Assembly (NCBI GenBank): GCA_964498285.1
Contig: CAZCGN010000001.1
Location: 100,150-164,149 of the forward strand
Length of the DNA stretch: 64,000 nt
Origin: an uncultured Methanosarcinales archaeon
Lineage (GTDB): Archaea; Nanobdellota; Nanobdellia; Woesearchaeales; GW2011-AR9
Direction of reading: 5' to 3'
Part shown: in pieces, positions 1 through 64,000 of the stretch
Numbering within the stretch: position 1 is the stretch's first letter
How the letters are laid out: the number at the start of each line of letters is the position of its first letter
Notes under the pieces: generated by a model
What the model was told of the DNA's origin: nothing
What the model saw: only the letters and a program-made list of their open reading frames with translations
Database searches by the model: none
Program-made: the position numbers and the translations under genes

Positions 1-4
1 ACAT

Positions 5-1237
5 ATGAAATACGCACACCTAGCGGATCTTCACCTTGGTTCCTGGAAAGAGCAAGCCATGCGCGATCTTTCAACCAAAACATTTCTTAGAGCAATCGAT
101 ATGTGCATAGAACAACAAGTTGATTTTGTGCTGTTTGCAGGTGATCTTTTCAACACATCCTTACCATCTTTAGATACCCTTAAGATTGTCACTAAAAAAA
201 TCAAAGAATTGCAAGATAAAGAAATTCCTTTGTATGTAATTGCGGGCTCACATGATTTTTCACCATCTGGTAAAACAATGATTGATGTGTTAGAAAATGC
301 AGGCCTTCTCATAAACGTGTGCAAAGGAGAGGTGAATTCTGAAACAAAACAACTTGAACTTAAGTTCACGTATGATGCCAAAACACACGCAAAAATAACA
401 GGGATTATTGGAAGACGTGGTATGCTTGATAGAACATACTATGAAAATCTAAACCGAGCACCATTAGAACAAGAAGAAGGGCACAAGATTTTTATGTTCC
501 ATACAACACTAACAGAACTTAAACCAAAACATTTAGAGATGCTAGATTCGCAACCTGCTTCATTCTTGCCAAAAGGATTCAATTATTATGCAGGAGGACA
601 TATCCATCATAAAACATTAGTACACTTGCCTAACTTAGGACCACTAACATATCCTGGCGCTCTGTTTCCGAATAATTTTGCTGAACTTGAAAAATACTCG
701 CACGGGGGATTTTACATGATTGAAACCGACATGCAAACATCTCAGACAATTGATTGGCTTCCTGTTAAGATTCATGAGCATCTCAGATTAGAACTTGATT
801 GTTCAGCAAAAACGCCAGAAGAAATAACAGAGGAGATTAAAGCTTATTTTGCTCACAAGGATATCAAAAACACCATAATTACACTAAGACTTTTTGGCAC
901 AATAGCAACCGGTAAAACAACCGATATCAAATTTCAGGAGCTTTTCAAAACATTCTACGAAAAAGGTGCGTATATGTGTTTAAAGAATACAACAAAGCTT
1001 GTGAACAAGAATTTTGAAGAGATTAAAGTTTCTTCAATGAACCCTGAGCGAATTGAAGAACTAACTATCCAAGAACATCTTGGTCAATTTACAACATTCA
1101 AAAAAGAAGTTGAACTTGATCTCATACAAATCCTTATTACACAGCTAAATACCACCAAACAAGAAGGAGAAAAGGTTGCCGATTTCGAAAAAAGGGTAAG
1201 TGATGAGATTACAGCAACTCTTTCACACACACACTAA
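5..1237 (+). CDS. mre11: DNA double-strand break repair nuclease Mre11 (calcineurin-like phosphoesterase)
   Basis: The N-terminus HLADLHLG, then GDLF, GSHDF and GGHIHH, are the Mre11/SbcD phosphoesterase motifs. Length is 410 aa. Confidence 0.85.
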   Translation: MKYAHLADLHLGSWKEQAMRDLSTKTFLRAIDMCIEQQVDFVLFAGDLFNTSLPSLDTLKIVTKKIKELQDKEIPLYVIAGSHDFSPSGKTMIDVLENAGLLINVCKGEVNSETKQLELKFTYDAKTHAKITGIIGRRGMLDRTYYENLNRAPLEQEEGHKIFMFHTTLTELKPKHLEMLDSQPASFLPKGFNYYAGGHIHHKTLVHLPNLGPLTYPGALFPNNFAELEKYSHGGFYMIETDMQTSQTIDWLPVKIHEHLRLELDCSAKTPEEITEEIKAYFAHKDIKNTIITLRLFGTIATGKTTDIKFQELFKTFYEKGAYMCLKNTTKLVNKNFEEIKVSSMNPERIEELTIQEHLGQFTTFKKEVELDLIQILITQLNTTKQEGEKVADFEKRVSDEITATLSHTH

Positions 1238-2205
1238 TGAAAACAAAAACACTTAGGCAAAGGCGATATGAACGAGGTATGCAGCTTTACCTTTCATCTC
1301 TTTTTCTCTATGCCATCGCGATCCTTGCATTCAACACCATTCCATTTTATACAAATTATTTACAAGAACAAACACAAAAATTCTTACTTCTATTATTTTT
1401 GGGTTACGGTGTTCTTGCTCCAATCTATTATCTTGTAACAACTAAACAAGATTCAACAAATAAAACATTCCTTGTTCTCAATTTCATAGTTCGACTTTTT
1501 AAAAAGAACACACCAATTACAATTACTTTTCAAGAAAAGGTTGCCCTTCTTTTTATTCTTGTCAAACTCTTTTTTCTCCCCCTTATGTTTAACTTTTTTT
1601 TCGGCAACATGGCTGGACTCGAAGGACACCTAACAAATTTCAAACTATTTCCGTTTGCCCTTTTCTTGATATTCACACTTGACACATTGATTTTTGCGTT
1701 TGGGTATACGTTTGAGTTTAAATCACTGAAAAATGTTGTAAAATCGGTTGAGCCAACATTTTTAGGTTGGTTTGTAACACTCATCTGCTATCCTCCATTC
1801 AACGCAATTACAGGAGGGTACATCCCTTGGGGGGCAAACGATTATGCATTCTTTTGGAACGATACTATAACTAACATCGCACGAGGAATTCTCGTTTTCT
1901 TGCTTTTAATATACCTTGCAGCAACCTTTGCACTAGGTCCAAAAGCATCAAACTTAACAAATAGAGGAATTATAACACGATTTCCCTATTCTGTTGTGAG
2001 ACATCCTGCATACATCTCAAAGGTGAGCGTGTGGTGGATAACGCTCCTCCCATTTATTACTTGGCCATTTGCTCTCGGTATGCTTTTTTGGACATTCATT
2101 TACTTTATGCGAGCGATAACTGAAGAAAGACATTTAAGCTCAGATAAAGATTACCTGGAATATAAGAAAAAAGTAAAGTACAAATTCATTCCCTTTGTTT
2201 GGTAA
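1237..2205 (+). CDS. polytopic membrane protein with C-terminal isoprenylcysteine carboxyl methyltransferase/PEMT-like domain
   Basis: At least six hydrophobic helices. The C-terminus RFPYSVVRHPAYIS...ITEERHL matches the ICMT/PEMT signature (RHPxY ... EE..L). The start ATG shares one base with the mre11 TAA stop. Confidence 0.55.
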   Translation: MKTKTLRQRRYERGMQLYLSSLFLYAIAILAFNTIPFYTNYLQEQTQKFLLLLFLGYGVLAPIYYLVTTKQDSTNKTFLVLNFIVRLFKKNTPITITFQEKVALLFILVKLFFLPLMFNFFFGNMAGLEGHLTNFKLFPFALFLIFTLDTLIFAFGYTFEFKSLKNVVKSVEPTFLGWFVTLICYPPFNAITGGYIPWGANDYAFFWNDTITNIARGILVFLLLIYLAATFALGPKASNLTNRGIITRFPYSVVRHPAYISKVSVWWITLLPFITWPFALGMLFWTFIYFMRAITEERHLSSDKDYLEYKKKVKYKFIPFVW

Positions 2206-2224
2206 AATAAAAAAATTGGAGAGT

Positions 2225-2665
2225 CTATCTCCTGTTGTTTCTGTTATTACGAACATGCCTGAAGATGCCGAGTGCTACAAGTACCAATCCTGCAATAATC
2301 ACAAGGCCAATCCAAACTCCACTTAGATCAGTTACAACCTCACCTAGCCCTGCAAAGAATCCCATTCCTGCAAGATTTTCAGAAGATGGCGCTGCTGGTT
2401 CTTCTGCAGGCAGAGCTGGTGCAGCCAGATCTTCAGCAACTTCCGGTGCAGTCTCTTCTGCAGGTGCTTCTACAACTTCAGAGGTACTTGGTGGCAAAGA
2501 CCCACCACCTGAGCTTGAGGAACCAGTTGTCCCACCTGAACTCGTTGAACTTGAAGAACTACTACCACTCGCCGTTGCATCTGCAGGTCCAAACGCTGCA
2601 AAGCTCATTGACACTGCAAAAAGTGCAACAATAAAAAAAACCAATAGTTTATTTGTATGTCTCAT
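2225..2665 (-). CDS. small secreted/membrane-anchored low-complexity protein (signal peptide, Ser/Gly-rich and Pro/Ala/Glu-rich linker, C-terminal TM helix plus basic tail)
   Basis: Internal start MRHTNKLLVFFIVALFAVSMSFAAFG is a signal peptide. It is followed by SGSSSSSSTSSGGTTGSSSSGGGS, a PAEE-rich stretch, then GVWIGLVIIAGLVLVALGIF and RHVRNNRNNRR. Its ATG lies 1 nt after the giant gene's TAA. Confidence 0.6.
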   Translation of the reverse strand: MRHTNKLLVFFIVALFAVSMSFAAFGPADATASGSSSSSSTSSGGTTGSSSSGGGSLPPSTSEVVEAPAEETAPEVAEDLAAPALPAEEPAAPSSENLAGMGFFAGLGEVVTDLSGVWIGLVIIAGLVLVALGIFRHVRNNRNNRR

Positions 2666-2666
2666 T

Positions 2667-5600
2667 TTAACATCCCCACTCCGCTGGGAACCGCCACGTG
2701 CTTGAAGTGGCATCTGTTCCAATCAAGGTTGCACCAGCGGTCTTATCAACACAACTACTCAAGGCTGCATCACATTGCCATAAGGAAGTGCTCGATCCCG
2801 GTATTTGGAATTCAATCAACGTTGGCCTAATTATGTTAATGATCTCTTGACATTTAGTAGCACCAAGACCAACAAAATCACCTTGTGAGGTTGTGTTAAA
2901 ATTCAAATCAGATCCAGCTGTAAAATTCTGGAAAGCTGAGGTCACACTTCCTGTTGCACTTGCATTAATGAAAGTTACACTCCAATTATCTGCTGCTGCA
3001 ACTGTCGGATTACTTACTTTTAGGTCAAATTGACTCATCTGTGTTCTATTAAACTGTGAACCGGCTGCTGCGTTTGCAGTAAGAGAGCTAGTAGTACCAT
3101 CGGGAAAGATAAACACAAAGCTCAAATTTCCAGTAGGGTCCATTGCTGTTTCCCCAGGAAGTGGTGTTGCCTCAAAATTAAAAGTTGTACTACACCCACT
3201 GCACTCCGCAAGATTATCTTTCGTTGTAAAGTTTTCACATCTGCTTACAGCACAGTTCCCACTAATATCACAAACTCGAGTTTTGTAAAAGTAGGTTGTT
3301 GCATTCATAAGACCATTCGCTAGTGCTTCAGGATTGGAAGCATAACTATCTATTGGAGCACTATGCCACAGTTTATACGCTGAAAGTGCCGGATCAACTA
3401 TACCTATATCTCGAACTGTTGCATTAAGTGTTGCACAAGAACTATCATTGTTATAAAACCGTAAAGTTCCATTTGCAGGTTCGTTCGTATCATACTGTAC
3501 AAAAGCGCTCGTTGGAAATGCACTCACTTTTTGCCAGACAACTGATGGTGCCGTTCTATCTGTTGGATCAACCACTAAACTTCCTCCGCAGAAGAACGCA
3601 TCAGATTCACATCCAGGATCATCACAATCAACCAAGTTGTCACCATCATTATCACTACCATCTGCACACAAGAATCCTGCTTCATTTGGAGGAAAACCTT
3701 TCTGCAAAAAGAGTGAACAGTCCGGATCGTTTGATGCTGCAAGACCATCCCCATCCCTATCACCACTTGGTGCGGAACAATCTTCTATTGCAAAGCCGAT
3801 TGCCCCGGGGCTATAATATACTGGGCCGATTGCATCAGATATGAAGCTATCGTTTGTTACAAGGTTACTTACTGTTGAGTAAATTCTAAGGTCAACAGAT
3901 GTGTTAAATTCAGTATAATCAAAAAGTTCACTCTCATCAATTCCTGCCATTCCTCCCCCGATAAGATCACACATAATCTGTGCATTCGTTGTCAAAGGAA
4001 TTGGGGTTGGATACCATACTCCACTCACACACCTGTATGAAACCTTGAGCTCCGAAAGAGAGGAAGTGTATGTTGCTTGATACTTGAAGGAGAATTCATA
4101 TCCTGTTTGCGATGGATCCCCCCGCACAGTACAACTGTTTGTAGTATCCCCATCAGAATCCAAGTACCAAAAGAATGTTCCATTTTGAACACCGGTTCCA
4201 AGACCTCCACCTGAAACTGGAACACCATTACATATGCTACTGTTTGCAAGATTATCTGCAACACCTGTTCCAAGCACTAGCTGGCTTGTTGCATCTCGAA
4301 TTCCAACCGATACTATGTCAAACGTATCCTCAATTGCCGCAACACCAAGGGTTGCATCTCCTGTTGATGCAGACCCTAAGCCCTCAAACGGTTCATTGCC
4401 AATAAAGCTAATGAACGCAGCATCTCCTATCGGATCACACCAACCAGGATTTTCTGTTACTGAGACATTATTTGCAGCATTTGAATCTATAAAATATGTA
4501 CATGTTGCGTTAAGCGCACCATCACAATATGTTTGGTTTCCATCATATTGGTAACATGATCCCCCAAAAGAGTCTGGTTCACATAAACCACTAATAACCT
4601 CACACAAACCGTTTGTACCATCGGAACAAGTAGTATTTGTTTTCGAGAAACAGACCGGTTCACACGCTTGACGGTTAGTATTCCACGCACAGATCTGAGT
4701 TGAAGTAGAGCTAACAGTAACATTTGACTCACATAATGCTTGACTTGTCTGCCTTGTTGTGTTTCCATGACACTCAGAATACATCACAGGCTCACACCAA
4801 GATGGACCACCAGTAATATTCACCCAACCACAACCAGTAGCTGCTAGGCACGCAGTTTCATTTTGTTGTGGGAAACACCCCTCGTCAATAGTATTATTTA
4901 CTTCACAAAAAGAACCTGTTTGAAAGGTACATCCTGTTGTTGCATCACACGCCGTACTGTTAACATCATATTGCCAACATTGTTCTCCAGGGTACCCACA
5001 ATGTCCTGCATTAGCCCCTCCAAATGTTGCTTCAAAATCATCTTGGAGCCAAACGCACCCATTACTCAAGCAAGTAGTATTAATAACATATGATGGACAA
5101 TCACCAAACTGACTACTTAAAGATTCTCCACCACAAAACGCAGAGGTCGCACAGTTTGGATCAAGACAATCTACCTGGCCATCATTATCGTTGTCAATTC
5201 CATCAAAACAATTTTCACCATTATATCCTACTGGCTCACAATATCCGCCTGCCCAGCTACATGCACCAGCACCACCTTCACCATTATTGACACACGTTGA
5301 TTCATCTAAACAACTAAAACAATCATTACCACAATAGGAATCTCCAGCGGAATAACAATAGCCGCCTTGAGGACTGGCAGTATTGTTTTCCCATGCACAA
5401 CTAGCATTACTCGCACTACATTCTGCTTCAGGGCTAGTTAAAAACTGGCACGCTCCGCATTCCCCGCTACAGTCGCCTCCACCATTCGCAATATAATCAT
5501 CATCTGCCCCACACCAACCTAGGCCATTAAGAGAATTAGAATTCTCATCAAACTCACAGAAGCCTAGTGCTGAGTTTTCACAAGCACTTTCTGCCTGGGC

Positions 5601-8600
5601 AGTTGAATTACCCCAATCGGCATTCGCATTATTCTCACAAGCATAGCATGCAGTATCACAATTTCCCCCACCAGCAAAGTTGAATTCACACCAATTATCC
5701 GTTAGGGTTTGTCCATTAACTACAAAATTCTCACTTCTCCACACACCACCAGTAGCTTCACAGGCTGACTCTGTGTTTAAATCATCGAAACTTACATGGC
5801 CACCTCCTGTTCCAAACGCAGCGCCATTAAACCCACACATACTTGCAGCTGCATCCCATGAACAAGGCATGTACCATGGCGAACCAGCTATTTGTTCACA
5901 AAGTGTTTGATTGTTAAAAGAGTTGTAATCTTCGCAATAGTTTGCCCCGGGAGGGGTATCTGCAATAGAATCATAACAGGTGTTCTCAAACGAAGAAGTA
6001 CATGCCCCAGATGACCAACTACAACAGGTTGAAAGGAACGTTGCATCCCCACACAGACCTCTATCAACTATATCAGAACATTGAACGGGAGGCGTCGGCG
6101 CTTCATGCCCATTACAGATTGCTCCAGTCCAAGAACATCCAGTTATGTTCTGGCACACAACATCGGTTGTTGTAAAACCGCAACTCGGGTTACCAAATGA
6201 TGCGCTAAATGTTCCACTATTCTCACAACCCCCTGTGCTGTTAAGAAAACATCCCGGAGAAAGTTGACATTCATCAGAATCAAAATCATTACAATTATCA
6301 CCAAAAAAATCCCCGCCTAGTGGATTACAATAACTAGGGCCCACATCCCAAGTGCACCCTAAGCCATAAAGAGAATTTAAACCACTTTCACAAAATGTCT
6401 GATTAGTACTGTCACCCACCACACAAGAAAGCATTTCACAGAATTGAAAATCAGGGTCAGAATTCTCATCGTTCCAGTTACACTTCCCGTTACAATTGGA
6501 AGCTCCAGATGTTTCACATGCTGCCTGATTTGCATTAGTCGGGCATAGAGTACACCCTGCAAACGAACTTCCTGAACTTTCATCTTGACACGTAGCCGAA
6601 CATCCATCGCCACTTACAGTATTTCCATCATCACACATTTCACCAGTTTGCAGCTGACCGTTTCCACACACTATTGCCAATTCAGTGTACGTAAAATTAA
6701 TATCATTAAACGAAACATTCACTTTAAGAGAATAATTATCTGTAGCACCACCTGGCCCTTCAATACCAATCTGACCCCCAAGAAACACAATATGATTGTC
6801 TGATACAGCTGAGAGATTATATGTAGCAGTGACTTCTGCTCCTTCAAAACTACAAGTCAGCAGATTTGTTTGATTATCGTATGTAAGAAGGAGATTTCCA
6901 GACATATTACCACCCGTAAGACTTGGCGCAACAGTAGTATTCTGCGGAGGACTGCTACTTGCATTATACAGACGAAGTTGATTGTTATTAGTTCGCATGG
7001 AAACTGAACAGTATGGAACATTATTAGTTGATGTTGGTTGTTGTAAACCCAACTGAGCGTGTGCCCAAACACTAGTTAGTGTGCCATTCGAGGTATACGT
7101 ATTGGTTAGATTTTGCATAAAAAGAGCAGCCGTAAGTTCAAATCCTGGCCCACCTGAAAAGTTTTGTACTGTTTGAATGTTTGAGCTTGATGGCCCCGTT
7201 CTATTTACAAGTGTACCGTTTGAGAACTCATACGCAGAATTAGAGTTTATCACTGCCCTTAGATTATTATCTTGAACATCGTAAAACGAAGTATTAATCG
7301 TAGCTAAACCAACATTATCATAAAATGATGGAAGTGGTTGTTGAGGAGGAGAAGGAGGAGTTCCCACTGGCACATAATTGTTGGTATAGTTCCAATTATC
7401 AAATGTTGCATTCACTGTTCCATTCCAGTTGGCAGGAGATCCCGAAGGATTCATACCTGCAACAAGTGCAATATCACTTGATGAAGATAACACTCTTGAA
7501 GCCGAAGTTGTTGAAGTTGCTCCAGCCGAATCTAAAAATGTACATGTAAGCAGATTAGTTACATTATCATATATTAACGTAAATTGTCCTTCAGCGATAG
7601 CCACACTATCGGTGCTAGCAGGTGGCCCTGAAACGTTCCACAACATTAGAGTGATGCTTCCTTCAATCCCAATTTGAAGATTACACCTTACATCCACTGT
7701 ATTCATATTACTTGTGAGATCTGTTCCAATATCTACTCCTGCTGTAAGCGCAGTTGATGCTGCAAGCGTATCATTTGTATTTTGAAATGTTACATTCACA
7801 CCAATACTAAAATTGTTGGCACCAACTGTCCCATAGGAATCGTTAGTATACCTTCGCGCCCAAGGTTGCGTACCTGAGGTGAGCACAGTACCATTTATCA
7901 TAAGATAATTATTAACTACACTCGTGCCCAATTCTGCCCCAGCATTAGGGAGAAGAGTCGTATTCATAGCACTAAAATCTTCATAAAACGAGGAAAGTGG
8001 CACAATTACCGCTGGCGCAGGAGGAGCTGGCAGGCCCACACGAGCACCAGAAGAGTGATTATAATCTAAATTTTCAAAGGTCACATTTGCAGAACCATTA
8101 TAGGAAAATGGACCTTGCGGTTGAAAATAGGTTGTAAGACCAACACTGGTTCCTGCAGGGATTGCATTTCGCCTTGCAGTTCCTGATGCGACTTGACCCC
8201 CAGCTAAGAGAGAGCAATTCCATAATCCAGTTGAGTTTTCATAATCTAACGTGAGGTTACCTTCAAGAGTTGGTGCAAAACCACCAAGAGGAACAACAGT
8301 AGCTGGAGGACCAGACGAGTCATTCAGAAGATTTAGCTGAAACTGTGCGCCATTGTGGACTAGACCACATTGAGTGTAATAATCATCAGCACCAAGGTTA
8401 TAATATTCAATCATTGCCCTCTGGTTGATCGTACCTGTTGCTTCATACGTACCATTAGTAAGCGTGAAATTAACATACACCGTGGTCGACTGATTGTTGT
8501 TTGTTGCAGCAGCCCCCGTATACACCCTATACCCTGTAGCCCCAGTAGCCCCTGCAAGAGTCCCATTAAAAGACCCTTTGTTTGCAATGAGCTCAAAATT

Positions 8601-9599
8601 AATCCCAGCAGACCTCAATACAGCTGAAGTGAAATTACCATCAAGCGCATCATTAAAGTTCTCATAAAGCGAAGCAAGCGGAGCTGCTGGAGCAGCGCAA
8701 GTTCCAGCAGTTGCGAAATTAAAATCATTGTAAGCAGTTAACACAGTTGCATTTGATAAGAGAGAAGGATTACTACCACCAGCCAGATCAATATTCGTAT
8801 AAAACCCTGGACGAATATTTCCATACCCCGAAAGATCAAAGTTCAGCACAGAGCTTGCAAAAGTGCTCGCAGAAGTAAATGAACAATTATATTCCAACGC
8901 AGTTGAATCGTATTTAACCGAAAGGTTACCAAATAAGTCTTGAGCGCCGCCTAAAATAACCACCCCCCAATTACCGCCATCATTGGAATCATTTGAGGGA
9001 AATAACGCAGTGACACCGCCCATGTCATTAGAGAGATACAATGGGCAAACTGAAATAATTTCATCCGCATCTACATCTTGGAGTATTAACCCTGCAGTCA
9101 TGGAATGATTTTTTTCCCCGGTTGCTTCAAATGTAGAAGAAGTATCAGTTAAGTTCAATTCCATTGAAAAATTAAAATCGCCATTAACAGGCATTGTATC
9201 AACCATAAAGAATGCTGCATTTGCACTGACAGTATTATCAGAGAGATTAGTATTAAACAAAGTTCCATTAATTAGAATCTCATTACCAGAAAGGGCCATA
9301 GTTAGACCAATTGGAGGATCAGTAAAATCAGTTTCAAGATCTGCGCTTGGACCACCATCAAAACTATCTGTAAGTCCGGCATTATCGCATGCAAGAATGT
9401 TAACACCCTCACTTGGAACGGCTGCTGTTCCTACAACTGCACCCGTTAAAAGATTAGCTCCACCACTTGTTGCAAAGAATTGCTCAAACAATCCAACATC
9501 TGCTGCTGGTGAAGCTGCATAGAAATTTAACCCAACAATAACAACTAATAACACCAATGATAATGAAAATAACGCTCTCTGTTTCAAATGTACCACCAC
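2667..9599 (-). CDS. giant (2310 aa) secreted cysteine-rich surface protein, heavily N-glycosylation-sequon-rich
   Basis: Uninterrupted 6.9-kb ORF with an N-terminal signal peptide (MVVHLKQRALFSLSLVLLVVIVGLNFYAASPA). There are dozens of N-x-S/T sequons. A central block of about 700 aa is extremely Cys-rich and includes CGNGQLQTGEMCDDGNTVSGDGCSATC, which matches the Myxococcus-type cysteine repeat. Two Asp/Cys motifs (DGIDNDNDGQVDCLDPNC and DGSDNDGDNLVDCDDPGC) resemble the MopE-like putative metal-binding motif. No C-terminal TM helix. Confidence 0.8.
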   Translation of the reverse strand: MVVHLKQRALFSLSLVLLVVIVGLNFYAASPAADVGLFEQFFATSGGANLLTGAVVGTAAVPSEGVNILACDNAGLTDSFDGGPSADLETDFTDPPIGLTMALSGNEILINGTLFNTNLSDNTVSANAAFFMVDTMPVNGDFNFSMELNLTDTSSTFEATGEKNHSMTAGLILQDVDADEIISVCPLYLSNDMGGVTALFPSNDSNDGGNWGVVILGGAQDLFGNLSVKYDSTALEYNCSFTSASTFASSVLNFDLSGYGNIRPGFYTNIDLAGGSNPSLLSNATVLTAYNDFNFATAGTCAAPAAPLASLYENFNDALDGNFTSAVLRSAGINFELIANKGSFNGTLAGATGATGYRVYTGAAATNNNQSTTVYVNFTLTNGTYEATGTINQRAMIEYYNLGADDYYTQCGLVHNGAQFQLNLLNDSSGPPATVVPLGGFAPTLEGNLTLDYENSTGLWNCSLLAGGQVASGTARRNAIPAGTSVGLTTYFQPQGPFSYNGSANVTFENLDYNHSSGARVGLPAPPAPAVIVPLSSFYEDFSAMNTTLLPNAGAELGTSVVNNYLMINGTVLTSGTQPWARRYTNDSYGTVGANNFSIGVNVTFQNTNDTLAASTALTAGVDIGTDLTSNMNTVDVRCNLQIGIEGSITLMLWNVSGPPASTDSVAIAEGQFTLIYDNVTNLLTCTFLDSAGATSTTSASRVLSSSSDIALVAGMNPSGSPANWNGTVNATFDNWNYTNNYVPVGTPPSPPQQPLPSFYDNVGLATINTSFYDVQDNNLRAVINSNSAYEFSNGTLVNRTGPSSSNIQTVQNFSGGPGFELTAALFMQNLTNTYTSNGTLTSVWAHAQLGLQQPTSTNNVPYCSVSMRTNNNQLRLYNASSSPPQNTTVAPSLTGGNMSGNLLLTYDNQTNLLTCSFEGAEVTATYNLSAVSDNHIVFLGGQIGIEGPGGATDNYSLKVNVSFNDINFTYTELAIVCGNGQLQTGEMCDDGNTVSGDGCSATCQDESSGSSFAGCTLCPTNANQAACETSGASNCNGKCNWNDENSDPDFQFCEMLSCVVGDSTNQTFCESGLNSLYGLGCTWDVGPSYCNPLGGDFFGDNCNDFDSDECQLSPGCFLNSTGGCENSGTFSASFGNPSCGFTTTDVVCQNITGCSWTGAICNGHEAPTPPVQCSDIVDRGLCGDATFLSTCCSWSSGACTSSFENTCYDSIADTPPGANYCEDYNSFNNQTLCEQIAGSPWYMPCSWDAAASMCGFNGAAFGTGGGHVSFDDLNTESACEATGGVWRSENFVVNGQTLTDNWCEFNFAGGGNCDTACYACENNANADWGNSTAQAESACENSALGFCEFDENSNSLNGLGWCGADDDYIANGGGDCSGECGACQFLTSPEAECSASNASCAWENNTASPQGGYCYSAGDSYCGNDCFSCLDESTCVNNGEGGAGACSWAGGYCEPVGYNGENCFDGIDNDNDGQVDCLDPNCATSAFCGGESLSSQFGDCPSYVINTTCLSNGCVWLQDDFEATFGGANAGHCGYPGEQCWQYDVNSTACDATTGCTFQTGSFCEVNNTIDEGCFPQQNETACLAATGCGWVNITGGPSWCEPVMYSECHGNTTRQTSQALCESNVTVSSTSTQICAWNTNRQACEPVCFSKTNTTCSDGTNGLCEVISGLCEPDSFGGSCYQYDGNQTYCDGALNATCTYFIDSNAANNVSVTENPGWCDPIGDAAFISFIGNEPFEGLGSASTGDATLGVAAIEDTFDIVSVGIRDATSQLVLGTGVADNLANSSICNGVPVSGGGLGTGVQNGTFFWYLDSDGDTTNSCTVRGDPSQTGYEFSFKYQATYTSSLSELKVSYRCVSGVWYPTPIPLTTNAQIMCDLIGGGMAGIDESELFDYTEFNTSVDLRIYSTVSNLVTNDSFISDAIGPVYYSPGAIGFAIEDCSAPSGDRDGDGLAASNDPDCSLFLQKGFPPNEAGFLCADGSDNDGDNLVDCDDPGCESDAFFCGGSLVVDPTDRTAPSVVWQKVSAFPTSAFVQYDTNEPANGTLRFYNNDSSCATLNATVRDIGIVDPALSAYKLWHSAPIDSYASNPEALANGLMNATTYFYKTRVCDISGNCAVSRCENFTTKDNLAECSGCSTTFNFEATPLPGETAMDPTGNLSFVFIFPDGTTSSLTANAAAGSQFNRTQMSQFDLKVSNPTVAAADNWSVTFINASATGSVTSAFQNFTAGSDLNFNTTSQGDFVGLGATKCQEIINIIRPTLIEFQIPGSSTSLWQCDAALSSCVDKTAGATLIGTDATSSTWRFPAEWGC

Positions 9600-9788
9600 T
9601 CACCCTTTCTTTAACTACTTCGAATCATCAAGTAGATACTTTAGAGATAAAAAAGAGGTATTTAAAGCTTTCTTTTTTGAACAGAGGTATAGAACAGTAT
9701 TCTAGTGAGAAAAAGTGCATGTAACAGAGTGTTACAACATACACAAAACAAAATCTATATAAGAAAGCTATACGATACAAGTGACATA

Positions 9789-11036
9789 ATGAAAAAATAT
9801 TTTACATTAGAAACGCTTGCACTCCAAAACAAAACGGTTTTATTACGTACAGATTATAATGTTCCAATACAACAAGGAATTGTTCAAGATACACGAAAAA
9901 TCAAAGAATCGCTTCACACGATACAAGATCTTCTCAAAAGACATTGTACTATTGTAATTGCAACACACATCGGAAGACCAAATGGAAAACATGTACCTCA
10001 GCTGTCTGCAAAACCAGTTGCTAAATCATTGCAAAAATTCTTACCACAAGTAAAAGTTCTTACGCTTGATGAAAGCATCGGTGCTGAAATAAAAGAGACT
10101 ATACAAACTGTTGCTAAGAAAAATGCGCATGTCTTTGCCCAAAACCTAGCACAAAAGCCAACAATCATCATGCTTGAAAATCTCCGATTCTACAAGGAAG
10201 AAGAGGAAAATGACAGTGCATTTGCACATTCATTAGCAAACCTTGCAGAATTGTATGTAAATGATGCGTTTGCAGATATGCACCGAAAGCATGCATCAAT
10301 ATGTGCAATCACACAATTTCTCCCATCTGCAGCTGGATTTTTAGTAGAAACTGAACTTCTTAATCTTAAACAAATTCTTGAACCAAAACGCCCAAGTATA
10401 TGGATTATTGGCGGCGCAAAATTAGATAAAGTGGAACTCTTTACAAACGCATTGCGTAAAGCTGATAAAGTTCTTGTAGGAGGAGCGCTCGCATTCTCAT
10501 TTCTTAAAGGTCAAGGCAAAGAAGTAGGTCACTCAAAAATTAGCCAAGAATCGATTCAAGCAGCTCAGAAAATTCTTACTTCAAAGTTCAAAGAAAAACT
10601 TGTTCTTCCAACTGATGTTGTAACAAGCATTTCAATTTCAGAAAATGCCACCCCAACTATTCGTAGTTATAATGAAATAGAACCAAATGAGATCGGACTT
10701 GATGTAGGTCCGAAAACAATGCAAGTCTTTAAACACCATATTCAAAACGCTCGCACGATCTTGTGGAATGGGCCATTGGGGTACACAGAACTTGATGCAT
10801 TCTCAAAAGGAACAAAAAAACTTATTGATCTTTTAAGTAAATCAAACGCAATTACTATTTGTGGGGGTGGTGAGACAGAACATGCCATTCGAACACTCGG
10901 TAAAAAAACCCAAATTACACATATTTCAACGGGAGGTGGGGCAACATTACATTATCTTACTCATGAAACTTTGCCAGGAATTATCGCACTTGAAAAAGGG
11001 TATTCTCTTTTTAGAAAAAAATTAGTGCGGAATTGA
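9789..11036 (+). CDS. pgk: phosphoglycerate kinase
   Basis: LLRTDYNVP, IATHIGRP, GGGA and the C-terminal domain are typical PGK. Start taken at the internal MKKYFTLE. Confidence 0.9.
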   Translation: MKKYFTLETLALQNKTVLLRTDYNVPIQQGIVQDTRKIKESLHTIQDLLKRHCTIVIATHIGRPNGKHVPQLSAKPVAKSLQKFLPQVKVLTLDESIGAEIKETIQTVAKKNAHVFAQNLAQKPTIIMLENLRFYKEEEENDSAFAHSLANLAELYVNDAFADMHRKHASICAITQFLPSAAGFLVETELLNLKQILEPKRPSIWIIGGAKLDKVELFTNALRKADKVLVGGALAFSFLKGQGKEVGHSKISQESIQAAQKILTSKFKEKLVLPTDVVTSISISENATPTIRSYNEIEPNEIGLDVGPKTMQVFKHHIQNARTILWNGPLGYTELDAFSKGTKKLIDLLSKSNAITICGGGETEHAIRTLGKKTQITHISTGGGATLHYLTHETLPGIIALEKGYSLFRKKLVRN

Positions 11037-11975
11037 TGATGCGAGTGCAACATTCATTTGAACATCAAACGTTGCATGCGCTAACTTCTCAAATGCGATT
11101 TTCATTTCTTCAAGCTTTGTAGCTATATGATCAAAATCCGTTGTGAGCTGGGCAATGTGCATTTCTAAAGCCTCCTGCTGTTCTGTAAAATGATCTATTC
11201 GATATTTTAAATCTTCAATCTTGCTATACACATCTTGACGCATTCTTTCCTGACCCAACTTGCGAATCTCTTGAGAGTAGCCAATTCGCGTATCTCGTTT
11301 CTGAACAAAATTGCCACTTTGAAACTCCTCAAACAGTTTGGCAAAAAGGTACTGCCCATCAATTTTTTCACGCAACGTACCAGATTTGAGCGCAAGACTT
11401 ACCCACCTAAGTTGTTCTTTAAGAGTATTGTATGCTTGATCGACAAAAAAAAGTTGAAAATTTTCTTGGACTTTGGTTACAGCATTCACAACATCCAACA
11501 ATTCATAATTAGAATTAAAGTCTTGAAGTTCACTTAAAGAGGTTTTAATTCGCACCAAAAAAAGAAACAATTCATCATCAATTATCTCTCGTTCCTTGAG
11601 AAGATTTTTTTCGGCTTCAAAACTTGCAGAAATTGCTTGATATTCAGGAGTATCCTTTGATTTAAGCAAGGTTACTTCTTTTTCATCTTTTTGTAAAACT
11701 AAATTCTGAAGTCTTTCTTTTGAAACACGTAATTGAGCCAGTTTCATGTTTCGTTTAGAATCAAGAGCTTGCAGTTCTTGTGCAAGCCCCATGCATGAGC
11801 GCACTTTTTTTGTTTGTGTTATCTCTTGAGGATAATCTAAGGAACGAGATGCATGAAGCGTACGTGTTTTTCTAACAACCCATGTTGCAAGGTCTGGTAG
11901 GAAGATAATCTCAGGCATTGGCTCTTGAGTAACACTTGTAAGAATTCTATCAAAAAATCTTTGCAACCAGCCCAT
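11022..11975 (-). CDS. hypothetical all-alpha/coiled-coil protein
   Basis: 317-aa ORF rich in heptad-like K/E/L/Q segments with no recognisable catalytic motif. It is convergent with pgk. Confidence 0.4.
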   Translation of the reverse strand: MGWLQRFFDRILTSVTQEPMPEIIFLPDLATWVVRKTRTLHASRSLDYPQEITQTKKVRSCMGLAQELQALDSKRNMKLAQLRVSKERLQNLVLQKDEKEVTLLKSKDTPEYQAISASFEAEKNLLKEREIIDDELFLFLVRIKTSLSELQDFNSNYELLDVVNAVTKVQENFQLFFVDQAYNTLKEQLRWVSLALKSGTLREKIDGQYLFAKLFEEFQSGNFVQKRDTRIGYSQEIRKLGQERMRQDVYSKIEDLKYRIDHFTEQQEALEMHIAQLTTDFDHIATKLEEMKIAFEKLAHATFDVQMNVALASSIPH

Positions 11976-12075
11976 CGTATCGTACCATTCCTTAATTTAG
12001 TAAGATAAAATGAGTGGTAAAGATATTAAAACACTTCTCTAGTTGAATATAGGTTCTAGAGAAGAAGAATCTATC

Positions 12076-13287
12076 TTATTTTCCTGCAAATATCTCAAGA
12101 ACATCGCCATTTTTAAGCGCGTGTTCTTTACCCACAGTAATTTTTGTCCTAATATTTTTTGCGCGAATAAAGTTCTTTCCAAAATCGGTGTGTAATTTGT
12201 AGGCGAAATCAAGAGCCGTAGAACCTTTTGGTAACAAGAAACAATCGGGAATCACATTTCCATCCTTATCTTCTAACTTGTCCCCCCCAGGATATATTGC
12301 AATGTACCCGAGTACTTCAAACACCGCTTTGTTGAGTGCGTATTGCACGCCAGTTCCAAACTCAAGTGCCTCAAGAACATGTGTTTTAATGAAAGTAAGT
12401 GCTGCTTTTTGTTTTTCATTCAGCTTACTTTCCTCTTTAAGCGCAAATGTTTTCTCGCCAGGAATATACTCAATAAGTTGCGCTTTTGCAGCTTCTCTAA
12501 GTGCAAGCTCACTCTCAGAACTTACTGGGACTAAAGGATAACTTGGAAACTCTTTTGTAAGTCGAGCAAAATTTTCTTTACCAACTCCCACATCGATCTT
12601 ATTGCACACAATCACCATGGGTTTAGTCATTTCTCGCAAAGATCGTGCAAGTTTCAATAAATCGTCTGATTTCCAATCTGTAAATTTTTCTGCATCAAGC
12701 TCAAGTGTTTTGATAGATACCTCAATCATTACTTCAGTTACTTTAAGACCACTCAGTTGCTTTGCAAGAGCCACACTAATCTTTTGTTTTTCTTGGCTGA
12801 CTGTTCGCGCAAATTTTTCCCAACCCTTAGTTAAAATCCCTACATACCACATATCAAGTTCTGTTTCGAGAAATTTGATATCTTCAGCAGGATTGTAACT
12901 TCCACTATCAACACTTTCACCTTTCTCATTTGTTGAACCACTCACATCAATAACATGAATCAAAACATCTGCTTGGCGCAAATCATCCAAAAACTGATTT
13001 CCCATACCTTTTCCTTCGTATGCTCCAGGAACTAACCCTGCAACATCTATCATTTGAACAGGAATAAAGCGGAACTTGCCGAGAACAAAGCCATCACGAG
13101 GGTTTGATACTTTGCCAAAATCACGTGCGACATCTCGTTGTTTTAAATATGCCACACCAATGTTGGGTTTGATTGTTGCAAACGGATAATTTGCTATTTC
13201 AACTTCAGCCAATGTTGCTGCCTTAAAAAAGGTCGATTTTCCAACATTTGGTTTTCCTACAACGCCGATTTGCATGGTTTGTTTCAA
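12076..13287 (-). CDS. Obg-like GTPase/ATPase (YchF/OLA1-DRG family) with C-terminal TGS domain
   Basis: G1 motif GVVGKPNVGKSTFF and DVAGLV (G3) are present. The C-terminal region GDKLEDKDGNVIPDCFLLPKGSTALDFAYKLHTDF is a TGS-like fold. Confidence 0.65.
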   Translation of the reverse strand: MKQTMQIGVVGKPNVGKSTFFKAATLAEVEIANYPFATIKPNIGVAYLKQRDVARDFGKVSNPRDGFVLGKFRFIPVQMIDVAGLVPGAYEGKGMGNQFLDDLRQADVLIHVIDVSGSTNEKGESVDSGSYNPAEDIKFLETELDMWYVGILTKGWEKFARTVSQEKQKISVALAKQLSGLKVTEVMIEVSIKTLELDAEKFTDWKSDDLLKLARSLREMTKPMVIVCNKIDVGVGKENFARLTKEFPSYPLVPVSSESELALREAAKAQLIEYIPGEKTFALKEESKLNEKQKAALTFIKTHVLEALEFGTGVQYALNKAVFEVLGYIAIYPGGDKLEDKDGNVIPDCFLLPKGSTALDFAYKLHTDFGKNFIRAKNIRTKITVGKEHALKNGDVLEIFAGK

Positions 13288-13330
13288 TAATTCATTAGTT
13301 ATATAAAGCTATCTTGAGCGCGCAAGCAGT

Positions 13331-13846
13331 ATGGCGCTCGCATTTGGACACCTAATTAGTGCATGGATCCTAGGGAAGGTGTATGAGAAAGCTTCTTCTA
13401 AGAAACTCGGGCAGAACGTATGGTTTTTTCTGCTCTTTGGAGGGATTTTACCAGACATTGACTTTCTTGTTGAATGGGGGCTTAAAATACCGTACCACAG
13501 AACCTTTACCCATAGTATTATGTTTCTTGTTCTAATGGTGCTTGCAGTCTACATCATAAGTGTTTTGTACAAAGAGAAATATGCAAAAAGGTATGCTATT
13601 GCAATTGGCGCAGGAATCTTGGTTCATCTCGTGTTAGATATGAGCTCGACCAATGGGATTATGTTTTTCTGGCCAAACGAGATGTATTTCTCTTTTACAA
13701 AAGGAGCGACTTTATTTGTGCGGGATGCCTTATTTGCAAACTCAACAGACGTACTCAAAAACATGCTTAAACGAGCAATTTTTGACATGGGTTTGGGTAT
13801 TGCATGGATATTTAGTATGTGGCAGTTCAAAAAGTTGCGGTTTTAG
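13331..13846 (+). CDS. membrane-bound metal-dependent hydrolase (YdjM/DUF457-like)
   Basis: Small polytopic protein with conserved His/Asp residues in the pattern GHLISAW, LPDIDFL, FTHS, HLVLDM. Confidence 0.5.
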   Translation: MALAFGHLISAWILGKVYEKASSKKLGQNVWFFLLFGGILPDIDFLVEWGLKIPYHRTFTHSIMFLVLMVLAVYIISVLYKEKYAKRYAIAIGAGILVHLVLDMSSTNGIMFFWPNEMYFSFTKGATLFVRDALFANSTDVLKNMLKRAIFDMGLGIAWIFSMWQFKKLRF

Positions 13847-13866
13847 TTGAACTCCTAACAGTCAAA

Positions 13867-13883
13867 CACGTAAGTCACTTACG
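13867..13883. promoter_or_regulatory. perfect 8-bp-arm palindrome ACGTAAGT-C-ACTTACGT (hairpin or operator)
   Basis: Seen directly, 20 nt downstream of the DUF457 stop. It is flanked by two GAACTCCTAA direct repeats (about 13851 and about 13926). Confidence 0.35.
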
Positions 13884-13991
13884 TTCTGACCCTGCTCATT
13901 CCAATTGATAAGTTATTGATTCGAGAACTCCTAATGAATTTATTAGAGGAATAAGCAGATTTAAATACGTTAAAGAATTGTTTTAGTTGGT

Positions 13992-14651
13992 ATGCCGATT
14001 AGAAAAATTGATAAGAATGGTGCGGACGGTGAGCTCATGATGTTTCCCGGTGAAACACGGATCAAATTTAAAGATATTTTTGATATGAAAGAGTTTTATG
14101 CTGCAATACACTTCTGGTATCAAGAGTATGGATGGGATGATGGGTATCCATTCACAAGAGAAGGATTCTGGTACGAAACTAATTATGATGAACGGGTTGA
14201 TACAGGAGGTGCTAAAGAAATGTGGATCAGATGGAGGCTTGAAAAAAGACCACAACATCGAGACATGGTCAAATACTATATGGATGTCGATATGCACGTT
14301 CTAGCATTGAAAGGTACTGAAGTTATCAAAAATGGTCAGAAAATTAAAACGAATAAAGGAGAAGTCGAGTTCAACGTGAAAACATATATCCATCTTTTAG
14401 CTGGTACTGGCCATAAAGAGTTCAAAGAAGGTCTGTTTGCCCCCCTCAAAAAAGCTCTTTTTACAACTATGCTCCCTATAATGGGAAAACGGATGTATCA
14501 AGTACCAGAACTTAAACGAGAGTTATACAATGAACTTTACATTATGCAAAATTTTCTTAAACAATGGTTCCGGCTCAAAAGGTATCTTCCATACGAGGAA
14601 GTTAAAAACTTCCATCCTTCACTTGCATGGCCTAGTCATCAAAAGGATTGA
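13992..14651 (+). CDS. hypothetical protein (Trp/Tyr-rich, soluble)
   Basis: 219-aa ORF with coding-like composition and no recognisable motif. Confidence 0.4.
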   Translation: MPIRKIDKNGADGELMMFPGETRIKFKDIFDMKEFYAAIHFWYQEYGWDDGYPFTREGFWYETNYDERVDTGGAKEMWIRWRLEKRPQHRDMVKYYMDVDMHVLALKGTEVIKNGQKIKTNKGEVEFNVKTYIHLLAGTGHKEFKEGLFAPLKKALFTTMLPIMGKRMYQVPELKRELYNELYIMQNFLKQWFRLKRYLPYEEVKNFHPSLAWPSHQKD

Positions 14652-14700
14652 TGTTTTCACGTAAATTTTATAAACCAGTTGAATGCTAGATAGGAGGTAT

Positions 14701-14824
14701 GCCCCCGTGGCTTAGTGGCTATAGCACCTGACTTGTAGCTGCGCTTATTTGCTATGTTTCCAAAAGTCAAATAACAGCATAGTAAGATATCAGGAGGTCG
14801 TGGGTTCAACTCCCACTGGGGGCT
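14701..14824 (+). tRNA. tRNA-Thr(UGU) with about 51-nt intron at canonical 37/38 position
   Basis: Hand fold: acceptor GCCCCCG/UGGGGGC, D-arm GCUU/AGC, anticodon stem CCUGA/UCAGG, loop CUUGUA with an intron at about 14738-14788, T-arm GUGGG-UUCAACU-CCCAC, discriminator U. Confidence 0.6.
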
Positions 14825-14871
14825 TATTTTCTTTTAAATCAAATAGATAGAACATTAAATCTGTGAGCAAA

Positions 14872-15315
14872 TTATGATGTCTTCGCTGTTGCTTCTATAT
14901 ATGTAAGGTTGCGCTTAATAGATTCACATAAAATTTGAAATTCTTCAACATCACGGTCATTCCAGCGATTCACAGAACCAATATGAGTTAGATCAAAAGC
15001 AACAGATGAAAGGTCTCTATTTACATCACTAAAGAGAGACCTATATTCTCTAGACACAGTTTGTTCAGTAAAATAATACTGTGTCGTCTCAATTCTACCT
15101 TTTAGTTCTCCTACTTTTTCAACATAATTTGCACCATCCCACTTTCCTTGGAGATAGCTTTGACAAAGAGCTATTAACTCCTCAAACTCTTCAAGAAAGC
15201 GTTTCAGCATTGTAATTGCAGCAAGTACGTTGTTTTCAGGGCCTTGACCAGCCCTCATGCTTCTTCCTAGCTTATCCAAATGAACAGCTTTAGTAAGTTC
15301 TTTTTGATACATCAT
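14872..15315 (-). CDS. hypothetical protein
   Basis: 147-aa ORF with no motif recognised. Confidence 0.35.
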   Translation of the reverse strand: MMYQKELTKAVHLDKLGRSMRAGQGPENNVLAAITMLKRFLEEFEELIALCQSYLQGKWDGANYVEKVGELKGRIETTQYYFTEQTVSREYRSLFSDVNRDLSSVAFDLTHIGSVNRWNDRDVEEFQILCESIKRNLTYIEATAKTS

Positions 15316-15441
15316 TCCCGAGAAGTTATTTTTATCTTATTAAATTTATCTATATCCAAAGACAAGCACCAGAATAGTTCTCTAAAAATCAAAACATACT
15401 TAAAGGAGTAAAATATTCTCAGAATCCTAAGAGGTTATATT

Positions 15442-15684
15442 ATGGCAGATGAACTCATTGGATTTGTGAGCAAGAAGTTTCTGGCAGGAGTTTCACTTGT
15501 AACAGTTATAGTTGCACTAGGCGTATTTACAATCATATCAAGTTTGAATAGTGGTTCTTCACCAACCGGTGCAAGTTCAGCAAATATTGCAATGGGTGCA
15601 TCAAACGCAATTCTATCTGTTGCAATCGCATTGGTAATTATAGTTGCAGCAACAGTGGTATACGTTAAGGTGATAAAAAGTTAA
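15442..15684 (+). CDS. small membrane protein (two hydrophobic segments separated by Ser/Gly linker)
   Basis: 80 aa. MADELIGFVSKKFLAGVSLVTVIVALGVFTIISSL ... ILSVAIALVIIVAATVVYV. Confidence 0.4.
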   Translation: MADELIGFVSKKFLAGVSLVTVIVALGVFTIISSLNSGSSPTGASSANIAMGASNAILSVAIALVIIVAATVVYVKVIKS

Positions 15685-15781
15685 AACGTACCTGCTCACA
15701 ACGAAAGTTTTAAAAAAGAGAGCGATATCAACAAGCAATAGAGTGATGGGTGATCAGTTCTCAGAAGGGTGAATATTTACT

Positions 15782-16411
15782 ATGAAAGAGATGCTTAAAA
15801 CAGGAACAACAACAGTAGGTATTGTATGTAAAGATGCAGTGATTCTTGCAGCAGACCGTAGGGCTACGGCAGGAAATTTGATTGTGGATAAACACACACA
15901 CAAAGTTAATATTATTTCAGATGAAGTTGCAGTAACTATCGCAGGTTCTGTTTCTGAAGCGCAACTGTTAATGAAACTTATTAGAGCTGAGCTTAAACTC
16001 AAAGAAGTTCGAACAAACAAAGTTCCCACTATTAAAGAGAGTGCAAATCTTTTAGGTGGACTATTATATTCAAGTATCAGGCGAATGTCAATGATACCTG
16101 CGGTCGCGCATTTTTTAATGGGCGGGCGTGACGCTGAAGGCACACATTTGTATGATCTTTTTCCAGACGGGAGTGTTACTAAAGTTGCTGATTACGTTTC
16201 ATCTGGTTCAGGCTCCGTATTTGCATACGGTGTTCTAGAAGCACAATATAAGTCAGGAATGAGCGTTAAAGAAGGTATGATGCTTGTAACAACTGCTATA
16301 AATGCAGCGCTTCAACGCGATAGTTATTCTGGAAACGGAATTGAGATTGCAGTAATTACAAAAGAAAGTGCAAAAAAGGTGCTTGTAAAAGAATTAACCT
16401 ACAGTCTTTAA
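15782..16411 (+). CDS. psmB: proteasome subunit beta
   Basis: TTTVGIVCKDAVILAADRRAT carries the Ntn-hydrolase threonine. Length 209 aa. Confidence 0.9.
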   Translation: MKEMLKTGTTTVGIVCKDAVILAADRRATAGNLIVDKHTHKVNIISDEVAVTIAGSVSEAQLLMKLIRAELKLKEVRTNKVPTIKESANLLGGLLYSSIRRMSMIPAVAHFLMGGRDAEGTHLYDLFPDGSVTKVADYVSSGSGSVFAYGVLEAQYKSGMSVKEGMMLVTTAINAALQRDSYSGNGIEIAVITKESAKKVLVKELTYSL

Positions 16412-16480
16412 GGAAAAAGGCAAAAGTTTCTGTAGAATAAGTGGTACATGGTGTAATTAGATATAGAATACACAAGTAAA

Positions 16481-16525
16481 ATGGCAGATATGAAAAATCA
16501 CAGATTTTTGGACCTGCCAAACTAA
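16481..16525 (+). other. 14-codon upstream mini-ORF (MADMKNHRFLDLPN) duplicating the aCPSF1 start context
   Basis: The motif AAAATGGCAGAYAT occurs twice, at about 16478 and about 16525. The second copy contains the real aCPSF1 ATG. Confidence 0.3.
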
Positions 16526-16528
16526 AAA

Positions 16529-18418
16529 ATGGCAGACATATTAAAAGAAATCGTAAAGAAATTACCAGCAAACAAAATTTCTGAAGCAACATATGAGGGA
16601 GCAAACATTGTTCTCTACACAAAAGATACTGAGTACTTTCTTGACAATAAAGGCACTATCAAGGATCTTGTAAAAGAGTTCAAAAAACGAATTGAACTTA
16701 GGCCTGATCCATCAATGTGTATGCCACCGGAAGAAGCTGAAAAGCGTATGAAAGAACTTATTCCAAAAGAAGCTGGCGCAGAAGATTTTATTTTTGATGA
16801 ACCACGCTCGCAAGTAATCATCCATGCCGAAAAGCCAGGCCTGATTATTGGAAAGCAAGGCGGTGTGTTAAACATGCTTAAAAAACAAACCATGTGGGTG
16901 CCACTCGTTAAGCGTCTTCCTCCAATCAAATCAAAATTAATTGAAAGTATTAGATCAGTTCTCTATGAGAACGCAGCATATCGAAAAAAGTTTCTTGCAA
17001 AAACTGGCCATAGGATTTATGATGGATGGCTCCGAACAAAAAAGCATGAATGGGTCAGGTTAACATTCTTAGGTGCAGGAAGACAAGTTGGGCGCTCATG
17101 TTTATTGCTACAAACCCCAGAGTCACGTATTCTTCTTGATTGTGGAATTGACCCTTCGCAAGACGGGCCCGAATCATACCCGTTTTTAGATGCGCCAGAA
17201 TTCGATATTAGTGAAATTGACGCTGTAATTCTCTCACACTCACATCTAGACCATAGTGGACTTGTCCCATACCTTTTCAAGTATGGATACAAAGGACCAG
17301 TATATTGTACTGCGCCAACACGTGATGTCTCAGCACTTTTACAGCTCGATATGATCAAGATTCAACGTGCTGAAGGGAAAGACCCAATTTATCAAAGTGA
17401 GGATGTGAAAAACTTTGTGTTACACGCTGTGTGTATCCCTTGGGATTCAGTAACTGATATCACACCTGATGTTAGACTCACGTTCTATAACTCAGGCCAT
17501 ATTTTAGGAAGTTCAGTTACACATCTAAACATTGGAAATGGATTACATAATGTTGTCTACACTGCTGATATGAAATATGGGCGTACAAACGTCCTTGAAC
17601 CAGCACACACACAATTCCCCCGTGTTGAAACGCTTATTGTTGAAGCAACCTATGGTGGAAAAGCAAATGTGATGGCAGAAACCGAAGCTGATGAGTATAT
17701 GGTAAAAACCATTAAAGAAACTTTTGATCGAGGTGGGAAAGTCTTAATGCCAGTATTAGGTTCAGGAAGAGCTCAAGAAGTTATGGTGATTGCTGAGCGT
17801 CTTATGCGTGAGAAAAAGATTCCAGAAGTTCCGGTATACATTGACGGAATGCTTTGGGATATTACTGCAATTCACACAGCATATCCTGAGTTTCTGAACA
17901 GAAGTATTAGAGATCAAATTTTTAAGAAAGAAAATAATCCGTTCCTCTCCAAGATTTTTGTAAAAGTTGGATCGCAAAAAGAGCGCAAAAAGATTATTCA
18001 TGACGAAGGTCCATGTTTGATTCTTGCAACATCAGGTATGCTTACAGGAGGGCCATCGGTTGAATATCTTAAAGGTCTTTCTGAAGATAAACGCCACTCT
18101 CTTATCTTTTCATGTTACCAACCAAAAGGCAGTTTGGGCCATAGAATTAGGGAAGGTGATAGGGAGATGCAAATGGTTGTGAATAATAAAATGCAATCAC
18201 ATAAAATTAACATGCAAGTCCATAAGATTGAAATTACGAACCATTCTGACCGTAGGCAACTTATGAACTATGTAAAACGATGCAATCCATCTCCTCGAAG
18301 AGTTATCGTCCAGCATGGAGAGCAGTCACGTTGTTTAGATTTAGCATCATCAATTCATAAACAGTTTAGGGTTGAGAGTATAGTTCCTAAGAATTTAGAG
18401 GCGATTAGGATACGGTAA
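16529..18418 (+). CDS. archaeal CPSF1-type beta-CASP ribonuclease (aCPSF1/FttA; KH + metallo-beta-lactamase + beta-CASP)
   Basis: N-terminal KH-like region, HSHLDHSG metallo-beta-lactamase motif, and a beta-CASP C-terminus. Length 629 aa. Confidence 0.85.
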   Translation: MADILKEIVKKLPANKISEATYEGANIVLYTKDTEYFLDNKGTIKDLVKEFKKRIELRPDPSMCMPPEEAEKRMKELIPKEAGAEDFIFDEPRSQVIIHAEKPGLIIGKQGGVLNMLKKQTMWVPLVKRLPPIKSKLIESIRSVLYENAAYRKKFLAKTGHRIYDGWLRTKKHEWVRLTFLGAGRQVGRSCLLLQTPESRILLDCGIDPSQDGPESYPFLDAPEFDISEIDAVILSHSHLDHSGLVPYLFKYGYKGPVYCTAPTRDVSALLQLDMIKIQRAEGKDPIYQSEDVKNFVLHAVCIPWDSVTDITPDVRLTFYNSGHILGSSVTHLNIGNGLHNVVYTADMKYGRTNVLEPAHTQFPRVETLIVEATYGGKANVMAETEADEYMVKTIKETFDRGGKVLMPVLGSGRAQEVMVIAERLMREKKIPEVPVYIDGMLWDITAIHTAYPEFLNRSIRDQIFKKENNPFLSKIFVKVGSQKERKKIIHDEGPCLILATSGMLTGGPSVEYLKGLSEDKRHSLIFSCYQPKGSLGHRIREGDREMQMVVNNKMQSHKINMQVHKIEITNHSDRRQLMNYVKRCNPSPRRVIVQHGEQSRCLDLASSIHKQFRVESIVPKNLEAIRIR

Positions 18419-18422
18419 AATA

Positions 18423-18902
18423 ATGGATCTTGTTACCAGGGCCAAAAAAGTTATTTCTGAAATTCTTTATATTACTCTTGCAACTTCTAATTCAAAAAAT
18501 GAGCCATGGAACTCTCCAGTCTACTCGGCATTTGATGACAAGTACAATTTTTATTGGGCGTCATGGACAAAAAACCAGCACTCAAAAAATATTGAAGAAA
18601 ACGAAAACGTTTTTGTTGTAATGTATGACTCAACATGTGCTGAAGGGACAGGGTTTGGTGTGTACATGAAAGGTAAGGCTTACAAATTAGGAAAAAATAA
18701 TCTTGTTGAGATTATGAAAGCATTGAAATTACTCTATTCTCGTAAGAATAAAAAGCCTCGCAAAGTTGAAGAGTTCTTAGGTCTTTTGCCCAGAAGAATT
18801 TACAAGTTTATTCCTTCTCAGGTTTGGGTAAATGGCGAAGGAGCCATTAATGGAAACTTTATTGATACACGAGAAGAGATTACTTTAAACTTGCTAAAGT
18901 AA
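18423..18902 (+). CDS. pyridoxamine 5'-phosphate oxidase-like FMN-binding split-barrel protein
   Basis: 159 aa with a general-stress-protein-26-like pattern (ITLATSNSKNEPWNSPVYSAFDDKYNFYW). Confidence 0.45.
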   Translation: MDLVTRAKKVISEILYITLATSNSKNEPWNSPVYSAFDDKYNFYWASWTKNQHSKNIEENENVFVVMYDSTCAEGTGFGVYMKGKAYKLGKNNLVEIMKALKLLYSRKNKKPRKVEEFLGLLPRRIYKFIPSQVWVNGEGAINGNFIDTREEITLNLLK

Positions 18903-19191
18903 AGAGATATTTTTGTAGGTTGATTTCGTTACCTTTTATTTCCACACCTTCTTTTTTGAGAAGTTTTATCTTTTCTTTTTGTCCGTATGCAAAGCCCCCA
19001 ACTTCTCCATTTGAATTAATTACCCTATGGCATGGAACTTTTGGCGCATACGGATTGCAATTAAGTGCTGTGCCCACGGCACGATATGCTTTCGTGTTAA
19101 GAGCTTTTGCTATTTCTTTGTAGGTAGTTACTTTTCCTTTCGGTATTTTTAAGCATAGTGCATAGACCCTGCTTTGAAATTCCGTTGGCAT
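18880..19191 (-). CDS. ogt: methylated-DNA-protein-cysteine methyltransferase (C-terminal DNA-binding domain only)
   Basis: Active-site motif VPCHRVINSNG. Length 103 aa. Confidence 0.75.
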   Translation of the reverse strand: MPTEFQSRVYALCLKIPKGKVTTYKEIAKALNTKAYRAVGTALNCNPYAPKVPCHRVINSNGEVGGFAYGQKEKIKLLKKEGVEIKGNEINLQKYLFTLASLK

Positions 19192-19251
19192 TTTAGGTTA
19201 ATGAGGCTAATAAGATTTATAAATGGTTTTATTGTTTTGAGAATATACGCT

Positions 19252-19334
19252 GCCGGTATCGCATAACTTGGTATTGCGCTGGTCTTGAAAACCAGTTTCC
19301 TCTGGATATCCCGGTTCAAATCCGGGTGCCGGCG
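19252..19334 (+). tRNA. tRNA-Ser(UGA)
   Basis: Acceptor GCCGGUA/UGCCGGC, anticodon stem CUGGU/ACCAG with loop CUUGAAA, long variable arm, T-arm CCCGG-UUCAAAU-CCGGG, discriminator G. An oligo-T follows. Confidence 0.7.
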
Positions 19335-19361
19335 TTTTTATTCTATTAGATTAAGAAAAGT

Positions 19362-20048
19362 TCATTGTTCCAAAAATCTTGGTTCTCGTGCTATTTCGTC
19401 AATTAAATCACCATAACTAGCTATTTTTACTAGTGAAATATCTTCCTTAAGCAATTTTTTGTCTAAGCCATATTTCCCATTTACGTGGTTTTCGCCAACA
19501 ATTAACAAAGAGTTATTAACACGTTCTGAAAAACCAAGAATTACTTCAACCCATCTACTTTCTCTGTATAATTGAGCACCGTGAGTAGGTACTCCATATT
19601 TATCCATATGAATTTTAACTCCTCGATCTAAATAAACTACTTCGATACCCTTTCTGGTGGCATACATCCCTTGTGGTTGATTTATACCCTCAAGAAATAA
19701 TAAATCAAATTCACCTTTGTCAATTTCACCCAACTGGTGATTCCATATTCTACGACAGGCCTCTAAATCTTTTAGAATACTTTTGGTTTGATCTACTCTC
19801 CAATCTGGTCTTTTTCCATACTTCCTCTTTTCTTCATCCCTAATCCTTTGTAGTATCTCATCACCAATAGATCTCCAAAAATCTTCTTCTCTAACACAGT
19901 CTGGCCTTTCTTCAACAGCACGCACGTAAGTTCCATTTACTAGATCTGCTTGAGAGCTAGAATCTAAAAGCATCCCAAAATTCCAGTTGAGAACATTATG
20001 AAATATGTTTTGAGGATGACTATCAGCTATTGCTTTTAATGTTTTCAT
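19362..20048 (-). CDS. hypothetical protein
   Basis: 228-aa ORF. The LLIVGENHV segment is weakly reminiscent of TraB/Tiki-like GxxH motifs, but this is not secure. Confidence 0.35.
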   Translation of the reverse strand: MKTLKAIADSHPQNIFHNVLNWNFGMLLDSSSQADLVNGTYVRAVEERPDCVREEDFWRSIGDEILQRIRDEEKRKYGKRPDWRVDQTKSILKDLEACRRIWNHQLGEIDKGEFDLLFLEGINQPQGMYATRKGIEVVYLDRGVKIHMDKYGVPTHGAQLYRESRWVEVILGFSERVNNSLLIVGENHVNGKYGLDKKLLKEDISLVKIASYGDLIDEIAREPRFLEQ

Positions 20049-20288
20049 TTTATTGTGTATGTAAAATAATCCGTTTATAAATCTTTCTTCACTCCTCAGT
20101 GAAAACTATGGGCGATTGACGATTGAGAACTTAAGCCCTTAAGTGTTCTTTCTGGCCCTTGACCAATATAACAACATTCGCTTTATTTGTAACGGAAAAA
20201 CTTGAGAAACTACGTCTCTCACTCCCGCATAAAGTCGGGAAAGATAACATTCTTTATACCAAGTTTTCCAAAACATCCCACAAAAAAC

Positions 20289-20297
20289 ACAGGATTT
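20289..20297 (+). promoter_or_regulatory. TATA-like box (TTTATATAT) upstream of the arsR-copA operon
   Basis: AT-rich box 10-30 nt upstream of the candidate arsR starts. Consistent with a leaderless or near-leaderless archaeal transcript. Confidence 0.25.
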
Positions 20298-20306
20298 ATA
20301 TATCAT

Positions 20307-20633
20307 ATGATATTTCCGTCATTTATGGAACATTCAATCGAAACATACAAGTTCTTTTTTGGAGCTTTAGCTAATCCCAATCGACTCGAGATAATCAACG
20401 TATTGCGGGCAGGCAAAAAGAACGTGGGCGAAATCTGCAATGCAACGAACTTTGAACAAACTATGGTCTCACATAACCTTAAAGTCCTAGAGCACCATGG
20501 AATGGTGTTCTCAGAAAAACAAGGCAAATTTAGGTATTACACTGTGAACTCAAAAACTATCAAACCACTTTTAGGGTTCATTGATGACCATATGAAAGAA
20601 TACTGTTGCAAAATCCTGGAGAAGAAACGATGA
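20307..20633 (+). CDS. ArsR/SmtB-family metal-responsive transcriptional regulator
   Basis: ALANPNRLEIINVLRAGKKNVGEICNATNFEQTMVSHNLKVLEHHGMV is an ArsR-type wHTH. Its stop overlaps the copA start (ATGA). Confidence 0.7.
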   Translation: MIFPSFMEHSIETYKFFFGALANPNRLEIINVLRAGKKNVGEICNATNFEQTMVSHNLKVLEHHGMVFSEKQGKFRYYTVNSKTIKPLLGFIDDHMKEYCCKILEKKR

Positions 20634-22810
20634 AAACAACATTAAATATTCAAGGAATGCATTGTGCGAGTTGTAGTACTATCATAACACGCACACTCAA
20701 AAAAGTTGAGGGTGTTAAAGAAGCTACCGTTAATTCTTCTACCGAGAAGGCCGACATTGAGTTCGATACTAAAAAAGTTGATGAAGCTACACTTATCAAC
20801 GCTATCAAAAGTAAAGGATATGGTGCCTACCCCAGTAAAGGTGTGAGCTATAAAGATCAAAAGAAGAAAAAAGAACAAGAGTTACGAAAACTCAAACAAA
20901 AAGTTATCATAAGTTCCATTCTCGCATTCCCAGCACTAATCCTTGGAATGTTTTTTATGAAGAATCCAATTCCGTTCCAAAATTACATCTTATGGATTCT
21001 TGCAACACCAATTCAATTCTACATCGGTGCAACATTCTATAAAGGAGCCTGGGGGGCGCTCAAAAATAAAACTGCAAATATGGATACCCTTATTGCCCTG
21101 GGTACGAGTGCAGCGTATTTTTATTCAGTATATATTGTGCTCTTCACGCACGAAATGCATCAATATTTTGAAACATCTGCTGTTCTGATTACATTAGTCC
21201 TCCTTGGAAAATACTTAGAAGCTGTTGCAAAAGGGAAAACAAGCCAAGCCATTTCAAAACTGATGAAGATTGGTGCAAAAACTGCAATTGTTATTCGAAA
21301 AGGTAAAGAGATCAAAGTAAAAATTGATGACGTGATTAAAGGAGATCTAATCTTAGTAAAACCTGGCGCGAAAATTCCGGTTGATGGAGTAATTGTTAAG
21401 GGCCACTCAACCATAAATGAGAGTATGGTAACTGGTGAGAGTATTCCAGTTGAGAAAAAGAAGGGAGATAATGTTATTGGCTCAACCATCAATAAACTAG
21501 GAAGCTTTACAATGAAAGCTACAAAGGTTGGCTCTGAAACCACCCTTGCACGTATCATTAAACTCATTGAAGAAGCGCAAACTAAAAAAGCGCCAATTCA
21601 AAGGTTTGCAGACACCATCTCCTCATTTTTTGTGCCAATAGTAATACTTATTGCGCTTACAACTTTAATGGTGTGGTTTTCTTTAGTGCATGCTGATTTT
21701 AGTTTTGCATTGCTTGCAGCGGTTGCTGTCCTTGTGATTGCATGCCCATGCGCTTTAGGCTTAGCTACACCAACAGCAATTATGGTAGGAACCGGTCTTG
21801 GGGCGCAACGCGGCATCCTAATTAAAGGAGGGGACGCTCTTGAAACAGCACATAAGCTTAAATTTGTTCTATTTGACAAGACTGGAACTATCACTAAAGG
21901 TGAACCTGAAGTTACCGATATTATAACAGCATCTGGTGTGAAAGAACAGAATGTGCTTTCCATTGCTGCAAGTATTGAAGCAGCTTCAGAACACCCCTTG
22001 GCTGAAGCAATTGTGAACCACGGAAAAGAAAAGAGGGCCAAGATACGAAAGGTGCGCGGATTTAAAGCAATTGCAGGGCACGGCGTTAAAGCAAAAATCG
22101 GAACAGAGCAGTATTTTATTGGAAGTCCAAAATTAATGGTCAAGCAAAAAATCTCGCTTAAAGCTATTCACAAAGAGATTGCTCGACTTGAAAATGAAGC
22201 AAAAACCGCTATGGTTGTTGCAACATCCAGAAAAGTTATGGGCATTATCGCTGTTGCTGATGAGATTAAACCAGATTCACCAAAAGCAATTGAGCAGCTT
22301 AAAAGAATGGACATTATTCCTATTATGATTACTGGGGACAATACCCGTACAGCAATCGCCATTGCAAAAAAGGTAGGATTAGAAAAATTCTTTGCAGAAG
22401 TTCTGCCTGAAGATAAAGCAGGCCACGTTAAAAAATTGCAGCGTAAAGGAAAGGTTGCAATGGTTGGAGATGGAATAAATGATGCACCAGCACTCGCGCA
22501 AGCAGACATAGGAATTGCAATGGGTTCAGGAACTGATGTTGCAATGGAGAGTGGAAACATTGTTCTTATGCAAAATAATTTGCTTGATGTACCGAAATCA
22601 ATCCATTTAAGTAGGCTTACTATGGCTAAAATCAAGCAGAACATGTTCTGGGCTCTCTTTTATAACATCTTAGGAATACCGGTTGCTGCAGGCGTGTTCT
22701 ATGTGTGGACCGGTTGGCTCTTAAACCCAATGATTGCAGGGGGGGCCATGGCCTTAAGTTCAGTAAGTGTTGTTACAAACGCGCTTCTGCTTAAAAGAAA
22801 GAGGCTCTGA
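20630..22810 (+). CDS. copA: copper-translocating P1B-type ATPase
   Basis: N-terminal HMA domain GMHCASCS, membrane CPC motif, DKTGT phosphorylation site, and GDGINDAPAL. Confidence 0.9.
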   Translation: MKTTLNIQGMHCASCSTIITRTLKKVEGVKEATVNSSTEKADIEFDTKKVDEATLINAIKSKGYGAYPSKGVSYKDQKKKKEQELRKLKQKVIISSILAFPALILGMFFMKNPIPFQNYILWILATPIQFYIGATFYKGAWGALKNKTANMDTLIALGTSAAYFYSVYIVLFTHEMHQYFETSAVLITLVLLGKYLEAVAKGKTSQAISKLMKIGAKTAIVIRKGKEIKVKIDDVIKGDLILVKPGAKIPVDGVIVKGHSTINESMVTGESIPVEKKKGDNVIGSTINKLGSFTMKATKVGSETTLARIIKLIEEAQTKKAPIQRFADTISSFFVPIVILIALTTLMVWFSLVHADFSFALLAAVAVLVIACPCALGLATPTAIMVGTGLGAQRGILIKGGDALETAHKLKFVLFDKTGTITKGEPEVTDIITASGVKEQNVLSIAASIEAASEHPLAEAIVNHGKEKRAKIRKVRGFKAIAGHGVKAKIGTEQYFIGSPKLMVKQKISLKAIHKEIARLENEAKTAMVVATSRKVMGIIAVADEIKPDSPKAIEQLKRMDIIPIMITGDNTRTAIAIAKKVGLEKFFAEVLPEDKAGHVKKLQRKGKVAMVGDGINDAPALAQADIGIAMGSGTDVAMESGNIVLMQNNLLDVPKSIHLSRLTMAKIKQNMFWALFYNILGIPVAAGVFYVWTGWLLNPMIAGGAMALSSVSVVTNALLLKRKRL

Positions 22811-22868
22811 AACTAGTTTCACGCAAGTTTATTAAGGTGTTTCATGCAAAACAAGAAACAAAACGTCG

Positions 22869-24275
22869 GTGAGGGTGACTAAAATCATGAAAATAATCAA
22901 AGTAAAAGTTCAAGGAATGACTTGTGCTAGTTGTGAAGTTCTTCTTGAACGTGGAATGAAAAAAGTAGAAGGAGTACAGAACGTTCAAGTAAGTCGCTCT
23001 AAAGAAAAAGCAACAATTCATTGTGCAGAACATATTCAATTAGAAGATCTTCAAGCAGCTGTAGCAGATAAGGGCTACAGACTTATGCCATTTGATACTA
23101 TTGAAACACCAGTACGGCCCCCTTTCATTGTAAAAAACAAAAAGCGGTATAAAGAAATTGGCTCAGCACTCGCAGTCCTGATTGGAGCATACTTCCTCTT
23201 AAAAACATTTAACTTAATTCCTGAAGGTATTGGAATTACTGACAATATGAGTTATGGGTTTGTGTTTGTCATTGGTTTAGTTGCGGCAACATCAACCTGC
23301 CTTGCTGTTGCAGGAGGTCTGCTTTTAGCCATTGCAAATAAATATAGTGAAGCTAATCCAAATCTTACTGGACGGGAAAAATTCAAACCACATATCTGGT
23401 TTAATATTGGAAGAGTTGCTTCATACACCCTTCTTGGTGCTGCAATTGGCGCGTTAGGTGCGGTTCTTACACTTTCCTCAAAGGTTTCTGGTGCGATTAC
23501 CATTGCTGCAAGTGTACTTATGATTCTTATGGGCCTACAGTTGTTACAAATCTTTCCATGGCTCAACAAAGTGCAGCTTAAAATGCCGAAGTTCATTGCG
23601 CATAGAATCTATGAAGCTTCAGACGTTGAAGAAAACTCAGCAGGCGGTTTTTCAGAAACCAGTAAAACAACATCTTTTTTGTTCGGAGCTTCTACCTTCT
23701 TTTTACCTTGTGGCTTTACCCAAGCCCTCCAACTATATGTTCTTGGAGCAGGCAGTGCCATGGTAGGAGGGCTTACAATGCTTGCATTTTCTTTAGGAAC
23801 ACTACCTGCATTAGTTGGTATTGGCGCGTTCTCGTCACTTGCAAAAGGAAAAATGAAACACAGATTTATGACATTTTCAGCAATTCTCGTTATTGTATTG
23901 GGGATTTTTAACCTTCCTGCAGGATTAACTTTAGTTGGAGCTAATGTTGTTCTTGGAGGTGGAGTTGATGTTGTAGCACCTGCAGAAATTGAATTGGTTG
24001 ATGGCACACAGATCATTGATTTGGAGGTGCGAGGCCTTGATTATTATCCCTCTTCATTTGTTCTTAAAAAAGGTGTTCCTGTTCAATGGAACATTGATGG
24101 AACTAAAGCAGTTGGGTGCGCGCAGCTGTTTAGTGTTCCAGATTTAGGGATAAACGAACGCCTTTCTCGTAGTGAAATAAAGACTCTTACATTTACCCCA
24201 CAAAAGACAGGAAAAATCTTGTTTAGTTGTTCTATGGGAATGGCAGGCCCAGGAGTTTTGGAGGTAGTCGCATGA
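22869..24275 (+). CDS. three-part fusion: HMA metal-binding domain + polytopic Cys-containing membrane domain + C-terminal cupredoxin-like domain
   Basis: N-terminal GMTCASCE (HMA). About six TM helices with conserved Cys (ATSTCLAV, FLPCGF). The C-terminal beta domain ends in KTGKILFSCSMGMAGPGVLEV, a cupredoxin_1-like Cys/Met copper-site pattern. Confidence 0.6.
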   Translation: MRVTKIMKIIKVKVQGMTCASCEVLLERGMKKVEGVQNVQVSRSKEKATIHCAEHIQLEDLQAAVADKGYRLMPFDTIETPVRPPFIVKNKKRYKEIGSALAVLIGAYFLLKTFNLIPEGIGITDNMSYGFVFVIGLVAATSTCLAVAGGLLLAIANKYSEANPNLTGREKFKPHIWFNIGRVASYTLLGAAIGALGAVLTLSSKVSGAITIAASVLMILMGLQLLQIFPWLNKVQLKMPKFIAHRIYEASDVEENSAGGFSETSKTTSFLFGASTFFLPCGFTQALQLYVLGAGSAMVGGLTMLAFSLGTLPALVGIGAFSSLAKGKMKHRFMTFSAILVIVLGIFNLPAGLTLVGANVVLGGGVDVVAPAEIELVDGTQIIDLEVRGLDYYPSSFVLKKGVPVQWNIDGTKAVGCAQLFSVPDLGINERLSRSEIKTLTFTPQKTGKILFSCSMGMAGPGVLEVVA

Positions 24276-24478
24276 AAACAGTATTGAAAGTGAGCGGGTT
24301 TCATTGTCCATCATGCAAGATGCTTATTGAAGATGTGTGCTCAGATTTTAGCCAGATCACATTATGCAACGTTGATGTAAAAGCAGGAAAAGTTGTAATT
24401 GAACATAAGGAGAGTTTAGATCTTGCAAAATTGAAAAATGAGATTGAAAGTCTTGGTGAGTACAAGGTGAAACTATGA
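24272..24478 (+). CDS. copZ: CopZ-like heavy-metal-associated copper chaperone
   Basis: MKTVLKVSGFHCPSCK is an HMA fold with a CxxC. Length 68 aa. Confidence 0.7.
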   Translation: MKTVLKVSGFHCPSCKMLIEDVCSDFSQITLCNVDVKAGKVVIEHKESLDLAKLKNEIESLGEYKVKL

Positions 24479-24624
24479 TGTACGGATACCCCATGATGGG
24501 TCCATACGGTTTTTTGTGGATGAGTCTTTTTTGGCTTATAAACATAGCACTTGCAGCATTTATCTTTGGAATCATTTTTTGGTGGACGAGAAATCTAGTC
24601 GGAAATAATAAAAAGAGGAGATGA
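24475..24624 (+). CDS. 49-aa Met/Tyr-rich single-pass membrane micro-protein
   Basis: MMYGYPMMGPYGFLWMSLFWLINIALAAFIFGIIFWWTRNLVGNNKKRR. Its ATG overlaps the copZ stop. It is not in the ORF track because it is under 60 aa. Confidence 0.4.
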   Translation: MMYGYPMMGPYGFLWMSLFWLINIALAAFIFGIIFWWTRNLVGNNKKRR

Positions 24625-24637
24625 GTTCTGCTTAACT

Positions 24638-25126
24638 ATGTTTGATCAAAAAAGAATAGGTTGGGGGCTTGCTTTGCTAGGTATTGTCTTATTGCTTCTC
24701 CTTGTTGTCATAAAAACACAAGTTGATGAACAATCTGCGTTTTTGTGTCAAGTAGTAAGTGAAGACCCAACTCTTTCCATGGATAGTTGTCCTGCGCATC
24801 AAAACAATACTTCATGGGTAATTTTGTTGGGATTTGCACTTTCATTTTTAGTGCTCGTAAGTGGCCTATTTGTTGCCCTTTCAAGCAAAAAAAATGAAGA
24901 AAAAAAGAAAGAGCAAAAAGAAATCAATTTGGATGACCTTGACTCTGAAGAAAAAAGAATAATCTTGCTACTTAAAGAAAAGCAAGGTTCAGCATATCAA
25001 AGTGAGCTCATTAAGGAAACAGAATTTTCTAAAGTAAAAATGACTCGACTTTTAGATAAGCTTGAAGGCAGAGGTCTTGTACACCGTAAAAGGCGTGGAA
25101 TGACAAATATCGTTCTTTTAAAGTGA
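24638..25126 (+). CDS. membrane-anchored winged-helix transcriptional regulator (two TM helices, Cys/His-containing loop, C-terminal MarR/PadR-like wHTH)
   Basis: TM1 GWGLALLGIVLLLLLVVI, loop FLCQVVSEDPTLSMDSCPAHQNNT, TM2, and a C-terminal wHTH (SAYQSELIKETEFSKVKMTRLLDKLEGRGLVHRKRRG). Confidence 0.5.
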   Translation: MFDQKRIGWGLALLGIVLLLLLVVIKTQVDEQSAFLCQVVSEDPTLSMDSCPAHQNNTSWVILLGFALSFLVLVSGLFVALSSKKNEEKKKEQKEINLDDLDSEEKRIILLLKEKQGSAYQSELIKETEFSKVKMTRLLDKLEGRGLVHRKRRGMTNIVLLK

Positions 25127-25744
25127 TTTTATCCCAATTATCATTTCATGATAGGTACTTAGCTCTTGTGGTGCACCTATAAATTCTAACTTTTGTGCTC
25201 TAAACCCACTATCACTAATGATAATTCCACCTGTAGCTAAATTGTTAACAATTTCTGTTTCATAAAAAGGTGATTGATCTTTCATTATACGAAAGGCTTT
25301 CTCGAAGTAGATGTCATAGTTTGTGAACTCATGCATACTTGTAAAAATGTCTTGTTCAAAGAATGTGACTTCCACAAGAATCTCTTTCCAATAAAACTTA
25401 ATGGTATTTTTTTCTCTTGAAAAAGAAATACCAACCTCGTGGAGCTGAGTTTCAATAATTTGTTGAACAGAAGATGTATCTACAAAAAGAAATGTCCAGT
25501 TTTGAGTAGATGAAAATAGCTTCTCAATATAATGCAAGGGCGTAAAAATATCTGTACCACTCCCAGGATACAGCAAAATGGCTTCTTTTTTAGTGAAAGA
25601 CACCGTAAGCGAGTTGAGTAATGCTAAACGATCAAACTCATCTGCAAAAAAATATGTGCGTAGCTTTTGAATATCTATTGTTTGATCTTTACTAAGTCCC
25701 TTTGGCTCAACTTCTTGTGAAGTGAATACGATAAAATCAGACAT
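25118..25744 (-). CDS. hypothetical protein, possibly Rossmann/methyltransferase-like
   Basis: 208 aa. ILLYPGSGTDIF resembles a SAM-MTase motif I. The support is weak. Confidence 0.35.
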   Translation of the reverse strand: MSDFIVFTSQEVEPKGLSKDQTIDIQKLRTYFFADEFDRLALLNSLTVSFTKKEAILLYPGSGTDIFTPLHYIEKLFSSTQNWTFLFVDTSSVQQIIETQLHEVGISFSREKNTIKFYWKEILVEVTFFEQDIFTSMHEFTNYDIYFEKAFRIMKDQSPFYETEIVNNLATGGIIISDSGFRAQKLEFIGAPQELSTYHEMIIGIKSL

Positions 25745-25776
25745 GCATTACCTGAGAAGAAAATTTAATTTAAAGA

Positions 25777-26511
25777 TTATGGTGCACCAGAAGAGCTTGC
25801 CCATATTGTACTAAAATAAGCCCTATACCGCTCGGCATTTTCTTTTGAAGTAATCACAAAAGCAGATGGTTTTTTACCCCATACGACAGTCATAACATTA
25901 TGACCATAGATAAATATCCCTGTAGGTAACTTAAGTCTAGTATATCTTGTGTTCAATCCAGCCTCTTTATAGTTTTTTGCAAATATCTTTTTTAGTTTCT
26001 TTGGCGCAACGAGTCTAGCTTTAATTCTTCTTTCTCTTCTTTTTGCATGAAAATTAAGAAAGAAGAATCTTAGCTCTTCTGTACCTAACTCTTCACCCAA
26101 AGTAAAAACATCATATTTCCCCCCTACTGGAACGGTTTTGAGGATTGTCCCGATAGCTGTTTTAAAACCTTTAACTCCCTCATATACCGTTGCCTTTTGC
26201 ACATTCTCTGCAGTTGTCTGCTTTGCTTTAAGCTCCGGAATAACTTCACTAATTCTTCTTTTTCTCTCGTCAAGAAATTCAAGTAACATCTCTGGATCTG
26301 ATGCTTGAAAATGTTTTACATTAGAGATTATGATATAACTTGCCAGGCCCTTGTTAATGAGTTTTTCTAACACCTCATAGATTTTACAATTAGGAATCCC
26401 TGACTTTTTAACAATTGGGCCCGTTGAACTAGATCCTAACTCCAATAAAGTTATGTATACTTTTATTTCTCTTTGAGTAAGTCCAGCATCCAAAAGCAAT
26501 TGAGTGTCCAC
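25777..26511 (-). CDS. TrmB-family transcriptional regulator
   Basis: N-terminal wHTH (LTQREIKVYITLLELGSSSTGPIVKKSGIPNCKIYEVLEKLINKGLA) plus a C-terminal effector domain. Confidence 0.6.
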   Translation of the reverse strand: MDTQLLLDAGLTQREIKVYITLLELGSSSTGPIVKKSGIPNCKIYEVLEKLINKGLASYIIISNVKHFQASDPEMLLEFLDERKRRISEVIPELKAKQTTAENVQKATVYEGVKGFKTAIGTILKTVPVGGKYDVFTLGEELGTEELRFFFLNFHAKRRERRIKARLVAPKKLKKIFAKNYKEAGLNTRYTRLKLPTGIFIYGHNVMTVVWGKKPSAFVITSKENAERYRAYFSTIWASSSGAP

Positions 26512-26580
26512 GAATATTCCAAAAATCGGTCAGTTATTAAGCTTTTCTGTTACTACCCCCAAAGGTGGTAAATTTAACTT

Positions 26581-27300
26581 TTGTACTCAGTGCCAAAAAC
26601 AACATTTATGTCTCTAAGCTCTTGGCAAAGATCGTTAGTAGAAAGGCAACTAGATGAACACAAACATCAAAGATATACTACAGATATCAAGCTAACTGAA
26701 GGACATTTGTTGGAAGATTTTATTGTTTGTCCAAATGTCTTACGCCCAAAAAAGGTTACATCCCTCCATCTCGCCAGATGGCTGTATTTTAATAATGGAC
26801 TTTACTCTAATAAACTGGTGTATGATATTGGTTCAGGTTCTGGTCTGCAAGCAATTGTTATGGCAAAGTACGGAGCTATGCATGTTGTTTGCACCGATAT
26901 TAGTTTAGATGCTGTAACAAACACTCAAGAGAATATAGATCATTTCGAAGTTCGTGCAAGCGTTCTTCAGGGAGATTTATTTGCAAGTCTTGAATTTCCC
27001 GCTAACCTTATTGTGTTCAATCATCCTTTTTTCCCAGGTGATCCAATACCTGAAATTCCCGTATCGCGAGCAATGTTAGATAATGGAAGATTGATAAACC
27101 GTTTTCTTGAAGAAGCAAAAAATTACATCAGACCAGAAGGTAGCATTATCATGCCATATTACGAGCTTGCAGGACATACAAACCACCCTTACCTCTCTGG
27201 CCAGGAACATGGATATCGTGTTGAACAGAAATTTTTTATGCAGTCAATCTCTGGCTTTCATAGAGGGGAGATATCAGTTTATCAGCTCTCACTTCCTTAA
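26581..27300 (+). CDS. class I SAM-dependent methyltransferase (HemK/Mtq2-like; NPPF/Y-type)
   Basis: Motif I VYDIGSGSGLQAIV, DIS, and the NPPY-like LIVFNHPFF. Confidence 0.6.
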   Translation: MYSVPKTTFMSLSSWQRSLVERQLDEHKHQRYTTDIKLTEGHLLEDFIVCPNVLRPKKVTSLHLARWLYFNNGLYSNKLVYDIGSGSGLQAIVMAKYGAMHVVCTDISLDAVTNTQENIDHFEVRASVLQGDLFASLEFPANLIVFNHPFFPGDPIPEIPVSRAMLDNGRLINRFLEEAKNYIRPEGSIIMPYYELAGHTNHPYLSGQEHGYRVEQKFFMQSISGFHRGEISVYQLSLP

Positions 27301-27307
27301 GGAAGAA

Positions 27308-27607
27308 CTATGACAACAAATCATCCGTCGTTATCTCGCTCTGCATCAAATATTGCTTTTTTCCACAATATGGGCATGCTAAACGTTTGGATTTAAACTT
27401 AAATTTGCAGGAGCTACAAAAAAGATCTACTTTCTCATTAAGCTGGATTGGTTCTTGATTTCTAGGCGGTGAAAGCGTCTTTCGCTTAAAACAGTTAAAA
27501 CACTCATACCGAGGGTTCTTATCAAACGCAGAAAGAACTCGTGCTTCAGCTTTTAGGACCGTCTCATAACACACAGAACAGTTTACTCTTTGTGGGATTA
27601 CAGCCAT
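27308..27607 (-). CDS. double zinc-ribbon protein (paralog A)
   Basis: CSVCYETV...CFNCF and CSSCKFKFKSKRLACPYCGKKQY. Length 99 aa. Confidence 0.5.
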   Translation of the reverse strand: MAVIPQRVNCSVCYETVLKAEARVLSAFDKNPRYECFNCFKRKTLSPPRNQEPIQLNEKVDLFCSSCKFKFKSKRLACPYCGKKQYLMQSEITTDDLLS

Positions 27608-27712
27608 TGGTTTTTAGAAAGCCCGCGAATTTAAAAATCTATGTTACCCCTTGAATTCGATAAAGGATACAGGGGCTTATATTTATAAAGTCAAAGTCTC
27701 TTTACTCAAATC

Positions 27713-28999
27713 ATGCCAACCAAACTTGAAAAGGATGTACTTGCAAAAATCACACCTAAACAAAGCGAGAAAGATACGCTTACTAAGGCAACTCACAAAT
27801 GTATTAGGAGTCTTACAAAAGAGCTTCGTACGCACCCGATTTCTATTGCTGTTGGTGGGTCTCTAGCTAAAGATACTAACCTTACAGGAAACAATGAAGT
27901 GGACCTATTTGTAGCTTTTGACTATTCTAGTAATCTTGCTAAAGCTGCTAAAATCTCAGAGTATCTGAAAAAAGCAGTTCACGCTTCATTTGGTAAAGAG
28001 AACTACGAAACACTGCATGGAAGTAGAGATTATTATCAGGTAAAAATCAAAGGAATTCTTTTTGAGATGATTCCAATCATTAAGATTGAAGAAGCAAAAA
28101 AAGCACTCAACATAACAGATATCTCTCCACTTCATGCTAAGTGGATTAATGAACATGCCCAAATTATTAAGGATGACATCCGGCTTACAAAACAGTTCGC
28201 AAAATCTGCCAAAACATATGGGGCAGAATCATACTTAGCAGGATTTTCAGGATACATGCTTGAAATTTTAGTAACACACTATGGTTCATTTGAAGATTTA
28301 CTGAAAGCTGCAGCTAAATGGAAAAAGCAAGTAGTAGTTGATGCTCAAAAATTCTATACAAAACGAGAAGTGTTCTACAATATTAACAAATCAAAGCTAC
28401 AATCGCCTATCATCATGGTTGATCCCGTAGATAAGCGCAGGAACGCTGCAGCTGCCTTAGGTGAAGAAAAGTTCAAACTGTTTAGTAAAGCTGCACGAGC
28501 ATATTTGAAAAGACCTTCGGCCTCATTTTTTGAAATTGAGAAAATCGACCTAAAAACATTAGCAAAAAAAGCTAAAGCAAAAAAGTGCTCATTAGTAAGT
28601 TTACAAATCGAACCTCTTGAAGGTAAACGTGATGTTATTGGTGCAAAACTCCTTAAAGTCTTTAGCTATCTTCGCACAAAGTTAGAGGGATATGGGATTG
28701 CACAAGCTGATTGGGAATGGGAGCAAGGCGAAGATGCTACTATGTTCTTTACGCTTAAGAAAAAAATAAGACCACTTACTATGATCAAGCAAGGACCACC
28801 TGTGAAACTACAGGATCATGCTACACAGTTTCGTAAAAGAAACAAAGTTGTTGTAGAAAAAGGTGGCAAACTTTATGCCAAAGTTACAACGCTTCGACCA
28901 GAGCTTGAAGATTTCCTTCAACATATTCTTGAAACTACATATCTCAAAGAGAAGATTGCAGAACTTACCTCTTGCACAGTTATCCTCTCGAAAAACTAA
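27713..28999 (+). CDS. cca: CCA-adding tRNA nucleotidyltransferase (archaeal class I)
   Basis: GGSLAKDTNLTGNNEVDLFVAF is the Pol-beta NTase motif. The remaining archaeal CCA architecture is present. Length 428 aa. Confidence 0.8.
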   Translation: MPTKLEKDVLAKITPKQSEKDTLTKATHKCIRSLTKELRTHPISIAVGGSLAKDTNLTGNNEVDLFVAFDYSSNLAKAAKISEYLKKAVHASFGKENYETLHGSRDYYQVKIKGILFEMIPIIKIEEAKKALNITDISPLHAKWINEHAQIIKDDIRLTKQFAKSAKTYGAESYLAGFSGYMLEILVTHYGSFEDLLKAAAKWKKQVVVDAQKFYTKREVFYNINKSKLQSPIIMVDPVDKRRNAAAALGEEKFKLFSKAARAYLKRPSASFFEIEKIDLKTLAKKAKAKKCSLVSLQIEPLEGKRDVIGAKLLKVFSYLRTKLEGYGIAQADWEWEQGEDATMFFTLKKKIRPLTMIKQGPPVKLQDHATQFRKRNKVVVEKGGKLYAKVTTLRPELEDFLQHILETTYLKEKIAELTSCTVILSKN

Positions 29000-29033
29000 A
29001 ACTATAAAAAGAAGCAAACGATTTTTCTTATCT

Positions 29034-29432
29034 ATGAGTTCTCAAGTAACAGCAGCATGCCGTAAGTGCAATAATAAAGCGCCGGCAGAATCTTTTCAGC
29101 TGGATTATACTGCAGGAATGATGGTCTGTTTTAGTTGTTTTAAAAAACGGGGTAAAAAACCTACCGTTAAAGAAGCTCCAAAACCAGTTGAGAAAAAGAA
29201 ACCTGCTGGGTGGGACAGTGAAGATGAATTACTTGAACGACTTATTAAAGACAAAAGACGTTCTCAATCACCAGTTGGTAAAGTTGAGAGAGTTCCAGGT
29301 GAGATGTATGTTAAGTACACATGTAACAAATGTGCCTTCAAATTCAAATATTACCCGCTCCACAAAAAACCTAGAACGTGCCCCTATTGCAATTCACCTA
29401 ACCCAAAAATTCGAGTAACTGGGATTCTCTAA
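29034..29432 (+). CDS. double zinc-ribbon protein (paralog B)
   Basis: CRKCNNK...CFSCF and CNKCAFKFKYYPLHKKPRTCPYCNSPN. The CxxCxFKFK...CPYC block is shared with the 27308-27607 protein. Start taken at the internal MSSQV. Confidence 0.5.
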   Translation: MSSQVTAACRKCNNKAPAESFQLDYTAGMMVCFSCFKKRGKKPTVKEAPKPVEKKKPAGWDSEDELLERLIKDKRRSQSPVGKVERVPGEMYVKYTCNKCAFKFKYYPLHKKPRTCPYCNSPNPKIRVTGIL

Positions 29433-29635
29433 GTTGTCGTGGCTTCATCTTTCTGTTTGCGTAAGAATCTATCGTATACAAACAGTCCTGCCATAGCTAC
29501 AGCGTAAATAAGAATCACTAATTGAATAACTAGTCCTGCTGAAGCCATTTAGAAAAGAAGGTAATTATGGTATTTAAAGTTTGTTGTGGTTAGTAATCAG
29601 TTCCGAAAAAACAAGCATAAACCAAAAACCCAGCA

Positions 29636-30745
29636 CTACTTAGTTGGCCAGAGAAGTTTGCCAGTAAAATCATATAGTGGAAGACCCATATACTTACTAG
29701 CTTCTTCTGCTTCCATTCTTCCTTCAGTTGAGAAATCAACTGGTATTATAAGTCCTGCAATTTTATCTGGATCTACTTTTTCTGCAAATACTCCTTCAAA
29801 CTCCCAGGCAGCACCATGACTCGGAAAGAAGGGAATAGTGTCATCAATTAGAATTATTACTTTTGAATTGTGTGGGCTAAAGTAGCGAGGCGGATATGAT
29901 CTCACCCAGTGAATTAAAGCCATAGAATTTCTAAGAAAATTTCCAACATAATGTAACGGAATTTCCTCATTGCGACCAAAATTAAGCTGATCCAGGTTGT
30001 CTTTTACATGCCGAGATAGGTTTAAATCAGGATTGGCTTCTAGTGCTTTAACAAGAGCTTCTTTGGTAATTCTTTCTTCTTTTTTTATCATATCAAGATA
30101 ACCATTCTTCTCAAAGAATAGGTATAACTTCCAATAAGTATAAGGGTCCCACACAGAGATATAATCGTCCCCTTGCAAAGGATCGATTCCACCTAAAAAT
30201 ACTTCTTCCCCAAACCTTTCTTTAGCATGATTTTGGGAGAAAATTCCAGTTCCAATAACACTTAAAAAGTCTGAGGAAACATGATGACAACCTTGCTCTT
30301 GAAGAGAGAGCTGCTGCTTAGCCTTTTTCTTTGCAAGAAGTTCCTGTTTATTTTGAAATTTGACATCCATCTCAATTCTCCTGAAAAGCGATTCTATTTC
30401 CCGTATCTTTTCTATTAGCCATCTAATTTTCTCAAATTCTGCCTGTTCTAGTTTTTCTCTCGAACGAATTTTGTTAACACATTGGGAAATTAGCTGAGTC
30501 TCCTCTCGAATTTCAATCAATATTTCTTTACATTGAATCCCTAATTTATGCTTTCGAAACTCAAGCAACTCTTTTTTGGAATAATACAAGATATGCTCAA
30601 GAATCCGATGTAATTTTCGGAATAATTCTTTGCTTCTGTCACTCGTTACATCTCCAGATCTTAATATTGTAAGGTAGGCTTCAAACTCTCTTCCTTGAGC
30701 AATCAAGTAGCGAAGATATTTTATTGTAGGGTTACCAAAGACCAT
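29636..30745 (-). CDS. hypothetical protein (N-terminal coiled-coil, C-terminal globular domain)
   Basis: 369-aa ORF with no recognisable motif. Confidence 0.4.
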   Translation of the reverse strand: MVFGNPTIKYLRYLIAQGREFEAYLTILRSGDVTSDRSKELFRKLHRILEHILYYSKKELLEFRKHKLGIQCKEILIEIREETQLISQCVNKIRSREKLEQAEFEKIRWLIEKIREIESLFRRIEMDVKFQNKQELLAKKKAKQQLSLQEQGCHHVSSDFLSVIGTGIFSQNHAKERFGEEVFLGGIDPLQGDDYISVWDPYTYWKLYLFFEKNGYLDMIKKEERITKEALVKALEANPDLNLSRHVKDNLDQLNFGRNEEIPLHYVGNFLRNSMALIHWVRSYPPRYFSPHNSKVIILIDDTIPFFPSHGAAWEFEGVFAEKVDPDKIAGLIIPVDFSTEGRMEAEEASKYMGLPLYDFTGKLLWPTK

Positions 30746-30811
30746 ACTAGAATAAATTAGGAATTCTACTTAAATATTTGTTTTTAAAAATATCTCATTT
30801 AAGAAGATAAG

Positions 30812-30884
30812 CGTCCCCGCAGGGATTTGAACCCTGGTCTCAGGCTCCGCAAGCCTGTGTTCTATCCAACTATACTACGGGGAC
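30812..30884 (-). tRNA. tRNA-Arg(GCG)
   Basis: Reverse complement folds into a cloverleaf: acceptor GUCCCCG/CGGGGAC, anticodon stem CAGGC/GCCUG with loop UUGCGGA, T-arm CAGGG-UUCAAAU-CCCUG. Length 73 nt. Confidence 0.8.
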
Positions 30885-30920
30885 ATACTAGAAATCAAAT
30901 TTAAGAGGTATTTATAATTC

Positions 30921-31727
30921 TTACCTCTTCTTCCTTACTTTCTTCATCTCAGCGCCACCTGCTGGTAAGAACGAGATTATATCATCTAAATCGCCCGCTC
31001 CAAACTGCTTCAAAATCTTTTTTGCTAAAGCTGATTTTTTTACACGTCCTGGAACAACTATTACAAAATGAGGCGTTGCGCTTTTCACTGCAGCTACTGC
31101 CCCACCAATGATTTCTTCGCCCTTCAAACCTATTGCAAACTCCACCCGCGGATGCAAATAGTTGGTTTTCCCATACACCATAAAACTTCCCTTTGCTAAA
31201 TGCTCACCAGACTTCGCTTCTTTGGTTACTTGATCAGGTTTTACCCAAAACACATCAATTGTTCCAAGGCCTTTCTTCCAACCTCGAGAGTATGCTGCAA
31301 CTGTTTGCGCGCATTCTTCTTTTGTAGCTTCCCCAGATTTCTCACCGCCCTTTACAACAAAAAATGGGGAACCCGCCATATCAGTATGAAACACGATATC
31401 TCCTTTTTCAGTATGTTTTTTGACAAGAATTTCGTTGGAAGTAGCGTCTTTTCCACCAACACACAAGAAACCTTCTGAGGAGATAAACCAATGAAACTTG
31501 TGGTACCACTCGCGTTTACGAGCTTCTTTGCGTTTTTTAGCTTCTTTTTTTGCCTTTTCTTTTTCTAAGAACTTTTCTTCATCTAAAAGAAGCCTAGTTA
31601 ATTTTTTGTGACTCTCAACAAGAGCTTTATCTACTCCTTCAAGTTTCTTCTTATTCTTCTTGGCCCTATCAAAATAGATGCCTGCATTCTCTTCAACCGA
31701 TTTAGAAAGAGAGATTTCAACTTTCAT
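30921..31727 (-). CDS. NFACT-R (DUF814) domain protein, Tae2/NEMF C-terminal-like
   Basis: WYHKFHWFISSEGFLCVGGKDATSNEILVKKHTEKGDIVFHTDMAGSPFFVVK matches the NFACT-R signature (FRWFISSE...GRDAxQNE...DIYxHAD). Confidence 0.6.
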   Translation of the reverse strand: MKVEISLSKSVEENAGIYFDRAKKNKKKLEGVDKALVESHKKLTRLLLDEEKFLEKEKAKKEAKKRKEARKREWYHKFHWFISSEGFLCVGGKDATSNEILVKKHTEKGDIVFHTDMAGSPFFVVKGGEKSGEATKEECAQTVAAYSRGWKKGLGTIDVFWVKPDQVTKEAKSGEHLAKGSFMVYGKTNYLHPRVEFAIGLKGEEIIGGAVAAVKSATPHFVIVVPGRVKKSALAKKILKQFGAGDLDDIISFLPAGGAEMKKVRKKR

Positions 31728-31769
31728 AACGTGTACTAAAGAGAGAAGTATTCTTAAATGTTACCGAAC

Positions 31770-32246
31770 TTAACAATTAGGTACATTCTCAACCACAAGC
31801 GCTTGCTCAATACATACTTCTTGTGTATCAAACAATACAACTTTAGGGATAATCTTAAGCTGCCTGATTTCTCCAGACAATTCTTCATTATACCCCAAGT
31901 GTGTCACATAGCTTCCTGCTTTTGGCATTTTCGCATCATTCAAATCAAACGACTCTGCCCTCTCTGTTCCAATCACGTTCACCATAACTCCATCAACAGC
32001 AATGTTTGCACCGTTCTGTACAGTAAAGGTTAGGTCATTTTTGATACGATTCATACAGATCTGTTTTTGTCCTCCAATCTCAAGAAAATCCATCCCAATA
32101 TCAATGGTACAGGTAGCTTCCAAATCTACCTGCGCGCGACCAAAACTCATGAACAAAAATCCGATAGATACTGCAAAGGTTATGAGAAGAAGAGTTGCAA
32201 CTAAAGGGGCAATCCCCTTACGTCTACCAAAACCATCTAGTACCAT
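31770..32246 (-). CDS. archaeal type IV pilin-like protein (class III signal peptide)
   Basis: N-terminus GRRKG-IAPLVATLLLITFAVSIG is the R/K-G-hydrophobic prepilin-peptidase motif. Confidence 0.6.
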   Translation of the reverse strand: MVLDGFGRRKGIAPLVATLLLITFAVSIGFLFMSFGRAQVDLEATCTIDIGMDFLEIGGQKQICMNRIKNDLTFTVQNGANIAVDGVMVNVIGTERAESFDLNDAKMPKAGSYVTHLGYNEELSGEIRQLKIIPKVVLFDTQEVCIEQALVVENVPNC

Positions 32247-32310
32247 AAAGAAATACTAAGAAAAAGACGTATATAAAGGTTTGTAAGAAAAGAAAAGAAA
32301 AAAGAAGAAT

Positions 32311-32913
32311 TTATTCCTCAATAAAGTCATCCATTGGGCATGGAAGTTCATCCTCACTTTTGAGCATACCACGGTTTCGCATGTATTCTCGTGTAAGAAG
32401 GAAGAGAACTAAACCTACTGACTTTTTACCTTTATTATTGGCTGGAATCACAAGATCCAAATTATTAGATTCATTGTTAGTGTCACACAAACCAACAATT
32501 GGAATTCCTGCTTTCAAAGCATCTTTTACTGCGTTCTTGTCTGGCCAAGGATCTGAGACAAAAAGCACTTTTGGCTCAATGTACGTATCCAAATTTGTGT
32601 TTGTTAAGATTCCAGGAGGATATCTTCCAGAAATAACATTAATACCAGTAAGTTCTGCTAATTTCTTAAGACCTTTCCAGCCGTTCTCCCTTCGTGAAAC
32701 CATTAAAATTTGGTCTGGTTCATACTGAGAGAGAAAATTCGCTGCAAGACGGATTCTTTCATCAATCTTTTTGAGATTAAGAACGCTAAGTCCGTCTGGT
32801 CTTGTTTTGTAAATAAAATTCTTCATATATTTGGTTTTGAACTTTGTTCCAATATGAACGCCTGATTTAAGGTAGTCATTTGAGTCCAATAGTAAGTCTT
32901 CTGGTTCTGCCAT
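32311..32913 (-). CDS. rps2: 30S ribosomal protein uS2
   Basis: LLDSNDYLKSGVHIGT..., length 200 aa, S2 fold pattern. Confidence 0.85.
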   Translation of the reverse strand: MAEPEDLLLDSNDYLKSGVHIGTKFKTKYMKNFIYKTRPDGLSVLNLKKIDERIRLAANFLSQYEPDQILMVSRRENGWKGLKKLAELTGINVISGRYPPGILTNTNLDTYIEPKVLFVSDPWPDKNAVKDALKAGIPIVGLCDTNNESNNLDLVIPANNKGKKSVGLVLFLLTREYMRNRGMLKSEDELPCPMDDFIEE

Positions 32914-32963
32914 TTTGTTAATACCTGTTATTATTTTAAAGCAACTTAAAGAAAATCCTTCAA

Positions 32964-33040
32964 GTCTGCAATTTTTTTTGCTTTGCGCAAGTAAAGCTTA
33001 GAAATTGTTGACACATCAGTGTCTGCAATTTCTTTTGCCT
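32964..33040. repeat. two copies of a 20-nt direct repeat GTCTGCAATTTyTTTTGCyT, 57 nt apart, in the rps2 upstream region
   Basis: Seen directly at about 32964-32986 and about 33021-33040, with 2 mismatches. Confidence 0.5.
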
Positions 33041-33133
33041 CATGCAGCAATATACATCTTAGACAGACATATGTTGGCTATACAGAACTAGTTTCGAAGG
33101 CCATTTATAAAGGTTACTACAATATAAGAAAAA

Positions 33134-33388
33134 TTATTCGGAATCTGAAACTTCGTCGGACTCTTCTTCTGCAAGTTCCTCAACTTCTTCTTCAGGAACT
33201 TCTTCTACTACTGGTTCTTCTACAACATCATCAGCTGGCGCGCCATCTACAACTGCAGCGCCAGTCAGAGCATCAAAATTCGACCCTAACTCACTTACTT
33301 CAGTTACTGAATACAACGATGCAGATAAAGACACTACGAGTGCCACTGCCAAGATTGCTACAAGTGCATTATTTGAAACTGCTTTCAT
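33134..33388 (-). CDS. small secreted acidic protein (signal peptide + Glu/Asp/Val-rich tail)
   Basis: MKAVSNNALVAILAVALVVSLSASLYS followed by the DDVVEEPVVEEVPEEEVEELAEEESDEVSDSE tail. Confidence 0.45.
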   Translation of the reverse strand: MKAVSNNALVAILAVALVVSLSASLYSVTEVSELGSNFDALTGAAVVDGAPADDVVEEPVVEEVPEEEVEELAEEESDEVSDSE

Positions 33389-33400
33389 ATCTTTTCACCT

Positions 33401-33523
33401 CTACGCCACACCAGAGAATAGCACAATACCTGCAACACTTGCAATGATCACAAGAACAAACATAAGCAATACAACCCAATTAGGAAATTGATCATTGTTT
33501 GTGCTCTTCTTTTTACGTGCCAT
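33401..33523 (-). CDS. 40-aa single-pass membrane micro-protein
   Basis: MARKKKSTNNDQFPNWVVLLMFVLVIIASVAGIVLFSGVA, hand-translated and not in the ORF track. It sits between radB and the acidic secreted ORF. Confidence 0.3.
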   Translation of the reverse strand: MARKKKSTNNDQFPNWVVLLMFVLVIIASVAGIVLFSGVA

Positions 33524-33583
33524 TCACATCACCTAATACTTCTGAACTAAGAACAAGAAGTTTATATACATTTCGAAAAGAGA

Positions 33584-34279
33584 TCAAATCTGCGCCAAAC
33601 CTTCTTGCACAATCTTAAACGGATACTCTTTTCCGCCACCCAAGAACCTGTGTTTACGCAGAACAAACGCACAGTTTTCAGCACCACCTAATTTTACTAA
33701 CTCAATTAAGCATTTACTTCCATACTTGAGCAAATCCCCACCAACCATTTTGACTCGATCTTTATTGCCAAAATCAGCATAGACCTGATTTGTGATCAGA
33801 ACCGGAATTTTGCGTGATCTTGCAATTCCTACGAGAATAGCTATTTGGCGTGCAAGAGCAGAATTAGTTTCAAAAATAGCATCAGCTTTTCCGAGCTCCA
33901 AACGATAGAGCATAGAAATTGAATCTACAACAATAAGGCCAACATCAGGCGTTAGAAGATTTTTGAGTCTCTCAAACACTCCTTGCTGCTCTTCAAAGGT
34001 AAGTGGTTGGAAAAAAAGAACGTTCTCAAGAACTTTTGAAGAATCAGAACTTAGTTGCTTAATTCTTTCAACTGCAATTCCTCCCTCAGTATCAATCAAG
34101 ATTACTTTTTTGCCACGTTCAGCAACTTTTACTGCTGCAAGAAGGCATAGATTGGTTTTACCCGATCCAGATGGACCAAAAATGGTTGTAACAACATCTT
34201 TTTCATAGCCACCTAAAAGTGCTTCATCTAAAAAGAAGGCTCCAGTTGAAATCGTATCACCCATAAGAAAACAAGCCAA
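33584..34279 (-). CDS. radB: RadB-type RecA-superfamily ATPase
   Basis: Walker A FGPSGSGKTNLCL, KaiC/RecA core, length 231 aa. Confidence 0.65.
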   Translation of the reverse strand: MACFLMGDTISTGAFFLDEALLGGYEKDVVTTIFGPSGSGKTNLCLLAAVKVAERGKKVILIDTEGGIAVERIKQLSSDSSKVLENVLFFQPLTFEEQQGVFERLKNLLTPDVGLIVVDSISMLYRLELGKADAIFETNSALARQIAILVGIARSRKIPVLITNQVYADFGNKDRVKMVGGDLLKYGSKCLIELVKLGGAENCAFVLRKHRFLGGGKEYPFKIVQEGLAQI

Positions 34280-34360
34280 AGAACGATTGATTTAAAGATT
34301 TCTAGCACACAGAACTACCATCACACATTTTATAAACGAGAATAACTTAATTTTCCTCTA

Positions 34361-35905
34361 ATGAAGCTTCAAAACAGGCACATCTTAGCTTTACTTTTCA
34401 TTGCAACTCTAGCAATCAGACTCTTCTTAGCATTTGTAACACCAAACTTTACGTATGATTCATACTTTCATCTGCTGCAGGTTGAACAGATCATACAGAC
34501 CGGAACTCCTTTGTTTGATAACCCTTTCTCATATGGTGGTAGAGAACTTATCTTTCTCCCATTATTCCATTATTTTTCATCCATCTTTGCACTTGTGATT
34601 CCCCTAGAAATAGTTGCAAAAATTCTTCCTAATGTGCTGTTTGCATCACTAGGTCTTGTTGTATACATGATTGCAAAACGGTTAAGCAAAAGAAGCAGAA
34701 CGCCTCTCTTCTCAGCATTCATTGCATTTTTCCTACCCATTACTTTTCAGACACACGCATTTAGTCCCCTTCCCTTTGCATTGCTCTGTCTTCTGTTTAC
34801 ACTATATTTTTTCATACGAGCACGAAAGGAGAAGAATGCAAAGCAATTAATATATGGGTATGCTGCAGCACTTATCCTGCTCACCCTAAGCAGCCCCATT
34901 GCATCAATTCTGATTATCACACTTCTTTTTTACGCACTTTTCTCTCTCTTTGAAGGGCAGAAAGTAACACAAGCAGAAAAAGAAATTATGCTCTTTTCAC
35001 TTTTTTTCTTTTTATGGGTCCAGTTTCTCTTGTTCAAAAATGTATTCTTAACAGAGGGAGTTTCGTTCATTTGGCAAAATATTCCATCCATCATTAGAAC
35101 AGACTATTTTCCAGTATTAAATTTAGAAGAAGCGTTATTTCTGGTAGGTTTTATTCCACTTATCACCGGCGTCATATTTGTATACACCGCCCTTACAAAC
35201 GAGAAAAATAAGAACGTTTTTCTTATGCTGGGTATTCTGATTGCAAGTTTTGCGCTAACTGGACTTCGTCTCTTAGAATTTAACATTGCAATCGCATTTA
35301 CTGGACTTGTTCTTGCAATCATCTTCGCGCCATTCTACGACACGCTCGTCGAATATTATAAAAAATCGAAATTTAGCTTGTTTGAACAAGCTGCAACTCA
35401 AAAAGCAAAGAGTTTACTTCGAGTAAAAAAGTTTATGCAAATTTCAACCATAGTCTTGCTTATTTTGTTAATTCCAAGTATGGTCGTTCCTTCATTAACG
35501 TATTCACTCGAACAAGAAGTTCCAACTCAAGATGAAATTGAACTTTTTGTATGGTTAGATGCAAATACCGCGCAAGATGCAACTATTGCAGCCGATGTGC
35601 GAGAAGGCCATTTAGTAAGTTATCTTTCTAAACGAAAAAATGTCATGGATCCAGAGTTCCATTTGATTGATGATGTTGAAACACGATACACAGACATTAC
35701 CTCATTATACACAACCCATTTCCAAACACATGTGTTAGACATAGCACAGAAGTATGACATTAACTACATCGTGCTTACTGATGCTACACGAGAACGTTTA
35801 GATATTGGGCAACTTTCCTACAGAACAAGCAACTGTTTTGATCTTGTTCAAAATATTAATAATAATAAAGCTTACGCAGTTAGGTGTGAGTTAAACGCGC
35901 AATAA
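34361..35905 (+). CDS. GT-C-fold membrane glycosyltransferase-like protein (PMT/ArnT family 39-like), paralog 1
   Basis: At least 10 TM helices. First-loop acidic motif TYDSYFHL. C-terminal soluble domain. Confidence 0.5.
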   Translation: MKLQNRHILALLFIATLAIRLFLAFVTPNFTYDSYFHLLQVEQIIQTGTPLFDNPFSYGGRELIFLPLFHYFSSIFALVIPLEIVAKILPNVLFASLGLVVYMIAKRLSKRSRTPLFSAFIAFFLPITFQTHAFSPLPFALLCLLFTLYFFIRARKEKNAKQLIYGYAAALILLTLSSPIASILIITLLFYALFSLFEGQKVTQAEKEIMLFSLFFFLWVQFLLFKNVFLTEGVSFIWQNIPSIIRTDYFPVLNLEEALFLVGFIPLITGVIFVYTALTNEKNKNVFLMLGILIASFALTGLRLLEFNIAIAFTGLVLAIIFAPFYDTLVEYYKKSKFSLFEQAATQKAKSLLRVKKFMQISTIVLLILLIPSMVVPSLTYSLEQEVPTQDEIELFVWLDANTAQDATIAADVREGHLVSYLSKRKNVMDPEFHLIDDVETRYTDITSLYTTHFQTHVLDIAQKYDINYIVLTDATRERLDIGQLSYRTSNCFDLVQNINNNKAYAVRCELNAQ

Positions 35906-35906
35906 A

Positions 35907-37379
35907 ATGGTACTTAACAAACAGAGAAATAAGCATCTTGTACAAAAACGGATTATAATTATCCTTAGTTTGTACATCCTTGTAATTGGAGCAGTTCTTC
36001 TTACACGGTTTTCCGGTGGAATACCAATACTCTATGGCGAAGAGAGTTATACTCACCTAAATACTATACAAAGTGTGGAAGAAGGGGGGATTTCTCTTTC
36101 TAACATTAGCTTCGTTCAAATGCTTATACTTCCACTCGCTAAGATTATTCCATTACATCTCCTGTTCTTCATCTCACCAATTTTAGGATTACTATCAATT
36201 ATTCTTTTCCTCAGACTTACACGAAAAGCTGGGTTTGATAATCTTATCTCGACCTATTGGGGGGTTCTTCTTATTCTCTCTCCAGCATTTATCTTTACGT
36301 TCACTACATTAAGTACATATGCATTTAGCATGCTTTTTGCTCTTCTAGGCCTTACGGCCCTTCGAACAAGAAAGAAATATCTGCAATGGCTTAGTGTTCC
36401 ATTCTTTATGAGTGCTGCAGCTACAGAGGTTCTTTTTGGAGTGCTTATAATTTTACTTTTAACCAGTTTCATTGCATTACGAAAGGAAGGTTCTGATGAA
36501 ATATATCATCTAAAACTTCTTCAAAATCTTAAAGAAAAATCAACTCGATTCCGTGCAACAAAAATAACGTTAATTGTAAGTATCATTGCATTAGGAGTAT
36601 CTTTGTTTGCAACAGGAATTACTTTTATTGCCTTTAAATCTTCCACACATAATATCTGGCGCGACATAATTTCCGACTTTGGTGCAAAAGGAGGCATTAG
36701 TATTTTTGTTTTGATCCTAAGTATTACAGGACTGTTTTTTGCCTACAAACGAAGACAAGTTTTGTACGCATCATTAGTTATCCTGATCCCCGCATATTTT
36801 TGGAACACACATACAATTTTCTTTCTTACAATCCCCCTCACCTATGCTGCAGCGTTAGGTCTTGCACGCATTACAAATCGCAAATGGCAACTTACAGATC
36901 TTAAAACAATTACTCTCTTTCTACTTGCCCTAGGTATTGTATTTTCAACATTAACATTTACAGAACGTCTAGCTGAATACTCTCCTTCAGCAGAGATGAA
37001 CAATGCACTCATTTGGCTCAAAGAAAATGCTCCTGAGGATACGAGCGTTCTTACACTCAGAGAAGATGGACAGTTTACTGAATTCATTAGTGGAATGAAA
37101 GTATTTGATCATACTCAATTTACAACAGATACAATTGATCCCGCTCAACTTGATCCAACCATACATGTTCCATCCTCACCTATCTTTACTATTGCATACA
37201 CTCAAGTTCTGTTCCCAATTTTTGATCAAGAAAACATAGAATATGTTTATATTACTCCTAAAATCAAAGGTATCTTAGCAGAAGATCAAGGGATTAGATT
37301 TGTCCTTCGTAACGAAAACTTTAAAATGATCTATGCATCCGAAGGTCATGAAATTTGGGAATATTCTCCTATTAGCTAG
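35907..37379 (+). CDS. GT-C-fold membrane glycosyltransferase-like protein, paralog 2
   Basis: Polytopic, first-loop acidic motif YGEESYTHL, same architecture as its neighbour. Confidence 0.5.
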   Translation: MVLNKQRNKHLVQKRIIIILSLYILVIGAVLLTRFSGGIPILYGEESYTHLNTIQSVEEGGISLSNISFVQMLILPLAKIIPLHLLFFISPILGLLSIILFLRLTRKAGFDNLISTYWGVLLILSPAFIFTFTTLSTYAFSMLFALLGLTALRTRKKYLQWLSVPFFMSAAATEVLFGVLIILLLTSFIALRKEGSDEIYHLKLLQNLKEKSTRFRATKITLIVSIIALGVSLFATGITFIAFKSSTHNIWRDIISDFGAKGGISIFVLILSITGLFFAYKRRQVLYASLVILIPAYFWNTHTIFFLTIPLTYAAALGLARITNRKWQLTDLKTITLFLLALGIVFSTLTFTERLAEYSPSAEMNNALIWLKENAPEDTSVLTLREDGQFTEFISGMKVFDHTQFTTDTIDPAQLDPTIHVPSSPIFTIAYTQVLFPIFDQENIEYVYITPKIKGILAEDQGIRFVLRNENFKMIYASEGHEIWEYSPIS

Positions 37380-37391
37380 AAAGGAGAGATT

Positions 37392-38672
37392 TTGGGTTAC
37401 ATGGCACTTATTGAATCACTTATCATAGGAGTAGTATATTTTATCTCTCTATATTTTAGTGTCTTTTTTATTCTGGTCTATTTTGATAAACGAGAAGAGT
37501 TCAAAAAAGAAGTATCATCAGAGGAATTAGACACATACCCCCTGATTTCTATAATCATTCCGGCATATAATGAAGAGAAAACTATCAAAGGAACACTTTC
37601 CTCTGTTGCTGCCATTGATTATCCGAAAGATAGGCTTGATGTTATTGCAATAAATGATGGATCAAATGATTCTACCTTTCAAGTTATGCAAAAATTCTTA
37701 GAAGAACATGATGTTCCTCATTTTCGTATTCTTTCTCACAAAAATAAAGGTAAGGCTGCGTCGATGAATACTGCTATTGCGATGGCTAAAGGTGAGTTTT
37801 TTGCATGTCTTGATGCCGATTCTTTTGTTGATAGTAAAACCCTTCGCAAAATGCTTCATTTGTATTATAAAGAAAATGATAGTCAACTTGCAGTGATCAC
37901 TCCTGCAATGAAAGTATACAAACCAAAAAATATCTTACAAAAAATTCAGTGGATAGAGTACCTTTTAATGGTGTTTGTTGGCAGAATCACATCACACCTT
38001 GATGCAATTTATGTGGCGCCCGGTCCGTTCTCTTTATATCGAAAAGATATTATTCAAGAAGTTGGGGGGTTTGACGAACATACCCTCACTGAAGATCAAG
38101 AAATTGCATACAGGCTCCAAGAGAAACAATATAGAATCAAACAATGTTTTGATGGGTATGTACATACTGTAAGTCCAGGTAAATTAGTCGGGTTCTATAA
38201 ACAGCGTAGACGATGGTACATGGGAAGCATCTCTTGCGCGTATCAATACAAGCATGTTATAGGCAAAAAAGCGTATGGGGATTTTGGCGTTGTACAGATG
38301 ATCAAAAATGTTCTTGGGTATGGACTTGCTGTTGCAGGAATTGGGTTTGCAGCATACCTTTTTGGCTGGCCTTTGATTATGAAAATCAAAAATGGTCTTT
38401 CCATAAATTTTGACATTTGGCCATACATTACGAATTTAGATTTTACGTTGAGTCCATACCTTTTTGATGTGCAAAAAGTCATTGTATTTGTAGCATTGTT
38501 TTTCACTGGTCTTTTCTTTTTCTATAAAGCACATACAAATGCTAAAGAGAAAATAACAACATTTGGATATCTTCCGATTATTCCATACTTCGCGTTTTAT
38601 TATCTTTTGAAAGGTGCCATCTTAATGCTCTCATTTGTTGAGTTCACGCGAAAGAAAAAGATTAAGTGGTGA
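37392..38672 (+). CDS. processive family-2 glycosyltransferase (cellulose/chitin-synthase-like) with C-terminal TM helices
   Basis: IIIPAYNEE, NDGSND, LDADS (DxD), and QRRRW (YKQRRRWYMGS), the processive beta-glycosyltransferase signature. Confidence 0.7.
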   Translation: MGYMALIESLIIGVVYFISLYFSVFFILVYFDKREEFKKEVSSEELDTYPLISIIIPAYNEEKTIKGTLSSVAAIDYPKDRLDVIAINDGSNDSTFQVMQKFLEEHDVPHFRILSHKNKGKAASMNTAIAMAKGEFFACLDADSFVDSKTLRKMLHLYYKENDSQLAVITPAMKVYKPKNILQKIQWIEYLLMVFVGRITSHLDAIYVAPGPFSLYRKDIIQEVGGFDEHTLTEDQEIAYRLQEKQYRIKQCFDGYVHTVSPGKLVGFYKQRRRWYMGSISCAYQYKHVIGKKAYGDFGVVQMIKNVLGYGLAVAGIGFAAYLFGWPLIMKIKNGLSINFDIWPYITNLDFTLSPYLFDVQKVIVFVALFFTGLFFFYKAHTNAKEKITTFGYLPIIPYFAFYYLLKGAILMLSFVEFTRKKKIKW

Positions 38673-38751
38673 AAGGAATAGATATATTCTGGACCTTAAT
38701 AGATCCCAACACACAAGTATTTAAAAAGAGACATTCCAAAATATATCCAGT

Positions 38752-39474
38752 ATGCCAAAAGCCGCACCAAAAGAAGCAAAAAGAGGTTCTTTTCGAAAAG
38801 TAAGCACGAAAAAGTATCTTATAGCAGGCGTTATAACATTCCTTATTTTCTCGTTAGGACTTACGCTTGGAATGATTTTTGAAGAGCAACGATATAACTG
38901 GGCAGAAGATATTAATCAAGAACAAGATGTGAACTATCTAAGCTTACAGCTCCAGTTTTTGTATCTAAGTGCGCTTGAAGAAGAACAAAATTGTCCCGTT
39001 CTTTTAGGAACATTGCAGCAAAGTGTTGATGAGCTTGGTAAATCACTTTCCAAAATCTTAACGTTTGAGAAAGAAAACTCCATTAGCCAGAGTGATTATA
39101 AAACACTTGAAAGAAGGTATACACTTGATAATCTGCGTTATTGGATCCTAGCGGATCAAGCAAAAGAACAATGTGATTTAGATATAGCTTCAATCCTCTA
39201 TTTCTATTCTGATGATTGTGCATCATGTCCAGGACAAGGAACAATCCTTACCTATTTCAAAAAAGTCTTTGGTGAGAAAGTGCTTATTTTTCCAATCAAC
39301 GTGGATTTAGAAGACCATGAACCAATGGTGGGCATTGCAACATCTCTGCATGATATTCAAACTCTTCCAACTATCATCATCGAGGATGAAAAGTATGAAG
39401 GAATTGTAAAGAAAAATCAGCTCCAAACGATCATTTGTAACACACTTGAAGATACGCAAGAATGCCAAGCATGA
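38752..39474 (+). CDS. membrane-anchored thioredoxin-like protein (CxxC)
   Basis: N-terminal TM anchor. CASC active-site-like motif (YFYSDDCASCPGQ) in a thioredoxin-fold-like context. Confidence 0.4.
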   Translation: MPKAAPKEAKRGSFRKVSTKKYLIAGVITFLIFSLGLTLGMIFEEQRYNWAEDINQEQDVNYLSLQLQFLYLSALEEEQNCPVLLGTLQQSVDELGKSLSKILTFEKENSISQSDYKTLERRYTLDNLRYWILADQAKEQCDLDIASILYFYSDDCASCPGQGTILTYFKKVFGEKVLIFPINVDLEDHEPMVGIATSLHDIQTLPTIIIEDEKYEGIVKKNQLQTIICNTLEDTQECQA

Positions 39475-40934
39475 AACACGCAAGTTCACGGTGGATAAAA
39501 AGAAATAGATATCTAATTGGCATTCTGTTACTTGCAATTATTTTCAGATTGATTCTTCTTTCACGCAACTATGGTTTATGGTGGGATTCACATATCTACA
39601 TTGGTATGGGAAAATACCTTTCCTCAAACGGTGCAAGCGGTATATGGGAAGTCTTTCGTCCTCTTGGACTTCCCATTTTGCTAGGAAGCATATGGAAAGC
39701 CAATCTTCCTCTTCTTTTTATGGCAAAGCTGCTTGATCTTATCTTCTCAACCCTTGCAATCTATCTTGTATATGAAATTTCACACAAAGCATACAATAAA
39801 ACAGTTGCACTCTATGCAACTTTCATTTTTGCAACCATACCTTTGTTCATGCTCTATACTGGGCTTATTTTAACTGAACCCCTAACACTTGTGTTCGCCC
39901 TTCTTGCACTCAACTTATTCATAAAACGACGGGGTCTTAATCACCCTAACATTGTTCTTGCAACTTCTGGTATTTGTGCTTCTTTAGCTTTTCTTACAAA
40001 GTTTCCGGCAGGAGTACTTCTGCCTTCTTTTCTTATAGCTATCTTCTTGCGTAAAGGGCACCGTTGGCCCGATATTAAAACAAAAATACGTGACATTTTT
40101 GTTTTCACAATAAGTTTTATCATTCCAACTATTCCTTTTTTCATATTTAACCATAGAACATACGAACATGCATTCATTCCGCTTACAACTGGTTCTGGAA
40201 TCATTAACACATTTACCTGGCTGTATAACTCAAGTGCATTGTTCTATTTTACAGAATTCTTTTTACATAATTTTGTGTTCCTTTTAGTGCCAATTGCATT
40301 AATTTGCTTTCTCTATTACAAAGAGTGGAGAACAGAAACAAAAAGCGTGATTTACATAACAGCAATCCTTCTTTTTCTCTACTTTTGGCAAAGTGTTGCA
40401 CGAAAAGAAGTGAGGTACATGACCCTAACACTACCATTTTTTTCTATTATAGCAGCAAGCATGCTATCTTATGCATACTATAGTATAAAGAAGCAATCTC
40501 ATTGGGGTATACGGATTGGATCTTTTGTTGTCATAAGTATTCTTTTCATAGCAGCATCGCATCTTACAAGCTTTGAACAATTGCCGGCAACCCCTCAAGA
40601 TGGCATCATGCAAGATATTGTAGAATTGTATGATGAAAATGAATTTAATGGACCAATTTTTATTTCACATCCGTTCCTTTTAGCATATCTTGACAACACC
40701 GTGCTTCCTACAACGAGCGATAGTACAACCGCCAAAAAAGAATATGAAAGATTGCATGGAAGGTTTGAGACCATTATCTTACGAAGTTGTGATTTCCATT
40801 GTCAAGAAAATGATACGGATTGTCAAGGGAAAAAAGACTCTTTTCTAACCCAAATACGGCAAGAGAACACGCTCCTTTTTTCGCGTGGCTATGATACAAA
40901 TCAGTGTCAAGTGACAGTTTTCACTGCAAAATGA
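39462..40934 (+). CDS. GT-C-fold membrane glycosyltransferase-like protein, paralog 3
   Basis: Polytopic, first-loop motif GLWWDSHIYIGMG, ArnT/PMT_2-like layout. Confidence 0.5.
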   Translation: MPSMKHASSRWIKRNRYLIGILLLAIIFRLILLSRNYGLWWDSHIYIGMGKYLSSNGASGIWEVFRPLGLPILLGSIWKANLPLLFMAKLLDLIFSTLAIYLVYEISHKAYNKTVALYATFIFATIPLFMLYTGLILTEPLTLVFALLALNLFIKRRGLNHPNIVLATSGICASLAFLTKFPAGVLLPSFLIAIFLRKGHRWPDIKTKIRDIFVFTISFIIPTIPFFIFNHRTYEHAFIPLTTGSGIINTFTWLYNSSALFYFTEFFLHNFVFLLVPIALICFLYYKEWRTETKSVIYITAILLFLYFWQSVARKEVRYMTLTLPFFSIIAASMLSYAYYSIKKQSHWGIRIGSFVVISILFIAASHLTSFEQLPATPQDGIMQDIVELYDENEFNGPIFISHPFLLAYLDNTVLPTTSDSTTAKKEYERLHGRFETIILRSCDFHCQENDTDCQGKKDSFLTQIRQENTLLFSRGYDTNQCQVTVFTAK

Positions 40935-40976
40935 CACAAATGACCAAAAGATATATAAATAATATATTTTCTTCCT

Positions 40977-41627
40977 ATGCTTCTTATGACAAGTATCAAC
41001 CATAGTGTATGGAAATTTCTTGCTGAAGACATCAGTATTCAAAAAAATCTTGAACGAGGCCTTATTAACATTCGTGGCCTTGCACGATATTTGATTAAAG
41101 AGTTCGGCCTTCCTGCATCCATGGATGCGGTTATTAGTGCAATCCGCAGGTATGAAACAGAAGTTCTCTTTAGCAAAGAGAAAAAGCAGCTTGACTCATT
41201 ATTTACAGAAGCGAGGATCACAACAAAAGATAACGTTGCATGCATCACTCTTAAAGAATATGAGTTTGAAGCTATTGCAAACGACTTTGTAGGATCACAA
41301 ACTCTTAAGAAAAATTTTCGCCTTCTTAAAAGTAAAGAGAACGTGAAAATCTTTGTGAACCAGGACGATATTGAGGCTAAAAAAGCAGTATTCTCATCAA
41401 TGAATCTACTTAATGTAGCAACGGATCTTTCTGAGATTCGTATTTCAATGCCTGAAGAAGTTACTGAATGTGTTGGCGTTTTAGCACGTATCGGCCAAGA
41501 AATTGCGCTGCAAGAAGTTAATGTTGAAGATATTATCTCAGCACTTCCAGAATTCTTGTTATATGTAAAAAGCTCAGACATTATTAAAGCACATAAAGCG
41601 CTTGTGAATTTAACTGGTAAAGCCTAA
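40977..41627 (+). CDS. hypothetical protein
   Basis: 216-aa soluble ORF with no motif recognised. Confidence 0.35.
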   Translation: MLLMTSINHSVWKFLAEDISIQKNLERGLINIRGLARYLIKEFGLPASMDAVISAIRRYETEVLFSKEKKQLDSLFTEARITTKDNVACITLKEYEFEAIANDFVGSQTLKKNFRLLKSKENVKIFVNQDDIEAKKAVFSSMNLLNVATDLSEIRISMPEEVTECVGVLARIGQEIALQEVNVEDIISALPEFLLYVKSSDIIKAHKALVNLTGKA

Positions 41628-41664
41628 CACAAAACATAAAAACTTCAACATTCTTCTTTTTTGT

Positions 41665-42114
41665 ATGCAACAGAAATTTGTTCATATGATCTTTCGAGAT
41701 CTTACAACGTTTGGTGGAGAAATCTTCTATTTACTCGTATTAGCTCTCACATTTGTATTGCATAAAATGTCTCTTTTCTGGGATTTATTGTTAGGGAACC
41801 TTCTTGCAATTGCAATTGTTGTACTGATTCGACTTTTCTATTTCAAACCAAGACCAAATAAACAGACTTTTTCTAATCTAATTGAAAAAATCGATGCCTC
41901 GTCTTTTCCTAGTTTGCATACTGCAAGAATTTGGTTTCTCGCCCTTTCTTTTATGAGTTTCTGGGGATTTAGCGCGCGTGTTGTGATTTTACTAAGTGTA
42001 CTTGCACTTGTTACAACATACTCAAGAATTTATTTGAAGAAACACGATTGGTTCGATGTAAGTTTTGGTGTTGTTTTGGCAGTAGCATTGTATTTTGTTG
42101 TGCCAATGCTTTAA
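41665..42114 (+). CDS. PAP2-family membrane phosphatase
   Basis: KPRPNKQTF (KxxxxxxRP), SFPSLHTA (PSGH-like), SRIYLKKHDWFD (SRxxxxxHxxxD). Confidence 0.6.
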   Translation: MQQKFVHMIFRDLTTFGGEIFYLLVLALTFVLHKMSLFWDLLLGNLLAIAIVVLIRLFYFKPRPNKQTFSNLIEKIDASSFPSLHTARIWFLALSFMSFWGFSARVVILLSVLALVTTYSRIYLKKHDWFDVSFGVVLAVALYFVVPML

Positions 42115-42572
42115 CGTTTTCTCACCTTAATGAAATCGCCGAGAGTAAAACCTGCAGAAGACTTCTTAGATGGCATCGGAGCTTCTCTCTCACCCTTATC
42201 TTTTTGTTCACCTGCCTTTTGTAAAAGTGTAATGTGTAAAATTCTTTCTAACTTCTTTGCAGCAGTAATATTTGGCTTCATTATGCCAGCTTCCCATTTT
42301 TGTACAACACTTAGTTTTTCACAGCACAAATCTGCAAACTCTTTTTGAGTCATATTACGAGAATTTCTAGATTTTTGTAACAACTGAGCTGCTGAGGACA
42401 CCACACGTAAATCATCTCCTGGGCGTGGTGCAAAACTTCGCTTAGCACGAAACTTCGGCTTTACAAGAACTTGACCATATTTAGAACAATTGGTGCAAAG
42501 TTGCATGGTAGCTCCTTCAACTTTGGCTTCAACCAATGGCCCACTTTTCCCACACATCTCACATACTACCAT
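42111..42572 (-). CDS. archaeal MBF1-like protein (N-terminal zinc ribbon + HTH_XRE)
   Basis: CEMCGK...CTNCSKYG zinc ribbon. HTH: RNMTQKEFADLCCEKLSVVQKWEAG. Confidence 0.6.
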   Translation of the reverse strand: MVVCEMCGKSGPLVEAKVEGATMQLCTNCSKYGQVLVKPKFRAKRSFAPRPGDDLRVVSSAAQLLQKSRNSRNMTQKEFADLCCEKLSVVQKWEAGIMKPNITAAKKLERILHITLLQKAGEQKDKGEREAPMPSKKSSAGFTLGDFIKVRKR

Positions 42573-42709
42573 AAACCAGAATAAGCCAGAAATATGTTAT
42601 AAACATTTTGATTCTAAGTCAACTATTTTATTTGAATAATTTGTCCAACATCTTTAAATATCCCCTTATAAAAATCCATCCAGTGAGAAATGAAGAGGAT
42701 CCTGGACCA

Positions 42710-42961
42710 ATGGCATTAGCAGTTCTGGCATCAGCCAGCTTGGTTTTTGTAGCTTGGGCGTACTATCATTTTAGGGCTCAAGAGAATGAAGTTGAACCAG
42801 AACAGCCAATACAGAGTGGAGCTCTTCTGCCAGCCGAACTTGAGACAAGATGCTTCGAATATGTGCCTTTTCAACCCCTCTTCTTTGACAGGACCAGTAT
42901 TTTAGATGCTCAAGAAAGGCCCCATATAGCAAGTGTAGACCTTTCTTCATATCTTTCTTAA
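42710..42961 (+). CDS. possible small membrane protein
   Basis: Internal start MALAVLASASLVFVAWAYYHF. It lies in the divergent mbf1/adk intergenic zone. Confidence 0.25.
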   Translation: MALAVLASASLVFVAWAYYHFRAQENEVEPEQPIQSGALLPAELETRCFEYVPFQPLFFDRTSILDAQERPHIASVDLSSYLS

Positions 42962-42999
42962 CCACAATGTATAAAAACCCCTCATTTCTTCTAAAGAGC

Positions 43000-43614
43000 A
43001 TGAAACTGATACTTTTAGGTCCTCCTGGATCTGGGAAAGGAACCGTTACTGAAGCTCTTTTGGAAAAATACCCACAACTTAAGCATATCTCAGCCGGAGT
43101 TCTCCTCAGACGAGAGATCAAAAATGGAACTGAAATTGGAAAAGAAGTTAGGGCAATTGTTGAAAAAGGAGATTTAGTGCCTGCAGCAATCATTGCAAAG
43201 CTCATGTGTGGTGAAATTGGTGAGGCTGAAGGGTTTATTTTTGATGGGTTTCCACGAAGTTTAGATCAGATCCAATACATCGAACATATCGCGTTTGATA
43301 GGCTTCTCTCTTTAGAAGTGCCTGAAGAAATTGTTGTTGAAAGGTTATCTGCTCGCAGAATGGATCCTGAAACTGGAAAAATCTATAATCTTAAATTTAA
43401 GCCAGCGCCACCAGAAATCCAAGATCGATTAGTACAGCGAGATGACGATAAACCAGAAGCAATTAAAGAGCGATATCGAGTGTTTGTAGAAAACACACAA
43501 CCGGTGATTGACTTTTTTACACAAAAAAGTCTTGTAACTGCAATTGATGCTACAAAACCAATCAAAGAAGTGCAACAAGTAGCACTGGACGCTGTAAAGA
43601 ATATTTCTAACTAA
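43000..43614 (+). CDS. adk: adenylate kinase
   Basis: P-loop ILLGPPGSGKGT, NMP-binding region, LID. Confidence 0.85.
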   Translation: MKLILLGPPGSGKGTVTEALLEKYPQLKHISAGVLLRREIKNGTEIGKEVRAIVEKGDLVPAAIIAKLMCGEIGEAEGFIFDGFPRSLDQIQYIEHIAFDRLLSLEVPEEIVVERLSARRMDPETGKIYNLKFKPAPPEIQDRLVQRDDDKPEAIKERYRVFVENTQPVIDFFTQKSLVTAIDATKPIKEVQQVALDAVKNISN

Positions 43615-44623
43615 GTAACTGTTTTACAACCATTGTTGCATAATTCCCTTTTGTAAGTGTAAATGTAAGTATCAGTTTCTTTTTCTCTTCATTTAATTCA
43701 TCATCTTCCAAATTAGAAACTGTCAGGTCTTTAATTTCCTGAACTACCTTTCTTTGAGCACCTTCACAACTTAAACCAGGAATCTGTTTAATGATAAAAT
43801 CTTCTTGTTCAAGATCTTCTTCATCCAAAAGTGTCTCAACAATTTCCCTTACTCTAACATCAACTTTCTTTAAATCAGTAAAAAATCCTACAAGAGGAAT
43901 TTCTAGATTTAAATATTGAGACAAATCTGATACAAATACAAATTCACCTGCTGAGTATGATACTCGAGAAACTTCTTTTTCCTTAGACTCAAAATATCGT
44001 GCAACTGTTTCATTCCACAAATAACTTTGATACGCATGAACAAAGAGTAGCAATAATTTTTTAGGAAGTGTTCGCAAAGCGCCAACAAAATCAGTTGAGA
44101 CTTCTTGTAAATGATCTATAACACTTCCACTATCAATCAATTTTGCTGCCTTTTTGAAATCTTTTTTGACAATTGCTCTTCCAATTGCAACATTATTTCT
44201 AGAGAAGCGCTGCTCATCAAAGTAGTTGACAAAATGTGCTTTTTTTGCAACTCTCTTATTTGTAAAATTTCGAACAGTTATCTCGAATTTATTCCCAACT
44301 AAATCTCCCAGGCTTAATGGCTCATTGCCATATCCTAAAACTGTAATTTTTATCCTGTCAAAAGCAATAGAGTCTAATCGTTCTTTTTTTACTCCATAGA
44401 CAGAACATACTTGTTCAGTTACAGCATGCCTGTCTTTTGTTCCAGCATAGCCAAAATTCTTTAAAGGGACATGAAGTGCAAAGGAAATTTTCTTGATAGC
44501 ATCTAACGTGTTCCAATTAGTTTTTGTAAGCCTAAAATAGAGATATTTGCCCTCTTCTTTAAAAGTAATAGTGGAGATCTCTCGTACAATGAAATCTTCT
44601 GGAATTTGTTTAAGTATGTACAT
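43607..44623 (-). CDS. truD: tRNA pseudouridine synthase TruD/Pus7
   Basis: N-terminal PEDFIVRE and catalytic GTKDRHAVTEQ motif. Length 338 aa. Confidence 0.6.
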   Translation of the reverse strand: MYILKQIPEDFIVREISTITFKEEGKYLYFRLTKTNWNTLDAIKKISFALHVPLKNFGYAGTKDRHAVTEQVCSVYGVKKERLDSIAFDRIKITVLGYGNEPLSLGDLVGNKFEITVRNFTNKRVAKKAHFVNYFDEQRFSRNNVAIGRAIVKKDFKKAAKLIDSGSVIDHLQEVSTDFVGALRTLPKKLLLLFVHAYQSYLWNETVARYFESKEKEVSRVSYSAGEFVFVSDLSQYLNLEIPLVGFFTDLKKVDVRVREIVETLLDEEDLEQEDFIIKQIPGLSCEGAQRKVVQEIKDLTVSNLEDDELNEEKKKLILTFTLTKGNYATMVVKQLLS

Positions 44624-44704
44624 ACCCTCTTAGATTTAGGATGGTTATAAAAACATTTTCCACACTCGTTAAGCTTTTATATAAGAACTGGGTTACAAGA
44701 GAGC

Positions 44705-45613
44705 ATGACATTTGATTATGCACTTATTACAAAGTATGTTGAGGGCAAAGCCAAAAACAAGTTTGAAGCGCTGTACGAGCATTTAGGTGAATTTTTGGAG
44801 CAGACTGCTGCTATTCTCTCAGATGTGGATCGAAGAGTCAAGCTTGTAAGGATAATTCCGTGGGAAAAAATGAAACGTGATATACTGGCTAAATCTGTTC
44901 GAGGAAATCTTAGCGGTGCAAGAGCTGGCCTGACCGCATATAACAGAATGTTTGGACGTGTCGATTTGTATTTAGGCCTTATGTCTTCAGAATTTAATCT
45001 TCCACGCTTTCTTAAAACTAATGGGGTTCCTGCAACTGAACTCCCTTTATTTAAAAAACTCTTACGCCAAGATTGGAGATTTACATATGGAACCCACATT
45101 GAGCGATTTAGGGCAATACATCCACTTCTTGATAGGCTAAGAAAATCGCTAGAAGCTCAAGTGAGATATTTAGAAAAAATGGAACATGACACACTCTTTG
45201 ATGCTCTTGATGACAAAGAAGCCCTTGGTCCATTATTCGAAGAAGAAAAGAAGGCATTTTGGGAACTCTACAAAACTTGTCAGATAACTGTAGAAGAGGT
45301 TTCTAAACCGCAAGCAGCGCTCCAAGCAGAAACAAAAAGAATGAGAGAAGCTCTAGCAGCATACAAAAGATCACTCGAATCTGGTCTAGAAAAAGATAGG
45401 AAAATGGCAAAACGAAGAGTCGAAGAAGCATTTATTCTTCTCACATACTTTACTGGAATTGTTGGGCTTGTAAGTGGTGTTCCAATCAATTTACTTAAAG
45501 GCGCGAAAGGAAGAATTTTTGGTTTTCTTTCAAATAAGATTCTTCGCGGGAAAAAACTCTCTGCAGAGGGCATAGCACTTCAAAGACAAGCGTTTGGGTT
45601 TCTTGGAGGATAA
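44705..45613 (+). CDS. hypothetical helical protein with C-terminal hydrophobic/amphipathic segment
   Basis: 302-aa ORF with no motif recognised. Confidence 0.4.
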   Translation: MTFDYALITKYVEGKAKNKFEALYEHLGEFLEQTAAILSDVDRRVKLVRIIPWEKMKRDILAKSVRGNLSGARAGLTAYNRMFGRVDLYLGLMSSEFNLPRFLKTNGVPATELPLFKKLLRQDWRFTYGTHIERFRAIHPLLDRLRKSLEAQVRYLEKMEHDTLFDALDDKEALGPLFEEEKKAFWELYKTCQITVEEVSKPQAALQAETKRMREALAAYKRSLESGLEKDRKMAKRRVEEAFILLTYFTGIVGLVSGVPINLLKGAKGRIFGFLSNKILRGKKLSAEGIALQRQAFGFLGG

Positions 45614-45618
45614 AACTT

Positions 45619-45849
45619 CTACTCAACCTTCTCAAACCGTTTCATAACTTTACCATCTCTTTCGACCGTTTCTAAGAACATAGCAAGAGGTCGTACCCAC
45701 ATAGACCCTTTGGGTTTCTCTTGAAATTCTTCGAGTTTTTTGTAGACAACCAATCTCTCAAGTGTTTCAGAATGCTGCGCAACTCCAATGACCTCAACAA
45801 GTGCGCCCTTAAAGTGTTTATACACCCCTAATGCAACTTCTTCCATCAT
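45619..45849 (-). CDS. DUF1653-like small protein
   Basis: YKHFKGALVEV...AQHSETLERLVVY pattern. Confidence 0.4.
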   Translation of the reverse strand: MMEEVALGVYKHFKGALVEVIGVAQHSETLERLVVYKKLEEFQEKPKGSMWVRPLAMFLETVERDGKVMKRFEKVE

Positions 45850-47150
45850 GGCTTGTAGCGTTCCATAGTTCGCGGAAACGGGATTGTATCTTTAATATTC
45901 TCTAAATCACAAATCCATCTGATTACTCTTTCAACACCAAGGCCAAATCCACCGTGCGGAACAGAACCATAGCGTCTTGTATCCAAATAGAATTCGTATT
46001 CCAAAGGATCTTCACCATCTTCAACTAAGCGTGCCTTTACCTTTTCAATATCATGCTCTCTGTGAGATCCGCCAATAATCTCGCCATATCCTTCGGATGC
46101 TAAAAAATCACAGCCTTGCACCACTTTTGAATCATCAGGATCTTCAGTCATATAAAATGCTTTTACCTTCTTAGGGTAGTGCGTACAAATCACTGGAACA
46201 TCATAGAGTTTTGTTAATTTCTCCTCTTCAATAGTTCGAAGATCCTTGCCCCAAGGCACATTCATTTTACATTTCTCTTTAAGAATTTTAAGGGCTTCTG
46301 TGTACGTCATACGAACAAACGGCTTTGTAACAACTGGTTTTAGTTTTGAGATATCTCTCCCCAGAGCTTTAAGTTCTGTAGCATTCGTATCTAGCACCGT
46401 TTTTACAATATGTTTTATGAGCGCTTCACCATGCGCGATAATTTGATCAAAATTAGCCCATGCCATTTCCATTTCAGCATGCCAGTACTCAGTTAAATGA
46501 CGCGAGGTTTTAGATTTCTCTGCACGAAAGGAGGGTGCGATTGTATAAATATTTTCAAGCCCAAAAATGGCTGGTTCTGCATAGAGTTGCCAGGTTTGTG
46601 CTAAAAATACTCCTTTTTTACCAAAATAATCAACATTAAAGAGGTCAGATCCACCTTCACATTGTACCGCTTGAAAAATCGGGGAATGATATTCATAAAA
46701 ACCCTGTCCTTTGAAATATTCATCAATTGCACCAAAGACTGTTGATCTAATCTTTAAGATGTTAATCATTTTTTGGCTACGAAGATGCAAGTGTCTGTTA
46801 TCTGCCAAATGTTCAATGGATGTATCTTTTGTTATAGGAAATTTATCAGATGTTCCAACTATCTCAAATGAGGCTACCTGCAACTCGTACCCTGTTGGCG
46901 CTCGTTTATCTTCTTTTATTTCACCAGTTAGCATTAGGGAAGTTTCAACTTGTATATGGTCAATTGCGTCCCACTCCTTCTCAAAAGAATCACGTTTAAA
47001 GATACATTGAAGAAGGCCCGTTGAATCTCTAAGAACAATGAATTTGAGTTTGTTTGAGCCACGTTCTCTGTGCACCCATCCTCGAATGCAAACAGCACCC
47101 TTGCCCACATCCATTGCAGACTGTATTGAGATATACGTTGGTTTTGCCAT
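45846..47150 (-). CDS. asnS: class IIb aminoacyl-tRNA synthetase, most likely asparaginyl-tRNA synthetase (AspRS not excluded)
   Basis: N-terminal OB anticodon-binding domain. Motif 2 FRAEKSKTSRHLTEYWHAEMEMAW, GGSHREHD (AsnRS-like GGSxRE), motif 3 GFGLGVERVIRW. Confidence 0.7.
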   Translation of the reverse strand: MAKPTYISIQSAMDVGKGAVCIRGWVHRERGSNKLKFIVLRDSTGLLQCIFKRDSFEKEWDAIDHIQVETSLMLTGEIKEDKRAPTGYELQVASFEIVGTSDKFPITKDTSIEHLADNRHLHLRSQKMINILKIRSTVFGAIDEYFKGQGFYEYHSPIFQAVQCEGGSDLFNVDYFGKKGVFLAQTWQLYAEPAIFGLENIYTIAPSFRAEKSKTSRHLTEYWHAEMEMAWANFDQIIAHGEALIKHIVKTVLDTNATELKALGRDISKLKPVVTKPFVRMTYTEALKILKEKCKMNVPWGKDLRTIEEEKLTKLYDVPVICTHYPKKVKAFYMTEDPDDSKVVQGCDFLASEGYGEIIGGSHREHDIEKVKARLVEDGEDPLEYEFYLDTRRYGSVPHGGFGLGVERVIRWICDLENIKDTIPFPRTMERYKP

Positions 47151-47250
47151 AAATTTTTACTAGCAATCAGCCCTATAAAAAGCTTTCTTGTGTATAGCTA
47201 TATCTTCTGAGCAAAGTATATAAAAAGGATTTGACTTTTTTAAGGGGTAT

Positions 47251-47424
47251 GGGCCCGTAGCTTAGCCTGGATACCGGAACTCCTCTGCTGGATTTAGCGG
47301 TAAGGCAAATAGAGCAGTTCCCTCCTACTTCAATGCCAAGGCACAATAGGCCTTGCTTGAGGCAAGTAAGGAAAAGATCGGGGGTTCGAAACGTCTATTT
47401 GACACGAAAGTCCTCCCGGGCCCG
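47251..47424 (+). tRNA. putative multi-intron tRNA (hand parse: tRNA-Arg CCU with three introns)
   Basis: Perfect 7-bp acceptor GGGCCCG...CGGGCCC plus discriminator G. Canonical D-arm UAGCUUAGCCUGGAU..AGAGC is interrupted by about 38 nt. Anticodon stem-loop GUUCC-CUCCUA|intron of about 41 nt|A-GGAAA. T-arm GGGGG-UUCGAAA|about 20 nt|CCUCC. Spliced length about 75 nt. Confidence 0.45.
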
Positions 47425-47559
47425 CATTTAACTTCACGAGCACTCAAGATCCAATGACGAACCCTATGAGTAGACCCAATATGGGATTATCGAAGTAGGC
47501 TGAGGATGAGTATTGCTCTTAGCATTCCACAACATTTATAGAATTCTTCAACTTTCCAC

Positions 47560-48672
47560 TTGCTAATGACGTCCCTCATCTTCTATTTAACACAAGGCCC
47601 TCGAGTATTCTTAACGTCCTGGAAAAATAGGTTATTTCCAAAAAAGTTTGAAGGAGATGCTAAAGAGATCTGCCAGGCTATTGTTAAAACATGTTGGAAG
47701 GGAAGATACTTCCAGACATCTTCCACGAACTTCCCCCAATTCTGGGCACGAGACTTTGGATGGTGTATTAAATCATTAATTGAACTTGGGTACACAAAAA
47801 AGGTACATAAGACACTTCGTTACGCACTCAACCTCTATAGAAAGTATGGAAAAGTCACAACAACAATCACTCCACAGAATACACCATTTGATTTTCCTGA
47901 GTTTGGAGTAGATTCACTTCCGTGGCTTATTCACAGCATTGTTGCATCATCTTTTAATTACAAACCATACAAAGAGTTCCTAAACAGAGAAATACGAAAA
48001 TTCAAGGAGCATGTTGTAGACGAAAAAACAGGTCTTGTAAAACCAGACGAACACTTCTCATCTATGAAAGATTTTTCTCTTCGTAAAAGTTCATGCTATG
48101 ATAATTGTATGGTTGCAATGCTTGCAGTAGATTTGCATAAAACAACACTACACAACCCATTTGCAAAGAAAAACGCAACCCAAACCCATAGTTTCTATGC
48201 AGACCTGATCTATAAACACTTTTGGAGTGGCGAATATTTCTACGATGATATAGAAATGAAAAAATATGTTGCGGGTGATGCGCAAGTTTTTCCACTTATT
48301 TTGGGCTTTATTGAAGATGAAAAAGAGATACAATCTATGATCAAAGCAGTTAAAGAGAATAATCTTACAAATCCTCTGCCACTCAGGTACACAAAAGAGC
48401 GGCACATGGCAGAATTTATTCCACAAGAATGGATCTTTTTTCGAAACTATGAAGGTGATACGTCCTGGACCCATATGGGACCATTATGGATTAAAGCGAT
48501 TAAAAAGTATGATCCTAAACTTTCAGAAAAATACAAAGAAGCATACACTAAACATATCGAAAAGGAGAAAGCTTTCTGTGAAGTTGTAAGAACTGATGGT
48601 AAACCCTTTCGGACACCATTCTATTACTCTGATCGAACCATGCTTTGGGCATGCAACTATTTGACTCTCTAA
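47560..48672 (+). CDS. putative (alpha/alpha)6-barrel glycoside hydrolase (GDE_C/GH63-like)
   Basis: FPQFWARDFGW resembles the GYPWFxxWGRD motif of glycogen-debranching-type hydrolases. Length 370 aa. The start may lie downstream. Confidence 0.35.
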   Translation: MLMTSLIFYLTQGPRVFLTSWKNRLFPKKFEGDAKEICQAIVKTCWKGRYFQTSSTNFPQFWARDFGWCIKSLIELGYTKKVHKTLRYALNLYRKYGKVTTTITPQNTPFDFPEFGVDSLPWLIHSIVASSFNYKPYKEFLNREIRKFKEHVVDEKTGLVKPDEHFSSMKDFSLRKSSCYDNCMVAMLAVDLHKTTLHNPFAKKNATQTHSFYADLIYKHFWSGEYFYDDIEMKKYVAGDAQVFPLILGFIEDEKEIQSMIKAVKENNLTNPLPLRYTKERHMAEFIPQEWIFFRNYEGDTSWTHMGPLWIKAIKKYDPKLSEKYKEAYTKHIEKEKAFCEVVRTDGKPFRTPFYYSDRTMLWACNYLTL

Positions 48673-48714
48673 GGCTCGCAAGCTTTATAAAAAACTCTTC
48701 TTCCTAAAGCATCT

Positions 48715-49416
48715 ATGGTGGAAAACTCGGGACCTTTTATTTCTGTGATTATTCCTGCACACAACGAGGAAAAGTACATTGCAAAGACGCTTTCCTCAGT
48801 GTTTAGCCAAAACTACCCGTTATTTGAAATCGTAGTAGTGCCAAATGGATGTACAGATAACACCCAAAAAGTCGTTCAAGCAGCTATTAAAGGTTCTAGT
48901 GCTAAAACCAAGATCTTAAATGTTTCACAAAAAGAGGCCCATGTGAGTAAGGCACGTAATAAGGGAGCATCAATTGCCAAAGGTGAGATTCTGGTCTTTT
49001 TGGATGCAGACACTCTTCTTGCAGATAACGCACTTTCTACTATTGCAAAAAAGTTCACTGTAAAACGTAGTGTTGGCACGCTTCATTTTGTCCCAGATAC
49101 TAAAAGAGTACAGCATTCCCTAGTTGCAGCATACCAAAATTTCATTCATACTACAAAAATTCACAAAGGGGCCTCAGGAGTTTTCATCTGCCACAAAAAT
49201 CATTTTGAGCAAGTTGGTGGGTTTAATAAAGATCTAAAGCTTTTTGAGCACAAAGATTTGCAAAAAAGGTTGTCTGTGTTTGGTAGTTATACAAAACTAA
49301 GCGCTGACGCCATAACCTCTATGCGAAGATACACAAACAGAGGAATTCTTAAAAACATAGCCTTCTGGGTTAAAGCATTAGGACAAAAAGAAAACACATA
49401 TGAGGCGATACGATGA
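48715..49416 (+). CDS. family-2 glycosyltransferase
   Basis: ISVIIPAHNEEKYI, VVVPNGCTDNT, LDADT (DxD). Confidence 0.75.
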   Translation: MVENSGPFISVIIPAHNEEKYIAKTLSSVFSQNYPLFEIVVVPNGCTDNTQKVVQAAIKGSSAKTKILNVSQKEAHVSKARNKGASIAKGEILVFLDADTLLADNALSTIAKKFTVKRSVGTLHFVPDTKRVQHSLVAAYQNFIHTTKIHKGASGVFICHKNHFEQVGGFNKDLKLFEHKDLQKRLSVFGSYTKLSADAITSMRRYTNRGILKNIAFWVKALGQKENTYEAIR

Positions 49417-49991
49417 TCATTAGCATTTCAGGAACTCCTGGTAGTGGGAAAAGTACGATTGCAAAGGGTTTAGCCAAGATGTTTGGGATAGAAAGAGTGT
49501 ATGCAGGAGGTGAATTTCGCCAACTTGCAAGAAAGATGAACATGACAGCCGAGGAACTTAATGAATATGCGAAAGGCCGTGAAGAGATTGATAGAGAACT
49601 TGACCAAGCAGTGAGTACAAAGGCAAGAGAACTTGCAAAAAGAGATGGCAGCGCCATTGCAGAAGGAAGAACTATGTACCACTTTATCCCTGAGTCACTA
49701 AAACTCTACATCAAAGTTGATCCAAAAGAGGCTGCAAAACGGATTTGGAAAGATCTCCAAGATACACAAGCAAGCCAAGATCGAAATGAGGATAGCGTAG
49801 AATCAGTTGAAGCAACACAAGAAAAAATAGAAGTTAGACAAACAAAAGAAGTTGCGCGCTATAAAGTCGTGTATAAAACAGACATTTCTGATGAAAGTAA
49901 TTACGATTTTGTTTTAGACACAACAAACATTACAGCAGATGAGGCAACACAAAAAGTTGCTGAGTTTATTAGATCAAGAAAGGAGACCTGA
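49413..49991 (+). CDS. cmk: cytidylate kinase, archaeal type
   Basis: MIISISGTPGSGKSTIAKGLA P-loop. About 190 aa. Confidence 0.7.
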   Translation: MIISISGTPGSGKSTIAKGLAKMFGIERVYAGGEFRQLARKMNMTAEELNEYAKGREEIDRELDQAVSTKARELAKRDGSAIAEGRTMYHFIPESLKLYIKVDPKEAAKRIWKDLQDTQASQDRNEDSVESVEATQEKIEVRQTKEVARYKVVYKTDISDESNYDFVLDTTNITADEATQKVAEFIRSRKET

Positions 49992-49994
49992 AAA

Positions 49995-50585
49995 ATGAAA
50001 ATATTTCTAATTAGACATGGTGAGACTACAGGAGACATTGAAGATCGTTTTGGTGGAGATTATGATGATCACCTAACGCAAGAAGGTGTTGAGCAAGCAA
50101 AGAAACTGGCATCTCAGCTTGAAGAAAAAAAGATAGAAGTTGTATTTCACAGTCCAAGACACAGGGCAACTGAAACTGCAGACATTGTTGCAAAAACACT
50201 TAACGTTCCTTCAAAGGTTGTCGAAAATATTAGAGAAAGAAATAATTATGGGATTTTAACGGGGATGACAAAAACTGAAGCTAAGCAAAAGCACCCAGTA
50301 GAATATGAAAAACTCACTATTTCTAAAACCCATCATGATGTTAAAGAATCAGAAAGTTATGAAGAGCTTAAGAAAAGAATAATACCTGCTTTTGAAGAGA
50401 TCGAATCTAATAAATTCAATGTTATAGCAATTGTATCACATGGCGGCGTTATAAGTACCCTCGTTAGAGAGTTTTTTAAATTTGGAACTTCTGTGAAGTT
50501 AGACGACTGTTCATATATTGAACTAGAAAGAAAAGAAGGCAAATATATGCTAATCTCATCTGAGGGGGTATCAATCTCTAACTAA
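49995..50585 (+). CDS. histidine phosphatase (phosphoglycerate-mutase-like) family protein
   Basis: N-terminal RHGET catalytic motif (IRHGETTGD) and a downstream SHGG. Confidence 0.6.
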   Translation: MKIFLIRHGETTGDIEDRFGGDYDDHLTQEGVEQAKKLASQLEEKKIEVVFHSPRHRATETADIVAKTLNVPSKVVENIRERNNYGILTGMTKTEAKQKHPVEYEKLTISKTHHDVKESESYEELKKRIIPAFEEIESNKFNVIAIVSHGGVISTLVREFFKFGTSVKLDDCSYIELERKEGKYMLISSEGVSISN

Positions 50586-51124
50586 TCAAACACCATACTA
50601 TGCCAATTTACACCATATACCTCTTCAATTGTTTTCTTCTCACCCTCTGGAGTTGTTCTATGATTATGTAGCTCAAACAGGGAAAGCGCTTCCTGAACAT
50701 GTCCTTCACTTTTCCCTTCAATTTCAAGCCATGCAGGAATATTTGGATATTGGTCCAAGTCAAATCGCCAATCCTGATATGTCCAAGAAAGCCTATTCTT
50801 TTCTTGATGTGCATACTTTTCAAGGCCAATTGCTTCAAAGAGTTTTGCAAGTGCCTTATGATCATTAATAGCTAGGTTAATTTCTTGATGCTTTGATGTT
50901 GCTCCCTGAAATGTTCTGTGTGATTTCCAGGTAGCTTCAATTTTTCCACTAGAATCGCTTCTAATTCTTAGAAACCAAGGGCACTCGTTATCTTGTGTTC
51001 CTAGTGGCCTGAACCAATCAACAGAAAAACGTGTATCAAGAACTTTAGTTGCGCCAAGCTCTTCAAGTCTTTTTGCAACTTTAACAACATCAACATCAAG
51101 AACTTTTGTTTCAATTTCGTGCAT
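50582..51124 (-). CDS. CYTH-domain protein (triphosphate tunnel metalloenzyme/class IV adenylyl cyclase-like)
   Basis: N-terminal HEIETKVL (ExExK) motif. Length 180 aa. Confidence 0.55.
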   Translation of the reverse strand: MHEIETKVLDVDVVKVAKRLEELGATKVLDTRFSVDWFRPLGTQDNECPWFLRIRSDSSGKIEATWKSHRTFQGATSKHQEINLAINDHKALAKLFEAIGLEKYAHQEKNRLSWTYQDWRFDLDQYPNIPAWLEIEGKSEGHVQEALSLFELHNHRTTPEGEKKTIEEVYGVNWHSMVFD

Positions 51125-51218
51125 GTGATCTTTAGAAAATCCACACTTTTAAAGATTATTGGGGTGAAAAAGAATATAGGTCATAAGATTTATAACTTAA
51201 ATTTGCAAATGAACAGGT

Positions 51219-51704
51219 ATGAGTATAGATTCACTTCCAGTTCTACAAATTGCTATGACCCATAGAGGATTTCGAGATGAACCATTCTATGCTCTTGCAT
51301 TACACGAGCTCAAAAGAAATCATATCAAGAGATGTAGAATGTTAACTGATAACCCTACTTCTGATCTTTCCTTTGTTGCTCAATTAATTGCCGAAAGCTA
51401 CCTTGACCCCTATACTATTGGAGGAGGGAAAATTCTTCTATACAATGCGCCCCTCCCTTTTAGAGCTGGCCCTCGCTTTAAAGGAGCTCAAGAAATTCTT
51501 GAAATTGATGACACTATAGTTACACTAGGAGCATTTGAAGAGACAAACGAGATTAATAGAAACCAACTTTTGTACCTTAGTTGCTCTTTGCAAAGATTAT
51601 TTGATGCGCATAATGCAAGGCATGCATCACAAAGAGCTCAAAAAGTAAGAGGTGTCCTCGCTCTTCAAACAGAGTCTCCAGAAGGAGCATTTCTCTATCA
51701 TTAG
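51219..51704 (+). CDS. hypothetical protein
   Basis: 161-aa ORF with no motif recognised. Confidence 0.35.
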   Translation: MSIDSLPVLQIAMTHRGFRDEPFYALALHELKRNHIKRCRMLTDNPTSDLSFVAQLIAESYLDPYTIGGGKILLYNAPLPFRAGPRFKGAQEILEIDDTIVTLGAFEETNEINRNQLLYLSCSLQRLFDAHNARHASQRAQKVRGVLALQTESPEGAFLYH

Positions 51705-51749
51705 TTGGTGGGTAAAATTTATAAACCCCTCACCCTCCTTCCCAAAACT

Positions 51750-52448
51750 ATGACAAACACTATTGTAAAACATGATTTTATCGAGCTTGACTATACCGGC
51801 AAATTAGTAGATGGAAGAGTGTTTGATACTACCAGAAAAGAAATTGCTGAAAAAAGTCAGTTACAATCACACAATAAGACATTTGATCCAATCACGATTT
51901 GTGTTGGTGAAAGCCAAGTAATCGCGGGATTTGATGAAGCTCTAGTTGGAAAAGAAATTGGTAAAGAATATTCAGTAACTGTTCCTATGGCAAAAGCGTT
52001 TGGCAAAAAGGATGTTAAAAAAGTACAACTTGTGCCATTAGCAACTTTCAAAGAACATAAACTCAACCCCCATCCTGGCCAACAGGTAGATTTTGATGGT
52101 AAAATCGGAACTGTTATGCGAATTTCTGGGGGTAGAGTTATGGTGAATTTTAACCATCCGCTTGCAGGAAGAGATCTGGTGTATGAATTTAAGATAAAAA
52201 GTAAAATTGAAAAAGATTCAACAAAAATTGCTGCATTTATTGCAAACATCCTGCAAATGGATAAAAGATTTATTACAGTTGAGATGAAAGAAGCTACTGC
52301 AAGCATCAAAATTCCATTCGAAATGCCAAAACCTCTACAGGATGCTATTACAAAAAAGCTTACAGAAGTCCTGCCAAAAGTTAAGAGTCTTGAATTTAAA
52401 GCAACAGAACAACACAAGCACGACGAAAACTGTAAGCATGACCATTAA
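51750..52448 (+). CDS. FKBP-type peptidyl-prolyl isomerase (SlyD-like, with IF insert and His/Cys-rich C-terminal tail)
   Basis: DFIELDYTGKLVDGRVFDTT FKBP core. Tail EQHKHDENCKHDH. Confidence 0.75.
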   Translation: MTNTIVKHDFIELDYTGKLVDGRVFDTTRKEIAEKSQLQSHNKTFDPITICVGESQVIAGFDEALVGKEIGKEYSVTVPMAKAFGKKDVKKVQLVPLATFKEHKLNPHPGQQVDFDGKIGTVMRISGGRVMVNFNHPLAGRDLVYEFKIKSKIEKDSTKIAAFIANILQMDKRFITVEMKEATASIKIPFEMPKPLQDAITKKLTEVLPKVKSLEFKATEQHKHDENCKHDH

Positions 52449-52593
52449 AACCAAAAATGTGGTATTACGCCTTTATTCTGGATAATCAACAACAATAATC
52501 TTTAAATACCTCTTTTGGCACAAAAATTCCTTATAGAAGAGAGGGGGATAGAGATAACTTCTAACTGGTTTACTCATCCTACATTTAGTCAAC

Positions 52594-53787
52594 ATGGAAA
52601 CATACATTAATCAGAATCAAGGACAACAACAGCCATCGTACAACCAGCAAAATCAAGCACAGCGAGTTGAACCTGCTCAAGAGCAGCCAAGACCAACTGT
52701 TACGATGAGCGCGCAGCCAATTTCTCATTCTCAGGTTAATAGTGATGTTGATGATGAACTTCGAAGGCTTATTGAAGCACACAAAACTCGCATTAAAGTT
52801 ATCGGGTGTGGTGGTGGAGGAAACAATACAGTAAACAGGATCGCAGAAGTGGGTATTAAAGGCATCCAAACAATCGCGATCAATACAGATGCGCAAGATC
52901 TTCTCTACACAACAGCCGATAAAAAATTGCTTATTGGAAAAGAGCTCACTAAAGGACTCGGTGCTGGATCCAATCCTCGAATTGGTGAGGAAGCTGCACG
53001 TGAAAGCGAGCATGATCTCAAAAAACTGATGGAAGGAGCTGACATGATTTTTATTACTTGTGGCTTAGGTGGTGGAACTGGAACTGGTTCAGCACCATAC
53101 ATCGCGCAGATTGCAAAGAAAATGGGACTTTTAACAGTAGGAATTGTTACGATCCCCTTTAGTATGGAAGGAAACCACCGGTTTGAGAATGCAATGATCG
53201 GACTTGAGAAAATGGAACAAGACATCAATACACTTATTGTTATTCCAAACGAAAAATTGCTGGACTTAGCTCCAAACCTTCCACTCCACACCGCATTCAA
53301 AGTTGCAGATGAAATTTTAACAAACTCTGTTAAGGGCATAGCTGAATTAGTAACAAAAACCGGGCTTGTAAACCTTGATTTTGCTGATGTAAAAGCTATT
53401 ATGAGTGAAGGTGGTGTTGCACTGATTGGTGTTGGTGAATCTGACTCAGAAGACGCTGCAGGAGAAAGCGTACAAAAGGCGTTAGATAACCCTTTAATTG
53501 ATGTTGACATTTCAAATGCAACTGGAGCACTCATTAACATCTCTGGTGGAGAAGCATTAACGCTTGACGATTCTCGTAAAATTGTAGAAACCATTGGAGA
53601 GAAGCTCTCAGATAACGCAAAAATTATTTGGGGAGCTCAAATCTACAAAGATTTAGAAAAAACCATTCGAACAATGCTTATTGTAACTGGAGTTAATTCA
53701 GAACAGATTTTTGGCCCTGAAAGAAGTTACATTGGCAAAAAACGCGGTGCAATTGAAAACGAACTTGGAATTGAGTTCATGGATTAA
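52594..53787 (+). CDS. ftsZ: cell division GTPase FtsZ with Gln/Asn-rich N-terminal extension
   Basis: GCGGGGNN, tubulin signature GGGTGTG, and the T7 loop. The N-terminal 55 aa are Q/N-rich low complexity. Confidence 0.85.
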   Translation: METYINQNQGQQQPSYNQQNQAQRVEPAQEQPRPTVTMSAQPISHSQVNSDVDDELRRLIEAHKTRIKVIGCGGGGNNTVNRIAEVGIKGIQTIAINTDAQDLLYTTADKKLLIGKELTKGLGAGSNPRIGEEAARESEHDLKKLMEGADMIFITCGLGGGTGTGSAPYIAQIAKKMGLLTVGIVTIPFSMEGNHRFENAMIGLEKMEQDINTLIVIPNEKLLDLAPNLPLHTAFKVADEILTNSVKGIAELVTKTGLVNLDFADVKAIMSEGGVALIGVGESDSEDAAGESVQKALDNPLIDVDISNATGALINISGGEALTLDDSRKIVETIGEKLSDNAKIIWGAQIYKDLEKTIRTMLIVTGVNSEQIFGPERSYIGKKRGAIENELGIEFMD

Positions 53788-54239
53788 TAATTCCACATCT
53801 CATCACCAACGTAGTGAATATTTTTGATAACTTTTCCTTTTTCTAGTTTTTGCATGTCCTCAGATGAGCCAAGAGCAACACCTACTGCTAATGTCTTTCC
53901 ATTGTTCTCATCAACTATGACAATGGCTTCATTTTTTTCTATTCCATCCTCAATCTCAGTTATCCCTGGCCTCATGATATCTGCGCCACCAACAACAAAC
54001 TTGACCGCCCCCATATCGACAACTACTCTCTTTAGCACTATTTTTTCTTGCAAGAAGCGAAGTGTTGGAAGCAAAATATTTTCATAATAAAAGAAAGAAC
54101 AGACACCGTTCACATAAAATCCCTTAAAGCCAGTTTCTTTATCTTGCGCTTTTTCAACAGAATCTTTTTTAGAGAATTCAACTCCATACAAGGAGAGTAG
54201 ATTATTCAGCTCTTTTGCCTTCATACGTGTACGTTTCAT
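53784..54239 (-). CDS. PUA-domain RNA-binding protein
   Basis: C-terminal PUA pattern VVVDMGAVKFVVGGADIMRPGI...AIVIVDENNGKTLAVG. Confidence 0.5.
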   Translation of the reverse strand: MKRTRMKAKELNNLLSLYGVEFSKKDSVEKAQDKETGFKGFYVNGVCSFFYYENILLPTLRFLQEKIVLKRVVVDMGAVKFVVGGADIMRPGITEIEDGIEKNEAIVIVDENNGKTLAVGVALGSSEDMQKLEKGKVIKNIHYVGDEMWNY

Positions 54240-54272
54240 AAGAAAAAGAAAAACAGAATTGATATTTAAAGA

Positions 54273-56249
<1,977 letters not shown>

Positions 56250-56371
56250 TTAAATCACCCCAATATAAGATTAGAAAACCATCCTTTATCGTCGATAAAT
56301 CACAAAGTAGAAGAGAATTTTAGGCTTTATAAAGTTGTTGGTTTTGTGGTGATTTTCAAGAAAAACTAGAC

Positions 56372-57448
56372 CTACACTTCATCAGTTCGCCAGTGAGGAT
56401 TCACATCAAATGAGCGCCTTTCCTCATCGCGCCTCAAGTACCCTTCCCATGCAATCATTGCTCCTTGATCCCCTGCTAAACTCATTGGAACCTTAAAGAA
56501 TGTTGCACCTCGTGCATTGCACATGCTGTTAAGCATTTCGCAAAATCGCTTTGAAGCCCCTACTCCGCCTACCAAAATAAGTTCTTTCTTATCTGTGTGG
56601 GCAAGCGCCCGTTCAGCAATTTCTGTTGCCATGGCAAAGGCAGTTTCAGTTAAGGAGAAACAAAGATCTTCTTTGGTTATCTTTTGATTTTCATTTCTTT
56701 CAACTATGTTTTGTAAGAGAGTATCTTTACTTTTGGCATCTTGAAGGTATGCTGTCCCTTTTGATGACAATTCTTTCCACGTTGGGCGCCTTTCCCATAA
56801 TTGCATGCACCTCGTTAAAAGACCAGAAAAGCTCGTATCCATTCCTTTCACAGTATAGGGTAATTCCACATATTTCCCTGATTTAGCTAGCATATCAATT
56901 TGCTTTCCTGCAGGAAAGCCTAGATTTAAGACTCTTCCAAATTTATCAAACATATTACCCATACCAATATCCAATGTCTCACCAATTACTCTGTATTTGC
57001 CACCATCATAAATGAGGACCTGCGTATTCACACCAGAGACATATAGATAGACCGGATCTTTTGCCTTATTGATAACTTTTCCAATGCTTAGGTGTGCTGC
57101 ACAATGATTGACTTGAACCAGCTTTTTCCCATGTTCTTTCGCCCATTCTTGCGCTTTATGAAACCCTGCCCACAACACAGGGTCAAGTCCTGGGCCAGCT
57201 GAGTATGTCATAAGTTCAATATCCTTCCAGCTAACACCTGCTTCTTCAAGCGCTTTAGAAAGAACCTTTCCAGCTACCTCGTTGTGATGATCAGCAATCT
57301 CATTGGGAATCATGCCTTTATCTGGTGAAGAATAACTATCCATTACATTTGCAAGAACTTCACACTGACCCCTATCAGAATCGCCCGTTGCGTTTATTAT
57401 TCCAACTCCAAAGGTATGTGCTGTTGTCTCAATGCCTAACACTATCAT
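56372..57448 (-). CDS. kae1: tRNA N6-adenosine threonylcarbamoyltransferase Kae1
   Basis: GIETTAHTFGVGI, HCAAH metal-binding motif, ASKH fold. Length 358 aa, not fused to Bud32. Confidence 0.85.
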   Translation of the reverse strand: MIVLGIETTAHTFGVGIINATGDSDRGQCEVLANVMDSYSSPDKGMIPNEIADHHNEVAGKVLSKALEEAGVSWKDIELMTYSAGPGLDPVLWAGFHKAQEWAKEHGKKLVQVNHCAAHLSIGKVINKAKDPVYLYVSGVNTQVLIYDGGKYRVIGETLDIGMGNMFDKFGRVLNLGFPAGKQIDMLAKSGKYVELPYTVKGMDTSFSGLLTRCMQLWERRPTWKELSSKGTAYLQDAKSKDTLLQNIVERNENQKITKEDLCFSLTETAFAMATEIAERALAHTDKKELILVGGVGASKRFCEMLNSMCNARGATFFKVPMSLAGDQGAMIAWEGYLRRDEERRSFDVNPHWRTDEV

Positions 57449-57499
57449 AGAACAGTATAGAAAAGATGCTATTTAAAAAAATAATGGAAAAAAAGAATA

Positions 57500-58720
57500 T
57501 TATGGTCCTCCAGAGCTGCTGCTAGATGATGAACTACTGCTCGATGAACTAGAACTGCTTGAGCTGGACGAAGAGCTACTACTGTTGCTAGAAGACGTGT
57601 TTGTTACATTTAGATTCGGAACACAGTTATAGGTAGAATCACACAGTTCATCTACTAAGCAATCAGTATCCTCAGCACACATGACTGGCACAAAATTTAT
57701 CACAGCAGAAGTTGTGTCAAGTTTATAGTAATGGCCCGGCTGGTTGTTCGTCTCATTAACTTCAACTACAGTATTAAGATCATCAATATCATAATGGACA
57801 TAAACTGGTGCAAAACTATAATCATACAAACCCTGCAAGACTGGAAGAATGTTACTATTTATGGGGTATAATCCACTAGAAGCAGATTGATGAGATAATA
57901 TTTGAATTCCAGCGGGTGCAAGCGAAAAAGAAGTCAAAGCCTGCTGAGCTGCTGCAAACCTTCCTTGTGAAGGAGAAATTGTTTGGTTTTGCTTGACGTA
58001 ACACAAAGATCTATAATAAGGACTTGAGGCAAAGATAGCATCAGCATTCCCAATATTCTCAATACCACAAACAACATCTACAACAAAGTTAGCACCCCAA
58101 TCAATTACTTGGTTATTGAAGATATATGCATCCCCACTCATTCCAATAGAGGTTGTTCCTTCATGCATGGTTAGATCTGCTCCAATAACAGCACATACAG
58201 GATCGTTAGTACAATCACTATCAGCACAGTCAATATCACCATCAAGGTCATTATCTATAGTATCATCACAGGTTATCTCGCTCGGGGTTACCACAACAGA
58301 AGGGACACACTCTCCACTTACACAAGTAGCACCAGTTGATGCACAATCATACACTCTTCGTGCAATGTAGTCCCCTTGAGGTTTTGAGTAACAGTAATAT
58401 TCTATCAATCTTTCTGGTTGAGAAGATGTTGGTGAACAAACATCATCACGAAAAGGACTCCAACTATAACTTGCCGTCCCAAAGACATCATACGTTAACC
58501 CGCCATCCGTATCAGTACAGTCTGCAGTATTGGAGGCTGTTGCCTGGCCTGCAAGAGCTCCTCTCTCACCAGTATCTGCCCCTTCAATATCTACTATTTC
58601 TTCTTCTTCAGGTAACTCTTCTAAACCTTCCTGGGGTACTTCACAAGATATCACCAATAAGCTGCCAACCAATACTAAAGCAACCAATAAGAATATTTTA
58701 TAACGTAATCTCTCAACCAT
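57500..58720 (-). CDS. secreted Cys-rich protein with CARDB-like region and C-terminal poly-Ser tail
   Basis: Signal peptide MVERLRYKIFLLVALVLVGSLLVISC. The Asp/Cys motif CDDTIDNDLDGDIDCADSDC is the same motif seen in the giant protein. NETNNQPGHY is CARDB-like. The C-terminus is about 35 consecutive Ser followed by GGP. Confidence 0.6.
   Translation of the reverse strand: MVERLRYKIFLLVALVLVGSLLVISCEVPQEGLEELPEEEEIVDIEGADTGERGALAGQATASNTADCTDTDGGLTYDVFGTASYSWSPFRDDVCSPTSSQPERLIEYYCYSKPQGDYIARRVYDCASTGATCVSGECVPSVVVTPSEITCDDTIDNDLDGDIDCADSDCTNDPVCAVIGADLTMHEGTTSIGMSGDAYIFNNQVIDWGANFVVDVVCGIENIGNADAIFASSPYYRSLCYVKQNQTISPSQGRFAAAQQALTSFSLAPAGIQILSHQSASSGLYPINSNILPVLQGLYDYSFAPVYVHYDIDDLNTVVEVNETNNQPGHYYKLDTTSAVINFVPVMCAEDTDCLVDELCDSTYNCVPNLNVTNTSSSNSSSSSSSSSSSSSSSSSSSSSSSSGGP
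57506..57598. repeat. imperfect trinucleotide (AGC/TCN-type) coding repeat encoding the poly-Ser tail
   Basis: Seen directly; lies within the 3' end of the 57500-58720 CDS. Confidence 0.6.
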
Positions 58721-58806
58721 TCAACCTACACCTCTTTGACTTAAACTAAAGAGATAGAAGAAAAAGAACTATTTAAAGATATCTAAATGAAAGAAGATCT
58801 GAATAG

Positions 58807-59406
58807 TTACTTACTACTCACAGCTTGCCGTTCTAAATCACGCTTCTTTGCAATTGCTGCACTTTTACCGTTTCGTTCAGCTGCTGCAATAATCTCATCA
58901 GCAAGAGCCTGTACAATTGATTTTCTCTTATTAAACGACTTTGCATAGGCACCCTGCGTCATGTACCTAAGTGCTAAGTCGACTCGTCTTTGTGGTGCTA
59001 CATCAACTGCTTTAGGATACCTTGCACCACCATACTCGATCGCGATAACTTCTTCACGTGGTGCCGCATTTTCAACTGCTCGAACAAGAATTGCAATTGG
59101 ATTCTCTTTTAATTTTTTCTCAGCTAAGATTAATGCGTTTTCAACTACTTTAAGTGCACCGTTTTTTTTACCAGTGTTATGTCCAGAACTCATAAAATGT
59201 TCTTTTCCTTTATGACCTGAGTTCATTAATTTAACTGCTAATCTTTCTACAATAGACGTGTATGATTTATGAAACCTGTTTCCAGCATACCGAGCACCAG
59301 TCTTAGGTACAATGCGTGGGCTTAACGTGATATAACGTTTAAGACCAGCGTCAGTTACAACTATTCCTGCTGAGCTCCATCTGTTGAAAAATTTAAGTTC
59401 TACCAT
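58807..59406 (-). CDS. rps7: 30S ribosomal protein uS7
   Basis: Conserved S7 pattern (RVDLALRYMTQGA..., NAAPREEV). Position follows S12. Confidence 0.9.
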   Translation of the reverse strand: MVELKFFNRWSSAGIVVTDAGLKRYITLSPRIVPKTGARYAGNRFHKSYTSIVERLAVKLMNSGHKGKEHFMSSGHNTGKKNGALKVVENALILAEKKLKENPIAILVRAVENAAPREEVIAIEYGGARYPKAVDVAPQRRVDLALRYMTQGAYAKSFNKRKSIVQALADEIIAAAERNGKSAAIAKKRDLERQAVSSK

Positions 59407-59408
59407 TT

Positions 59409-59828
59409 CTATCGTCTCGCCTTCTCTAGCTTTCCACCAAGAAGTGCTGCTAAACTCTGATCATTCACTTTGATTACTTGCCAACGTACACCAGGAATAT
59501 CGCCTTTTGCACGCCCCATTTTTCCACCAATACACTCGATGATAACTTCGTCGTGTTCGTTGATTTGTTTTTGGGCACCGTCTCCAGGCATAAAAGCTGT
59601 TACCTGCTTACCATTCTTTACAAGCTGTACCCGTGCACATTTTCGCATAGCGGAATTTGGCTGCTTTGCTTCAATTTGTACCTTTTCAAGAACAATTGCT
59701 TTTGCTTGAGATGAACCTACTAATGGGTCTACTTTCTTTTTACGAACAGTCCGTCTAATCTTCTTATAGGTCTTACGCCTCTTAACAAGACTTTTTCCAG
59801 CTCCTAATCCTCGTGCTTTTTTACCCAT
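59409..59828 (-). CDS. rps12: 30S ribosomal protein uS12
   Basis: [13 protein letters not shown] and [14 protein letters not shown] are S12 signatures. Confidence 0.9.
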
Positions 59829-59932
59829 TTGTATACCTATCTCAGAGGTTTATTTATAAAGATTTCTAAAATCCCGAGAGTATTTTGAGACCAGAAATGA
59901 ATACCTTTTCATCCATCAAATCACAGAAACGC

Positions 59933-60349
59933 TTACTCAATTTTCAGCTCTTTGCCAAAAAACCGGCTCACAATCTCACTTAATATCTTCAGATTACTTC
60001 CACCACGGCCGATGATTTTACCCTTCGTTGTTTTTTGACTTTCGATAATAACAATTGCATCATCTCTTTCTTCAATAGATTCAACTTTAAGAGGGTAAAT
60101 GAGCCTTTCAACAAAAGTTTGTGAAGATGAGCTAAACTCAACGATTCGAATCTTTTTATTCAAACGTTGTTGTAACCTTCGAACATTTTCAGCGCCTTTC
60201 CCCAGCGCTTTGCCTAAAAATCCAGGATTTACAATAAAGTAGATGGCATCTTCAGTTGGAAAAGAATCGCGAACGTGCGTGCGTGTGATCTTCTCAAAAA
60301 TCGTAGAATACCCTAAATTTTCTAAATCAATTTTAACACGTTGCGCCAT
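59933..60349 (-). CDS. nusA: archaeal NusA-like transcription factor (KH domains)
   Basis: GKALGKGAENVRRLQQ and KIIGRGGSNLKIL are GXXG KH loops. Its position between L30e and S12 is the conserved archaeal order. Confidence 0.75.
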   Translation of the reverse strand: MAQRVKIDLENLGYSTIFEKITRTHVRDSFPTEDAIYFIVNPGFLGKALGKGAENVRRLQQRLNKKIRIVEFSSSSQTFVERLIYPLKVESIEERDDAIVIIESQKTTKGKIIGRGGSNLKILSEIVSRFFGKELKIE

Positions 60350-60382
60350 CCGTTACCTCTTAAAAAGAATATAGTACACCTT

Positions 60383-60682
60383 TCATGCTTTTGCAAGTCC
60401 GATCACACTTACAAAAAAGTTCTTCTTTACAAGAACACCAATTTCCTCATTATCTTGTTCAAGCATGATTATCTCAACTCCTGCAACTTTACAATAATGT
60501 TCAAGATCTTCTTGTAGGTCTTGAGGGGTGTTCTTTGCTAAAAATACTTTTTCAATTTTTCCTTCATTAAGAGCCTTAAGGGTCTCTTTGATGCCAAAAA
60601 GTGCACGACCAGAATCTGCTGCTACTTTTACTTCTTGAACTTTTTCGTCTACTTGTTTTTTTGCCATAACTTCTTTCGCCAA
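60383..60682 (-). CDS. rpl30e: 50S ribosomal protein eL30
   Basis: 99 aa with an L30e/L7Ae-fold pattern. Conserved position downstream of rpoA''. Confidence 0.75.
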   Translation of the reverse strand: MAKEVMAKKQVDEKVQEVKVAADSGRALFGIKETLKALNEGKIEKVFLAKNTPQDLQEDLEHYCKVAGVEIIMLEQDNEEIGVLVKKNFFVSVIGLAKA

Positions 60683-60747
60683 CTTGGAGCGAGGTGAGAC
60701 TTACAAGTCCCACGAATCGACCAAATAGGGCCTCCTTTGAGCTTTAT

Positions 60748-61893
60748 TTATTTCATTTTGGTCACAAGACCAGGAAGTCCAGTCCCGATTGGTACTGGCT
60801 GATTTATCATTACGTTCTCAACGACTGACCGTAGCTTATCTTCTTCACCCTCTAAAGAAGCAGTAATAATATGCTTAATTGGGGTTTCGAATGAACTTCG
60901 TGCAAGAACAGAGGATTTATCTTTTACAACACCAAACCGTGTTATTCCTTTTACTGTTCCACTCACACACATTATGTCTGCAACAAGCATAATGTGGCGT
61001 GCATCGATATTTAAACCTTGAGCATCAATAACCTTGTGAACTTCATCAATTACTGCCTGACGTGCCGCTTCAATTCCGAGCACTGCAAAAATTTCATGAA
61101 TATCGTTACAGGTGGTTCGCGCAATATCAACTTCTGGCATATCTAAAATTGCTTTAAGATTAATTCCAGAGGTGAGAACAACATATTCTTCTCCTCGTTT
61201 TACTGGAAGAACCTGGTTGACACCCTTAACACCACGCAAAGGTATCTTTTTAATTTTCTGTTTTAGCGCATAGACACTTTTCAGATCATCAGCTTTTGCA
61301 CTTTTTGGTTTGAGAACAAATCCGTCTTCACTTTTTGTTGTTGTAAAGTCTTTTACTTTTGCTTTAACAACTTTAACAACATCATCATGACTTATCTTAA
61401 GATCTTCAAGCATGGTCTTATTGAGTGTTACTGTAAGCTCTTGATCAAGAATATTAATTGTAAGATCTAAAAGCACCTCAGAAAGCTTTGTTGCTTTAAT
61501 ATGAATCGCAAAATCTCGTACTTTCTCAAGAGTGTTATGTGCAGAGTTTAGATAAATTTCCATCATTGGTGTTTTGATCAATTTTCGCGCATCAAAAATT
61601 TCGATTATTCGAGGTAGTCCAACAGTTACGTTCATCTCAGCCACTCCTGCAAAATGAAACGTATTAAGTGTCATCTGTGTTCCTGGTTCACCAATACTCT
61701 CAGCACTCACAAGTCCTACACTCTCACCCGCATTCACTTTTGTTCGGTCAACTTCAAACGAGATTTTTTCTAAGATTTTAGTTGCTTGCGCTTTGGTAAC
61801 GCTTTTGGGAAGTTCAGATTCAATCTGTGCAAGAACTTTTGCTGAAAGCACATTTTTGTACTCATCTACTACTTTTTGAACATCAGCCTTCAT
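60748..61893 (-). CDS. rpoA2: DNA-directed RNA polymerase subunit A''
   Basis: Homology pattern to the C-terminal third of the largest RNAP subunit. It immediately follows rpoA' with a 4-nt overlap. Confidence 0.9.
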
Positions 61894-64000
61894 TTTCTAT
61901 CACCAACAACACTTTGAATAATTCCTTTAACATCAATCTCTCCTGCTTTAGTTTTAGAGACATCTAATCCATCTTCACCATACTCAAACTGAACAATTTT
62001 GCTTCCTGCATCTCGAACAGTACCATCATACTCAACCTTAAGATCTTGCATAGCGTTTGACAAACGTCTGTATAAGTACCCGGACTTAGGTGTCCTAAGA
62101 GCAGTATCCATTAATGCATCACGACCAGTCATTGCGCCAAAGAAAAATTCGTTTGGAGCAAGACCACTCTTAAAGTTGTTTCGAATAAATCCTCGTGCTT
62201 TAGGGGACAGATCTTCTTTTCCAAAATATGAGAGTGTTCTGCCAGTAAAGCCTTTTTCAATACGTTTTCCACGCAGAGCTTGCTGACCTACAACCGCAGT
62301 CATTTGCGCAATGTTCAAAACATTTCCTCGCGCACCAGACCTTGCCATAACTAACGCAGCATTTTCTTTAATTTGCCTCATTGCAATATCCCCACCCTTA
62401 TTACGTGCTTTGTTAAGAACCTCAACAACACGAAGTTCAAGTGTTTCTTCAATTGTCCTTCCTGGAAGCGCTTGAAGTTTCCCTTGATGGAATGAAGCAA
62501 TCAGATCATTTGCTTTTTGAATAGAATCTTCAATAACTCCAAGTACATCTTTAGAGGTTTCAGAAAGTAAATCTAGATCTCCTACACCAATTGAAAAGCC
62601 TCGTCGTAAAAGTACATTAATCCCTAATTTAGAAATGTTCCCAAGAAGTTTTATTGTAAACTCAGGCCCATACTGAGCATAGATATTTCTGAGCATAAGT
62701 CCACTCTCTTCTCCTAAATTTGATTTATCCATTAATCCACATTCCAATAATCCGTTAATAATTTTTACATCATTACGACTCTTGTCACGTCCATAGAAAG
62801 TAAAATCTGCAGGTAAAAGAGCCGAGAACACTTCTTTACCATCAATCTTTTTCTTTTTAGGAAGACGCGAAAGATCATCAACACCACTTGCATACAGAAG
62901 ATCTACTGCTTCCTCATATGAAAGTACTAATTCCTTTGTTAAAAGGTAATTACCTGTAATTGCATCATGGATACAACCAACCACACTTAATCCGTCACGT
63001 GGACTGATTATCTGTGTTTGAACAAGCATAAGTACTTCAGCTTCTGCCCGTGATTCTTCCGTTTGAGGGATATGTAAGTTCATTTCATCTCCATCAAAAT
63101 CGGCATTATATGGATGACATACAGAAGGATTTAGTCTAAATGTTTTGCCTGGAAGCACACGAATTCTGTGACACATCATACTCATTCTATGTAATGATGG
63201 TTGCCTATTGAACAGAGCAACATCACCATCAATTAGGTGTCTCTCAACAACATACCCAATCTCAAGTTCTTCAAGAATTTCTTCTTGAGTTTCTGCAGTT
63301 ATGGTTTTACGACGACCATCTGGTTTAATAATATAATTTGCTCCAGGATACGTCTTAGGACCGTTTTGAATGAATGTTTTAAGATATTCAATGTTCCATT
63401 CAGTTACACGCTCTGGAACTGTTAGGTGCATTGCCATTCTAAACGGCACACCCACTTCATTAATACTAATCATAGGATCTGGACTAATAACTGTTCGTGC
63501 TGAAAAATCGGTACGCTTTCCTGCAAGGTTATGCCTGATTCTCCCTTCCTTACTTTTAATTCTGCTCGTGATCGTTTTAAGAACCTGACCACTTCTGTGT
63601 CTTGCAGGCGGAAGCTGTGAAACATTATTATCAAAGTATGTGGTAATATGATATTGTAACAAATCCCATAAATCCTCAATGATGATTTCAGGTGCACCTG
63701 CATTTATATTTTCAAACAGTCTTTGGTTAATACGTACGACATCGCCAAGTTTGTGCGTTAGATCATCTTCACTTCTCTCTCCAGTTTGAAGTGTAATGCT
63801 TGGCCTCATGGTCACGGGCGGAATGGAAAGAACAGTAAGTACCATCCACTCTGGCCTTATTGCTTTTGGATTAAACCCGAAAAGTGGCAAATCTTCGTTT
63901 GCAATCTTTTCAAGACGTGCACGCACCTCAATTGGGGAGAGTTTTTTCTCATCATCATAATATGTGTACGGTTTATCAATCTTAATTGTTCCTTGTTTAG
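61890..64000 (-). CDS. rpoA1: DNA-directed RNA polymerase subunit A' (partial, N-terminus beyond window end)
   Basis: [10 protein letters not shown] catalytic motif. The reading frame stays open to position 64000. The ORF-track start at 63926 is an internal GTG. Confidence 0.9.

Follow-up and report, generated by a model that had tools for sequence, protein, structure and literature searches.

The window, that is, the whole 64-kb stretch of DNA analysed, carries an operon of six genes that encode an ArsR-family regulator, a CopA ATPase, a three-domain membrane fusion protein, a small CopZ-like HMA protein, a 49-aa peptide and a membrane-tethered winged-helix (wHTH) protein (Table 1). All six ORFs were confirmed on the + strand, co-directional and tightly packed, and the chosen starts and stops equal the public gene calls residue for residue. 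The six-gene module with an ArsR-CopA stop/start overlap (ATGA at 20630) proposed in a preliminary description of this DNA was therefore borne out, except that its start, 20289, is not a gene start and falls in the promoter region.

Table 1. Genes and sequence features of the locus, in window positions
Feature	Position	Strand	Basis or remark
Putative promoter and operator of the operon	20295..20324	+	sequence read
TATA-like element TTTATATA	20295-20302	+
Perfect palindrome ATATCATATGATAT	20300-20313		overlaps the TATA-like element; about 25 nt before the ArsR ATG
Operon: ArsR, CopA, fusion, CopZ-like HMA protein, 49-aa peptide, 2TM-wHTH protein	20325-25126	+
ArsR/SmtB-family metalloregulator, 102 aa	20325..20633	+	NCBIfam NF033788, 74.1 bits
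CopA, P1B-1 Cu(I)-exporting ATPase, 726 aa	20630..22810	+	one N-terminal HMA domain (GMHCASC)
HMA + 7TM (DsbD_2) + CupA-like cupredoxin fusion, 462 aa	22887..24275	+
Fusion, HMA domain	about 22902-23078	+
Fusion, TM0-TM6	about 23157-23936	+	invariant C138 and C275
Fusion, outward CupA-type domain	about 24003-24272	+	after a flexible linker; C411, C448-x-M450-x-M452
Small CopZ-like HMA protein, 68 aa	24272..24478	+	GFHCPSC; Pfam HMA, 39.5 bits
Single-pass micro-protein, 49 aa	24475..24624	+	hydropathy; ATGA overlap with the CopZ-like gene
Membrane-tethered winged-helix regulator, 162 aa	24638..25126	+	DUF7343, 48 bits; MarR, 27 bits

Regulators, pump and small proteins of the operon

The predicted operator overlapping the ArsR promoter is conserved. 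The same layout, composed of AAGATTTATATATCATATGATAT, about 6 nt, ATCATAT and then the ATG, precedes the ArsR gene of about 30 related loci, and a scan of 890 kb of loci placed 21 of the 74 operator near-matches at most 90 nt upstream of ArsR starts; the exact ATCATATGAT occurred a single time within the window. The operon transcript is probably leaderless. ArsR itself exceeded the 55-bit cut-off of NF033788, matched Pfam HTH_5 (E 9e-10) and preserves C38, C94, C95, H50 and H89 across 33 orthologues, and it is presumed to be a Cu(I)-responsive autorepressor.

The CopA assignment was supported by 653 bits on TIGR01511 (cut-off 397) and 665 bits on TIGR01525, and its translation shows the DKTGT, CPC (C372-P-C374), YN and MALSS motifs; since the CPC, YN and MxxSS motifs are present, the metal of the pathway should be Cu(I)/Ag(I). 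The small HMA protein had been regarded as a standard CopZ, but it scores below every CopZ equivalog cut-off and carries a GxHCxxC motif, which is conserved together with H45. The start of its gene overlaps the fusion stop (ATGA), suggesting translational coupling.

The micro-protein presents four Met in its first 8 residues, then one TM helix and an NNKKRR tail, and is predicted to expose its Met/Gly/Tyr-rich N-terminal tail outside while keeping the basic C-terminus inside. It matched no Pfam family; homologues were found in four related loci (L029, L031, L051 and L062), and similar peptides of a second subfamily are encoded immediately before the fusion gene in at least eight loci.

The wHTH protein consists of two TM helices (4-32 and 56-85) separated by an outside loop (33-55) bearing C37, C51 (within CPAH) and H54, and of a cytoplasmic DUF7343/MarR-type wHTH (100-161). 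The alignment of 36 homologues revealed that C37 and C51 are invariant, and distant members head copper-ATPase operons lacking ArsR, so that the earlier proposal of two helices flanking an outside Cys loop gained both an invariant Cys pair and a repeated link to such operons. ToxR and CadC are membrane-bound one-component regulators whose extracytoplasmic sensing portion carries a Cys pair, and the wHTH protein likewise tethers a DNA-binding domain and has an external Cys pair. It differs from them in having two TM helices, a 23-residue loop as its sole external part and a C-terminal wHTH of the MarR/DUF7343 type, and in belonging to an archaeal (DPANN) family.

Architecture and topology of the fusion protein

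The fusion counts 462 aa from an ATG preceded by a GGTGA Shine-Dalgarno sequence; the 468 aa given previously are counted from an upstream GTG. Pfam recognized HMA at residues 6-64, DsbD_2 at 126-340 (E 6e-38, 131 bits) and Cupredoxin_1 at 373-458 (E 1.7e-7), which, together with conservation scored in 25 and in 55 homologues, confirmed the parsing into an HMA domain, a Cys-bearing membrane domain and a Cys/Met cupredoxin without His. Six cysteines are invariant in the family: the pair of the HMA motif GMTCASC (C13 and C16, 55/55 relatives), the TM1/TM4 pair (C138 and C275, 100%) and the external pair. The external Met ligands are kept at 95% and 84%, and within the core M212 reaches 89%, M298 87%, and Q279 and Q282 about 97%; M212, M298 and M452 are not invariant. 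The Cys pair of TM1 and TM4, the sole invariant polar residues inside the six-helix DsbD_2 core, sits where helices break in the AlphaFold core model (pLDDT 79.7). The full-length model was mediocre (pLDDT 67.9), and a search of the PDB returned no structural match for the membrane core.

The number of helices determines where the cupredoxin would be placed. With the six helices initially described, it would be cytoplasmic, beside the HMA domain; topology prediction and AlphaFold models instead gave seven (1 + 6), and the additional N-terminal helix puts the HMA domain in the cytoplasm and the cupredoxin on the outer side. The outward orientation that had been anticipated is also predicted from the positive-inside pattern of the window protein and its 55 relatives, in which the mean K+R content was 2.5, 3.4, 5.0 and 2.2 for the inside loops and 0.35, 0.38 and 0.16 for the outside loops. 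The fusion is, in short, an uncharacterised membrane protein lining up three Cys pairs from a cytoplasmic HMA domain to an external CupA-type domain.

Sequence homology links this external domain to CupA (2mry/4f2e) at E 1.9e-8 and to the metal-binding domain of CopA (4f2f) at E 2.6e-7, and Foldseek superposed it on the CupA fold with a target TM-score of 0.85, an rmsd of 1.3-1.5 and 31% identity. C411, C448, M450 and M452 align with CupA C74, C111, M113 and M115, residues whose roles as ligands are taken from the literature (PMC5646241, PMC7558416, PMC5552934). The domain is thus homologous to the Cu(I) chaperone CupA and shares its four ligands, and the possibility of an unusual blue-copper derivative was rejected. 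The fold is common to CupA and to the N-terminal metal-binding domain of CopA from Streptococcus pneumoniae (4F2E/2MRY, 4F2F), and CupA is also membrane-tethered and encoded beside copA. However, CupA is anchored by one helix on the cytoplasmic side and partners a cupredoxin-type CopA domain, whereas in the fusion the domain follows seven TM helices, is predicted to face outward and is joined to a Cys-pair membrane core, in an operon whose CopA and chaperone are HMA-type. Moreover, CupA is restricted to a few streptococci according to a review (PMC7558416), while the domain in its fusion form occurs across DPANN, CPR and Firmicutes.

Distribution and genomic context of the family

The fusion family comprised 899 clusters at E<=1e-30 and occurred in 380 species genomes of DPANN, CPR and Firmicutes, almost always adjoining copA and a small HMA gene. 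Among 80 related loci, CopA was present in 64, a CopZ-like gene in 63 (directly downstream of the fusion in 41), ArsR in 32 and the wHTH protein in 24, and copA adjacency extended to a cultured Clostridium relative. This arrangement is far beyond chance. The co-occurrence of fusion and copA suggested for examination by the preliminary description was thus observed, and what it had called non-canonical extra parts proved to be usual across hundreds of DPANN and CPR genomes. The family is widespread, as had been considered there, but not already characterised: databases say only "sulfite exporter TauE/SafE", and a literature search found no experimental study of any member.

Of the 80 loci, 14 harbour a gene for a membrane-anchored DsbA-like protein, usually encoded on the same strand at a distance of 0.03-5 kb. 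A few encode a thioredoxin, and one related operon reads wHTH, DsbA-like, Trx, CopZ, fusion, CopA. No thioredoxin-fold gene was detected within the 64-kb window. Streptomyces with a family member also carries separate bona fide CcdA genes, the small HMA gene also follows HMA-less fusion relatives in Deinococcus and Streptomyces, and a Deinococcus relative adjoins merB and MerR. In an analogous locus (L083), a non-homologous polytopic protein rich in Cys and Met is accompanied by an anchored Cupredoxin_1, an HMA protein and an ATPase.

Possible copper relay, reducing conduit and other explanations

As the best, though tentative, explanation, the locus would serve a tiny DPANN archaeon as a conserved operon for detoxifying Cu(I)/Ag(I), in which the fusion possibly acts as a Cu(I) thiolate relay. 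The genes and their domain identities, the conserved ligands and gene context, the topology signal and the operator are observed here, while we infer which species is transferred, in which direction, and the sensing role. An ArsR-type repressor would bind the palindromic operator overlapping the TATA box and control one transcript for CopA, the fusion, the CopZ-like protein, the Met-rich micro-protein and the membrane-tethered wHTH. The fusion would combine a Cu(I)-binding HMA in the cytoplasm, the six-helix DsbD_2 core and, on the outer side, a CupA-type binuclear Cu(I) domain, and thiolate ligand exchange would lead from the CopZ-like protein to the fused HMA, the membrane Cys pair, aided by the largely conserved Met and Gln, and the external Cys/Met site. 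This would provide an ATP-independent Cu(I) export or hand-off path alongside CopA and give a cell without a periplasm a tethered Cu(I) acceptor on its outer face. The Met-rich tail of the micro-protein may add external Cu(I) ligands, and the 2TM-wHTH may report envelope copper or thiol oxidation via its outside Cys pair directly to DNA, complementing the cytoplasmic ArsR sensor.

Several observations argue for this relay: the domains at both ends are Cu(I) modules whose ligands are intact, the external Met ligands are kept though needless for disulfide exchange, the membrane core holds thiophilic residues, the positive-inside topology extends over 55 sequences, and the partner that recurs throughout is a small HMA protein rather than a thioredoxin, even beside HMA-less relatives. 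The adjacency of copA, the analogous locus, the separate CcdA genes of Streptomyces, the conserved operator, the invariant wHTH Cys pair and the wHTH-led copper operons point the same way. In addition, HMA + DsbD_2 proteins are predicted CsoR copper-regulon members in gut Firmicutes (PMC4938975). These COG2836 proteins, likewise uncharacterised, resemble the fusion in their N-terminal HMA on a DsbD_2 core and their copper-regulated copA/copZ operons, but their published description gives a DUF2318 membrane domain and lacks a cupredoxin, and they are under CsoR instead of ArsR and wHTH. Against the relay, no energy coupling for Cu(I) export is visible and a passive thiolate path could admit Cu(I) too; the variability of M212, M298 and M452, the mediocre full-length model and the core without a PDB match also count against it, as do the kinship of the core with electron transporters, the DsbA-like and thioredoxin neighbours and the Cu(II) reduction by CupA.

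The main rival, which we consider somewhat less likely, is a DsbD/CcdA/ScsB-like conduit whose membrane Cys pair would shuttle reducing equivalents, not metal, outward. It would keep the external CupA-type Cys pair, and any DsbA-like partners, reduced, and the surface domain would thereby remain able to bind Cu(I), to reduce Cu(II) or to repair disulfides induced by copper, with the HMA domain as donor or copper-dependent gate. The nearest characterised relatives of the core are indeed the electron transporters DsbD, CcdA and ScsB, related by clan through Pfam DsbD_2 and with weak direct matches (DsbD_TM in 8 of 55 family members, best E 1e-9; the L085 homologue, E 1.5e-6). They also have one Cys each in TM1 and TM4 (Cys163 and Cys285 in DsbD) and flanking soluble domains each with a Cys pair, so that a series of three Cys pairs corresponds exactly to the design of DsbD, and the ScsB gene belongs to a copper-tolerance operon (PMC3322552). 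Moreover, the bis-Cys S1 site of CupA reduces Cu(II) in vitro, which requires a reductant that is unknown (PMC5646241), and CueP, an extracytoplasmic Cys copper-binding protein in need of membrane-supplied reductant, is kept reduced by DsbC in Salmonella and by a DsbA-like protein in Corynebacterium (PMC4546943). DsbA-like genes recur in fusion loci, including the operon with both DsbA-like and Trx genes; CueP systems are however made of separate proteins, whereas the fusion joins conduit and copper domain in one polypeptide and the window is without a thioredoxin-fold partner. The flanks of the fusion, one of them cytoplasmic, are HMA and cupredoxin folds, not thioredoxin or Ig-like ones, on 7 TM helices instead of 6 or 8, and the protein itself did not reach Pfam DsbD_TM and scored 15.9 bits on NCBIfam DsbD (cut-off 330). 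Its fused and adjacent cytoplasmic partners are metallochaperone domains, disulfide exchange would leave the conserved Met and Gln of the core and the external Met without need, and Streptomyces keeps its own CcdA genes. Both options of the initial suggestion, a Cu(I) handover or an oxidoreductase partner, remain as the two leading models.

An outside-in relay of the MerP/MerT type, in which the external Cys/Met domain would capture Cu(I), or another thiophilic metal such as Hg or Ag, at the surface and deliver it by way of the membrane Cys pair to the HMA domain and the CopZ-like protein, to be buffered, sensed by ArsR or given to CopA, is improbable. In the MerP-MerT-NmerA system, which has the same layout, a thiophilic metal moves without ATP from one Cys pair to the next, these lying outside, in the membrane and in a cytoplasmic HMA, and its inward direction is driven by reduction to Hg(0). 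NCBIfam MerTP, MerP and MerA-NmerA matched the HMA domain weakly, and the Deinococcus neighbours merB and MerR fit as well. Nevertheless, the Mer membrane protein is non-homologous, the context of the fusion is Cu(I) efflux, the CopA motifs point to Cu(I)/Ag(I), no reductase or other cytoplasmic sink is encoded, and copper import would be futile where the same operon encodes a Cu(I) exporter and is driven by a metal-derepressed promoter.

It is similarly improbable that the fusion is a two-sided docking scaffold whose HMA domain feeds or regulates CopA inside and whose CupA-like domain accepts the Cu(I) that CopA releases outside, in a CusF-like manner, with the membrane domain a mere anchor and its Cys pair structural. 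The near-constant copA adjacency would agree with this, and delivery from CopA to a periplasmic chaperone has a precedent in the CopA-CusF interaction of E. coli (cited in PMC5552934), but a six-helix core with two invariant mid-membrane Cys at helix breaks, an invariant Arg and near-invariant Gln far exceeds the needs of an anchor, for which CupA uses a single helix. Finally, a TauE/SafE-type sulfite or organosulfonate exporter unrelated to copper, the public annotation behind the NCBI name "sulfite exporter TauE/SafE family protein" of several homologues, is hardly credible, as Pfam TauE was unmatched even at E 0.1 against 131 bits for DsbD_2, and the name leaves two copper-binding end domains and the copA/copZ context unexplained. 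With its three aligned Cys pairs, the fusion may instead constitute an unrecognised trans-membrane route for copper or reducing power.

Layout of the copper operon and its candidate operator

Region 20295-25126 of the window was spanned by six co-directional genes on the + strand, whose chosen starts and stops agreed with the public gene calls residue for residue. A six-part copper module had been proposed here in the preliminary description, and its six genes were confirmed by matches to Pfam and NCBIfam; the interpretation attached to the module was supported in part, the corrections being the number of TM helices in the fusion protein, which is seven, the CupA type of its terminal domain, and the wide distribution of its family.

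Genes and sequence elements of the copper operon and its immediate flanks (window coordinates)
Feature	Position	Strand	Remarks
Flanking ORF, 228 aa	19362-20048	-	no Pfam match
TATA-like box	20295-20302		TTTATATA
Palindrome	20300-20313		ATATCATATGATAT
ArsR	20325-20633	+	NF033788, HTH_5
CopA	20630-22810	+	ATG overlaps ArsR stop; TIGR01511, TIGR01525
462-aa fusion	22887-24275	+	HMA, DsbD_2, Cupredoxin_1 (Pfam)
68-aa HMA protein	24272-24478	+	ATGA overlap with fusion; Pfam HMA
49-aa peptide	24475-24624	+	ATGA overlap; no family match
162-aa 2TM-wHTH	24638-25126	+	DUF7343/MarR wHTH, residues 100-161
Flanking ORF, 208 aa	25118-25744	-	no Pfam match; 9-nt overlap with wHTH gene (3′ end, opposite strand)

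CopA exceeded the cut-offs of TIGR01511 (653.1 bits against 397) and TIGR01525 (665.1 against 346), and its translation contained C372-P-C374, FYNILG, MALSS and FDKTGT; the presence of the DKTGT, CPC, YN and MALSS motifs identified it as a Cu(I)/Ag(I) pump, with an ordinary N-terminal HMA domain according to Pfam. The first gene of the operon encoded an ArsR/SmtB metalloregulator (NF033788, 74.1 bits against a cut-off of 55; Pfam HTH_5, 38.7 against 22) with the conserved residues C38, C94, C95, H50 and H89, which are candidates for a metal-sensing site. A TATA-like box was overlapped by a perfect 14-bp palindrome placed about 25 nt upstream of the ArsR ATG, a spacing that suggests a leaderless transcript. 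About 30 loci had conserved this layout ahead of their ArsR gene, frequently accompanied by a further half-site (ATATGATA-N4-TATCATAT). The exact core occurred a single time in the window, and near-matches in 890 kb of loci clustered at ArsR starts (21 of 74). The palindrome is a strong candidate for the ArsR operator, placed so as to block transcription initiation. No second ArsR operator was found in the window ahead of the fusion gene, and the 76-nt gap between CopA and the fusion contained a GGTGA Shine-Dalgarno sequence, which together fit a single transcript.

The operon was surrounded by unrelated housekeeping genes, including the archaeal FttA/aCPSF1, which established that the host is an archaeon and that the module is bounded. 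When the module was considered as a genomic island, its base composition proved unremarkable and its neighbours were these same housekeeping genes. The closest homologues came from the DPANN lineages Woesearchaeota and Nanoarchaeota. Many contigs resembling those of DPANN archaea were found in records titled "uncultured Methanosarcinales", "Gammaproteobacteria" or "Saccharibacteria".

Architecture and topology of the fusion protein

Pfam recognised three domains in the fusion, HMA, DsbD_2 (E 6e-38) and Cupredoxin_1 (E 1.7e-7). The DsbD_2 model (PF13386) scored 131.1 bits against a gathering threshold of 24.9, covered 198 of its 199 positions and was matched by all 55 relatives analysed (31-52% identity). 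Hydropathy, two AlphaFold models and the alignment agreed on seven TM helices, namely a single helix (TM0, residues 91-110) followed by the six-helix DsbD_2 core, in place of the six helices counted previously, which would put the HMA and cupredoxin domains on the same side of the membrane. The predicted inside loops of the window protein contained 4, 5 and 4 Lys+Arg residues, with KNKKRYK ahead of TM0, and the predicted outside loops 0, 1 and 0. Across the 55 relatives the means were 2.5, 3.4, 5.0 and 2.2 inside, and 0.35, 0.38 and 0.16 outside. This distribution indicated a cytoplasmic HMA domain and an extracytoplasmic cupredoxin domain, so that the external location anticipated for the latter held by the positive-inside pattern in the window protein and in its relatives. 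The reversed topology, with HMA outside, was contradicted by the same Lys+Arg counts in the 55 sequences, and no signal peptide was present.

Six cysteines were invariant in 25 close and 55 distant homologues: C13 and C16 in the HMA domain, C138 in TM1 ("STC"), C275 in TM4 ("LPCGFTQ"), and C411 and C448 in the external domain. Among the 55 relatives, R176 was conserved in 100%, Q279 and Q282 in about 97%, M212 in 89% and M298 in 87%. In a model of the core only (pLDDT 79.7), C138 and C275 lay at helix breaks, a position that substrate sites typically occupy.

The external domain was related to a known class of Cu(I)-binding proteins. A Foldseek search of the PDB with the full-length model returned, as its top two matches, the N-terminal domain of Streptococcus pneumoniae CopA (4F2F) and CupA (4F2E), with an E value of 4e-6, 31% identity, a target TM-score of 0.85 and an rmsd of 1.3-1.5 Å; phmmer with the isolated domain recovered CupA (E 1.9e-8) and the CopA domain (E 2.6e-7). 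C411 (GC411) paired with Cys74 of CupA, and C448-S-M450-G-M452 with Cys111-x-Met113-x-Met115; in the 55 relatives both cysteines were conserved in 100%, M450 in 95% and M452 in 84%. In CupA these residues form a high-affinity bis-thiolate S1 site and a Cys/Met2 S2 site, holding a binuclear Cu(I) cluster (PMC5646241, PMC7558416). By its homology and shared ligands, the domain is of the CupA Cu(I)-binding type rather than a blue-copper protein that has degenerated. A blue-copper oxidoreductase with a type-1 site (His2-Cys-Met) was rejected on that homology and on the lack of His ligands, as the domain contained no His and none was conserved in the family. However, CupA faces the cytoplasm and pairs with a CopA bearing a cupredoxin-type N-terminus, whereas the domain of the fusion is predicted to face outward and the CopA encoded here has an HMA N-terminus; the fusion thus carries a CupA-like domain and is not a CupA orthologue.

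Eight homologues of about 570 aa (P0003, P0006, P0035, P0053, P0081, P0088, P0100 and P0114) presented a second C-terminal cupredoxin-like domain (columns 560-684 of alignment A1), with the Cys pair GGCMGT...TCSMGS and without the second Met of the CupA motif.

Distribution of the family and its accessory genes

More than 2,485 proteins of the fusion family were recovered at E<=1e-5 in a word-indexed search. At E<=1e-30, matches were obtained to 899 clusters defined at 50% identity, of which 150 or more were full-length. The fusion was matched in 380 GTDB species genomes, its hosts being DPANN archaea, CPR/Patescibacteria (46-51% identity) and cultured Firmicutes. The preliminary description had considered that such a fusion might prove widespread and already characterised in another role; it is widespread, but no published characterisation was found in the literature, the sole relevant paper (PMC4938975) being a prediction for gut Firmicutes in which the CsoR copper regulon included COG2836, of the HMA+DsbD_2 type. 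The public name of these proteins is "sulfite exporter TauE/SafE family protein"; no TauE match was obtained for the fusion in Pfam or NCBIfam at E<=0.1, and a sulfite exporter was accordingly rejected.

The expected co-occurrence with copA was borne out, CopA being encoded at 64 of the 80 best related loci. A CopZ-like gene was present at 63 of them (directly downstream in 41), ArsR at 32 and the 2TM-wHTH at 24. The three-domain fusion with its copA and copZ neighbours was common to DPANN and CPR members of these loci (L001-L080), and this sharing suggests, from sequence comparison, inter-domain gene transfer among ultra-small groundwater organisms. At 14 CPR loci (L054, L057, L059, L060, L065-L068, L071, L073-L075, L077 and L078), a protein of about 105 aa was encoded directly upstream of the fusion (for example, L067:5586-5912), with an N-terminal G.M..CPF....C.M...EH...W motif, one TM helix and a C-terminal FSQGILHPK.Y motif. 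It matched no Pfam family and may correspond, in bacteria, to the accessory proteins of DPANN.

In Acetoanaerobium noterae, a cultured member of the Clostridia (L086:4944-8733), a full-length HMA-TM-cupredoxin gene with the motifs SLHCLTMCGG in TM1 and YSCWMGM externally lay immediately upstream of copA; the record is labelled a 2.6-Mb plasmid and has only 4 annotated features in 2.6 Mb. Another operon (L085:5001-10471) had the order wHTH, DsbA-like, thioredoxin, CopZ, fusion and CopA; its DsbA-like protein had a His-rich cytoplasmic N-terminal tail (MTEHEKEHGHHAEENQKTHETHHRGTHG) before the membrane anchor, and a TTATGAA-N9-TTCATAA inverted repeat lay beside a TATA-like box upstream of its wHTH gene. 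An alternative copper operon (L083:5001-9410) was headed by a gene for a wHTH homologue, after which came a protein that matched DoxX weakly (21.3 bits, under the Pfam cut-off of 23.6) and a 227-aa polytopic protein of extremely high Met and Cys content (CMSGMMIGMTSGM..., GLCCGIMG), which belonged to no Pfam family. These were followed by a signal-anchored Cupredoxin_1 protein bearing the CupA motif, then an HMA protein and finally an ATPase that lacked an HMA domain. HMA-less DsbD_2+cupredoxin proteins occurred in heavy-metal islands on plasmids of Streptomyces liliifuscus (L088, with two bona fide CcdA genes, a peroxiredoxin, a BlaI/CopY regulator with an M56 peptidase, and a P-type ATPase) and Deinococcus sp. 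QL22 (L087, with DUF4396, merB and MerR). In both Deinococcus and Streptomyces, a small HMA gene directly followed these HMA-less relatives.

The CopZ-like protein of the window, previously taken for a standard CopZ, turned out to be atypical: it matched Pfam HMA (39.5 bits against 24.8) and fell below all curated CopZ models, the best giving 31.8 bits against 91. Its motif was GFHCPSC, in which H11, before the first Cys, was 100% conserved; a conserved EH (H45) and the additional, partly conserved C23 and C32 were also observed. The 49-aa peptide had no Pfam match and no SHOCT domain, which was present only in some longer look-alikes at other loci. A word-indexed protein search returned the query alone; tblastn and a small HMM applied to the fetched loci revealed clear homologues at four other copper loci, and a second subfamily of Met/Gly/Tyr-rich single-pass peptides was encoded directly upstream of the fusion gene at at least eight loci. 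This recurrence shows that the peptide is a real accessory gene, and a putative role of its Met tail in binding Cu(I) outside the cell is reasonable.

The 2TM-wHTH protein matched PF24034 (48.4 bits against 27.6) and PF01047 (27.4 against 24.6) at residues 100-161 only, residues 1-85 comprising two TM helices and an outside loop; this departs from the typical MarR protein, which is soluble and forms homodimers through helices at its N- and C-termini. Its family, found in DPANN (147 hits), always had two Cys in the outside loop (FLC...CP[AVM]H) and a cytoplasmic wHTH ending in KRRGMTN. Moreover, two of three distant members examined headed copper-ATPase operons without ArsR. These features are consistent with a regulator of the copper module that is tethered to the membrane and would read the envelope side.

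Possible modes of action and their significance

The fusion may act as a Cu(I) relay, a reading that we tentatively prefer. Its three Cys pairs would work in series, with Cu(I) passing from the CopZ-like protein to the HMA domain, then to the membrane Cys pair and finally to the external CupA-like site. In its support, each end domain has a fold proven to bind Cu(I) and retains its ligands, among them Met residues for which disulfide exchange would have no use. Met and Gln of the core are largely conserved, and the partner that stays constant on the cytoplasmic side is an HMA protein rather than a thioredoxin; in L083, the non-homologous Cys/Met-rich polytopic protein fills the slot of the fusion. 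The weakest point of the relay is that no energy coupling is visible.

In a second and rather unlikely reading, the fusion would be an electron conduit similar to DsbD or ScsB. The core belongs to the DsbD clan, and 8 of the 55 relatives matched DsbD_TM (PF02683; best E 1e-9); the window protein itself had no match to that model at E<=0.1 and scored 15.9 bits against 330 with the DsbD model PRK00293, and no residue-level alignment to DsbD or CcdA was obtained. DsbD combines a TM1/TM4 Cys pair with one Cys pair in each soluble domain (PMC3322552), the S1 cysteines of CupA reduce Cu(II) and need a reductant that is unknown (PMC5646241), and Dsb proteins are needed to maintain CueP in its reduced state (PMC4546943). 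A membrane-anchored DsbA-like gene was present at 14 of the 80 related loci, and the L085 operon encodes both a DsbA-like protein and a thioredoxin. The weakest point of the conduit is the lack of a thioredoxin-fold partner in the window, no such domain being found in the fusion and no such gene in the 64 kb. Inward transport resembling that of MerT and a passive scaffold are both highly improbable.

Known relatives exist for each component of the operon, but not for their combination. An outward CupA-type domain, linked by a DsbD-like core with a Cys pair to an HMA domain, and a membrane-bound wHTH form a new, uncharacterised and misnamed assembly, and hundreds of genes in copper operons carry the misleading name "sulfite exporter TauE/SafE". 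It is possible, though doubtful, that the HMA/DsbD_2/CupA-like family constitutes a new class of copper-handling membrane machine, either an ATP-independent, trans-membrane Cu(I) thiolate-relay exporter or a self-recharging surface trap or reductase, shared by horizontal transfer and governed in DPANN by the wHTH. If so, the former would be the first copper transporter of the DsbD/LysE superfamily, the latter would draw cytoplasmic reducing power for surface copper, transfer would have connected ultra-small DPANN archaea, CPR bacteria and Firmicutes, and the membrane-embedded wHTH of DPANN would read the copper or thiol status of the envelope through its external Cys pair and exert its effect on DNA directly.

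The disposal of Cu(I) after its release by CopA is poorly understood in cells without an outer membrane, as is the upkeep of Cys-based copper sites in an oxidising envelope. The layout of the fusion, with a CupA-type site outside wired to a cytoplasmic chaperone domain, makes it a testable candidate for either question, and A. noterae offers a cultured host with a full-length member next to copA. CupA-type domains, described as confined to a few streptococci, appear to be widespread and often outward-facing, and the candidate membrane-bound transcription factor and the well-defined ArsR operator extend the very little that is known of how DPANN archaea regulate their genes.

Follow-up and report, generated by a model that had tools for sequence, protein, structure and literature searches.

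A conserved archaeal gene cluster pairing a processive-type glycosyltransferase with a membrane thioredoxin-fold protein: a possible envelope-glycan assembly operon in Woesearchaeota

Organization and conservation of the gene cluster

The segment from 34361 to 40934 comes from a tiny, uncultured Woesearchaeal (DPANN) archaeon and is part of the window, by which we mean the whole 64-kb stretch of DNA that was analysed. It holds five tightly packed genes in the order A-B-GT2-D-C, all on the plus strand according to their ORF coordinates. A first-pass annotation had correctly described the genes as co-directional, but counted six of them. The motifs that it had reported are all found: TYDSYFH in A, GEESYTH in B, WWDSH in C, QRRRW in GT2 and CASC in D. 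The intergenic spacings A/B, B/GT2, GT2/D and D/C are 1, 12, 79 and −13 nt; the start codon of B lies 1 nt past the stop of A, and the last 13 nt of D are shared with the start of C. Two further plus-strand genes follow beyond this range. The features are:

34328–34336, plus strand: TTTATAAA-like element, possible archaeal TATA box for A-B-GT2, read by eye
34361–35905, plus strand: gene A, 514-aa GT-C protein with predicted STT3/AglB-type fold (AF2, Foldseek, hhalign)
34457–34459, plus strand: Asp33 of A, first extracytoplasmic loop (EL1), aligned with the EL1 Asp of canonical AglB
35594–35608, plus strand: residues 412–416 of A (DVREG), opposite WWDYG/WWDFG of AglB in the alignment
35907–37379, plus strand: gene B, 490 aa, distant paralogue of A (hhalign to A)
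37392–38672, plus strand: GT2, processive-type glycosyltransferase embedded in the membrane, PgaC/BcsA/NodC/chitin-synthase class (Pfam, NCBIfam, PDB profile)
38202–38216, plus strand: QRRRW motif of GT2; Q, R, R and W invariant in the family
38752–39474, plus strand: gene D, 240-aa single-pass membrane thioredoxin-fold protein (AF2, Foldseek, profile)
39217–39228, plus strand: active site of D with the CASC (CxxC) motif, N-terminal in the first thioredoxin helix of the AF2 model
39462–40934, plus strand: gene C, 490-aa PMT_2-type GT-C protein (Pfam PMT_2, 40.5 bits)
40977–41627, plus strand: 216-aa ORF without significant family match; membership of the system uncertain
41665–42114, plus strand: PAP2-family phosphatase resembling polyprenyl-diphosphate phosphatases, the last of the co-directional genes (Pfam PAP2, 50.7 bits)

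The TTTATAAA-like element is located ~25–33 nt 5′ of the start codon of A. A similar TATTTAAAAA is found 5′ of D, and by eye CACACA precedes both. The best family matches of the 216-aa ORF in Pfam and NCBIfam were an aspartate-kinase equivalog (E 0.006) and an ACT-domain protein model (E 0.04). The JGI relative carries a 213-aa ORF at the equivalent position, and the remaining loci compared have no counterpart. The PAP2 gene also gave a weak NCBIfam match to undecaprenyl-diphosphate phosphatase, and PAP2 occurs downstream of the cassette in 16 loci.

The arrangement RadB(−)/A-B-GT2-D[-C] recurs in ~50 species-level Woesearchaeota/Nanoarchaeia genomes, in two variants and with varying flanks in some of them (e.g., L001), which is far beyond chance. 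Much of this synteny stems from a single order whose genomes are small and syntenic; the loci are therefore not independent observations. Some neighbours of the cassette in relatives are GlcNAc-related, which favours the envelope-glycan reading given below: a NagZ-like GH3 in 13 loci and, in others, a deacetylase of CE4, a WecA-like GT4 and an AglJ-like GT2.

Genes A and B and the oligosaccharyltransferase fold

A, B and C had been read at first pass as three paralogous GT-C proteins of the PMT/ArnT kind. Their paralogy is not visible in pairwise BLASTP (E 0.011, 0.017 and 0.24), but it does emerge from profile-to-profile comparison with hhalign, for A and B (99.6%, E 8e-24, 438 columns) as well as for B and C (97%, E 1e-10) and A and C (93.6%, E 2e-7). 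All three are GT-C homologues, so the suggestion that they might belong to non-glycosyltransferase families falls away. The PMT/ArnT label does not hold for A and B. The AF2 model of A (pLDDT 93, pTM 0.91) comprises ~11 TM helices and a C-terminal alpha/beta domain, and its top 22 PDB matches in Foldseek are STT3, AglB, DPY19 and PglB (TMq 0.6–0.74), with E-values of 1e-11 versus 0.02–0.06 for PMT1, PMT2 and PMT4. The predicted fold, including the C-terminal domain, is thus closest to the GT66 enzymes STT3, AglB and PglB and to the C-mannosyltransferase DPY19. The C-terminal domain is short, as in AfAglB-S2, whose C-terminal domain (PDB 3vu0) is matched by the family profile of A. In hhalign, A also aligns with the lineage's own AglB (95%, E 4e-8) over 395 columns, as does B (93%, E 2.5e-7). 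On the basis of the model, A is predicted to have the STT3/AglB oligosaccharyltransferase fold and not the PMT/ArnT fold. B, which shares the architecture and the C-terminal domain of A, is assigned the same fold because of its homology to A.

A reading along the first-pass lines, in which three PMT/ArnT-like transferases of mannosyl or aminoarabinosyl type work in the manner of standard O-mannosylation next to an EPS synthase unrelated to them, is highly improbable. A and C do exceed the Pfam gathering threshold for PMT_2, A only barely (26.9 bits, cutoff 26.1) and without a Pfam STT3 match, and homologues of A are annotated in their sources as 'glycosyltransferase family 39 protein'. However, apart from the low rank of the PMT structures, B has no Pfam or NCBIfam family match, PMT_2 included, and with an E-value limit of 1 neither a MIR-domain nor a PMT (PF02366) match is listed in Pfam for any of the three proteins. 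Furthermore, the neighbour of C in relatives points to a polyprenyl-phosphoribose donor, not Dol-P-Man.

A and B differ from STT3, AglB and PglB in several respects. They form a tandem divergent pair, and A has ~11 TM helices rather than 13. Position 33 of A, which is D or E across the family, falls opposite the EL1 Asp of canonical AglB (IDPYLWY) in the alignment. At the WWDYG position, the A family reads x-L-E-E-G and the protein in the window DVREG, with the Gly alone kept, and neither the second DxD nor the TIXE glutamate is conserved in A or B when aligned to AglB. Such heavy remodelling of the active site leaves the catalytic competence of A and B unproven, which counts against the envelope-glycan role proposed below. 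The check for an AglB/STT3 gene recommended at first pass was positive in relatives, where a canonical WWDFG AglB lies 1.5–6 kb downstream in 11 loci. Given this separate enzyme, A and B appear to be extra paralogues, not the organism's oligosaccharyltransferase. They remain beside GT2-D even when inverted (L051, L126 and L134).

Gene C and its neighbours in relatives

C is the sole PMT_2-like protein of the three. The WWD in its first loop is invariant in the family, its C-terminal domain is Cys-rich, its NCBIfam match is the LA_3751/3752 family, and its profile matches the mannosyltransferase 9s6t in the PDB (E 1e-3). In 19 loci of relatives C is directly followed by a UbiA gene, with a PAP2 phosphatase next in many of those. 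This UbiA scores 207–225 bits on the decaprenyl-phosphate phosphoribosyltransferase model, just below its curated cutoff of 234, versus ~45 bits on DGGGP synthase.

Extracytoplasmic pentofuranose addition has been described as a three-component system of a PPPRS UbiA, a flippase and the GT-C enzyme GT136 (Kelly et al. 2024, PMC11127046). The order C, UbiA, PAP2 in relatives resembles this system as well as the mycobacterial set of Rv3806c (DPPR synthase), Rv3807c (phosphatase) and GT-C arabinosyltransferases, and C, a GT-C protein of ~11 TM helices with an extra C-terminal domain, fits the description of GT136. No MATE flippase or DprE1/E2 was identified with the C-UbiA-PAP2 set. In contrast to these systems, the 64-kb window contains no such UbiA; GH3, CE4 and AglB are likewise absent from it, and these absences count against our main reading.

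GT2 as a processive-type synthase

GT2 is 426 aa long from a TTG and 423 aa from the ATG at 37401, which is probably the true start; a 426-aa product is absent from the records, and the homologue in the JGI relative has 423 aa. The protein matches Glycos_transf_2 (103.6 bits), Glyco_tranf_2_3 and Glyco_trans_2_3 in Pfam, and its best curated full-length match is TIGR03937 (PgaC_IcaA). Its scores are below all equivalog cutoffs (PgaC 178 against 422 bits, NodC 65 against 550, CelA 85 against 699), which weakens the assignment proposed below, and Chitin_synth_2 is sub-threshold (25.1 versus 27), covering residues 43–90 alone. Profile matches in the PDB were PcManGT (8e-26), BcsA (2e-21), HAS1 (7e-14) and chitin synthase (3e-10). 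Among solved membrane synthases that have a translocation channel, BcsA is the closest by profile, and the sugar therefore cannot be assigned from these matches. The comparable score of PcManGT, an archaeal GT2 associated with N-glycans whose fold is a minimal cellulose-synthase-like one, is a further point against our main reading.

The earlier description of GT2 as a processive QRRRW enzyme is borne out. DGS, DAD, TED and QRRRW, which represent D, DxD, ED and QxxRW, are all there on alignment and, together with QxxEY and V-x-PGP, invariant in 46 homologues. QxxRW is also present in GT21 enzymes, and GT2 does match Pfam Glyco_transf_21 (E 3.9e-10), while its profile matches ceramide glucosyltransferase structures over residues 11–275. 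GT2 could then be a glycolipid synthase, either GT21/ceramide-glucosyltransferase-like or a processive glycosyl-archaeol synthase, with the GT-C enzymes extending lipoglycans. This seems very unlikely, because the GT21 matches are much weaker than those to PgaC, BcsA and HAS, the channel-entrance motifs QxxEY and V-x-PGP are conserved, and a lipid-synthesis context is absent.

PMC12653383 lists nine chitin-synthase motifs, and GT2 has a match to eight of them. Motifs M1–M8 of PsChs1 are TYMNE, DGR, KASKL, DVGT, QNFEY, VLPGA, ED and QRRRW (PMC12653383), and their counterparts in GT2 are PAYNE, DGS, GKA, DADS, QWIEY, VAPGP, ED and QRRRW. GT2 resembles chitin synthase, NodC and hyaluronan synthase in this series, but differs from chitin synthase and NodC by its low scores on both models and because the SWG/WGTKG motif was not identified in it; it also has only ~4 hydrophobic segments. 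A literature search for chitin synthases in DPANN archaea gave nothing relevant.

The GT2-D module

On its cytoplasmic side D has a conserved R-K-x-S-x-x-K-Y motif; a GxxxG TM helix follows, then three helices that form an extracytoplasmic stalk of ~100 aa, and finally a thioredoxin domain. Its AF2 model (pLDDT 79.6, thioredoxin part >90) matches thioredoxins in Foldseek (E 1e-5, TMt 0.7–0.8), and its profile matches a PDB thioredoxin (E 3e-6). Hence, the protein called thioredoxin-like at first pass has a true thioredoxin fold with CxxC. Its family comprises at least 701 clusters and has no Pfam model; its distant members share as invariant features GxxxG, two structural Cys, CxxC-x2-Q and the cis-Pro position, with Q162 and P206 among the invariant residues.

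The same annotation regarded this protein as an unusual addition. Instead, D proved to be the obligate partner of GT2. Among 43 distant metagenome loci, GT2 lies directly 5′ of D in 38 and at most ~640 bp away in 3 more; a short stop/start overlap is the commonest arrangement, and the other neighbours are unrelated housekeeping genes. No A/B-like gene accompanies GT2-D in 63 of 69 distant loci. The similarity scores of GT2 and D are strongly correlated (r=0.98), as against 0.23 for A-GT2, 0.07 for A-D and 0.78 for A-RadB; the scores of A and B follow the housekeeping background, unlike those of GT2 and D. Judged from these genomic patterns, GT2 and D belong together as a two-gene module that is obligate and translationally coupled and that forms the conserved core of the system. 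In variant 2, D stays beside GT2 though its CxxC is lost, and this dispensability of the CxxC is a point against our main reading. The CxxC of D tends to occur together with gene C: both are present in 25 loci and both missing in 14; CxxC alone occurs in 2 and C alone in 0.

Alternatively, D might be a general extracytoplasmic thiol-disulfide oxidoreductase (ResA/TlpA/CcmG-like) without a glycan role, located here by chance or co-expressed for convenience. Its classical thioredoxin fold with CxxC and cis-Pro position would suit this function, the window also encodes a membrane electron transporter of the DsbD_2 type (22869–24275), and A, C and D have conserved extracytoplasmic cysteines needing oxidation. 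Yet we consider this quite unlikely in view of the adjacency and score correlation of GT2 and D, their continued pairing in variant 2, and the juxtamembrane motif, GxxxG helix and stalk, which exceed a bare thioredoxin fold.

The GT2-D pair is reminiscent of BcsA-BcsB, PgaC-PgaD and IcaA-IcaD, which likewise combine an integral-membrane GT2 bearing D, DxD, ED and QxxRW with a small TM-anchored partner directly downstream that co-evolves with the synthase. It differs in being archaeal, in the sub-cutoff scores of its GT2 and in its partner, a CxxC protein whose thioredoxin fold is carried by a helical stalk. A synthase partner of this kind was not recovered with the D profile against the PDB or with Foldseek, and to our knowledge none has been described. 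No c-di-GMP or PilZ element was seen at the GT2-D system.

Ost3, Ost6, TUSC3 and MagT1 hold cysteine-containing acceptor proteins unfolded in the eukaryotic OST and, like D, are membrane-bound thioredoxin-fold CxxC proteins encoded with STT3-fold enzymes. The cluster might be a second protein-glycosylation pathway, in which GT2 elongates a dolichol-linked glycan, A and B transfer it en bloc to non-sequon sites (e.g., Ser/Thr) of surface proteins, and D keeps cysteine-containing acceptors unfolded. The fold of A, the nearby canonical aglB, AglJ-like GT2 and WecA-like GT4 in relatives, and the carrier-recycling PAP2 enzyme in the operon are consistent with this explanation. Moreover, the archaeal PcManGT, linked to N-glycan biosynthesis by the title of its source, is among the best PDB matches of GT2, and in this lineage AglB too is joined to a folding catalyst, being a fusion with a parvulin PPIase. 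We nevertheless regard it as rather unlikely. D is tied to GT2 and not to A/B, and with one N-terminal TM helix and a C-terminal thioredoxin domain it differs in TM number and reverses the domain order of Ost3/6. Its top 50 Foldseek PDB matches are generic thioredoxins and include none of Ost3/6, TUSC3 and MagT1. In GT2 the processive synthase motifs on either side of the channel entrance are retained, and A and B lack WWDYG, the TIXE Glu and the second DxD.

A possible layered envelope-glycan assembly operon

The reading that we favour, at about an even chance, is a layered envelope-glycan assembly operon with a synthase/co-synthase core, outer-face processing by GT-C enzymes and a glycan that is probably of the GlcNAc type. 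The membrane glycosylation locus of the first-pass annotation is upheld as a membrane glycan-assembly locus. GT2 would be a membrane-embedded, inverting, processive-type synthase that builds its polymer from a UDP-activated sugar on the cytoplasmic side and threads the chain outward via its own TM region. The sugar would most plausibly be GlcNAc, giving a chitin-like or PNAG-like chain. Its single-pass partner D may pack on GT2 through the GxxxG helix and the juxtamembrane motif, by analogy with BcsB, PgaD and IcaD on their synthases, which would place the helical stalk and a redox-active thioredoxin domain above the outer face.

A and B, which are translationally coupled, would probably form a heterodimer. 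Since they keep the EL1 catalytic acid but have lost the motifs of the sequon enzymes, they may use a polyprenyl-phosphate-linked donor and an acceptor other than N-X-S/T. C, which in relatives travels with the phosphoribosyltransferase-like UbiA and PAP2, probably attaches a single sugar, a pentofuranose or another, that it takes from a lipid-linked donor at the outer face, and PAP2 would recycle or dephosphorylate the lipid carrier. A, B, C and PAP2 would thus be a lineage-specific layer on the GT2-D core. The cassette itself is a real, widely conserved archaeal gene cluster without prior characterisation.

The glycosylation locus and its surroundings

The membrane glycosylation locus at positions 34361–40934 consists of five ORFs on the plus strand, one fewer than the six genes counted in the first-pass annotation; the first-loop and other motifs quoted there were all present in the ORFs of the window. 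In the order A, B, GT2, D, C the gaps are 1, 12, 79 and −13 nt (ORF coordinates). Downstream, and in the same direction, follow a 216-aa ORF without a family and a PAP2 phosphatase.

34361–35905, plus strand: A, polytopic GT-C-like protein, ORF of 514 aa
35907–37379, plus strand: B, polytopic GT-C-like protein, ORF of 490 aa
37392–38672, plus strand: GT2, the QRRRW glycosyltransferase, ORF of 426 aa from a TTG; the ATG at 37401 is the likelier start and would give 423 aa
38752–39474, plus strand: D, single-pass membrane protein with the CASC motif, ORF of 240 aa
39462–40934, plus strand: C, polytopic GT-C-like protein, ORF of 490 aa
41665–42114, plus strand: PAP2 phosphatase (Pfam/NCBIfam search)

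The upstream regions of both A (34318–34336) and D (38708–38727) contain a CACACA element and, after it, an A/T-rich TATA-like box ~25–33 nt ahead of the start codon, an arrangement that points to two promoters with a common upstream motif, one serving A-B-GT2 and the other D, C and the genes that follow. A scan for sigma-70 promoters and terminators returned the same counts as shuffled sequences; its consensus is bacterial and uninformative for an archaeon.

The remainder of the window holds archaeal housekeeping genes (split RpoA, FttA, RadB, archaeal-type S2, TruD and Kae1) and other ORFs. Between S2 and RadB lies an 84-aa ORF (33134–33388, minus strand) that begins with a hydrophobic helix, ends in an extremely acidic tail rich in Glu, Asp and Val, and has no family match. 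A 2310-aa ORF (2667–9599, minus strand), whose sole match is a weak one to DUF4215, presumably encodes a giant surface protein and is a possible glycosylation target. A small soluble GT2 of 233 aa (48715–49416) best matches the arsenosugar-type glycosyltransferase model TIGR04283 (115 bits against a cutoff of 182); the genes after it encode a CMP kinase and a member of the histidine phosphatase family.

Relationship and class of the GT-C-like proteins

Pairwise BLASTP among A, B and C gave E-values of 0.011, 0.017 and 0.24, which are too weak to settle paralogy. Where BLASTP was undecided we used family profiles built from 26–47 homologues. Profile–profile comparison with hhalign aligned A with B over their full length (99.6%, E 8e-24), with the first-loop motifs in register (fTY[DE]SYfHL with G[EQ]ESYyHL), and also linked B with C (97%, E 1e-10) and A with C (93.6%, E 2e-7). 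Since these comparisons are decisive, all three proteins are GT-C homologues, and the proposal of three paralogues is borne out by the family profiles, although not by BLASTP. A and B form a close pair with a common C-terminal domain, C being more distant.

The assignment of all three to a PMT/ArnT-like class held only in part. C (40.5 bits) and, marginally, A (26.9 bits) pass the gathering score of 26.1 for Pfam PMT_2 (PF13231), but B has no PMT_2 match and the predicted fold of A is of the STT3 type. Among the Pfam matches listed up to E 1, none of the three proteins has MIR or PMT (PF02366), and phmmer searches of PDB sequences with the single A and C sequences gave no meaningful match. Homologues of A currently carry the names 'glycosyltransferase family 39' or 'hypothetical'; the former is probably misleading for A.

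A and B as additional STT3-fold proteins

The AF2 model of A (pLDDT 93, pTM 0.91) retrieved STT3, AglB, DPY19 and PglB structures as its top 22 Foldseek matches in the PDB, with TMq of 0.6–0.74. E-values reached 5e-12 for STT3, as against 4e-7 for ArnT and 0.02–0.06 for PMT1/2/4. The model thus combines the GT-C transmembrane core with a C-terminal mixed alpha/beta domain of the type seen in STT3/AglB/PglB (GT66), and the family profile of A matches the C-terminal globular domains of Archaeoglobus AglB-S (3vu0, 3vgp) and STT3. B would have the same fold, judging from its 99.6% hhalign match to A. In profile alignments to the AglB of relatives, A scored 95% and B 93%.

The catalytic motifs of STT3/AglB are only partly preserved. 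Asp33 of A (D/E in the family) and Glu46 of B (conserved in at least 90%) correspond in the alignment to Asp88, which is invariant in the lineage's AglB. The catalytic acid of the first DxD-type motif, in the first external loop (EL1), is thus kept, while the motif's upstream acid is not. The second DxD/DxE/DxH motif, which together with the TIXE/SVSE glutamate makes up the metal and pyrophosphate site, is D205-T-D207 in AglB and lies opposite a non-acidic S-F-T-P in A, in a loop whose alignment is uncertain. In another uncertain loop alignment, the TIXE/SVSE glutamate (TTVAE350 in AglB) falls opposite IWQNIPxxI in A, which has no conserved Glu. The position of the sequon-binding WWDYG motif reads DVREG in A (x-L-E-E-G in its family) and P-E-N-x-Y in B; the pattern WW[DE][YWFN][GA] has no match in the window, and neither A nor B matches Pfam STT3 (PF02516) at E up to 1.

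A search for an AglB/STT3 gene elsewhere, as the first-pass annotation had recommended, found a separate canonical AglB in relatives (SWWDFGHWF; Pfam STT3 at 112–128 bits). In 11 related loci this gene lies 1.5–6 kb downstream in the same orientation; the 64-kb window has none. Because relatives carry this WWDFG-bearing enzyme, A can be ruled out as the organism's own AglB. The retention of the EL1 acid, the loss of the second DxD, the TIXE Glu and WWDYG, and the separate AglB of relatives together argue that A and B are additional paralogues of STT3 fold in which the acceptor and metal site has been remodelled, and that they are neither PMT/ArnT-like nor the organism's oligosaccharyltransferase.

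In several related Woesearchaeota, the canonical AglB (Pfam STT3) continues at its C-terminus into a parvulin/PpiC-type peptidyl-prolyl isomerase domain (Rotamase_3, 100–104 bits; L046:5921–9037 and L022:16459–19836, and also loci L010, L024, L027, L034, L045 and L054). The predicted product combines an oligosaccharyltransferase with a folding catalyst outside the cytoplasm.

The GT2 glycosyltransferase

Pfam GT2 families score strongly on GT2. Among curated models the best is PgaC/IcaA (residues 16–423, 178 bits against a cutoff of 422), ahead of other equivalogs such as CelA (85 against 699) and NodC (65 against 550), all below cutoff. The residues D89-G-S, D141-A-D143, E234-D235 and Q271-R-x-R-W275 are invariant across 46 homologues, translation confirming the QRRRW, as are the motifs PAYNE, GK, CLDADS, QxxEY, V-x-PGPF, QRxRW and YGDFG. 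The set D, DxD, (T)ED and Q(R/Q)xRW in the GT-A domain is one that GT2 shares with BcsA, PgaC, NodC, Chs and HAS, and eight of the nine chitin-synthase motifs described in PMC12653383 match invariant motifs of GT2. Among solved structures the GT2 profile matches BcsA (2e-21), the archaeal PcManGT (8e-26), HAS1 (7e-14) and chitin synthase (3e-10). Hydrophobic segments, read off the sequence, lie at ~5–31, 299–330, 363–381 and 394–419. The suggestion of a processive enzyme, originally made from QRRRW, is strengthened by the alignment of the full catalytic motif set (D, DxD, ED, QxxRW) in the 46 homologues, and GT2 can be assigned by its motifs to the processive-type membrane GT2 enzymes. Our best guess for its sugar is GlcNAc.

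The thioredoxin-fold partner

Thioredoxin family models fall below threshold on D (PF00085, 13 bits against 23.5; TIGR01068, 18 against 96.8). The D family profile matches thioredoxins at E 3e-6, and the AF2 model consists of a transmembrane helix, a three-helix stalk and a thioredoxin fold, which Foldseek matches to thioredoxins (E ~1e-5, TMt 0.7–0.8). The CASC motif, C156-A-S-C159, precedes the first thioredoxin helix (159–176), and P206, at the cis-Pro position, is invariant and probably in the cis conformation. The family, for which Pfam has no model, comprises at least 701 clusters at 50% identity (E 1e-10 or better), all of ~215–240 aa. Its distant members keep G36xxxG40, C81, C141, C156xxC159, Q162 and P206, and CxxC is present in 113 of the 128 best full-length members. 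Homology of D to Ost3/6 was ruled out by its architecture and by generic thioredoxins filling the top 50 Foldseek PDB matches. No synthase co-subunit of a thioredoxin-fold kind was found in the searches made.

Elsewhere in the window lies a copper-type P1B ATPase (HMA and E1-E2 ATPase; 20606–22810). The gene after it (22869–24275) encodes a protein of 468 aa in which HMA, DsbD_2 membrane electron-transporter and cupredoxin-like domains are fused. This fusion could be a partner of extracytoplasmic thioredoxin-like proteins such as D.

Conservation and coupling of GT2 and D

When genomes were scanned with B, the cassette RadB(−)|A-B-GT2-D[-C] turned up in ~50 species, labelled Woesearchaeota or Nanoarchaeia; the apparent extreme rarity of B in a word-index search (7 proteins) was an artefact of the index. 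Two variants occur. The first, that of the window, combines a CxxC-bearing D with gene C, usually followed by UbiA and then PAP2. In the second, D lacks CxxC, gene C is absent and a GH3 gene lies on the opposite strand. CxxC in D and gene C are both present in 25 loci and both absent in 14, with CxxC alone in 2 and C alone in 0, counts that are not phylogenetically independent. The GH3 that adjoins D where C and CxxC are missing (L012:13877–15013, minus strand, and 12 other variant-2 loci) is a single-domain protein resembling the beta-N-acetylhexosaminidase NagZ (92 bits, cutoff 207).

The public records of many cassette genomes (L008, L010, L015, L016, L024 and others) bear the title 'uncultured Methanosarcinales archaeon', a label that seems mistaken, judging from their gene content and their resemblance to Woesearchaeota MAGs. 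In L008, a record so titled with a Woesearchaeal-type cassette, two adjacent genes (5839–8955) have matches to Citrate_synth_N, Citrate_bind, Ligase_CoA and Citrate_synt, domains of ATP-citrate lyase/synthase that are unexpected in a reduced DPANN genome.

Distant D proteins were used to seed a metagenome scan, which gave 69 distinct loci. In 38 of 43 loci GT2 was directly upstream of D, and in 3 more it was within ~640 bp; a short stop/start overlap at the junction was the commonest arrangement. A/B-like genes occurred in only 6 of the 69 loci, and the remaining neighbours were unrelated (CDC48, PPDK, Lhr, an S-layer-like protein, prepilin peptidase). One such CDC48/AAA ATPase, directly upstream of a GT2-D pair (L057:2–3295), is split by an intein that carries a LAGLIDADG homing endonuclease. 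In the Woesearchaeal set, similarity scores correlated at r = 0.98 for GT2-D, 0.78 for A-RadB, 0.23 for A-GT2 and 0.07 for A-D, and A-B adjoins GT2-D even when inverted (L051, L126, L134). The GT2-D pair is the real core of the system. Because its members covary so closely, A tracks RadB and the distant neighbours are unrelated, the pair seems to evolve, or to be exchanged, as one unit beside a vertically inherited A-B pair.

The fidelity of D to GT2 rather than to A/B also bears on the main rival explanation, a second protein-glycosylation route in which A/B would be a non-sequon oligosaccharyltransferase and D an Ost3/6-like helper. The agl genes near the cassette and the AglB–parvulin fusions of relatives would fit such a route, but the allegiance of D speaks against it.

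Gene C and pentofuranose systems

In 19 related loci the gene directly 3' of C encodes a UbiA protein scoring 207–225 bits as decaprenyl-phosphate phosphoribosyltransferase (cutoff 234), as against ~45 bits for DGGGP synthase of lipid synthesis, which we rejected. No UbiA of the polyprenyl-phosphate phosphoribosyltransferase (PPPRS) type occurs within the 64-kb window. By analogy, C and UbiA recall mycobacterial Rv3806c/Rv3807c and the PPPRS/GT-C pentofuranose systems of PMC11127046, where the module is presented as a pathway of bacterial glycans; signs of a polyprenyl-phosphoribose/GT-C pentofuranose module are seen here in archaea. Besides the PPPRS and a GT-C of family GT136, such systems have a flippase, and no gene of the MATE type was noticed in the loci. 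Two related loci (L028:16576–21131 and L018:14201–19059) have a downstream block encoding a WecA/MraY-like GT4, an AglJ/PpgS-like polyprenyl-phosphate sugar synthase, an AsnB-type asparagine synthase and a CE4 polysaccharide deacetylase.

Possible mechanism and implications

Folds, motifs, coupling and co-variation come directly from the analysis, and we infer the following steps. GT2 would polymerise a UDP-sugar and extrude the chain, with D as its co-synthase in a role like that of BcsB, PgaD or IcaD, adding a redox domain on the outer face. There, A-B and C would use polyprenyl-phosphate-linked donors to modify or transfer the glycan, A and B probably as a heterodimer by analogy with Pmt1-Pmt2 and EmbA-EmbB, while PAP2 would service the lipid carrier.

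A more far-reaching joint reading, to which we give only a slim chance, holds that GT2-D is an unrecognised class of archaeal polysaccharide synthase with an obligate co-subunit, a redox-active extracytoplasmic thioredoxin. In Woesearchaeales it would be coupled to an A-B heterodimer of STT3 fold whose WWDYG site was exchanged for a new acceptor site, and which would act as a non-sequon (e.g. O-linked or glycan/lipid-directed) oligosaccharyltransferase fixing the synthase product to the cell surface. If true, this would give prokaryotes a multi-subunit transferase that includes an oxidoreductase, a functional echo of the eukaryotic OST with Ost3/6.

Since all parts of the locus belong to known superfamilies, it does not represent a new category of system. 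Neither the module of GT2 and thioredoxin, nor the STT3-fold tandem lacking WWDYG, nor the two combined were found in Pfam/NCBIfam or the literature searched, and that literature gave no description of the cassette. A chitin-synthase-like GT2 tied to a thioredoxin-fold partner should interest specialists, as should the signs of a pentofuranose module in archaea, and the tandem beside a canonical AglB offers natural experiments in retargeting the oligosaccharyltransferase scaffold. We know of no enzyme yet identified for archaeal O-glycosylation, for which A and B are candidates. DPANN archaea have tiny genomes and rely on cell–cell contact with their hosts. Since the five-gene envelope-glycan operon is kept across an entire order of such organisms, it is likely central to their surface biology.

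Follow-up and report, generated by a model that had tools for sequence, protein, structure and literature searches.

A discontinuous tRNA locus

Positions 47251-47424 (+ strand) of the window, by which we mean the whole 64,000-nucleotide stretch of DNA analysed here, hold a colinear tRNA-Arg(CCU) gene of 174 nt with introns of 38, 41 and 20 nt. The acceptor halves, GGGCCCG and CGGGCCC followed by G, have 160 nt between them, and the locus also carries UAGCUUAGCCUGGAU and GGGGGUUCGAAA; a preliminary description of this DNA had given the acceptor halves, the D-arm start and the T-arm in the same way, and the sequence agrees. The four exons and three introns, with the box that precedes them, are laid out as follows.

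47217-47226, + strand: TATA box TATATAAAAA, some 25-34 nt before the first tRNA nucleotide, read from the sequence; putative promoter
47251-47270, + strand: exon 1, GGGCCCGUAGCUUAGCCUGG; acceptor 5' strand, U8 A9, D-stem 5' strand and D-loop to G19
47271-47308, + strand: intron 1 (38 nt), which separates G19 from A20 in the D-loop; BHB scan and fold give a strict hBHBh' motif
47309-47327, + strand: exon 2, AUAGAGCAGUUCCCUCCUA; A20 to A37, with anticodon CCU at 47324-47326
47328-47368, + strand: intron 2, 41 nt, at the canonical position 37/38; degenerate BHB, junction taken from intronless genes
47369-47390, + strand: exon 3, AGGAAAAGAUCGGGGGUUCGAA; A38 to A59
47391-47410, + strand: intron 3 (20 nt), which separates A59 from U60 in the T-loop; BHB scan and fold give a relaxed hBH motif
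47411-47424, + strand: exon 4, UCCUCCCGGGCCCG; U60, T-stem 3' strand, acceptor 3' strand and discriminator G73, with CCA not encoded

All exons stand in 5'-to-3' order within one contiguous locus at 47251-47424, so the arrangement is neither split nor permuted.

The preliminary description had also held that a contiguous cloverleaf cannot be drawn here and that standard tools would miss the gene, and both statements were borne out. ARAGORN made no contiguous tRNA call on the unspliced segment 47251-47424, and Rfam returned no match there, either at the gathering threshold or at E<=10. Across the whole window, ARAGORN reported only tRNA-Ser(UGA) at 19251-19335 and tRNA-Arg(GCG) at 30811-30884, and Rfam added one further tRNA, an intron-containing one, at 14701-14824. 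Once the 38, 41 and 20 nt were excised, ARAGORN called a 75-nt tRNA-Arg(CCU).

Such a locus might instead be unrelated sequence with tRNA-like pieces, arising by chance resemblance or from an assembly artefact. The heuristic that pairs an acceptor stem with a T-arm yields, taken alone, about one false match per shuffled 64-kb window, and the folding energy of the whole precursor is not exceptional (z -1.52). In the real window, however, the same heuristic returned exactly four loci, the three known tRNAs and 47251-47424. The Logan assembly of run SRR8146441 also has a contig (L001) with identical DNA, which lends weak support because it may derive from the same data.

The putative promoter resembles those of the other tRNA genes. 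A box of the TTTATAAA type lies upstream of all four tRNA genes of the window (14701, 19252, 30884 on the minus strand, and 47251), ending about 26-29 nt before position 1. None of the four (0/4) encodes CCA, and the T tract 3' of the tRNA-Arg(CCU) gene is short. The tetranucleotide GTAT directly precedes the first tRNA nucleotide in 3/4 of these genes.

The D-loop and T-loop introns

Cut sites were located by BHB geometry, in which each strand contributes a 4-nt central-helix strand, a 3-nt bulge cut after its second nucleotide, and an outer helix, as PMC4090602 also describes it. Intron 1 has a central helix of GCCU with AGGC, paired at 4/4 positions, bulges GGA and AAA that are cut before the final A, and outer helices of 3 and 5 bp. 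With the ten nucleotides of the D-loop numbered 14, 15, 16, 17, 17a, 18, 19, 20, 20a and 21, the intron falls at G19/A20. Its start at 47271 is 2 nt upstream of the cut proposed in the preliminary description, yet the spliced product is identical, because the dinucleotide AU is repeated at the two places.

For intron 3, the T-stem (5 bp) serves as the outer helix, the central helix joins UUCG (positions 54-57) to CGAA at 4/4 positions, and the bulges are AAA and AGU, cut before the last A and the U, respectively. This motif is of the hBH form, since there is no intron-side helix in register. The resulting boundaries, 47391-47410, correct the T-loop from UUCGAAA, as it had been read before, to UUCGAAU. 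When the entire precursor was folded without constraints, the minimum-free-energy structure also contained the helices of introns 1 and 3, along with the acceptor, D and anticodon stems.

The spliced product

ARAGORN was tried as a judge of splice products and rejected: with dozens of other excision sets, it still called the product a tRNA, of one isotype or another. Because it was too permissive, we replaced it with a score of cloverleaf pairing and conserved nucleotides, accompanied by shuffled controls. The score has a maximum of 35, made up of 21 cloverleaf pairs and 14 conserved features (U8, A14, G18G19, A21, G10-C25, Y11-R24, Y32, U33, R37, G53-C61, U54-U55-C56, R57, A58 and R15-Y48). 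It was applied to all combinations of all BHB-like cut-site pairs in the 174 nt that leave a product of 71-79 nt (n=632).

The 75-nt Arg(CCU) product scored 34/35, and the excision set of the preliminary description (about 38, 41 and 20 nt) thus yields the product claimed for it, both by the ARAGORN call and by this score. The joined colinear exons form a canonical cloverleaf, with 20/21 stem pairs and all 14/14 conserved features. No other combination among the 632 reached this value, the next scores being 30, 29 and 28. When the interior was shuffled 150 times with the acceptor stem kept, the best product reached 26/35 and the mean was 21.9, against 34 for the real sequence, which argues against a chance resemblance.

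A different excision set could nevertheless be the real one, giving another isotype or another number of introns, for example through the pairs 47270/47365 or 47301/47359. The 174 nt do contain several BHB-like pairs, including three 'strict' ones besides that of intron 1, and ARAGORN accepts alternative products as tRNA-Cys, tRNA-Asn, tRNA-Ala and others. The permissiveness of that program makes its acceptance a poor test, however, every alternative scores 30/35 or less against 34, and only the Arg(CCU) product matches real tRNAs of other genomes (see below). We therefore regard a different excision set as very improbable.

The canonical intron

The preliminary description had proposed that BHB motifs be sought at the three junctions. 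Introns 1 and 3 have them, with 4/4 central pairs and 3-nt bulges, but for intron 2 the outcome is only half positive. In the canonical register, its central helix forms 2/4 pairs (C32-G and U33-A pair, whereas C34.A and C35.C do not), flanked by the anticodon stem (4) on the exon side, by two G.U pairs (2) on the intron side, and by a 3-nt UAA bulge cut before its final A. The intron itself is an irregular hairpin with a 3' tail, CAAGUA. Folding favours a different 2-bp helix, C35-G and U36-A, and closes the intron with a 6-bp helix of CUUCAA with UUGAGG, topped by the irregular hairpin; the cut sites then lie around an internal loop rather than in a true BHB. The BHB-like register lies 2.1 kcal/mol above the fold minimum and has a pair probability of about 0.01. 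We sought a better motif in other registers, with other intron lengths, with other anticodons (CGU, AGU) and with a CCUC/GAGG pairing, and found none; a nested inner intron at the BHB-like pair 47342/47361, judged by hand, likewise offered no better motif.

At the level of the product the junction is nonetheless fixed, because the spliced anticodon arm is identical to that of intronless tRNA-Arg(CCU) genes: 76 such genes from bacteria read AGTTCCCTCCTA directly followed by AGGAAAAG across the intron 2 junction, including the mismatch G27.A43. The product would be no different if the intron were cut out at 35/36 or 36/37 instead of 37/38.

Intron 2 is unusually weak for its lineage, given that the canonical introns of relatives have mostly 3-4 central pairs (among the matches listed) and that another tRNA gene of the window has all four. 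This gene, tRNA-Thr(UGU) at 14701-14824 (+), was found by Rfam and missed by ARAGORN in default mode; its 51-nt canonical intron, at 14738-14788, forms a strict BHB with 4/4 central pairs and outer helices of 5 and 3 bp. CAAG, at the 3' end of intron 2, could form 4/4 pairs with an anticodon loop reading CUUG (anticodon UGN) and 3/4 with one reading CUUC (UCU), a hint that the intron may have originated in another tRNA, or that the anticodon may have changed after the intron became fixed. Reading of the introns revealed no C/D-box or other box motifs, and Rfam gave no match in them.

The weakness of intron 2 raises the possibility that the locus is a decaying, non-functional copy, in which splicing could still take out introns 1 and 3 but the BHB of intron 2 has been lost, so that no mature tRNA-Arg(CCU) would form and AGG would be read by a tRNA-Arg(UCU) encoded elsewhere. 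The 2/4 central pairs, compared with 4/4 in the tRNA-Thr of the same genome and mostly 3-4 in relatives, and the unfavourable energy and low pair probability of the BHB-like register, are as such a copy would have them. Wobble would in principle allow a tRNA-Arg(UCU) to read AGG; in the long open reading frames of the window, AGG is used 5.3 times per 1000 codons. On the other hand, the exons have lost neither conserved nucleotides nor stem pairing, at 14/14 nucleotides and 20/21 pairs, and the TATA box stands at the standard distance, as it does for the other tRNA genes. The nucleotides at the intron 2 splice sites, A37 and U-A-A38, are placed between the anticodon stem and the intron helix and are predicted to be unpaired (P 0.72-0.86) beside these stable helices, as a permissive endonuclease (EndA) would need. 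Passages in PMC4033280, PMC4090602 and PMC5829648 describe broad-specificity EndAs that cleave relaxed motifs (hBH, HBh' and BHL). On balance, we consider a decaying copy unlikely and favour a functional gene with a weak canonical motif.

Relatives and shared intron sites

A metagenome scan that used the 19-nt exon 2 as its word found the identical 19-mer in 76 bacterial intronless tRNA-Arg(CCU) genes and in 2 archaeal tRNA-Arg(CCU) genes. Three archaeal relatives are compared here with the window gene.

L147: metagenome contig; tRNA-Arg(CCU) with one canonical intron of 100 nt, 67/75 identical to the window product
L128: Micrarchaeota by its HisRS neighbour; tRNA-Arg(CCU) with four introns, at 19/20, 37/38, 43/44 and 59/60, 70/75 identical
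L208: Micrarchaeota MAG GCA_026396285.1, syntenic with L128; introns at 19/20 (65 nt), 37/38 (42 nt) and 59/60 (55 nt), 69/75 identical

Outside the 19-nt search word, identity to the window product is 48/56 for L147 and 51/56 for L128. Among the four genes, the T-stem has changed on both sides, with G-C versus A-U at 49:65 and at 50:64. L147 lacks the D-loop and T-loop introns and runs uninterrupted across both junctions, and the 76 bacterial genes run uninterrupted across all three. The number, lengths and rough positions of the introns and the anticodon given in the preliminary description are right, and L147, L208, L128 and the bacterial genes lead to the same junctions.

In L208, the gene lies at 2648-2884 on the minus strand of JAPLXB010000031.1, and all three introns have 4/4 central helices. 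Its introns occupy exactly the three positions used in the window gene, so these sites are common to two DPANN phyla. That orthologues share intron positions also bears on a chance origin of the locus; together with the splice-combination score and the shuffles, it effectively refutes both chance resemblance and assembly artefact. These results confirm that the locus is a real archaeal arginine-tRNA gene with three short introns.

The L128 gene, at 13154-13463 (+) of FWPU01008925.1, has excisions of 68 nt (19/20), 49 nt (37/38), 53 nt (43/44) and 65 nt (59/60). The 43/44 intron is a near-copy of the D-loop intron of the same gene (GAACCTTTTT...AAAAAGCTTCACCAAAAA), its outer helix using the 3' end of intron 2, and it therefore looks like a recent intragenic intron duplication. 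We considered whether four introns in one tRNA gene were unprecedented and rejected this, as four-intron tRNA genes of Asgard archaea have been tabulated (PMC11291895).

A scan of the genome collection with the 5' exon returned mostly tRNA-Ile/Met genes, which have the acceptor and D arm in common with the query, and it was used as a survey of intron sites. At 59/60, the architecture UUCGAA^...CGAAAR^U (with ^ marking the cuts) occurs in L012, L058, L068 and L104 among the matches listed, and also in L128 and L208. The pairing at this site, again among the matches listed, is UUCG/CGAA in L012, L058, L068 and L104, UUCA/UGAA in L027, L052 and L122, and UUCA/UGGA in L047 and L096; G57 or A57 of the tRNA thus covaries with C or U in the intron. 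In the D-loop, the site that follows GCCUGG is found again in L084 and L082 among the matches listed, and L128 and L208 use it too.

Many of the tRNA-Ile/Met genes among the matches listed, on contigs of Woesearchaeota or Nanoarchaeia MAGs (L012, L024, L038, L052, L055, L084, L122), measure 130-310 nt from acceptor to acceptor and have at least two introns. Those of L038 (308 nt), L055 (261 nt) and L052 (225 nt) were skipped or left unsolved by a simple BHB search, and may hold at least three introns or long insertions.

Host and neighbouring genes

The host is a Woesearchaeota-like DPANN archaeon. The divergent neighbour, at 45846-47150 on the minus strand, encodes an asparaginyl-tRNA synthetase (AsnRS) whose closest named homologues come from Woesearchaeota and Nanoarchaeota MAGs. 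Downstream, a reading frame from the ATG at 47566 to 48672 on the plus strand encodes a conserved hypothetical protein of 368 aa from the same lineage. In the closest relative, AsnRS is 89% and the neighbouring gene 78% identical; in the more distant relatives, the tRNA adjoins neither AsnRS nor the 368-aa gene. The genes around the tRNA locus are housekeeping genes, without evident link to the tRNA, and the G+C content of the window is 36-42%.

The 368-aa protein has no Pfam domain on record and gives 333 matches at E<=1e-10, spread over hundreds of Woesearchaeota and Nanoarchaeota assemblies. A homologue appears in one JGI record under the name 'glycogen debranching enzyme'.

The non-coding stretch after the tRNA gene had been suggested to hold further structure (47430-47559). 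This was not supported: the spacer 47425-47565 showed no structure (fold z-score +0.65) and no Rfam match. It does contain TTTATAGA at 47535-47542, which we read as the TATA box of the following gene, whose ATG lies 24-31 nt further on. A phmmer search of all open reading frames of the window for EndA gave no match, in what was a weak test, as the query was an approximate version of the M. jannaschii EndA sequence.

Interpretation

Taken together, the computed exons, junctions, BHB geometry, promoter spacing and orthologues make it probable that a Woesearchaeota-like DPANN archaeon has here a functional and colinear gene for tRNA-Arg(CCU), with three protein-spliced introns of the BHB type. 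The enzymes, splicing itself and cleavage at the weak BHB of intron 2 enter this explanation as inferences, and the pathway would run as follows. Transcription directed by the TATA box at 47217-47226 would give a precursor some 175-180 nt long. EndA, the enzyme that splices archaeal tRNAs, would cut the 3-nt bulges of the three BHB or relaxed BHB motifs, including the weak one of intron 2, and an RtcB-type ligase would presumably join the four exons. RNase P would trim the short leader, CCA would then be added, and the 75-nt product would serve as the tRNA reading AGG codons.

A broader reading of the same data is possible, although we hold it as doubtful. The 19/20, 37/38 and 59/60 sites could represent an old, DPANN-wide three-intron architecture that was kept across phyla and to which introns are still being added by intragenic duplication. 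Intron 2 of the window gene, having lost half of its central helix, would then either have been transposed from another tRNA or be cut by a lineage-specific endonuclease that accepts substrates with two central pairs, perhaps by measuring from the mature domain. Eukaryotic splicing enzymes do measure from the mature domain.

Neither ARAGORN nor the Rfam tRNA model detects the gene, and an automatically annotated version of this genome would therefore probably lack a tRNA-Arg(CCU). A gene missed in this way might wrongly suggest an incomplete tRNA set or an altered decoding of AGG. It also provides a clean example, accompanied by orthologues, of the recurrent 19/20 and 59/60 intron sites in DPANN tRNAs. 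Our understanding of tRNA intron function is unchanged by it, and no new biological principle is involved; the intron at the canonical position, with its very weak BHB, is nevertheless a natural substrate for probing how permissive DPANN endonucleases are.

Relation to known multi-intron tRNA genes

Multi-intron tRNA genes are known from Thermoproteales, Asgard and DPANN archaea, as passages in PMC4090602, PMC4033280, PMC11291895 and PMC5829648 describe. The window gene therefore adds to a published kind, in which three or four introns are not unprecedented. In Thermoproteales, the tRNA-Pro(UGG) gene of Pyrobaculum islandicum is interrupted at 25/26, 37/38 and 56/57 (PMC4090602 and PMC4033280, after Sugahara et al. 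2007/2008). Such genes resemble the window gene in combining three BHB-type introns in one colinear gene, at canonical, D-region and T-loop positions, in mixing strict with relaxed (hBH/HBh') motifs, and in being missed by ordinary tRNA finders. In contrast, the host here is a DPANN archaeon rather than a crenarchaeon, the D-loop and T-loop sites are 19/20 and 59/60, and the endonuclease of the host is probably not an (alpha-beta)2 enzyme with the crenarchaeal loop.

The phenomenon has been described within the same superphylum by Kaneta et al. 2018 (PMC5829648), whose survey of DPANN archaea, in the sections we draw on, includes a Woesearchaeota genome and reports non-canonical and multiple introns associated with EndA variants that have an extra loop (L2/L3). 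These sections document permissive EndA in DPANN, and they flag predicted tRNA sets that are incomplete in some DPANN genomes, implying unrecognised disrupted genes. They give proportions per genome, and the window gene is not described in the main text (PMC5829648).

The closest counterparts are L208 and L128, with the same isoacceptor, a mature sequence that is 69-70/75 identical, and introns at 19/20, 37/38 and 59/60 in common. They differ from the window gene in having longer introns (42-68 nt), every one of them with 4/4 central pairs, and L128 has the extra 43/44 intron; beyond the ends that the BHB constrains, the intron sequences cannot be aligned with those of the window. The same BHB-endonuclease machinery also serves tRNA genes that are split or permuted (Nanoarchaeum equitans, Caldivirga, Thermofilum; PMC3218864, PMC4033280), whereas the four exons of the window gene follow one another in the usual order, all on the same strand and within 174 nt.

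For Asgard archaea (Atabeyarchaeia/Freyarchaeia), Valentin-Alvarado et al. 2024 (PMC11291895, Supplementary Data 4) tabulate tRNA genes with as many as four introns, and these show that a tRNA gene can have three or four introns outside Thermoproteales. They belong to a different superphylum, however, and for tRNA-Arg(CCU) the same table lists one or two introns per gene. By eye, a further tRNA-Arg(CCU) candidate is discernible in a Heimdallarchaeota MAG (L042, at about 5120-5330 (+) of JBHLSH010000032.1), with what appear to be a canonical intron and a T-loop intron at or near 59/60, and it adjoins another interrupted tRNA.

Follow-up and report, generated by a model that had tools for sequence, protein, structure and literature searches.

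A probable mosaic surface protein of a DPANN-like archaeon combining an acidic double-disulfide repeat, a CARDB-like domain and a serine tail

Members of NF033662, a curated NCBIfam repeat family named "acidic double-disulfide repeat" (acid_disulf_rpt), share the four-cysteine pattern C-x-D-x2-DND-x-DG-x2-DC-x-D-x-DC-x5-C and typically carry 3–8 tandem copies of it. CARDB domains (PF07705) are ~100 residues long and have in common an N-terminal 'DL' strand, an 'ENIG' turn and a C-terminal 'D..N.V.E.NE.NN' signature. Long serine homopolymers are also found in secreted multidomain proteins of bacteria, i.e., the polyserine linkers reported in carbohydrases of Saccharophagus degradans, Teredinibacter turnerae and Xanthomonas albilineans, where they are said to join catalytic and binding modules. 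To our knowledge, lipidation has been shown for no DPANN protein. The archaeal lipobox lipoproteins (AliA/AliB, Haloferax volcanii) carry the motif [L/V/I][ASTVI][GAS]C after a Sec-type signal peptide, and DPANN genomes, in which AliA is present, are predicted to be rich in lipoproteins (PMC12462473). In animals, the C-rich domain of teneurin-4 coordinates three Ca2+ through eight acidic residues and one Asn; the teneurin C-rich domain has six Cys that form three disulfides, 1-3, 2-5 and 4-6 (PMC9058538).

The window analysed here (the whole 64,000-nt stretch of DNA, to which all positions refer) encodes at 57500..58720 on the minus strand a 406-aa protein in which mostly ordinary parts of known kinds are unusually combined: among them, in order, a single acidic double-disulfide repeat, a CARDB-like domain followed by a four-Cys knot, and a tail with 24 consecutive serines specified by mixed codons. 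No single part is new, and the value of the protein therefore lies mainly in annotation. Taken as a whole, it is probably best explained as a cell-surface protein of mosaic build from a DPANN-like archaeon with a small genome. Surface building and host attachment in DPANN-type archaea are little known, and the protein is a concrete, testable candidate in this respect, offering a predicted lipid anchor, Ca2+ ligands that can each be paired with one in a solved structure, and an enlarged form of CARDB that is rare.

Gene context and export signals

Translation of 57500..58720 (minus strand) gave a real ORF of 406 aa, whose start is the first start codon after a stop. An earlier note on this DNA had described the gene as inserted between kae1 and an RNAP-ribosomal operon, and this was borne out: kae1 (56372..57448; TsaD, 226 bits) lies on one side and the gene for S7 (58807..59406) on the other, beyond which S12, NusA, L30e and rpoA'' follow in order. 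Reading the sequence upstream of the ATG, we found a Shine-Dalgarno-like GAGGTG (58729..58734, minus; -14 to -9), presumed to act as such, and a TATA-box-like 9-mer, TTTAAATAG (58764..58772, minus; -57 to -49), that may be the gene's own promoter. The 9-mer occurs twice in the window, the second time upstream of kae1, and because chance alone would give about as many (1.7 expected) its promoter function is something that we infer. Directly 3' of the stop codon are two oligo-T runs (T7 and T7; 57470..57499, minus), and these form a putative terminator on the basis that archaeal termination occurs at oligo-T; they overlap a TATA-like box of kae1 as read from the sequence. Together the start, the GAGGTG, the TATA-like box and the oligo-T after the stop support the reality of the gene. 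The context is archaeal, its markers being rpoA'/A'', L30e, a KH-only NusA, FttA, the proteasome and an archaeal CCA enzyme, and the longest contig measures 780 kb.

The protein starts with a putative signal peptide (aa 1–25; 58646..58720, minus) in which a positively charged n-region, MVERLRYK, precedes a 17-residue hydrophobic core; AF2 placed a helix at aa 2–24 (pLDDT 84–90). This hydrophobic N-terminus ends in VISC, and the secreted or surface location proposed earlier is supported. The V-I-S-C itself (aa 23–26; 58643..58654, minus) is lipobox-like, with Cys26 as the putative lipidated residue. It agrees in full with a PROSITE PS51257-style rule ([LVI][ASTVI][GAS]C, Cys at position 15–35, K/R in the n-region), as V23-I24-S25-C26 is preceded by R4, R6 and K8, and the suggestion of a lipobox after the signal peptide is plausible; among ORFs of at least 100 aa in the six frames of the window, no other matched the rule. 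Of the 17 Cys in the protein, 16 fall in modules with even Cys numbers (6+4+2+4), and the 17th is the lipobox Cys26, a count that fits one unpaired, lipidated Cys. Alternatively, the protein may be secreted or held by its N-terminus with no lipid at all, the Cys of VISC being incidental and the signal peptide either cleaved by SPase I or retained as an anchor. This would agree with its six homologues, every one of which has a hydrophobic N-terminus that lacks a lipobox Cys (e.g., P0012, ...LLISSGSSSNIIGQAI) and looks like that of an SPase I substrate or an N-terminal anchor, and Haloferax is the only archaeon in which experiments have demonstrated lipoprotein biogenesis (PMC12462473). However, the full agreement with a rule that no other ORF of the window matches, an odd Cys count that suits a dedicated lipidated Cys, and the predicted richness of DPANN genomes in lipoproteins lead us to consider a lipid-free protein rather unlikely. 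As a lipoprotein, it would be exported through Sec and lose its signal peptide at the lipobox, and a lipidated Cys26 would then tether it to the membrane.

Beyond Cys26 there is an acidic, Glu-rich linker (aa 27–62; 58535..58642, minus), for which low AF2 confidence suggests disorder, and then an orphan six-Cys module (aa 63–140; 58301..58534, minus; CTDTDGG...EYYC...CxxGxC). Searches with this module found no Pfam or NCBIfam match, and a word-based homologue search was empty; a weak resemblance to modules in the protein P0010 had an E-value of 0.03.

The acidic double-disulfide repeat and the giant protein

The repeat (aa 146–176; 58193..58285, minus), a predicted Ca2+-binding module with four Cys, was recognized with NF033662 and contains the motif CDDTIDNDLDGDIDCADSDC at aa 151–170. 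In the six frames of the window there were exactly two further copies of this motif, at aa 1464 and 1978 of a giant 2310-aa ORF (2667..9599, minus), and none outside these two ORFs. The corresponding repeats of the giant protein are copy 1 at aa ~1461–1490 (5130..5219, minus; motif scan, NF033662 and hhalign) and copy 2 at aa ~1975–2004 (3588..3677, minus; motif scan and NF033662). NF033662 matched aa 146–176 of the 406-aa protein with 28.4 bits and an E-value of 9.9e-7, spanning model positions 2–32 of 32 with the family's four-Cys pattern kept, and scored 52.1 bits on the two copies in the giant protein; the latter exceeds the curated whole-protein cutoff of 41 bits, whereas the former falls under it because this protein, unlike typical members of the family, has a single copy. 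A profile of 31 bacterial units compared by hhalign gave 98.9% (aa 146–176) and 98.5%, and 100 shuffles reached a maximum of 24.8 versus the observed 64.9. On this evidence, the likeness of the three copies pointed out in the earlier note is true homology and not chance.

From the motif, the earlier note had also suggested that this genome encodes a surface-protein family; the 406-aa and 2310-aa proteins would then be paralogs in a genome-specific family marked by the Asp/Cys motif. In keeping with this, the three copies are homologous, and each of the two proteins is secreted and rich in Cys. A tblastn comparison of the two, however, found nothing in common beyond the ~30-aa module: the one longer alignment, over aa 38–215 (26% identity, E-value of 2.6e-6, obtained with SEG and composition adjustment switched off), is motif-centred and heavily gapped and offers no credible similarity outside the module. 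The module also occurs in CPR bacteria, Myxococcota, Nitrospirota, Nitrososphaeraceae, Woesearchaeota and others, in many unrelated architectures, and proteins truly related to the 406-aa protein through its CARDB-like part bear other calcium motifs in its place. As the module is mobile, shuffled, and widespread in bacteria and archaea, it defines no genome-specific family; paralogy beyond the motif is very unlikely, and we rejected it.

The repeat itself also resembles teneurin-4, whose C-rich domain (PDB 7PLP) matches aa 148–178 by sequence with an E-value of 0.0067. By residue mapping, all nine of the Ca2+-ligand side chains are kept: E148, D153, D156, N157, D158, D160, D164, D167 and D169 correspond to teneurin-4 E835, D840, D843, N844, D845, D847, D851, D854 and D856, respectively. 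The repeat cysteines C151, C165, C170 and C176 align with C838, C852, C857 and C863, the equivalents of Cys 1, 2, 3 and 5, which in teneurin-4 pair 1-3 and 2-5 (PMC9058538). The teneurin-4 pair C858-C869 is absent, Thr standing at the position of C858 and C869 having no equivalent; with four Cys in place of six, the disulfide pattern would be cut from three to two. Teneurin-4 is an animal protein; by analogy with its C-rich domain, we infer that aa 146–176 may bind up to three Ca2+, which would stiffen the junction before the CARDB-like, putatively Ig-type domain. Linking the four-Cys prokaryotic repeat to the teneurin C-rich domain gives this repeat, common in the surface proteins of bacteria and archaea, a template for both structure and function.

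The CARDB-like domain and the four-Cys knot

The region following the repeat (aa 177–347; 57680..58192, minus) is a divergent CARDB-like domain, putatively a beta-sandwich, as supported by homologs, profile comparison and AF2. The CARDB-like assignment in the earlier note therefore stands by an indirect route and not as a direct Pfam match: a Pfam search with the 406-aa protein identified no CARDB domain even at E-values up to 10, giving low-complexity noise on the Ser tail only, but the tiny family of about six homologs to which it belongs leads to CARDB. Relatives identified by phmmer were P0012, P0014, P0016, P0017 and the CARDB array P0015, the last scoring 539 bits on Pfam CARDB. With a gathering score of 22.7 bits for this model, P0017 scored above threshold (23.8 bits), P0016 scored 20.2, and further homologs 14.9 and 14.1. 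In addition, hhalign matched the family profile (A4) to CARDB repeats taken from P0015, P0018 and P0019 (A3) with 95.8% probability and an E-value of 7.6e-9.

Compared with the ~100-residue CARDB domain, the one in the 406-aa protein is enlarged to ~170 aa and has an insert of ~50 residues, an extra, inserted helix (LQGLYD/LQEIYD), a conserved disulfide pair (Cys218-Cys240) and the signature VEVNETNN. It shares with CARDB the 'DL' strand at its N-terminus, the 'ENIG' turn and the C-terminal signature given above. AF2 run with a 7-sequence alignment gave a model of moderate confidence (pLDDT 66.8, pTM 0.61) that includes a low-confidence insert of 50 residues, while the single-sequence model of the full protein was unusable (pLDDT 37.9). 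Foldseek with the AF2 model returned weak hits only, mostly to Ig-like domains, and no significant PDB match.

In alignment A4, P0012, P0014, P0016, P0017 and the second domain of P0018/P0019 have 24–31% identity over the whole CARDB-like domain, and for the first four the identity extends over the four-Cys knot, which P0018/P0019 lack. The alignment of all seven sequences has twelve invariant columns; that of the five with a knot (A2) has 20. P0012, P0014, P0016 and P0017 share the module order of the 406-aa protein, i.e., a signal or TM segment, a DxDxDG-type (calcium-type) acidic motif (TSP3_bac, MopE or acid_disulf), the CARDB-like domain, the knot and an S/T-rich end. However, three features of the 406-aa protein are absent from the homologs, namely its six-Cys module near the N-terminus, its lipobox Cys and its Ser homopolymer in the tail, and where it has an acidic double-disulfide repeat they bear TSP3_bac or MopE motifs. 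P0016 also has an archaeal context, with fibrillarin/Nop5 adjoining it. A word-based search with the full-length query gave motif-only matches, and among the GTDB genomes and JGI metagenomes searched there was no close relative, only matches at the level of the motif. Nor did a look-up by exact sequence in a clustered collection find the 406-aa protein.

The four-Cys mini-knot (aa 348–366, CAEDTDCLVDELCDSTYNC; 57623..57679, minus) has the spacing C-x5-C-x5-C-x5-C, is kept in P0012, P0014, P0016 and P0017, and was modeled by AF2 with a pLDDT of about 90. The best PDB sequence matches of the family profile were to squash trypsin inhibitors and EETI-derived knottins (E-values of 0.04–0.2), and Pfam Squash (PF00299) scored 21.9 bits on P0017 against a cutoff of 22, matches that could mean a squash-type knottin, and thus a surface-tethered protease inhibitor. 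All of these scores are nonetheless sub-threshold, with PF00299 giving no match on the 406-aa protein itself; there are four Cys here versus six in a cystine knot, no reactive-site loop is evident, and the string 'C-x2-DSDC' is common in unrelated Cys-rich modules (DUF7107, Dickkopf_N). An inhibitor is extremely unlikely on this evidence, and we set that reading aside. Counting the knot, the ectodomain would fold with eight disulfides formed by its 6+4+2+4 Cys.

The serine tail and a proposed role at the surface

The tail (aa 367–406; 57503..57622, minus) has three N-x-S/T sequons (N371, N374 and N379), followed by SSSN, a run of 24 Ser (57512..57583, 72 nt of Ser codons) and GGP before the stop. 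It was described earlier as an uninterrupted Ser C-terminus of ~35 residues; the homopolymer is real, although its unbroken stretch is 24 Ser long (27 of 28 residues are Ser), the protein ends in GGP, and it is the tail counted from N371 that comes to 36 aa. In contrast to the bacterial carbohydrases, in which polyserine joins modules, here it forms a C-terminal tail with only GGP after it.

The possibility that the tract was an artefact of one assembler was countered by a Logan assembly of SRR8146441, in which the DNA of the locus is identical over 7221 bp. The earlier note had further described the tract as an imperfect trinucleotide repeat open to slipped-strand length variation, which would make it a contingency locus whose changes in length or frame vary or switch the surface protein. 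A long tract (72 nt) inside a surface protein invites this reading, yet all six Ser codons are interleaved in it (14 AGY and 13 TCN), no triplet is repeated perfectly beyond three units of AGC, and TRF at a score of at least 30 found no tandem repeat there, and on these grounds we rejected a tandem repeat. Slipped-strand variation is unlikely because slippage needs a homogeneous repeat, which a tract of such mixed codons is not. Furthermore, the DNA is the same in the second assembly, a gene-position index places the exact 406-aa protein on three contigs, and the tract lies three codons before the stop, so a frameshift would change only the last few residues; a contingency locus is in our view exceedingly improbable.

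A role of the Ser tail as an O-glycosylation stalk is plausible by analogy. The nearby glycosyltransferases are two PMT_2 GT-C proteins and one GT2 (34361–40934); a Wzy_C gene adjoins two of the homologs, and there is none in the window. The Asn-sequons and polyserine at the distal end would extend the protein as a flexible and hydrated segment that is probably glycosylated, and a structural or adhesive function in the cell envelope or in host-cell contact, not an enzymatic one, appears likely for the protein. A more daring proposal, to which we give little credence as a whole, is that the protein and its ~six relatives are an undescribed, very rare archaeal surface family (a calcium-type acidic motif, a CARDB-like domain that is enlarged and bears a helical insert and a disulfide, and a four-Cys knot), that the lipobox and polyserine were gained in this lineage, and that the tail is O-glycosylated, either by the PMT_2/GT-C enzymes, whose genes lie at a distance of 20 kb, or by enzymes of the Wzy_C type such as adjoin the two homologs, to make a glycan-tipped tether for contact between episymbiont and host. 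The mature protein is strongly acidic overall, with a pI of 4.05 and 54 D+E versus 10 K+R.

A predicted mosaic surface protein behind the RNAP-ribosomal operon

The ORF at 57500–58720 (minus strand), read from its first start to its stop, encodes 406 residues and lies 51 bp upstream of kae1 (56372–57448; Pfam TsaD, 226 bits), which gyrB follows, and 86 bp downstream of the gene for ribosomal protein S7 (58807–59406), past which come S12, a KH-only NusA, L30e, rpoA'' and rpoA' on the same strand; these coordinates, with the Pfam matches, confirm the placement between kae1 and the RNAP-ribosomal operon described in an earlier note. Further genes of the window (for the FttA/aCPSF1 termination factor, a proteasome subunit, an archaeal-type CCA-adding enzyme and TruD) are in keeping with an archaeon, and the neighbouring proteins are encoded on an NCBI contig of 780 kb, which points to a small-genome, DPANN-like source with a GC content of ~38%. 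A tRNA of 124 nt called by Rfam at 14701–14824 (plus strand) is probably an intron-containing archaeal one, the intron being the probable cause of its being missed by ARAGORN, and a copper-handling pair occupies 20606–24275 (plus strand): a CopA-like P-type ATPase with an HMA domain (20606–22810) and an HMA, DsbD_2 and cupredoxin fusion (22869–24275).

Putative expression signals could be read from the sequence around the ORF, namely GAGGTG at -14 to -9 from its ATG and the 9-mer TTTAAATAG at -57 to -49 (58769–58777 as reported by the search, minus strand). This 9-mer occurs twice in the 64 kb, the second copy being at -29 to -21 of kae1 (57469–57477 as reported by the search, minus strand); its total count in the window is not above chance, and both copies are likely TATA boxes. 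After the stop codon come two T7 runs, which together with the upstream signals give the ORF the look of a separate transcription unit inserted behind the RNAP-ribosomal operon.

The predicted protein comprises a signal peptide (residues 1–25; MVERLRYK and then a 17-residue hydrophobic core), a lipobox-like VISC (23–26), a Glu-rich linker (27–62), a six-Cys module (63–140), an Asp/Cys motif with four Cys (146–176), a beta-rich domain with two Cys (177–347), a four-Cys knot (348–366) and a tail (367–406) of VPNLNVTNTSSSN, S24 and GGP, and its mature form is highly acidic (pI 4.05; 54 D+E versus 10 K+R). Pfam, NCBIfam and homologue searches detected no relatives of the six-Cys module, and modules of one database protein (P0010) resemble it weakly; matches of the knot to squash knottins were sub-threshold, and we treat this resemblance as a lead only. 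We read the ORF as a real gene whose predicted product is a mosaic, disulfide-rich, calcium-stabilised surface protein, in which the combination of domains is new and the kinds of component are known. The earlier note was thus largely right in its observations, its serine tract needing correction and its proposals of a genome-specific family and a slippage substrate finding no support.

The possible lipobox suggested there is borne out in that V23-I24-S25-C26, with R4, R6 and K8 upstream, matches a PS51257-style rule, the sole such match among ORFs of at least 100 residues in all six frames of the window. The 17 Cys divide into 6+4+2+4 in the modules plus that of the lipobox, and the odd one would fit a dedicated, lipidated Cys. 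DPANN archaea are predicted to be rich in lipobox proteins and have the lipoprotein biogenesis factor AliA (PMC12462473). Counting against lipidation, the lipobox Cys is missing in all homologues; nevertheless, we consider the protein probably lipid-anchored.

The acidic double-disulfide motif

Residues 146–176 match the NCBIfam model NF033662, "acidic double-disulfide repeat", over 31 of 32 positions (E-value 1e-6, 28.4 bits), and the giant 2310-residue ORF (2667–9599, minus strand) is matched twice, scoring 52.1 bits as a whole protein, above the model's cutoff of 41 bits. A six-frame scan found exactly three copies in the window, one in the 406-residue ORF and two in the giant; the pattern that they were said to share is that of NF033662, and their pairwise identities are 11–15 of 26 residues. 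In the HMM-HMM comparison that the earlier note had named as a test, made with hhalign against a profile of 31 bacterial repeat units, the copy in the 406-residue protein scored 64.9 (98.9%, E-value 1e-17) and the giant's two-copy profile reached 98.5%, as against a mean of 10 and maximum of 24.8 for 100 composition-preserving shuffles, so the similarity is not chance; the 31 units were fetched using the 406-residue protein as query, and the curated NF033662 is the more independent test. Residues 148–178 also match the sequence of the teneurin-4 C-rich domain (PDB 7PLP; E-value 0.0067). The paper on its 1.5 Å structure lists residues coordinating three Ca2+ (PMC9058538), and the motif keeps all nine side-chain ligands (E148, D153, D156, N157, D158, D160, D164, D167 and D169). 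It also keeps four of the six teneurin Cys, equivalent to those paired as 1-3 and 2-5, and has no counterpart of the third disulfide. The giant's two copies lack two of the nine ligands (equivalents of E835 and D856). The NF033662 match and the conserved ligands and Cys argue that the motif is a real, known module, and one that very probably binds calcium.

When the 406-residue protein was searched against the window with tblastn, the giant ORF was reached through the motif only. Among 5.8 billion proteins, GTDB genomes and JGI metagenomes, the module occurs in many unrelated architectures, with hosts including Gracilibacteria, Peribacteria, Myxococcota, Nitrospirota, Acidobacteriota, Nitrososphaeraceae and Woesearchaeota. 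By its distribution we take the motif to be a shuffled module and no marker of paralogy, and the proposed family of related surface proteins in this genome falls away. The giant also has a myxo_disulf_rpt/DUF4215 unit (residues 977–1008) and dense N-x-S/T sequons.

A divergent CARDB-like domain and its homologues

Pfam CARDB gave no match to the 406-residue protein, and the CARDB-like region noted earlier was instead upheld through homologues. An exhaustive HMMER search with residues 177–372 over 1.84 billion representatives returned six proteins only: four small archaeal secreted proteins aligning across the whole region (P0012, P0014, P0016 and P0017), a 2164-residue array with 14 Pfam-matched CARDB stretches (P0015), and a low-complexity repeat protein (P0013) that looks spurious. 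Two more proteins, P0018 and P0019, came from a profile search; each has a canonical CARDB domain followed by one of the 177–347 type. Pfam CARDB scored 23.8 bits on P0017 (cutoff 22.7) and 20.2 on P0016, and the family profile matched an alignment of true CARDB repeats (95.8%, E-value 7.6e-9) across the 'ENIG' turn and the 'D..N.V.E.NE.NN' end. The structure prediction that had been proposed (AF2, seven-sequence alignment) was mostly beta (pLDDT 66.8, pTM 0.61), confident in the core and C-terminal knot and not in a 50-residue insert; Foldseek against the PDB gave weak matches only, mostly Ig-like. The reading of residues 177–347 as a putative enlarged, divergent CARDB variant, with a conserved Cys218–Cys240 pair and an inserted LQEIYD-type helix, holds.

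The four small homologues share an order of hydrophobic N-terminus, acidic DxDxDG-type motif, CARDB-like domain, C-x5-C-x5-C knot and S/T-rich end. The acidic motif is TSP3_bac in P0012 and P0017, MopE in P0014, a weak TSP_3 in P0016 and the acidic double-disulfide repeat in the 406-residue protein; such differences at one position suggest modules swapped into the same role, as if function called for a calcium-type module but not for any particular one. P0016 adjoins fibrillarin and Nop5 and is therefore archaeal. At its locus, a second secreted-type gene (L004 3816–4850, plus strand; 344 residues, weak TSP3_bac match) lies 0.6 kb upstream, with a HicA/HicB toxin-antitoxin pair between, and may be a paralogue. 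A convergent gene for a Wzy_C membrane protein follows each of P0012 and P0017 (O-antigen ligase/PglL-like, PF04932; L002 5500–7020, L003 1007–2500 and L064 1231–2703, minus strand), the L002 and L064 copies being 41% identical. The window has no Wzy_C gene, and neither kae1 nor the ribosomal operon is syntenic with the homologues.

The serine tail and glycosylation genes

A long serine tract is present, but not as the ~35 uninterrupted residues at the very C-terminus first described: the uninterrupted run is 24 (27/28 Ser if SSSN is counted), preceded by three N-x-S/T sequons and followed by GGP, after which the ORF stops. The tract uses all six Ser codons in interleaved order (14 AGY, 13 TCN); perfect triplet runs reach three units at most, and TRF found no repeat in the tract. 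As a change between AGY and TCN takes two substitutions, such a mixed set of codons points to protein-level selection for serine over a long time and not to recent slippage, contrary to the suggested slipped-strand length variation. The Logan assembly of SRR8146441 has the same DNA without a difference over 7221 bp, and three contigs carry the exact protein, so the tract is not an artefact of one assembler, though the reads behind both assemblies may be the same. With only 51 bp from stop codon to kae1, no C-terminal anchor has been lost.

The most reasonable reading is that the tail is glycosylated and hydrated. A glycosylation gene cluster at 34361–40934 (plus strand) encodes two PMT_2-family (PF13231) GT-C membrane proteins (34361–35905 and 39462–40934), an unannotated 490-residue ORF (35907–37379) and a GT2 glycosyltransferase (37392–38672). 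The GT-C and GT2 genes are no more than circumstantial support for glycosylation of the tail, and the cluster could be a source of Ser/Thr O-glycosylation for surface proteins.
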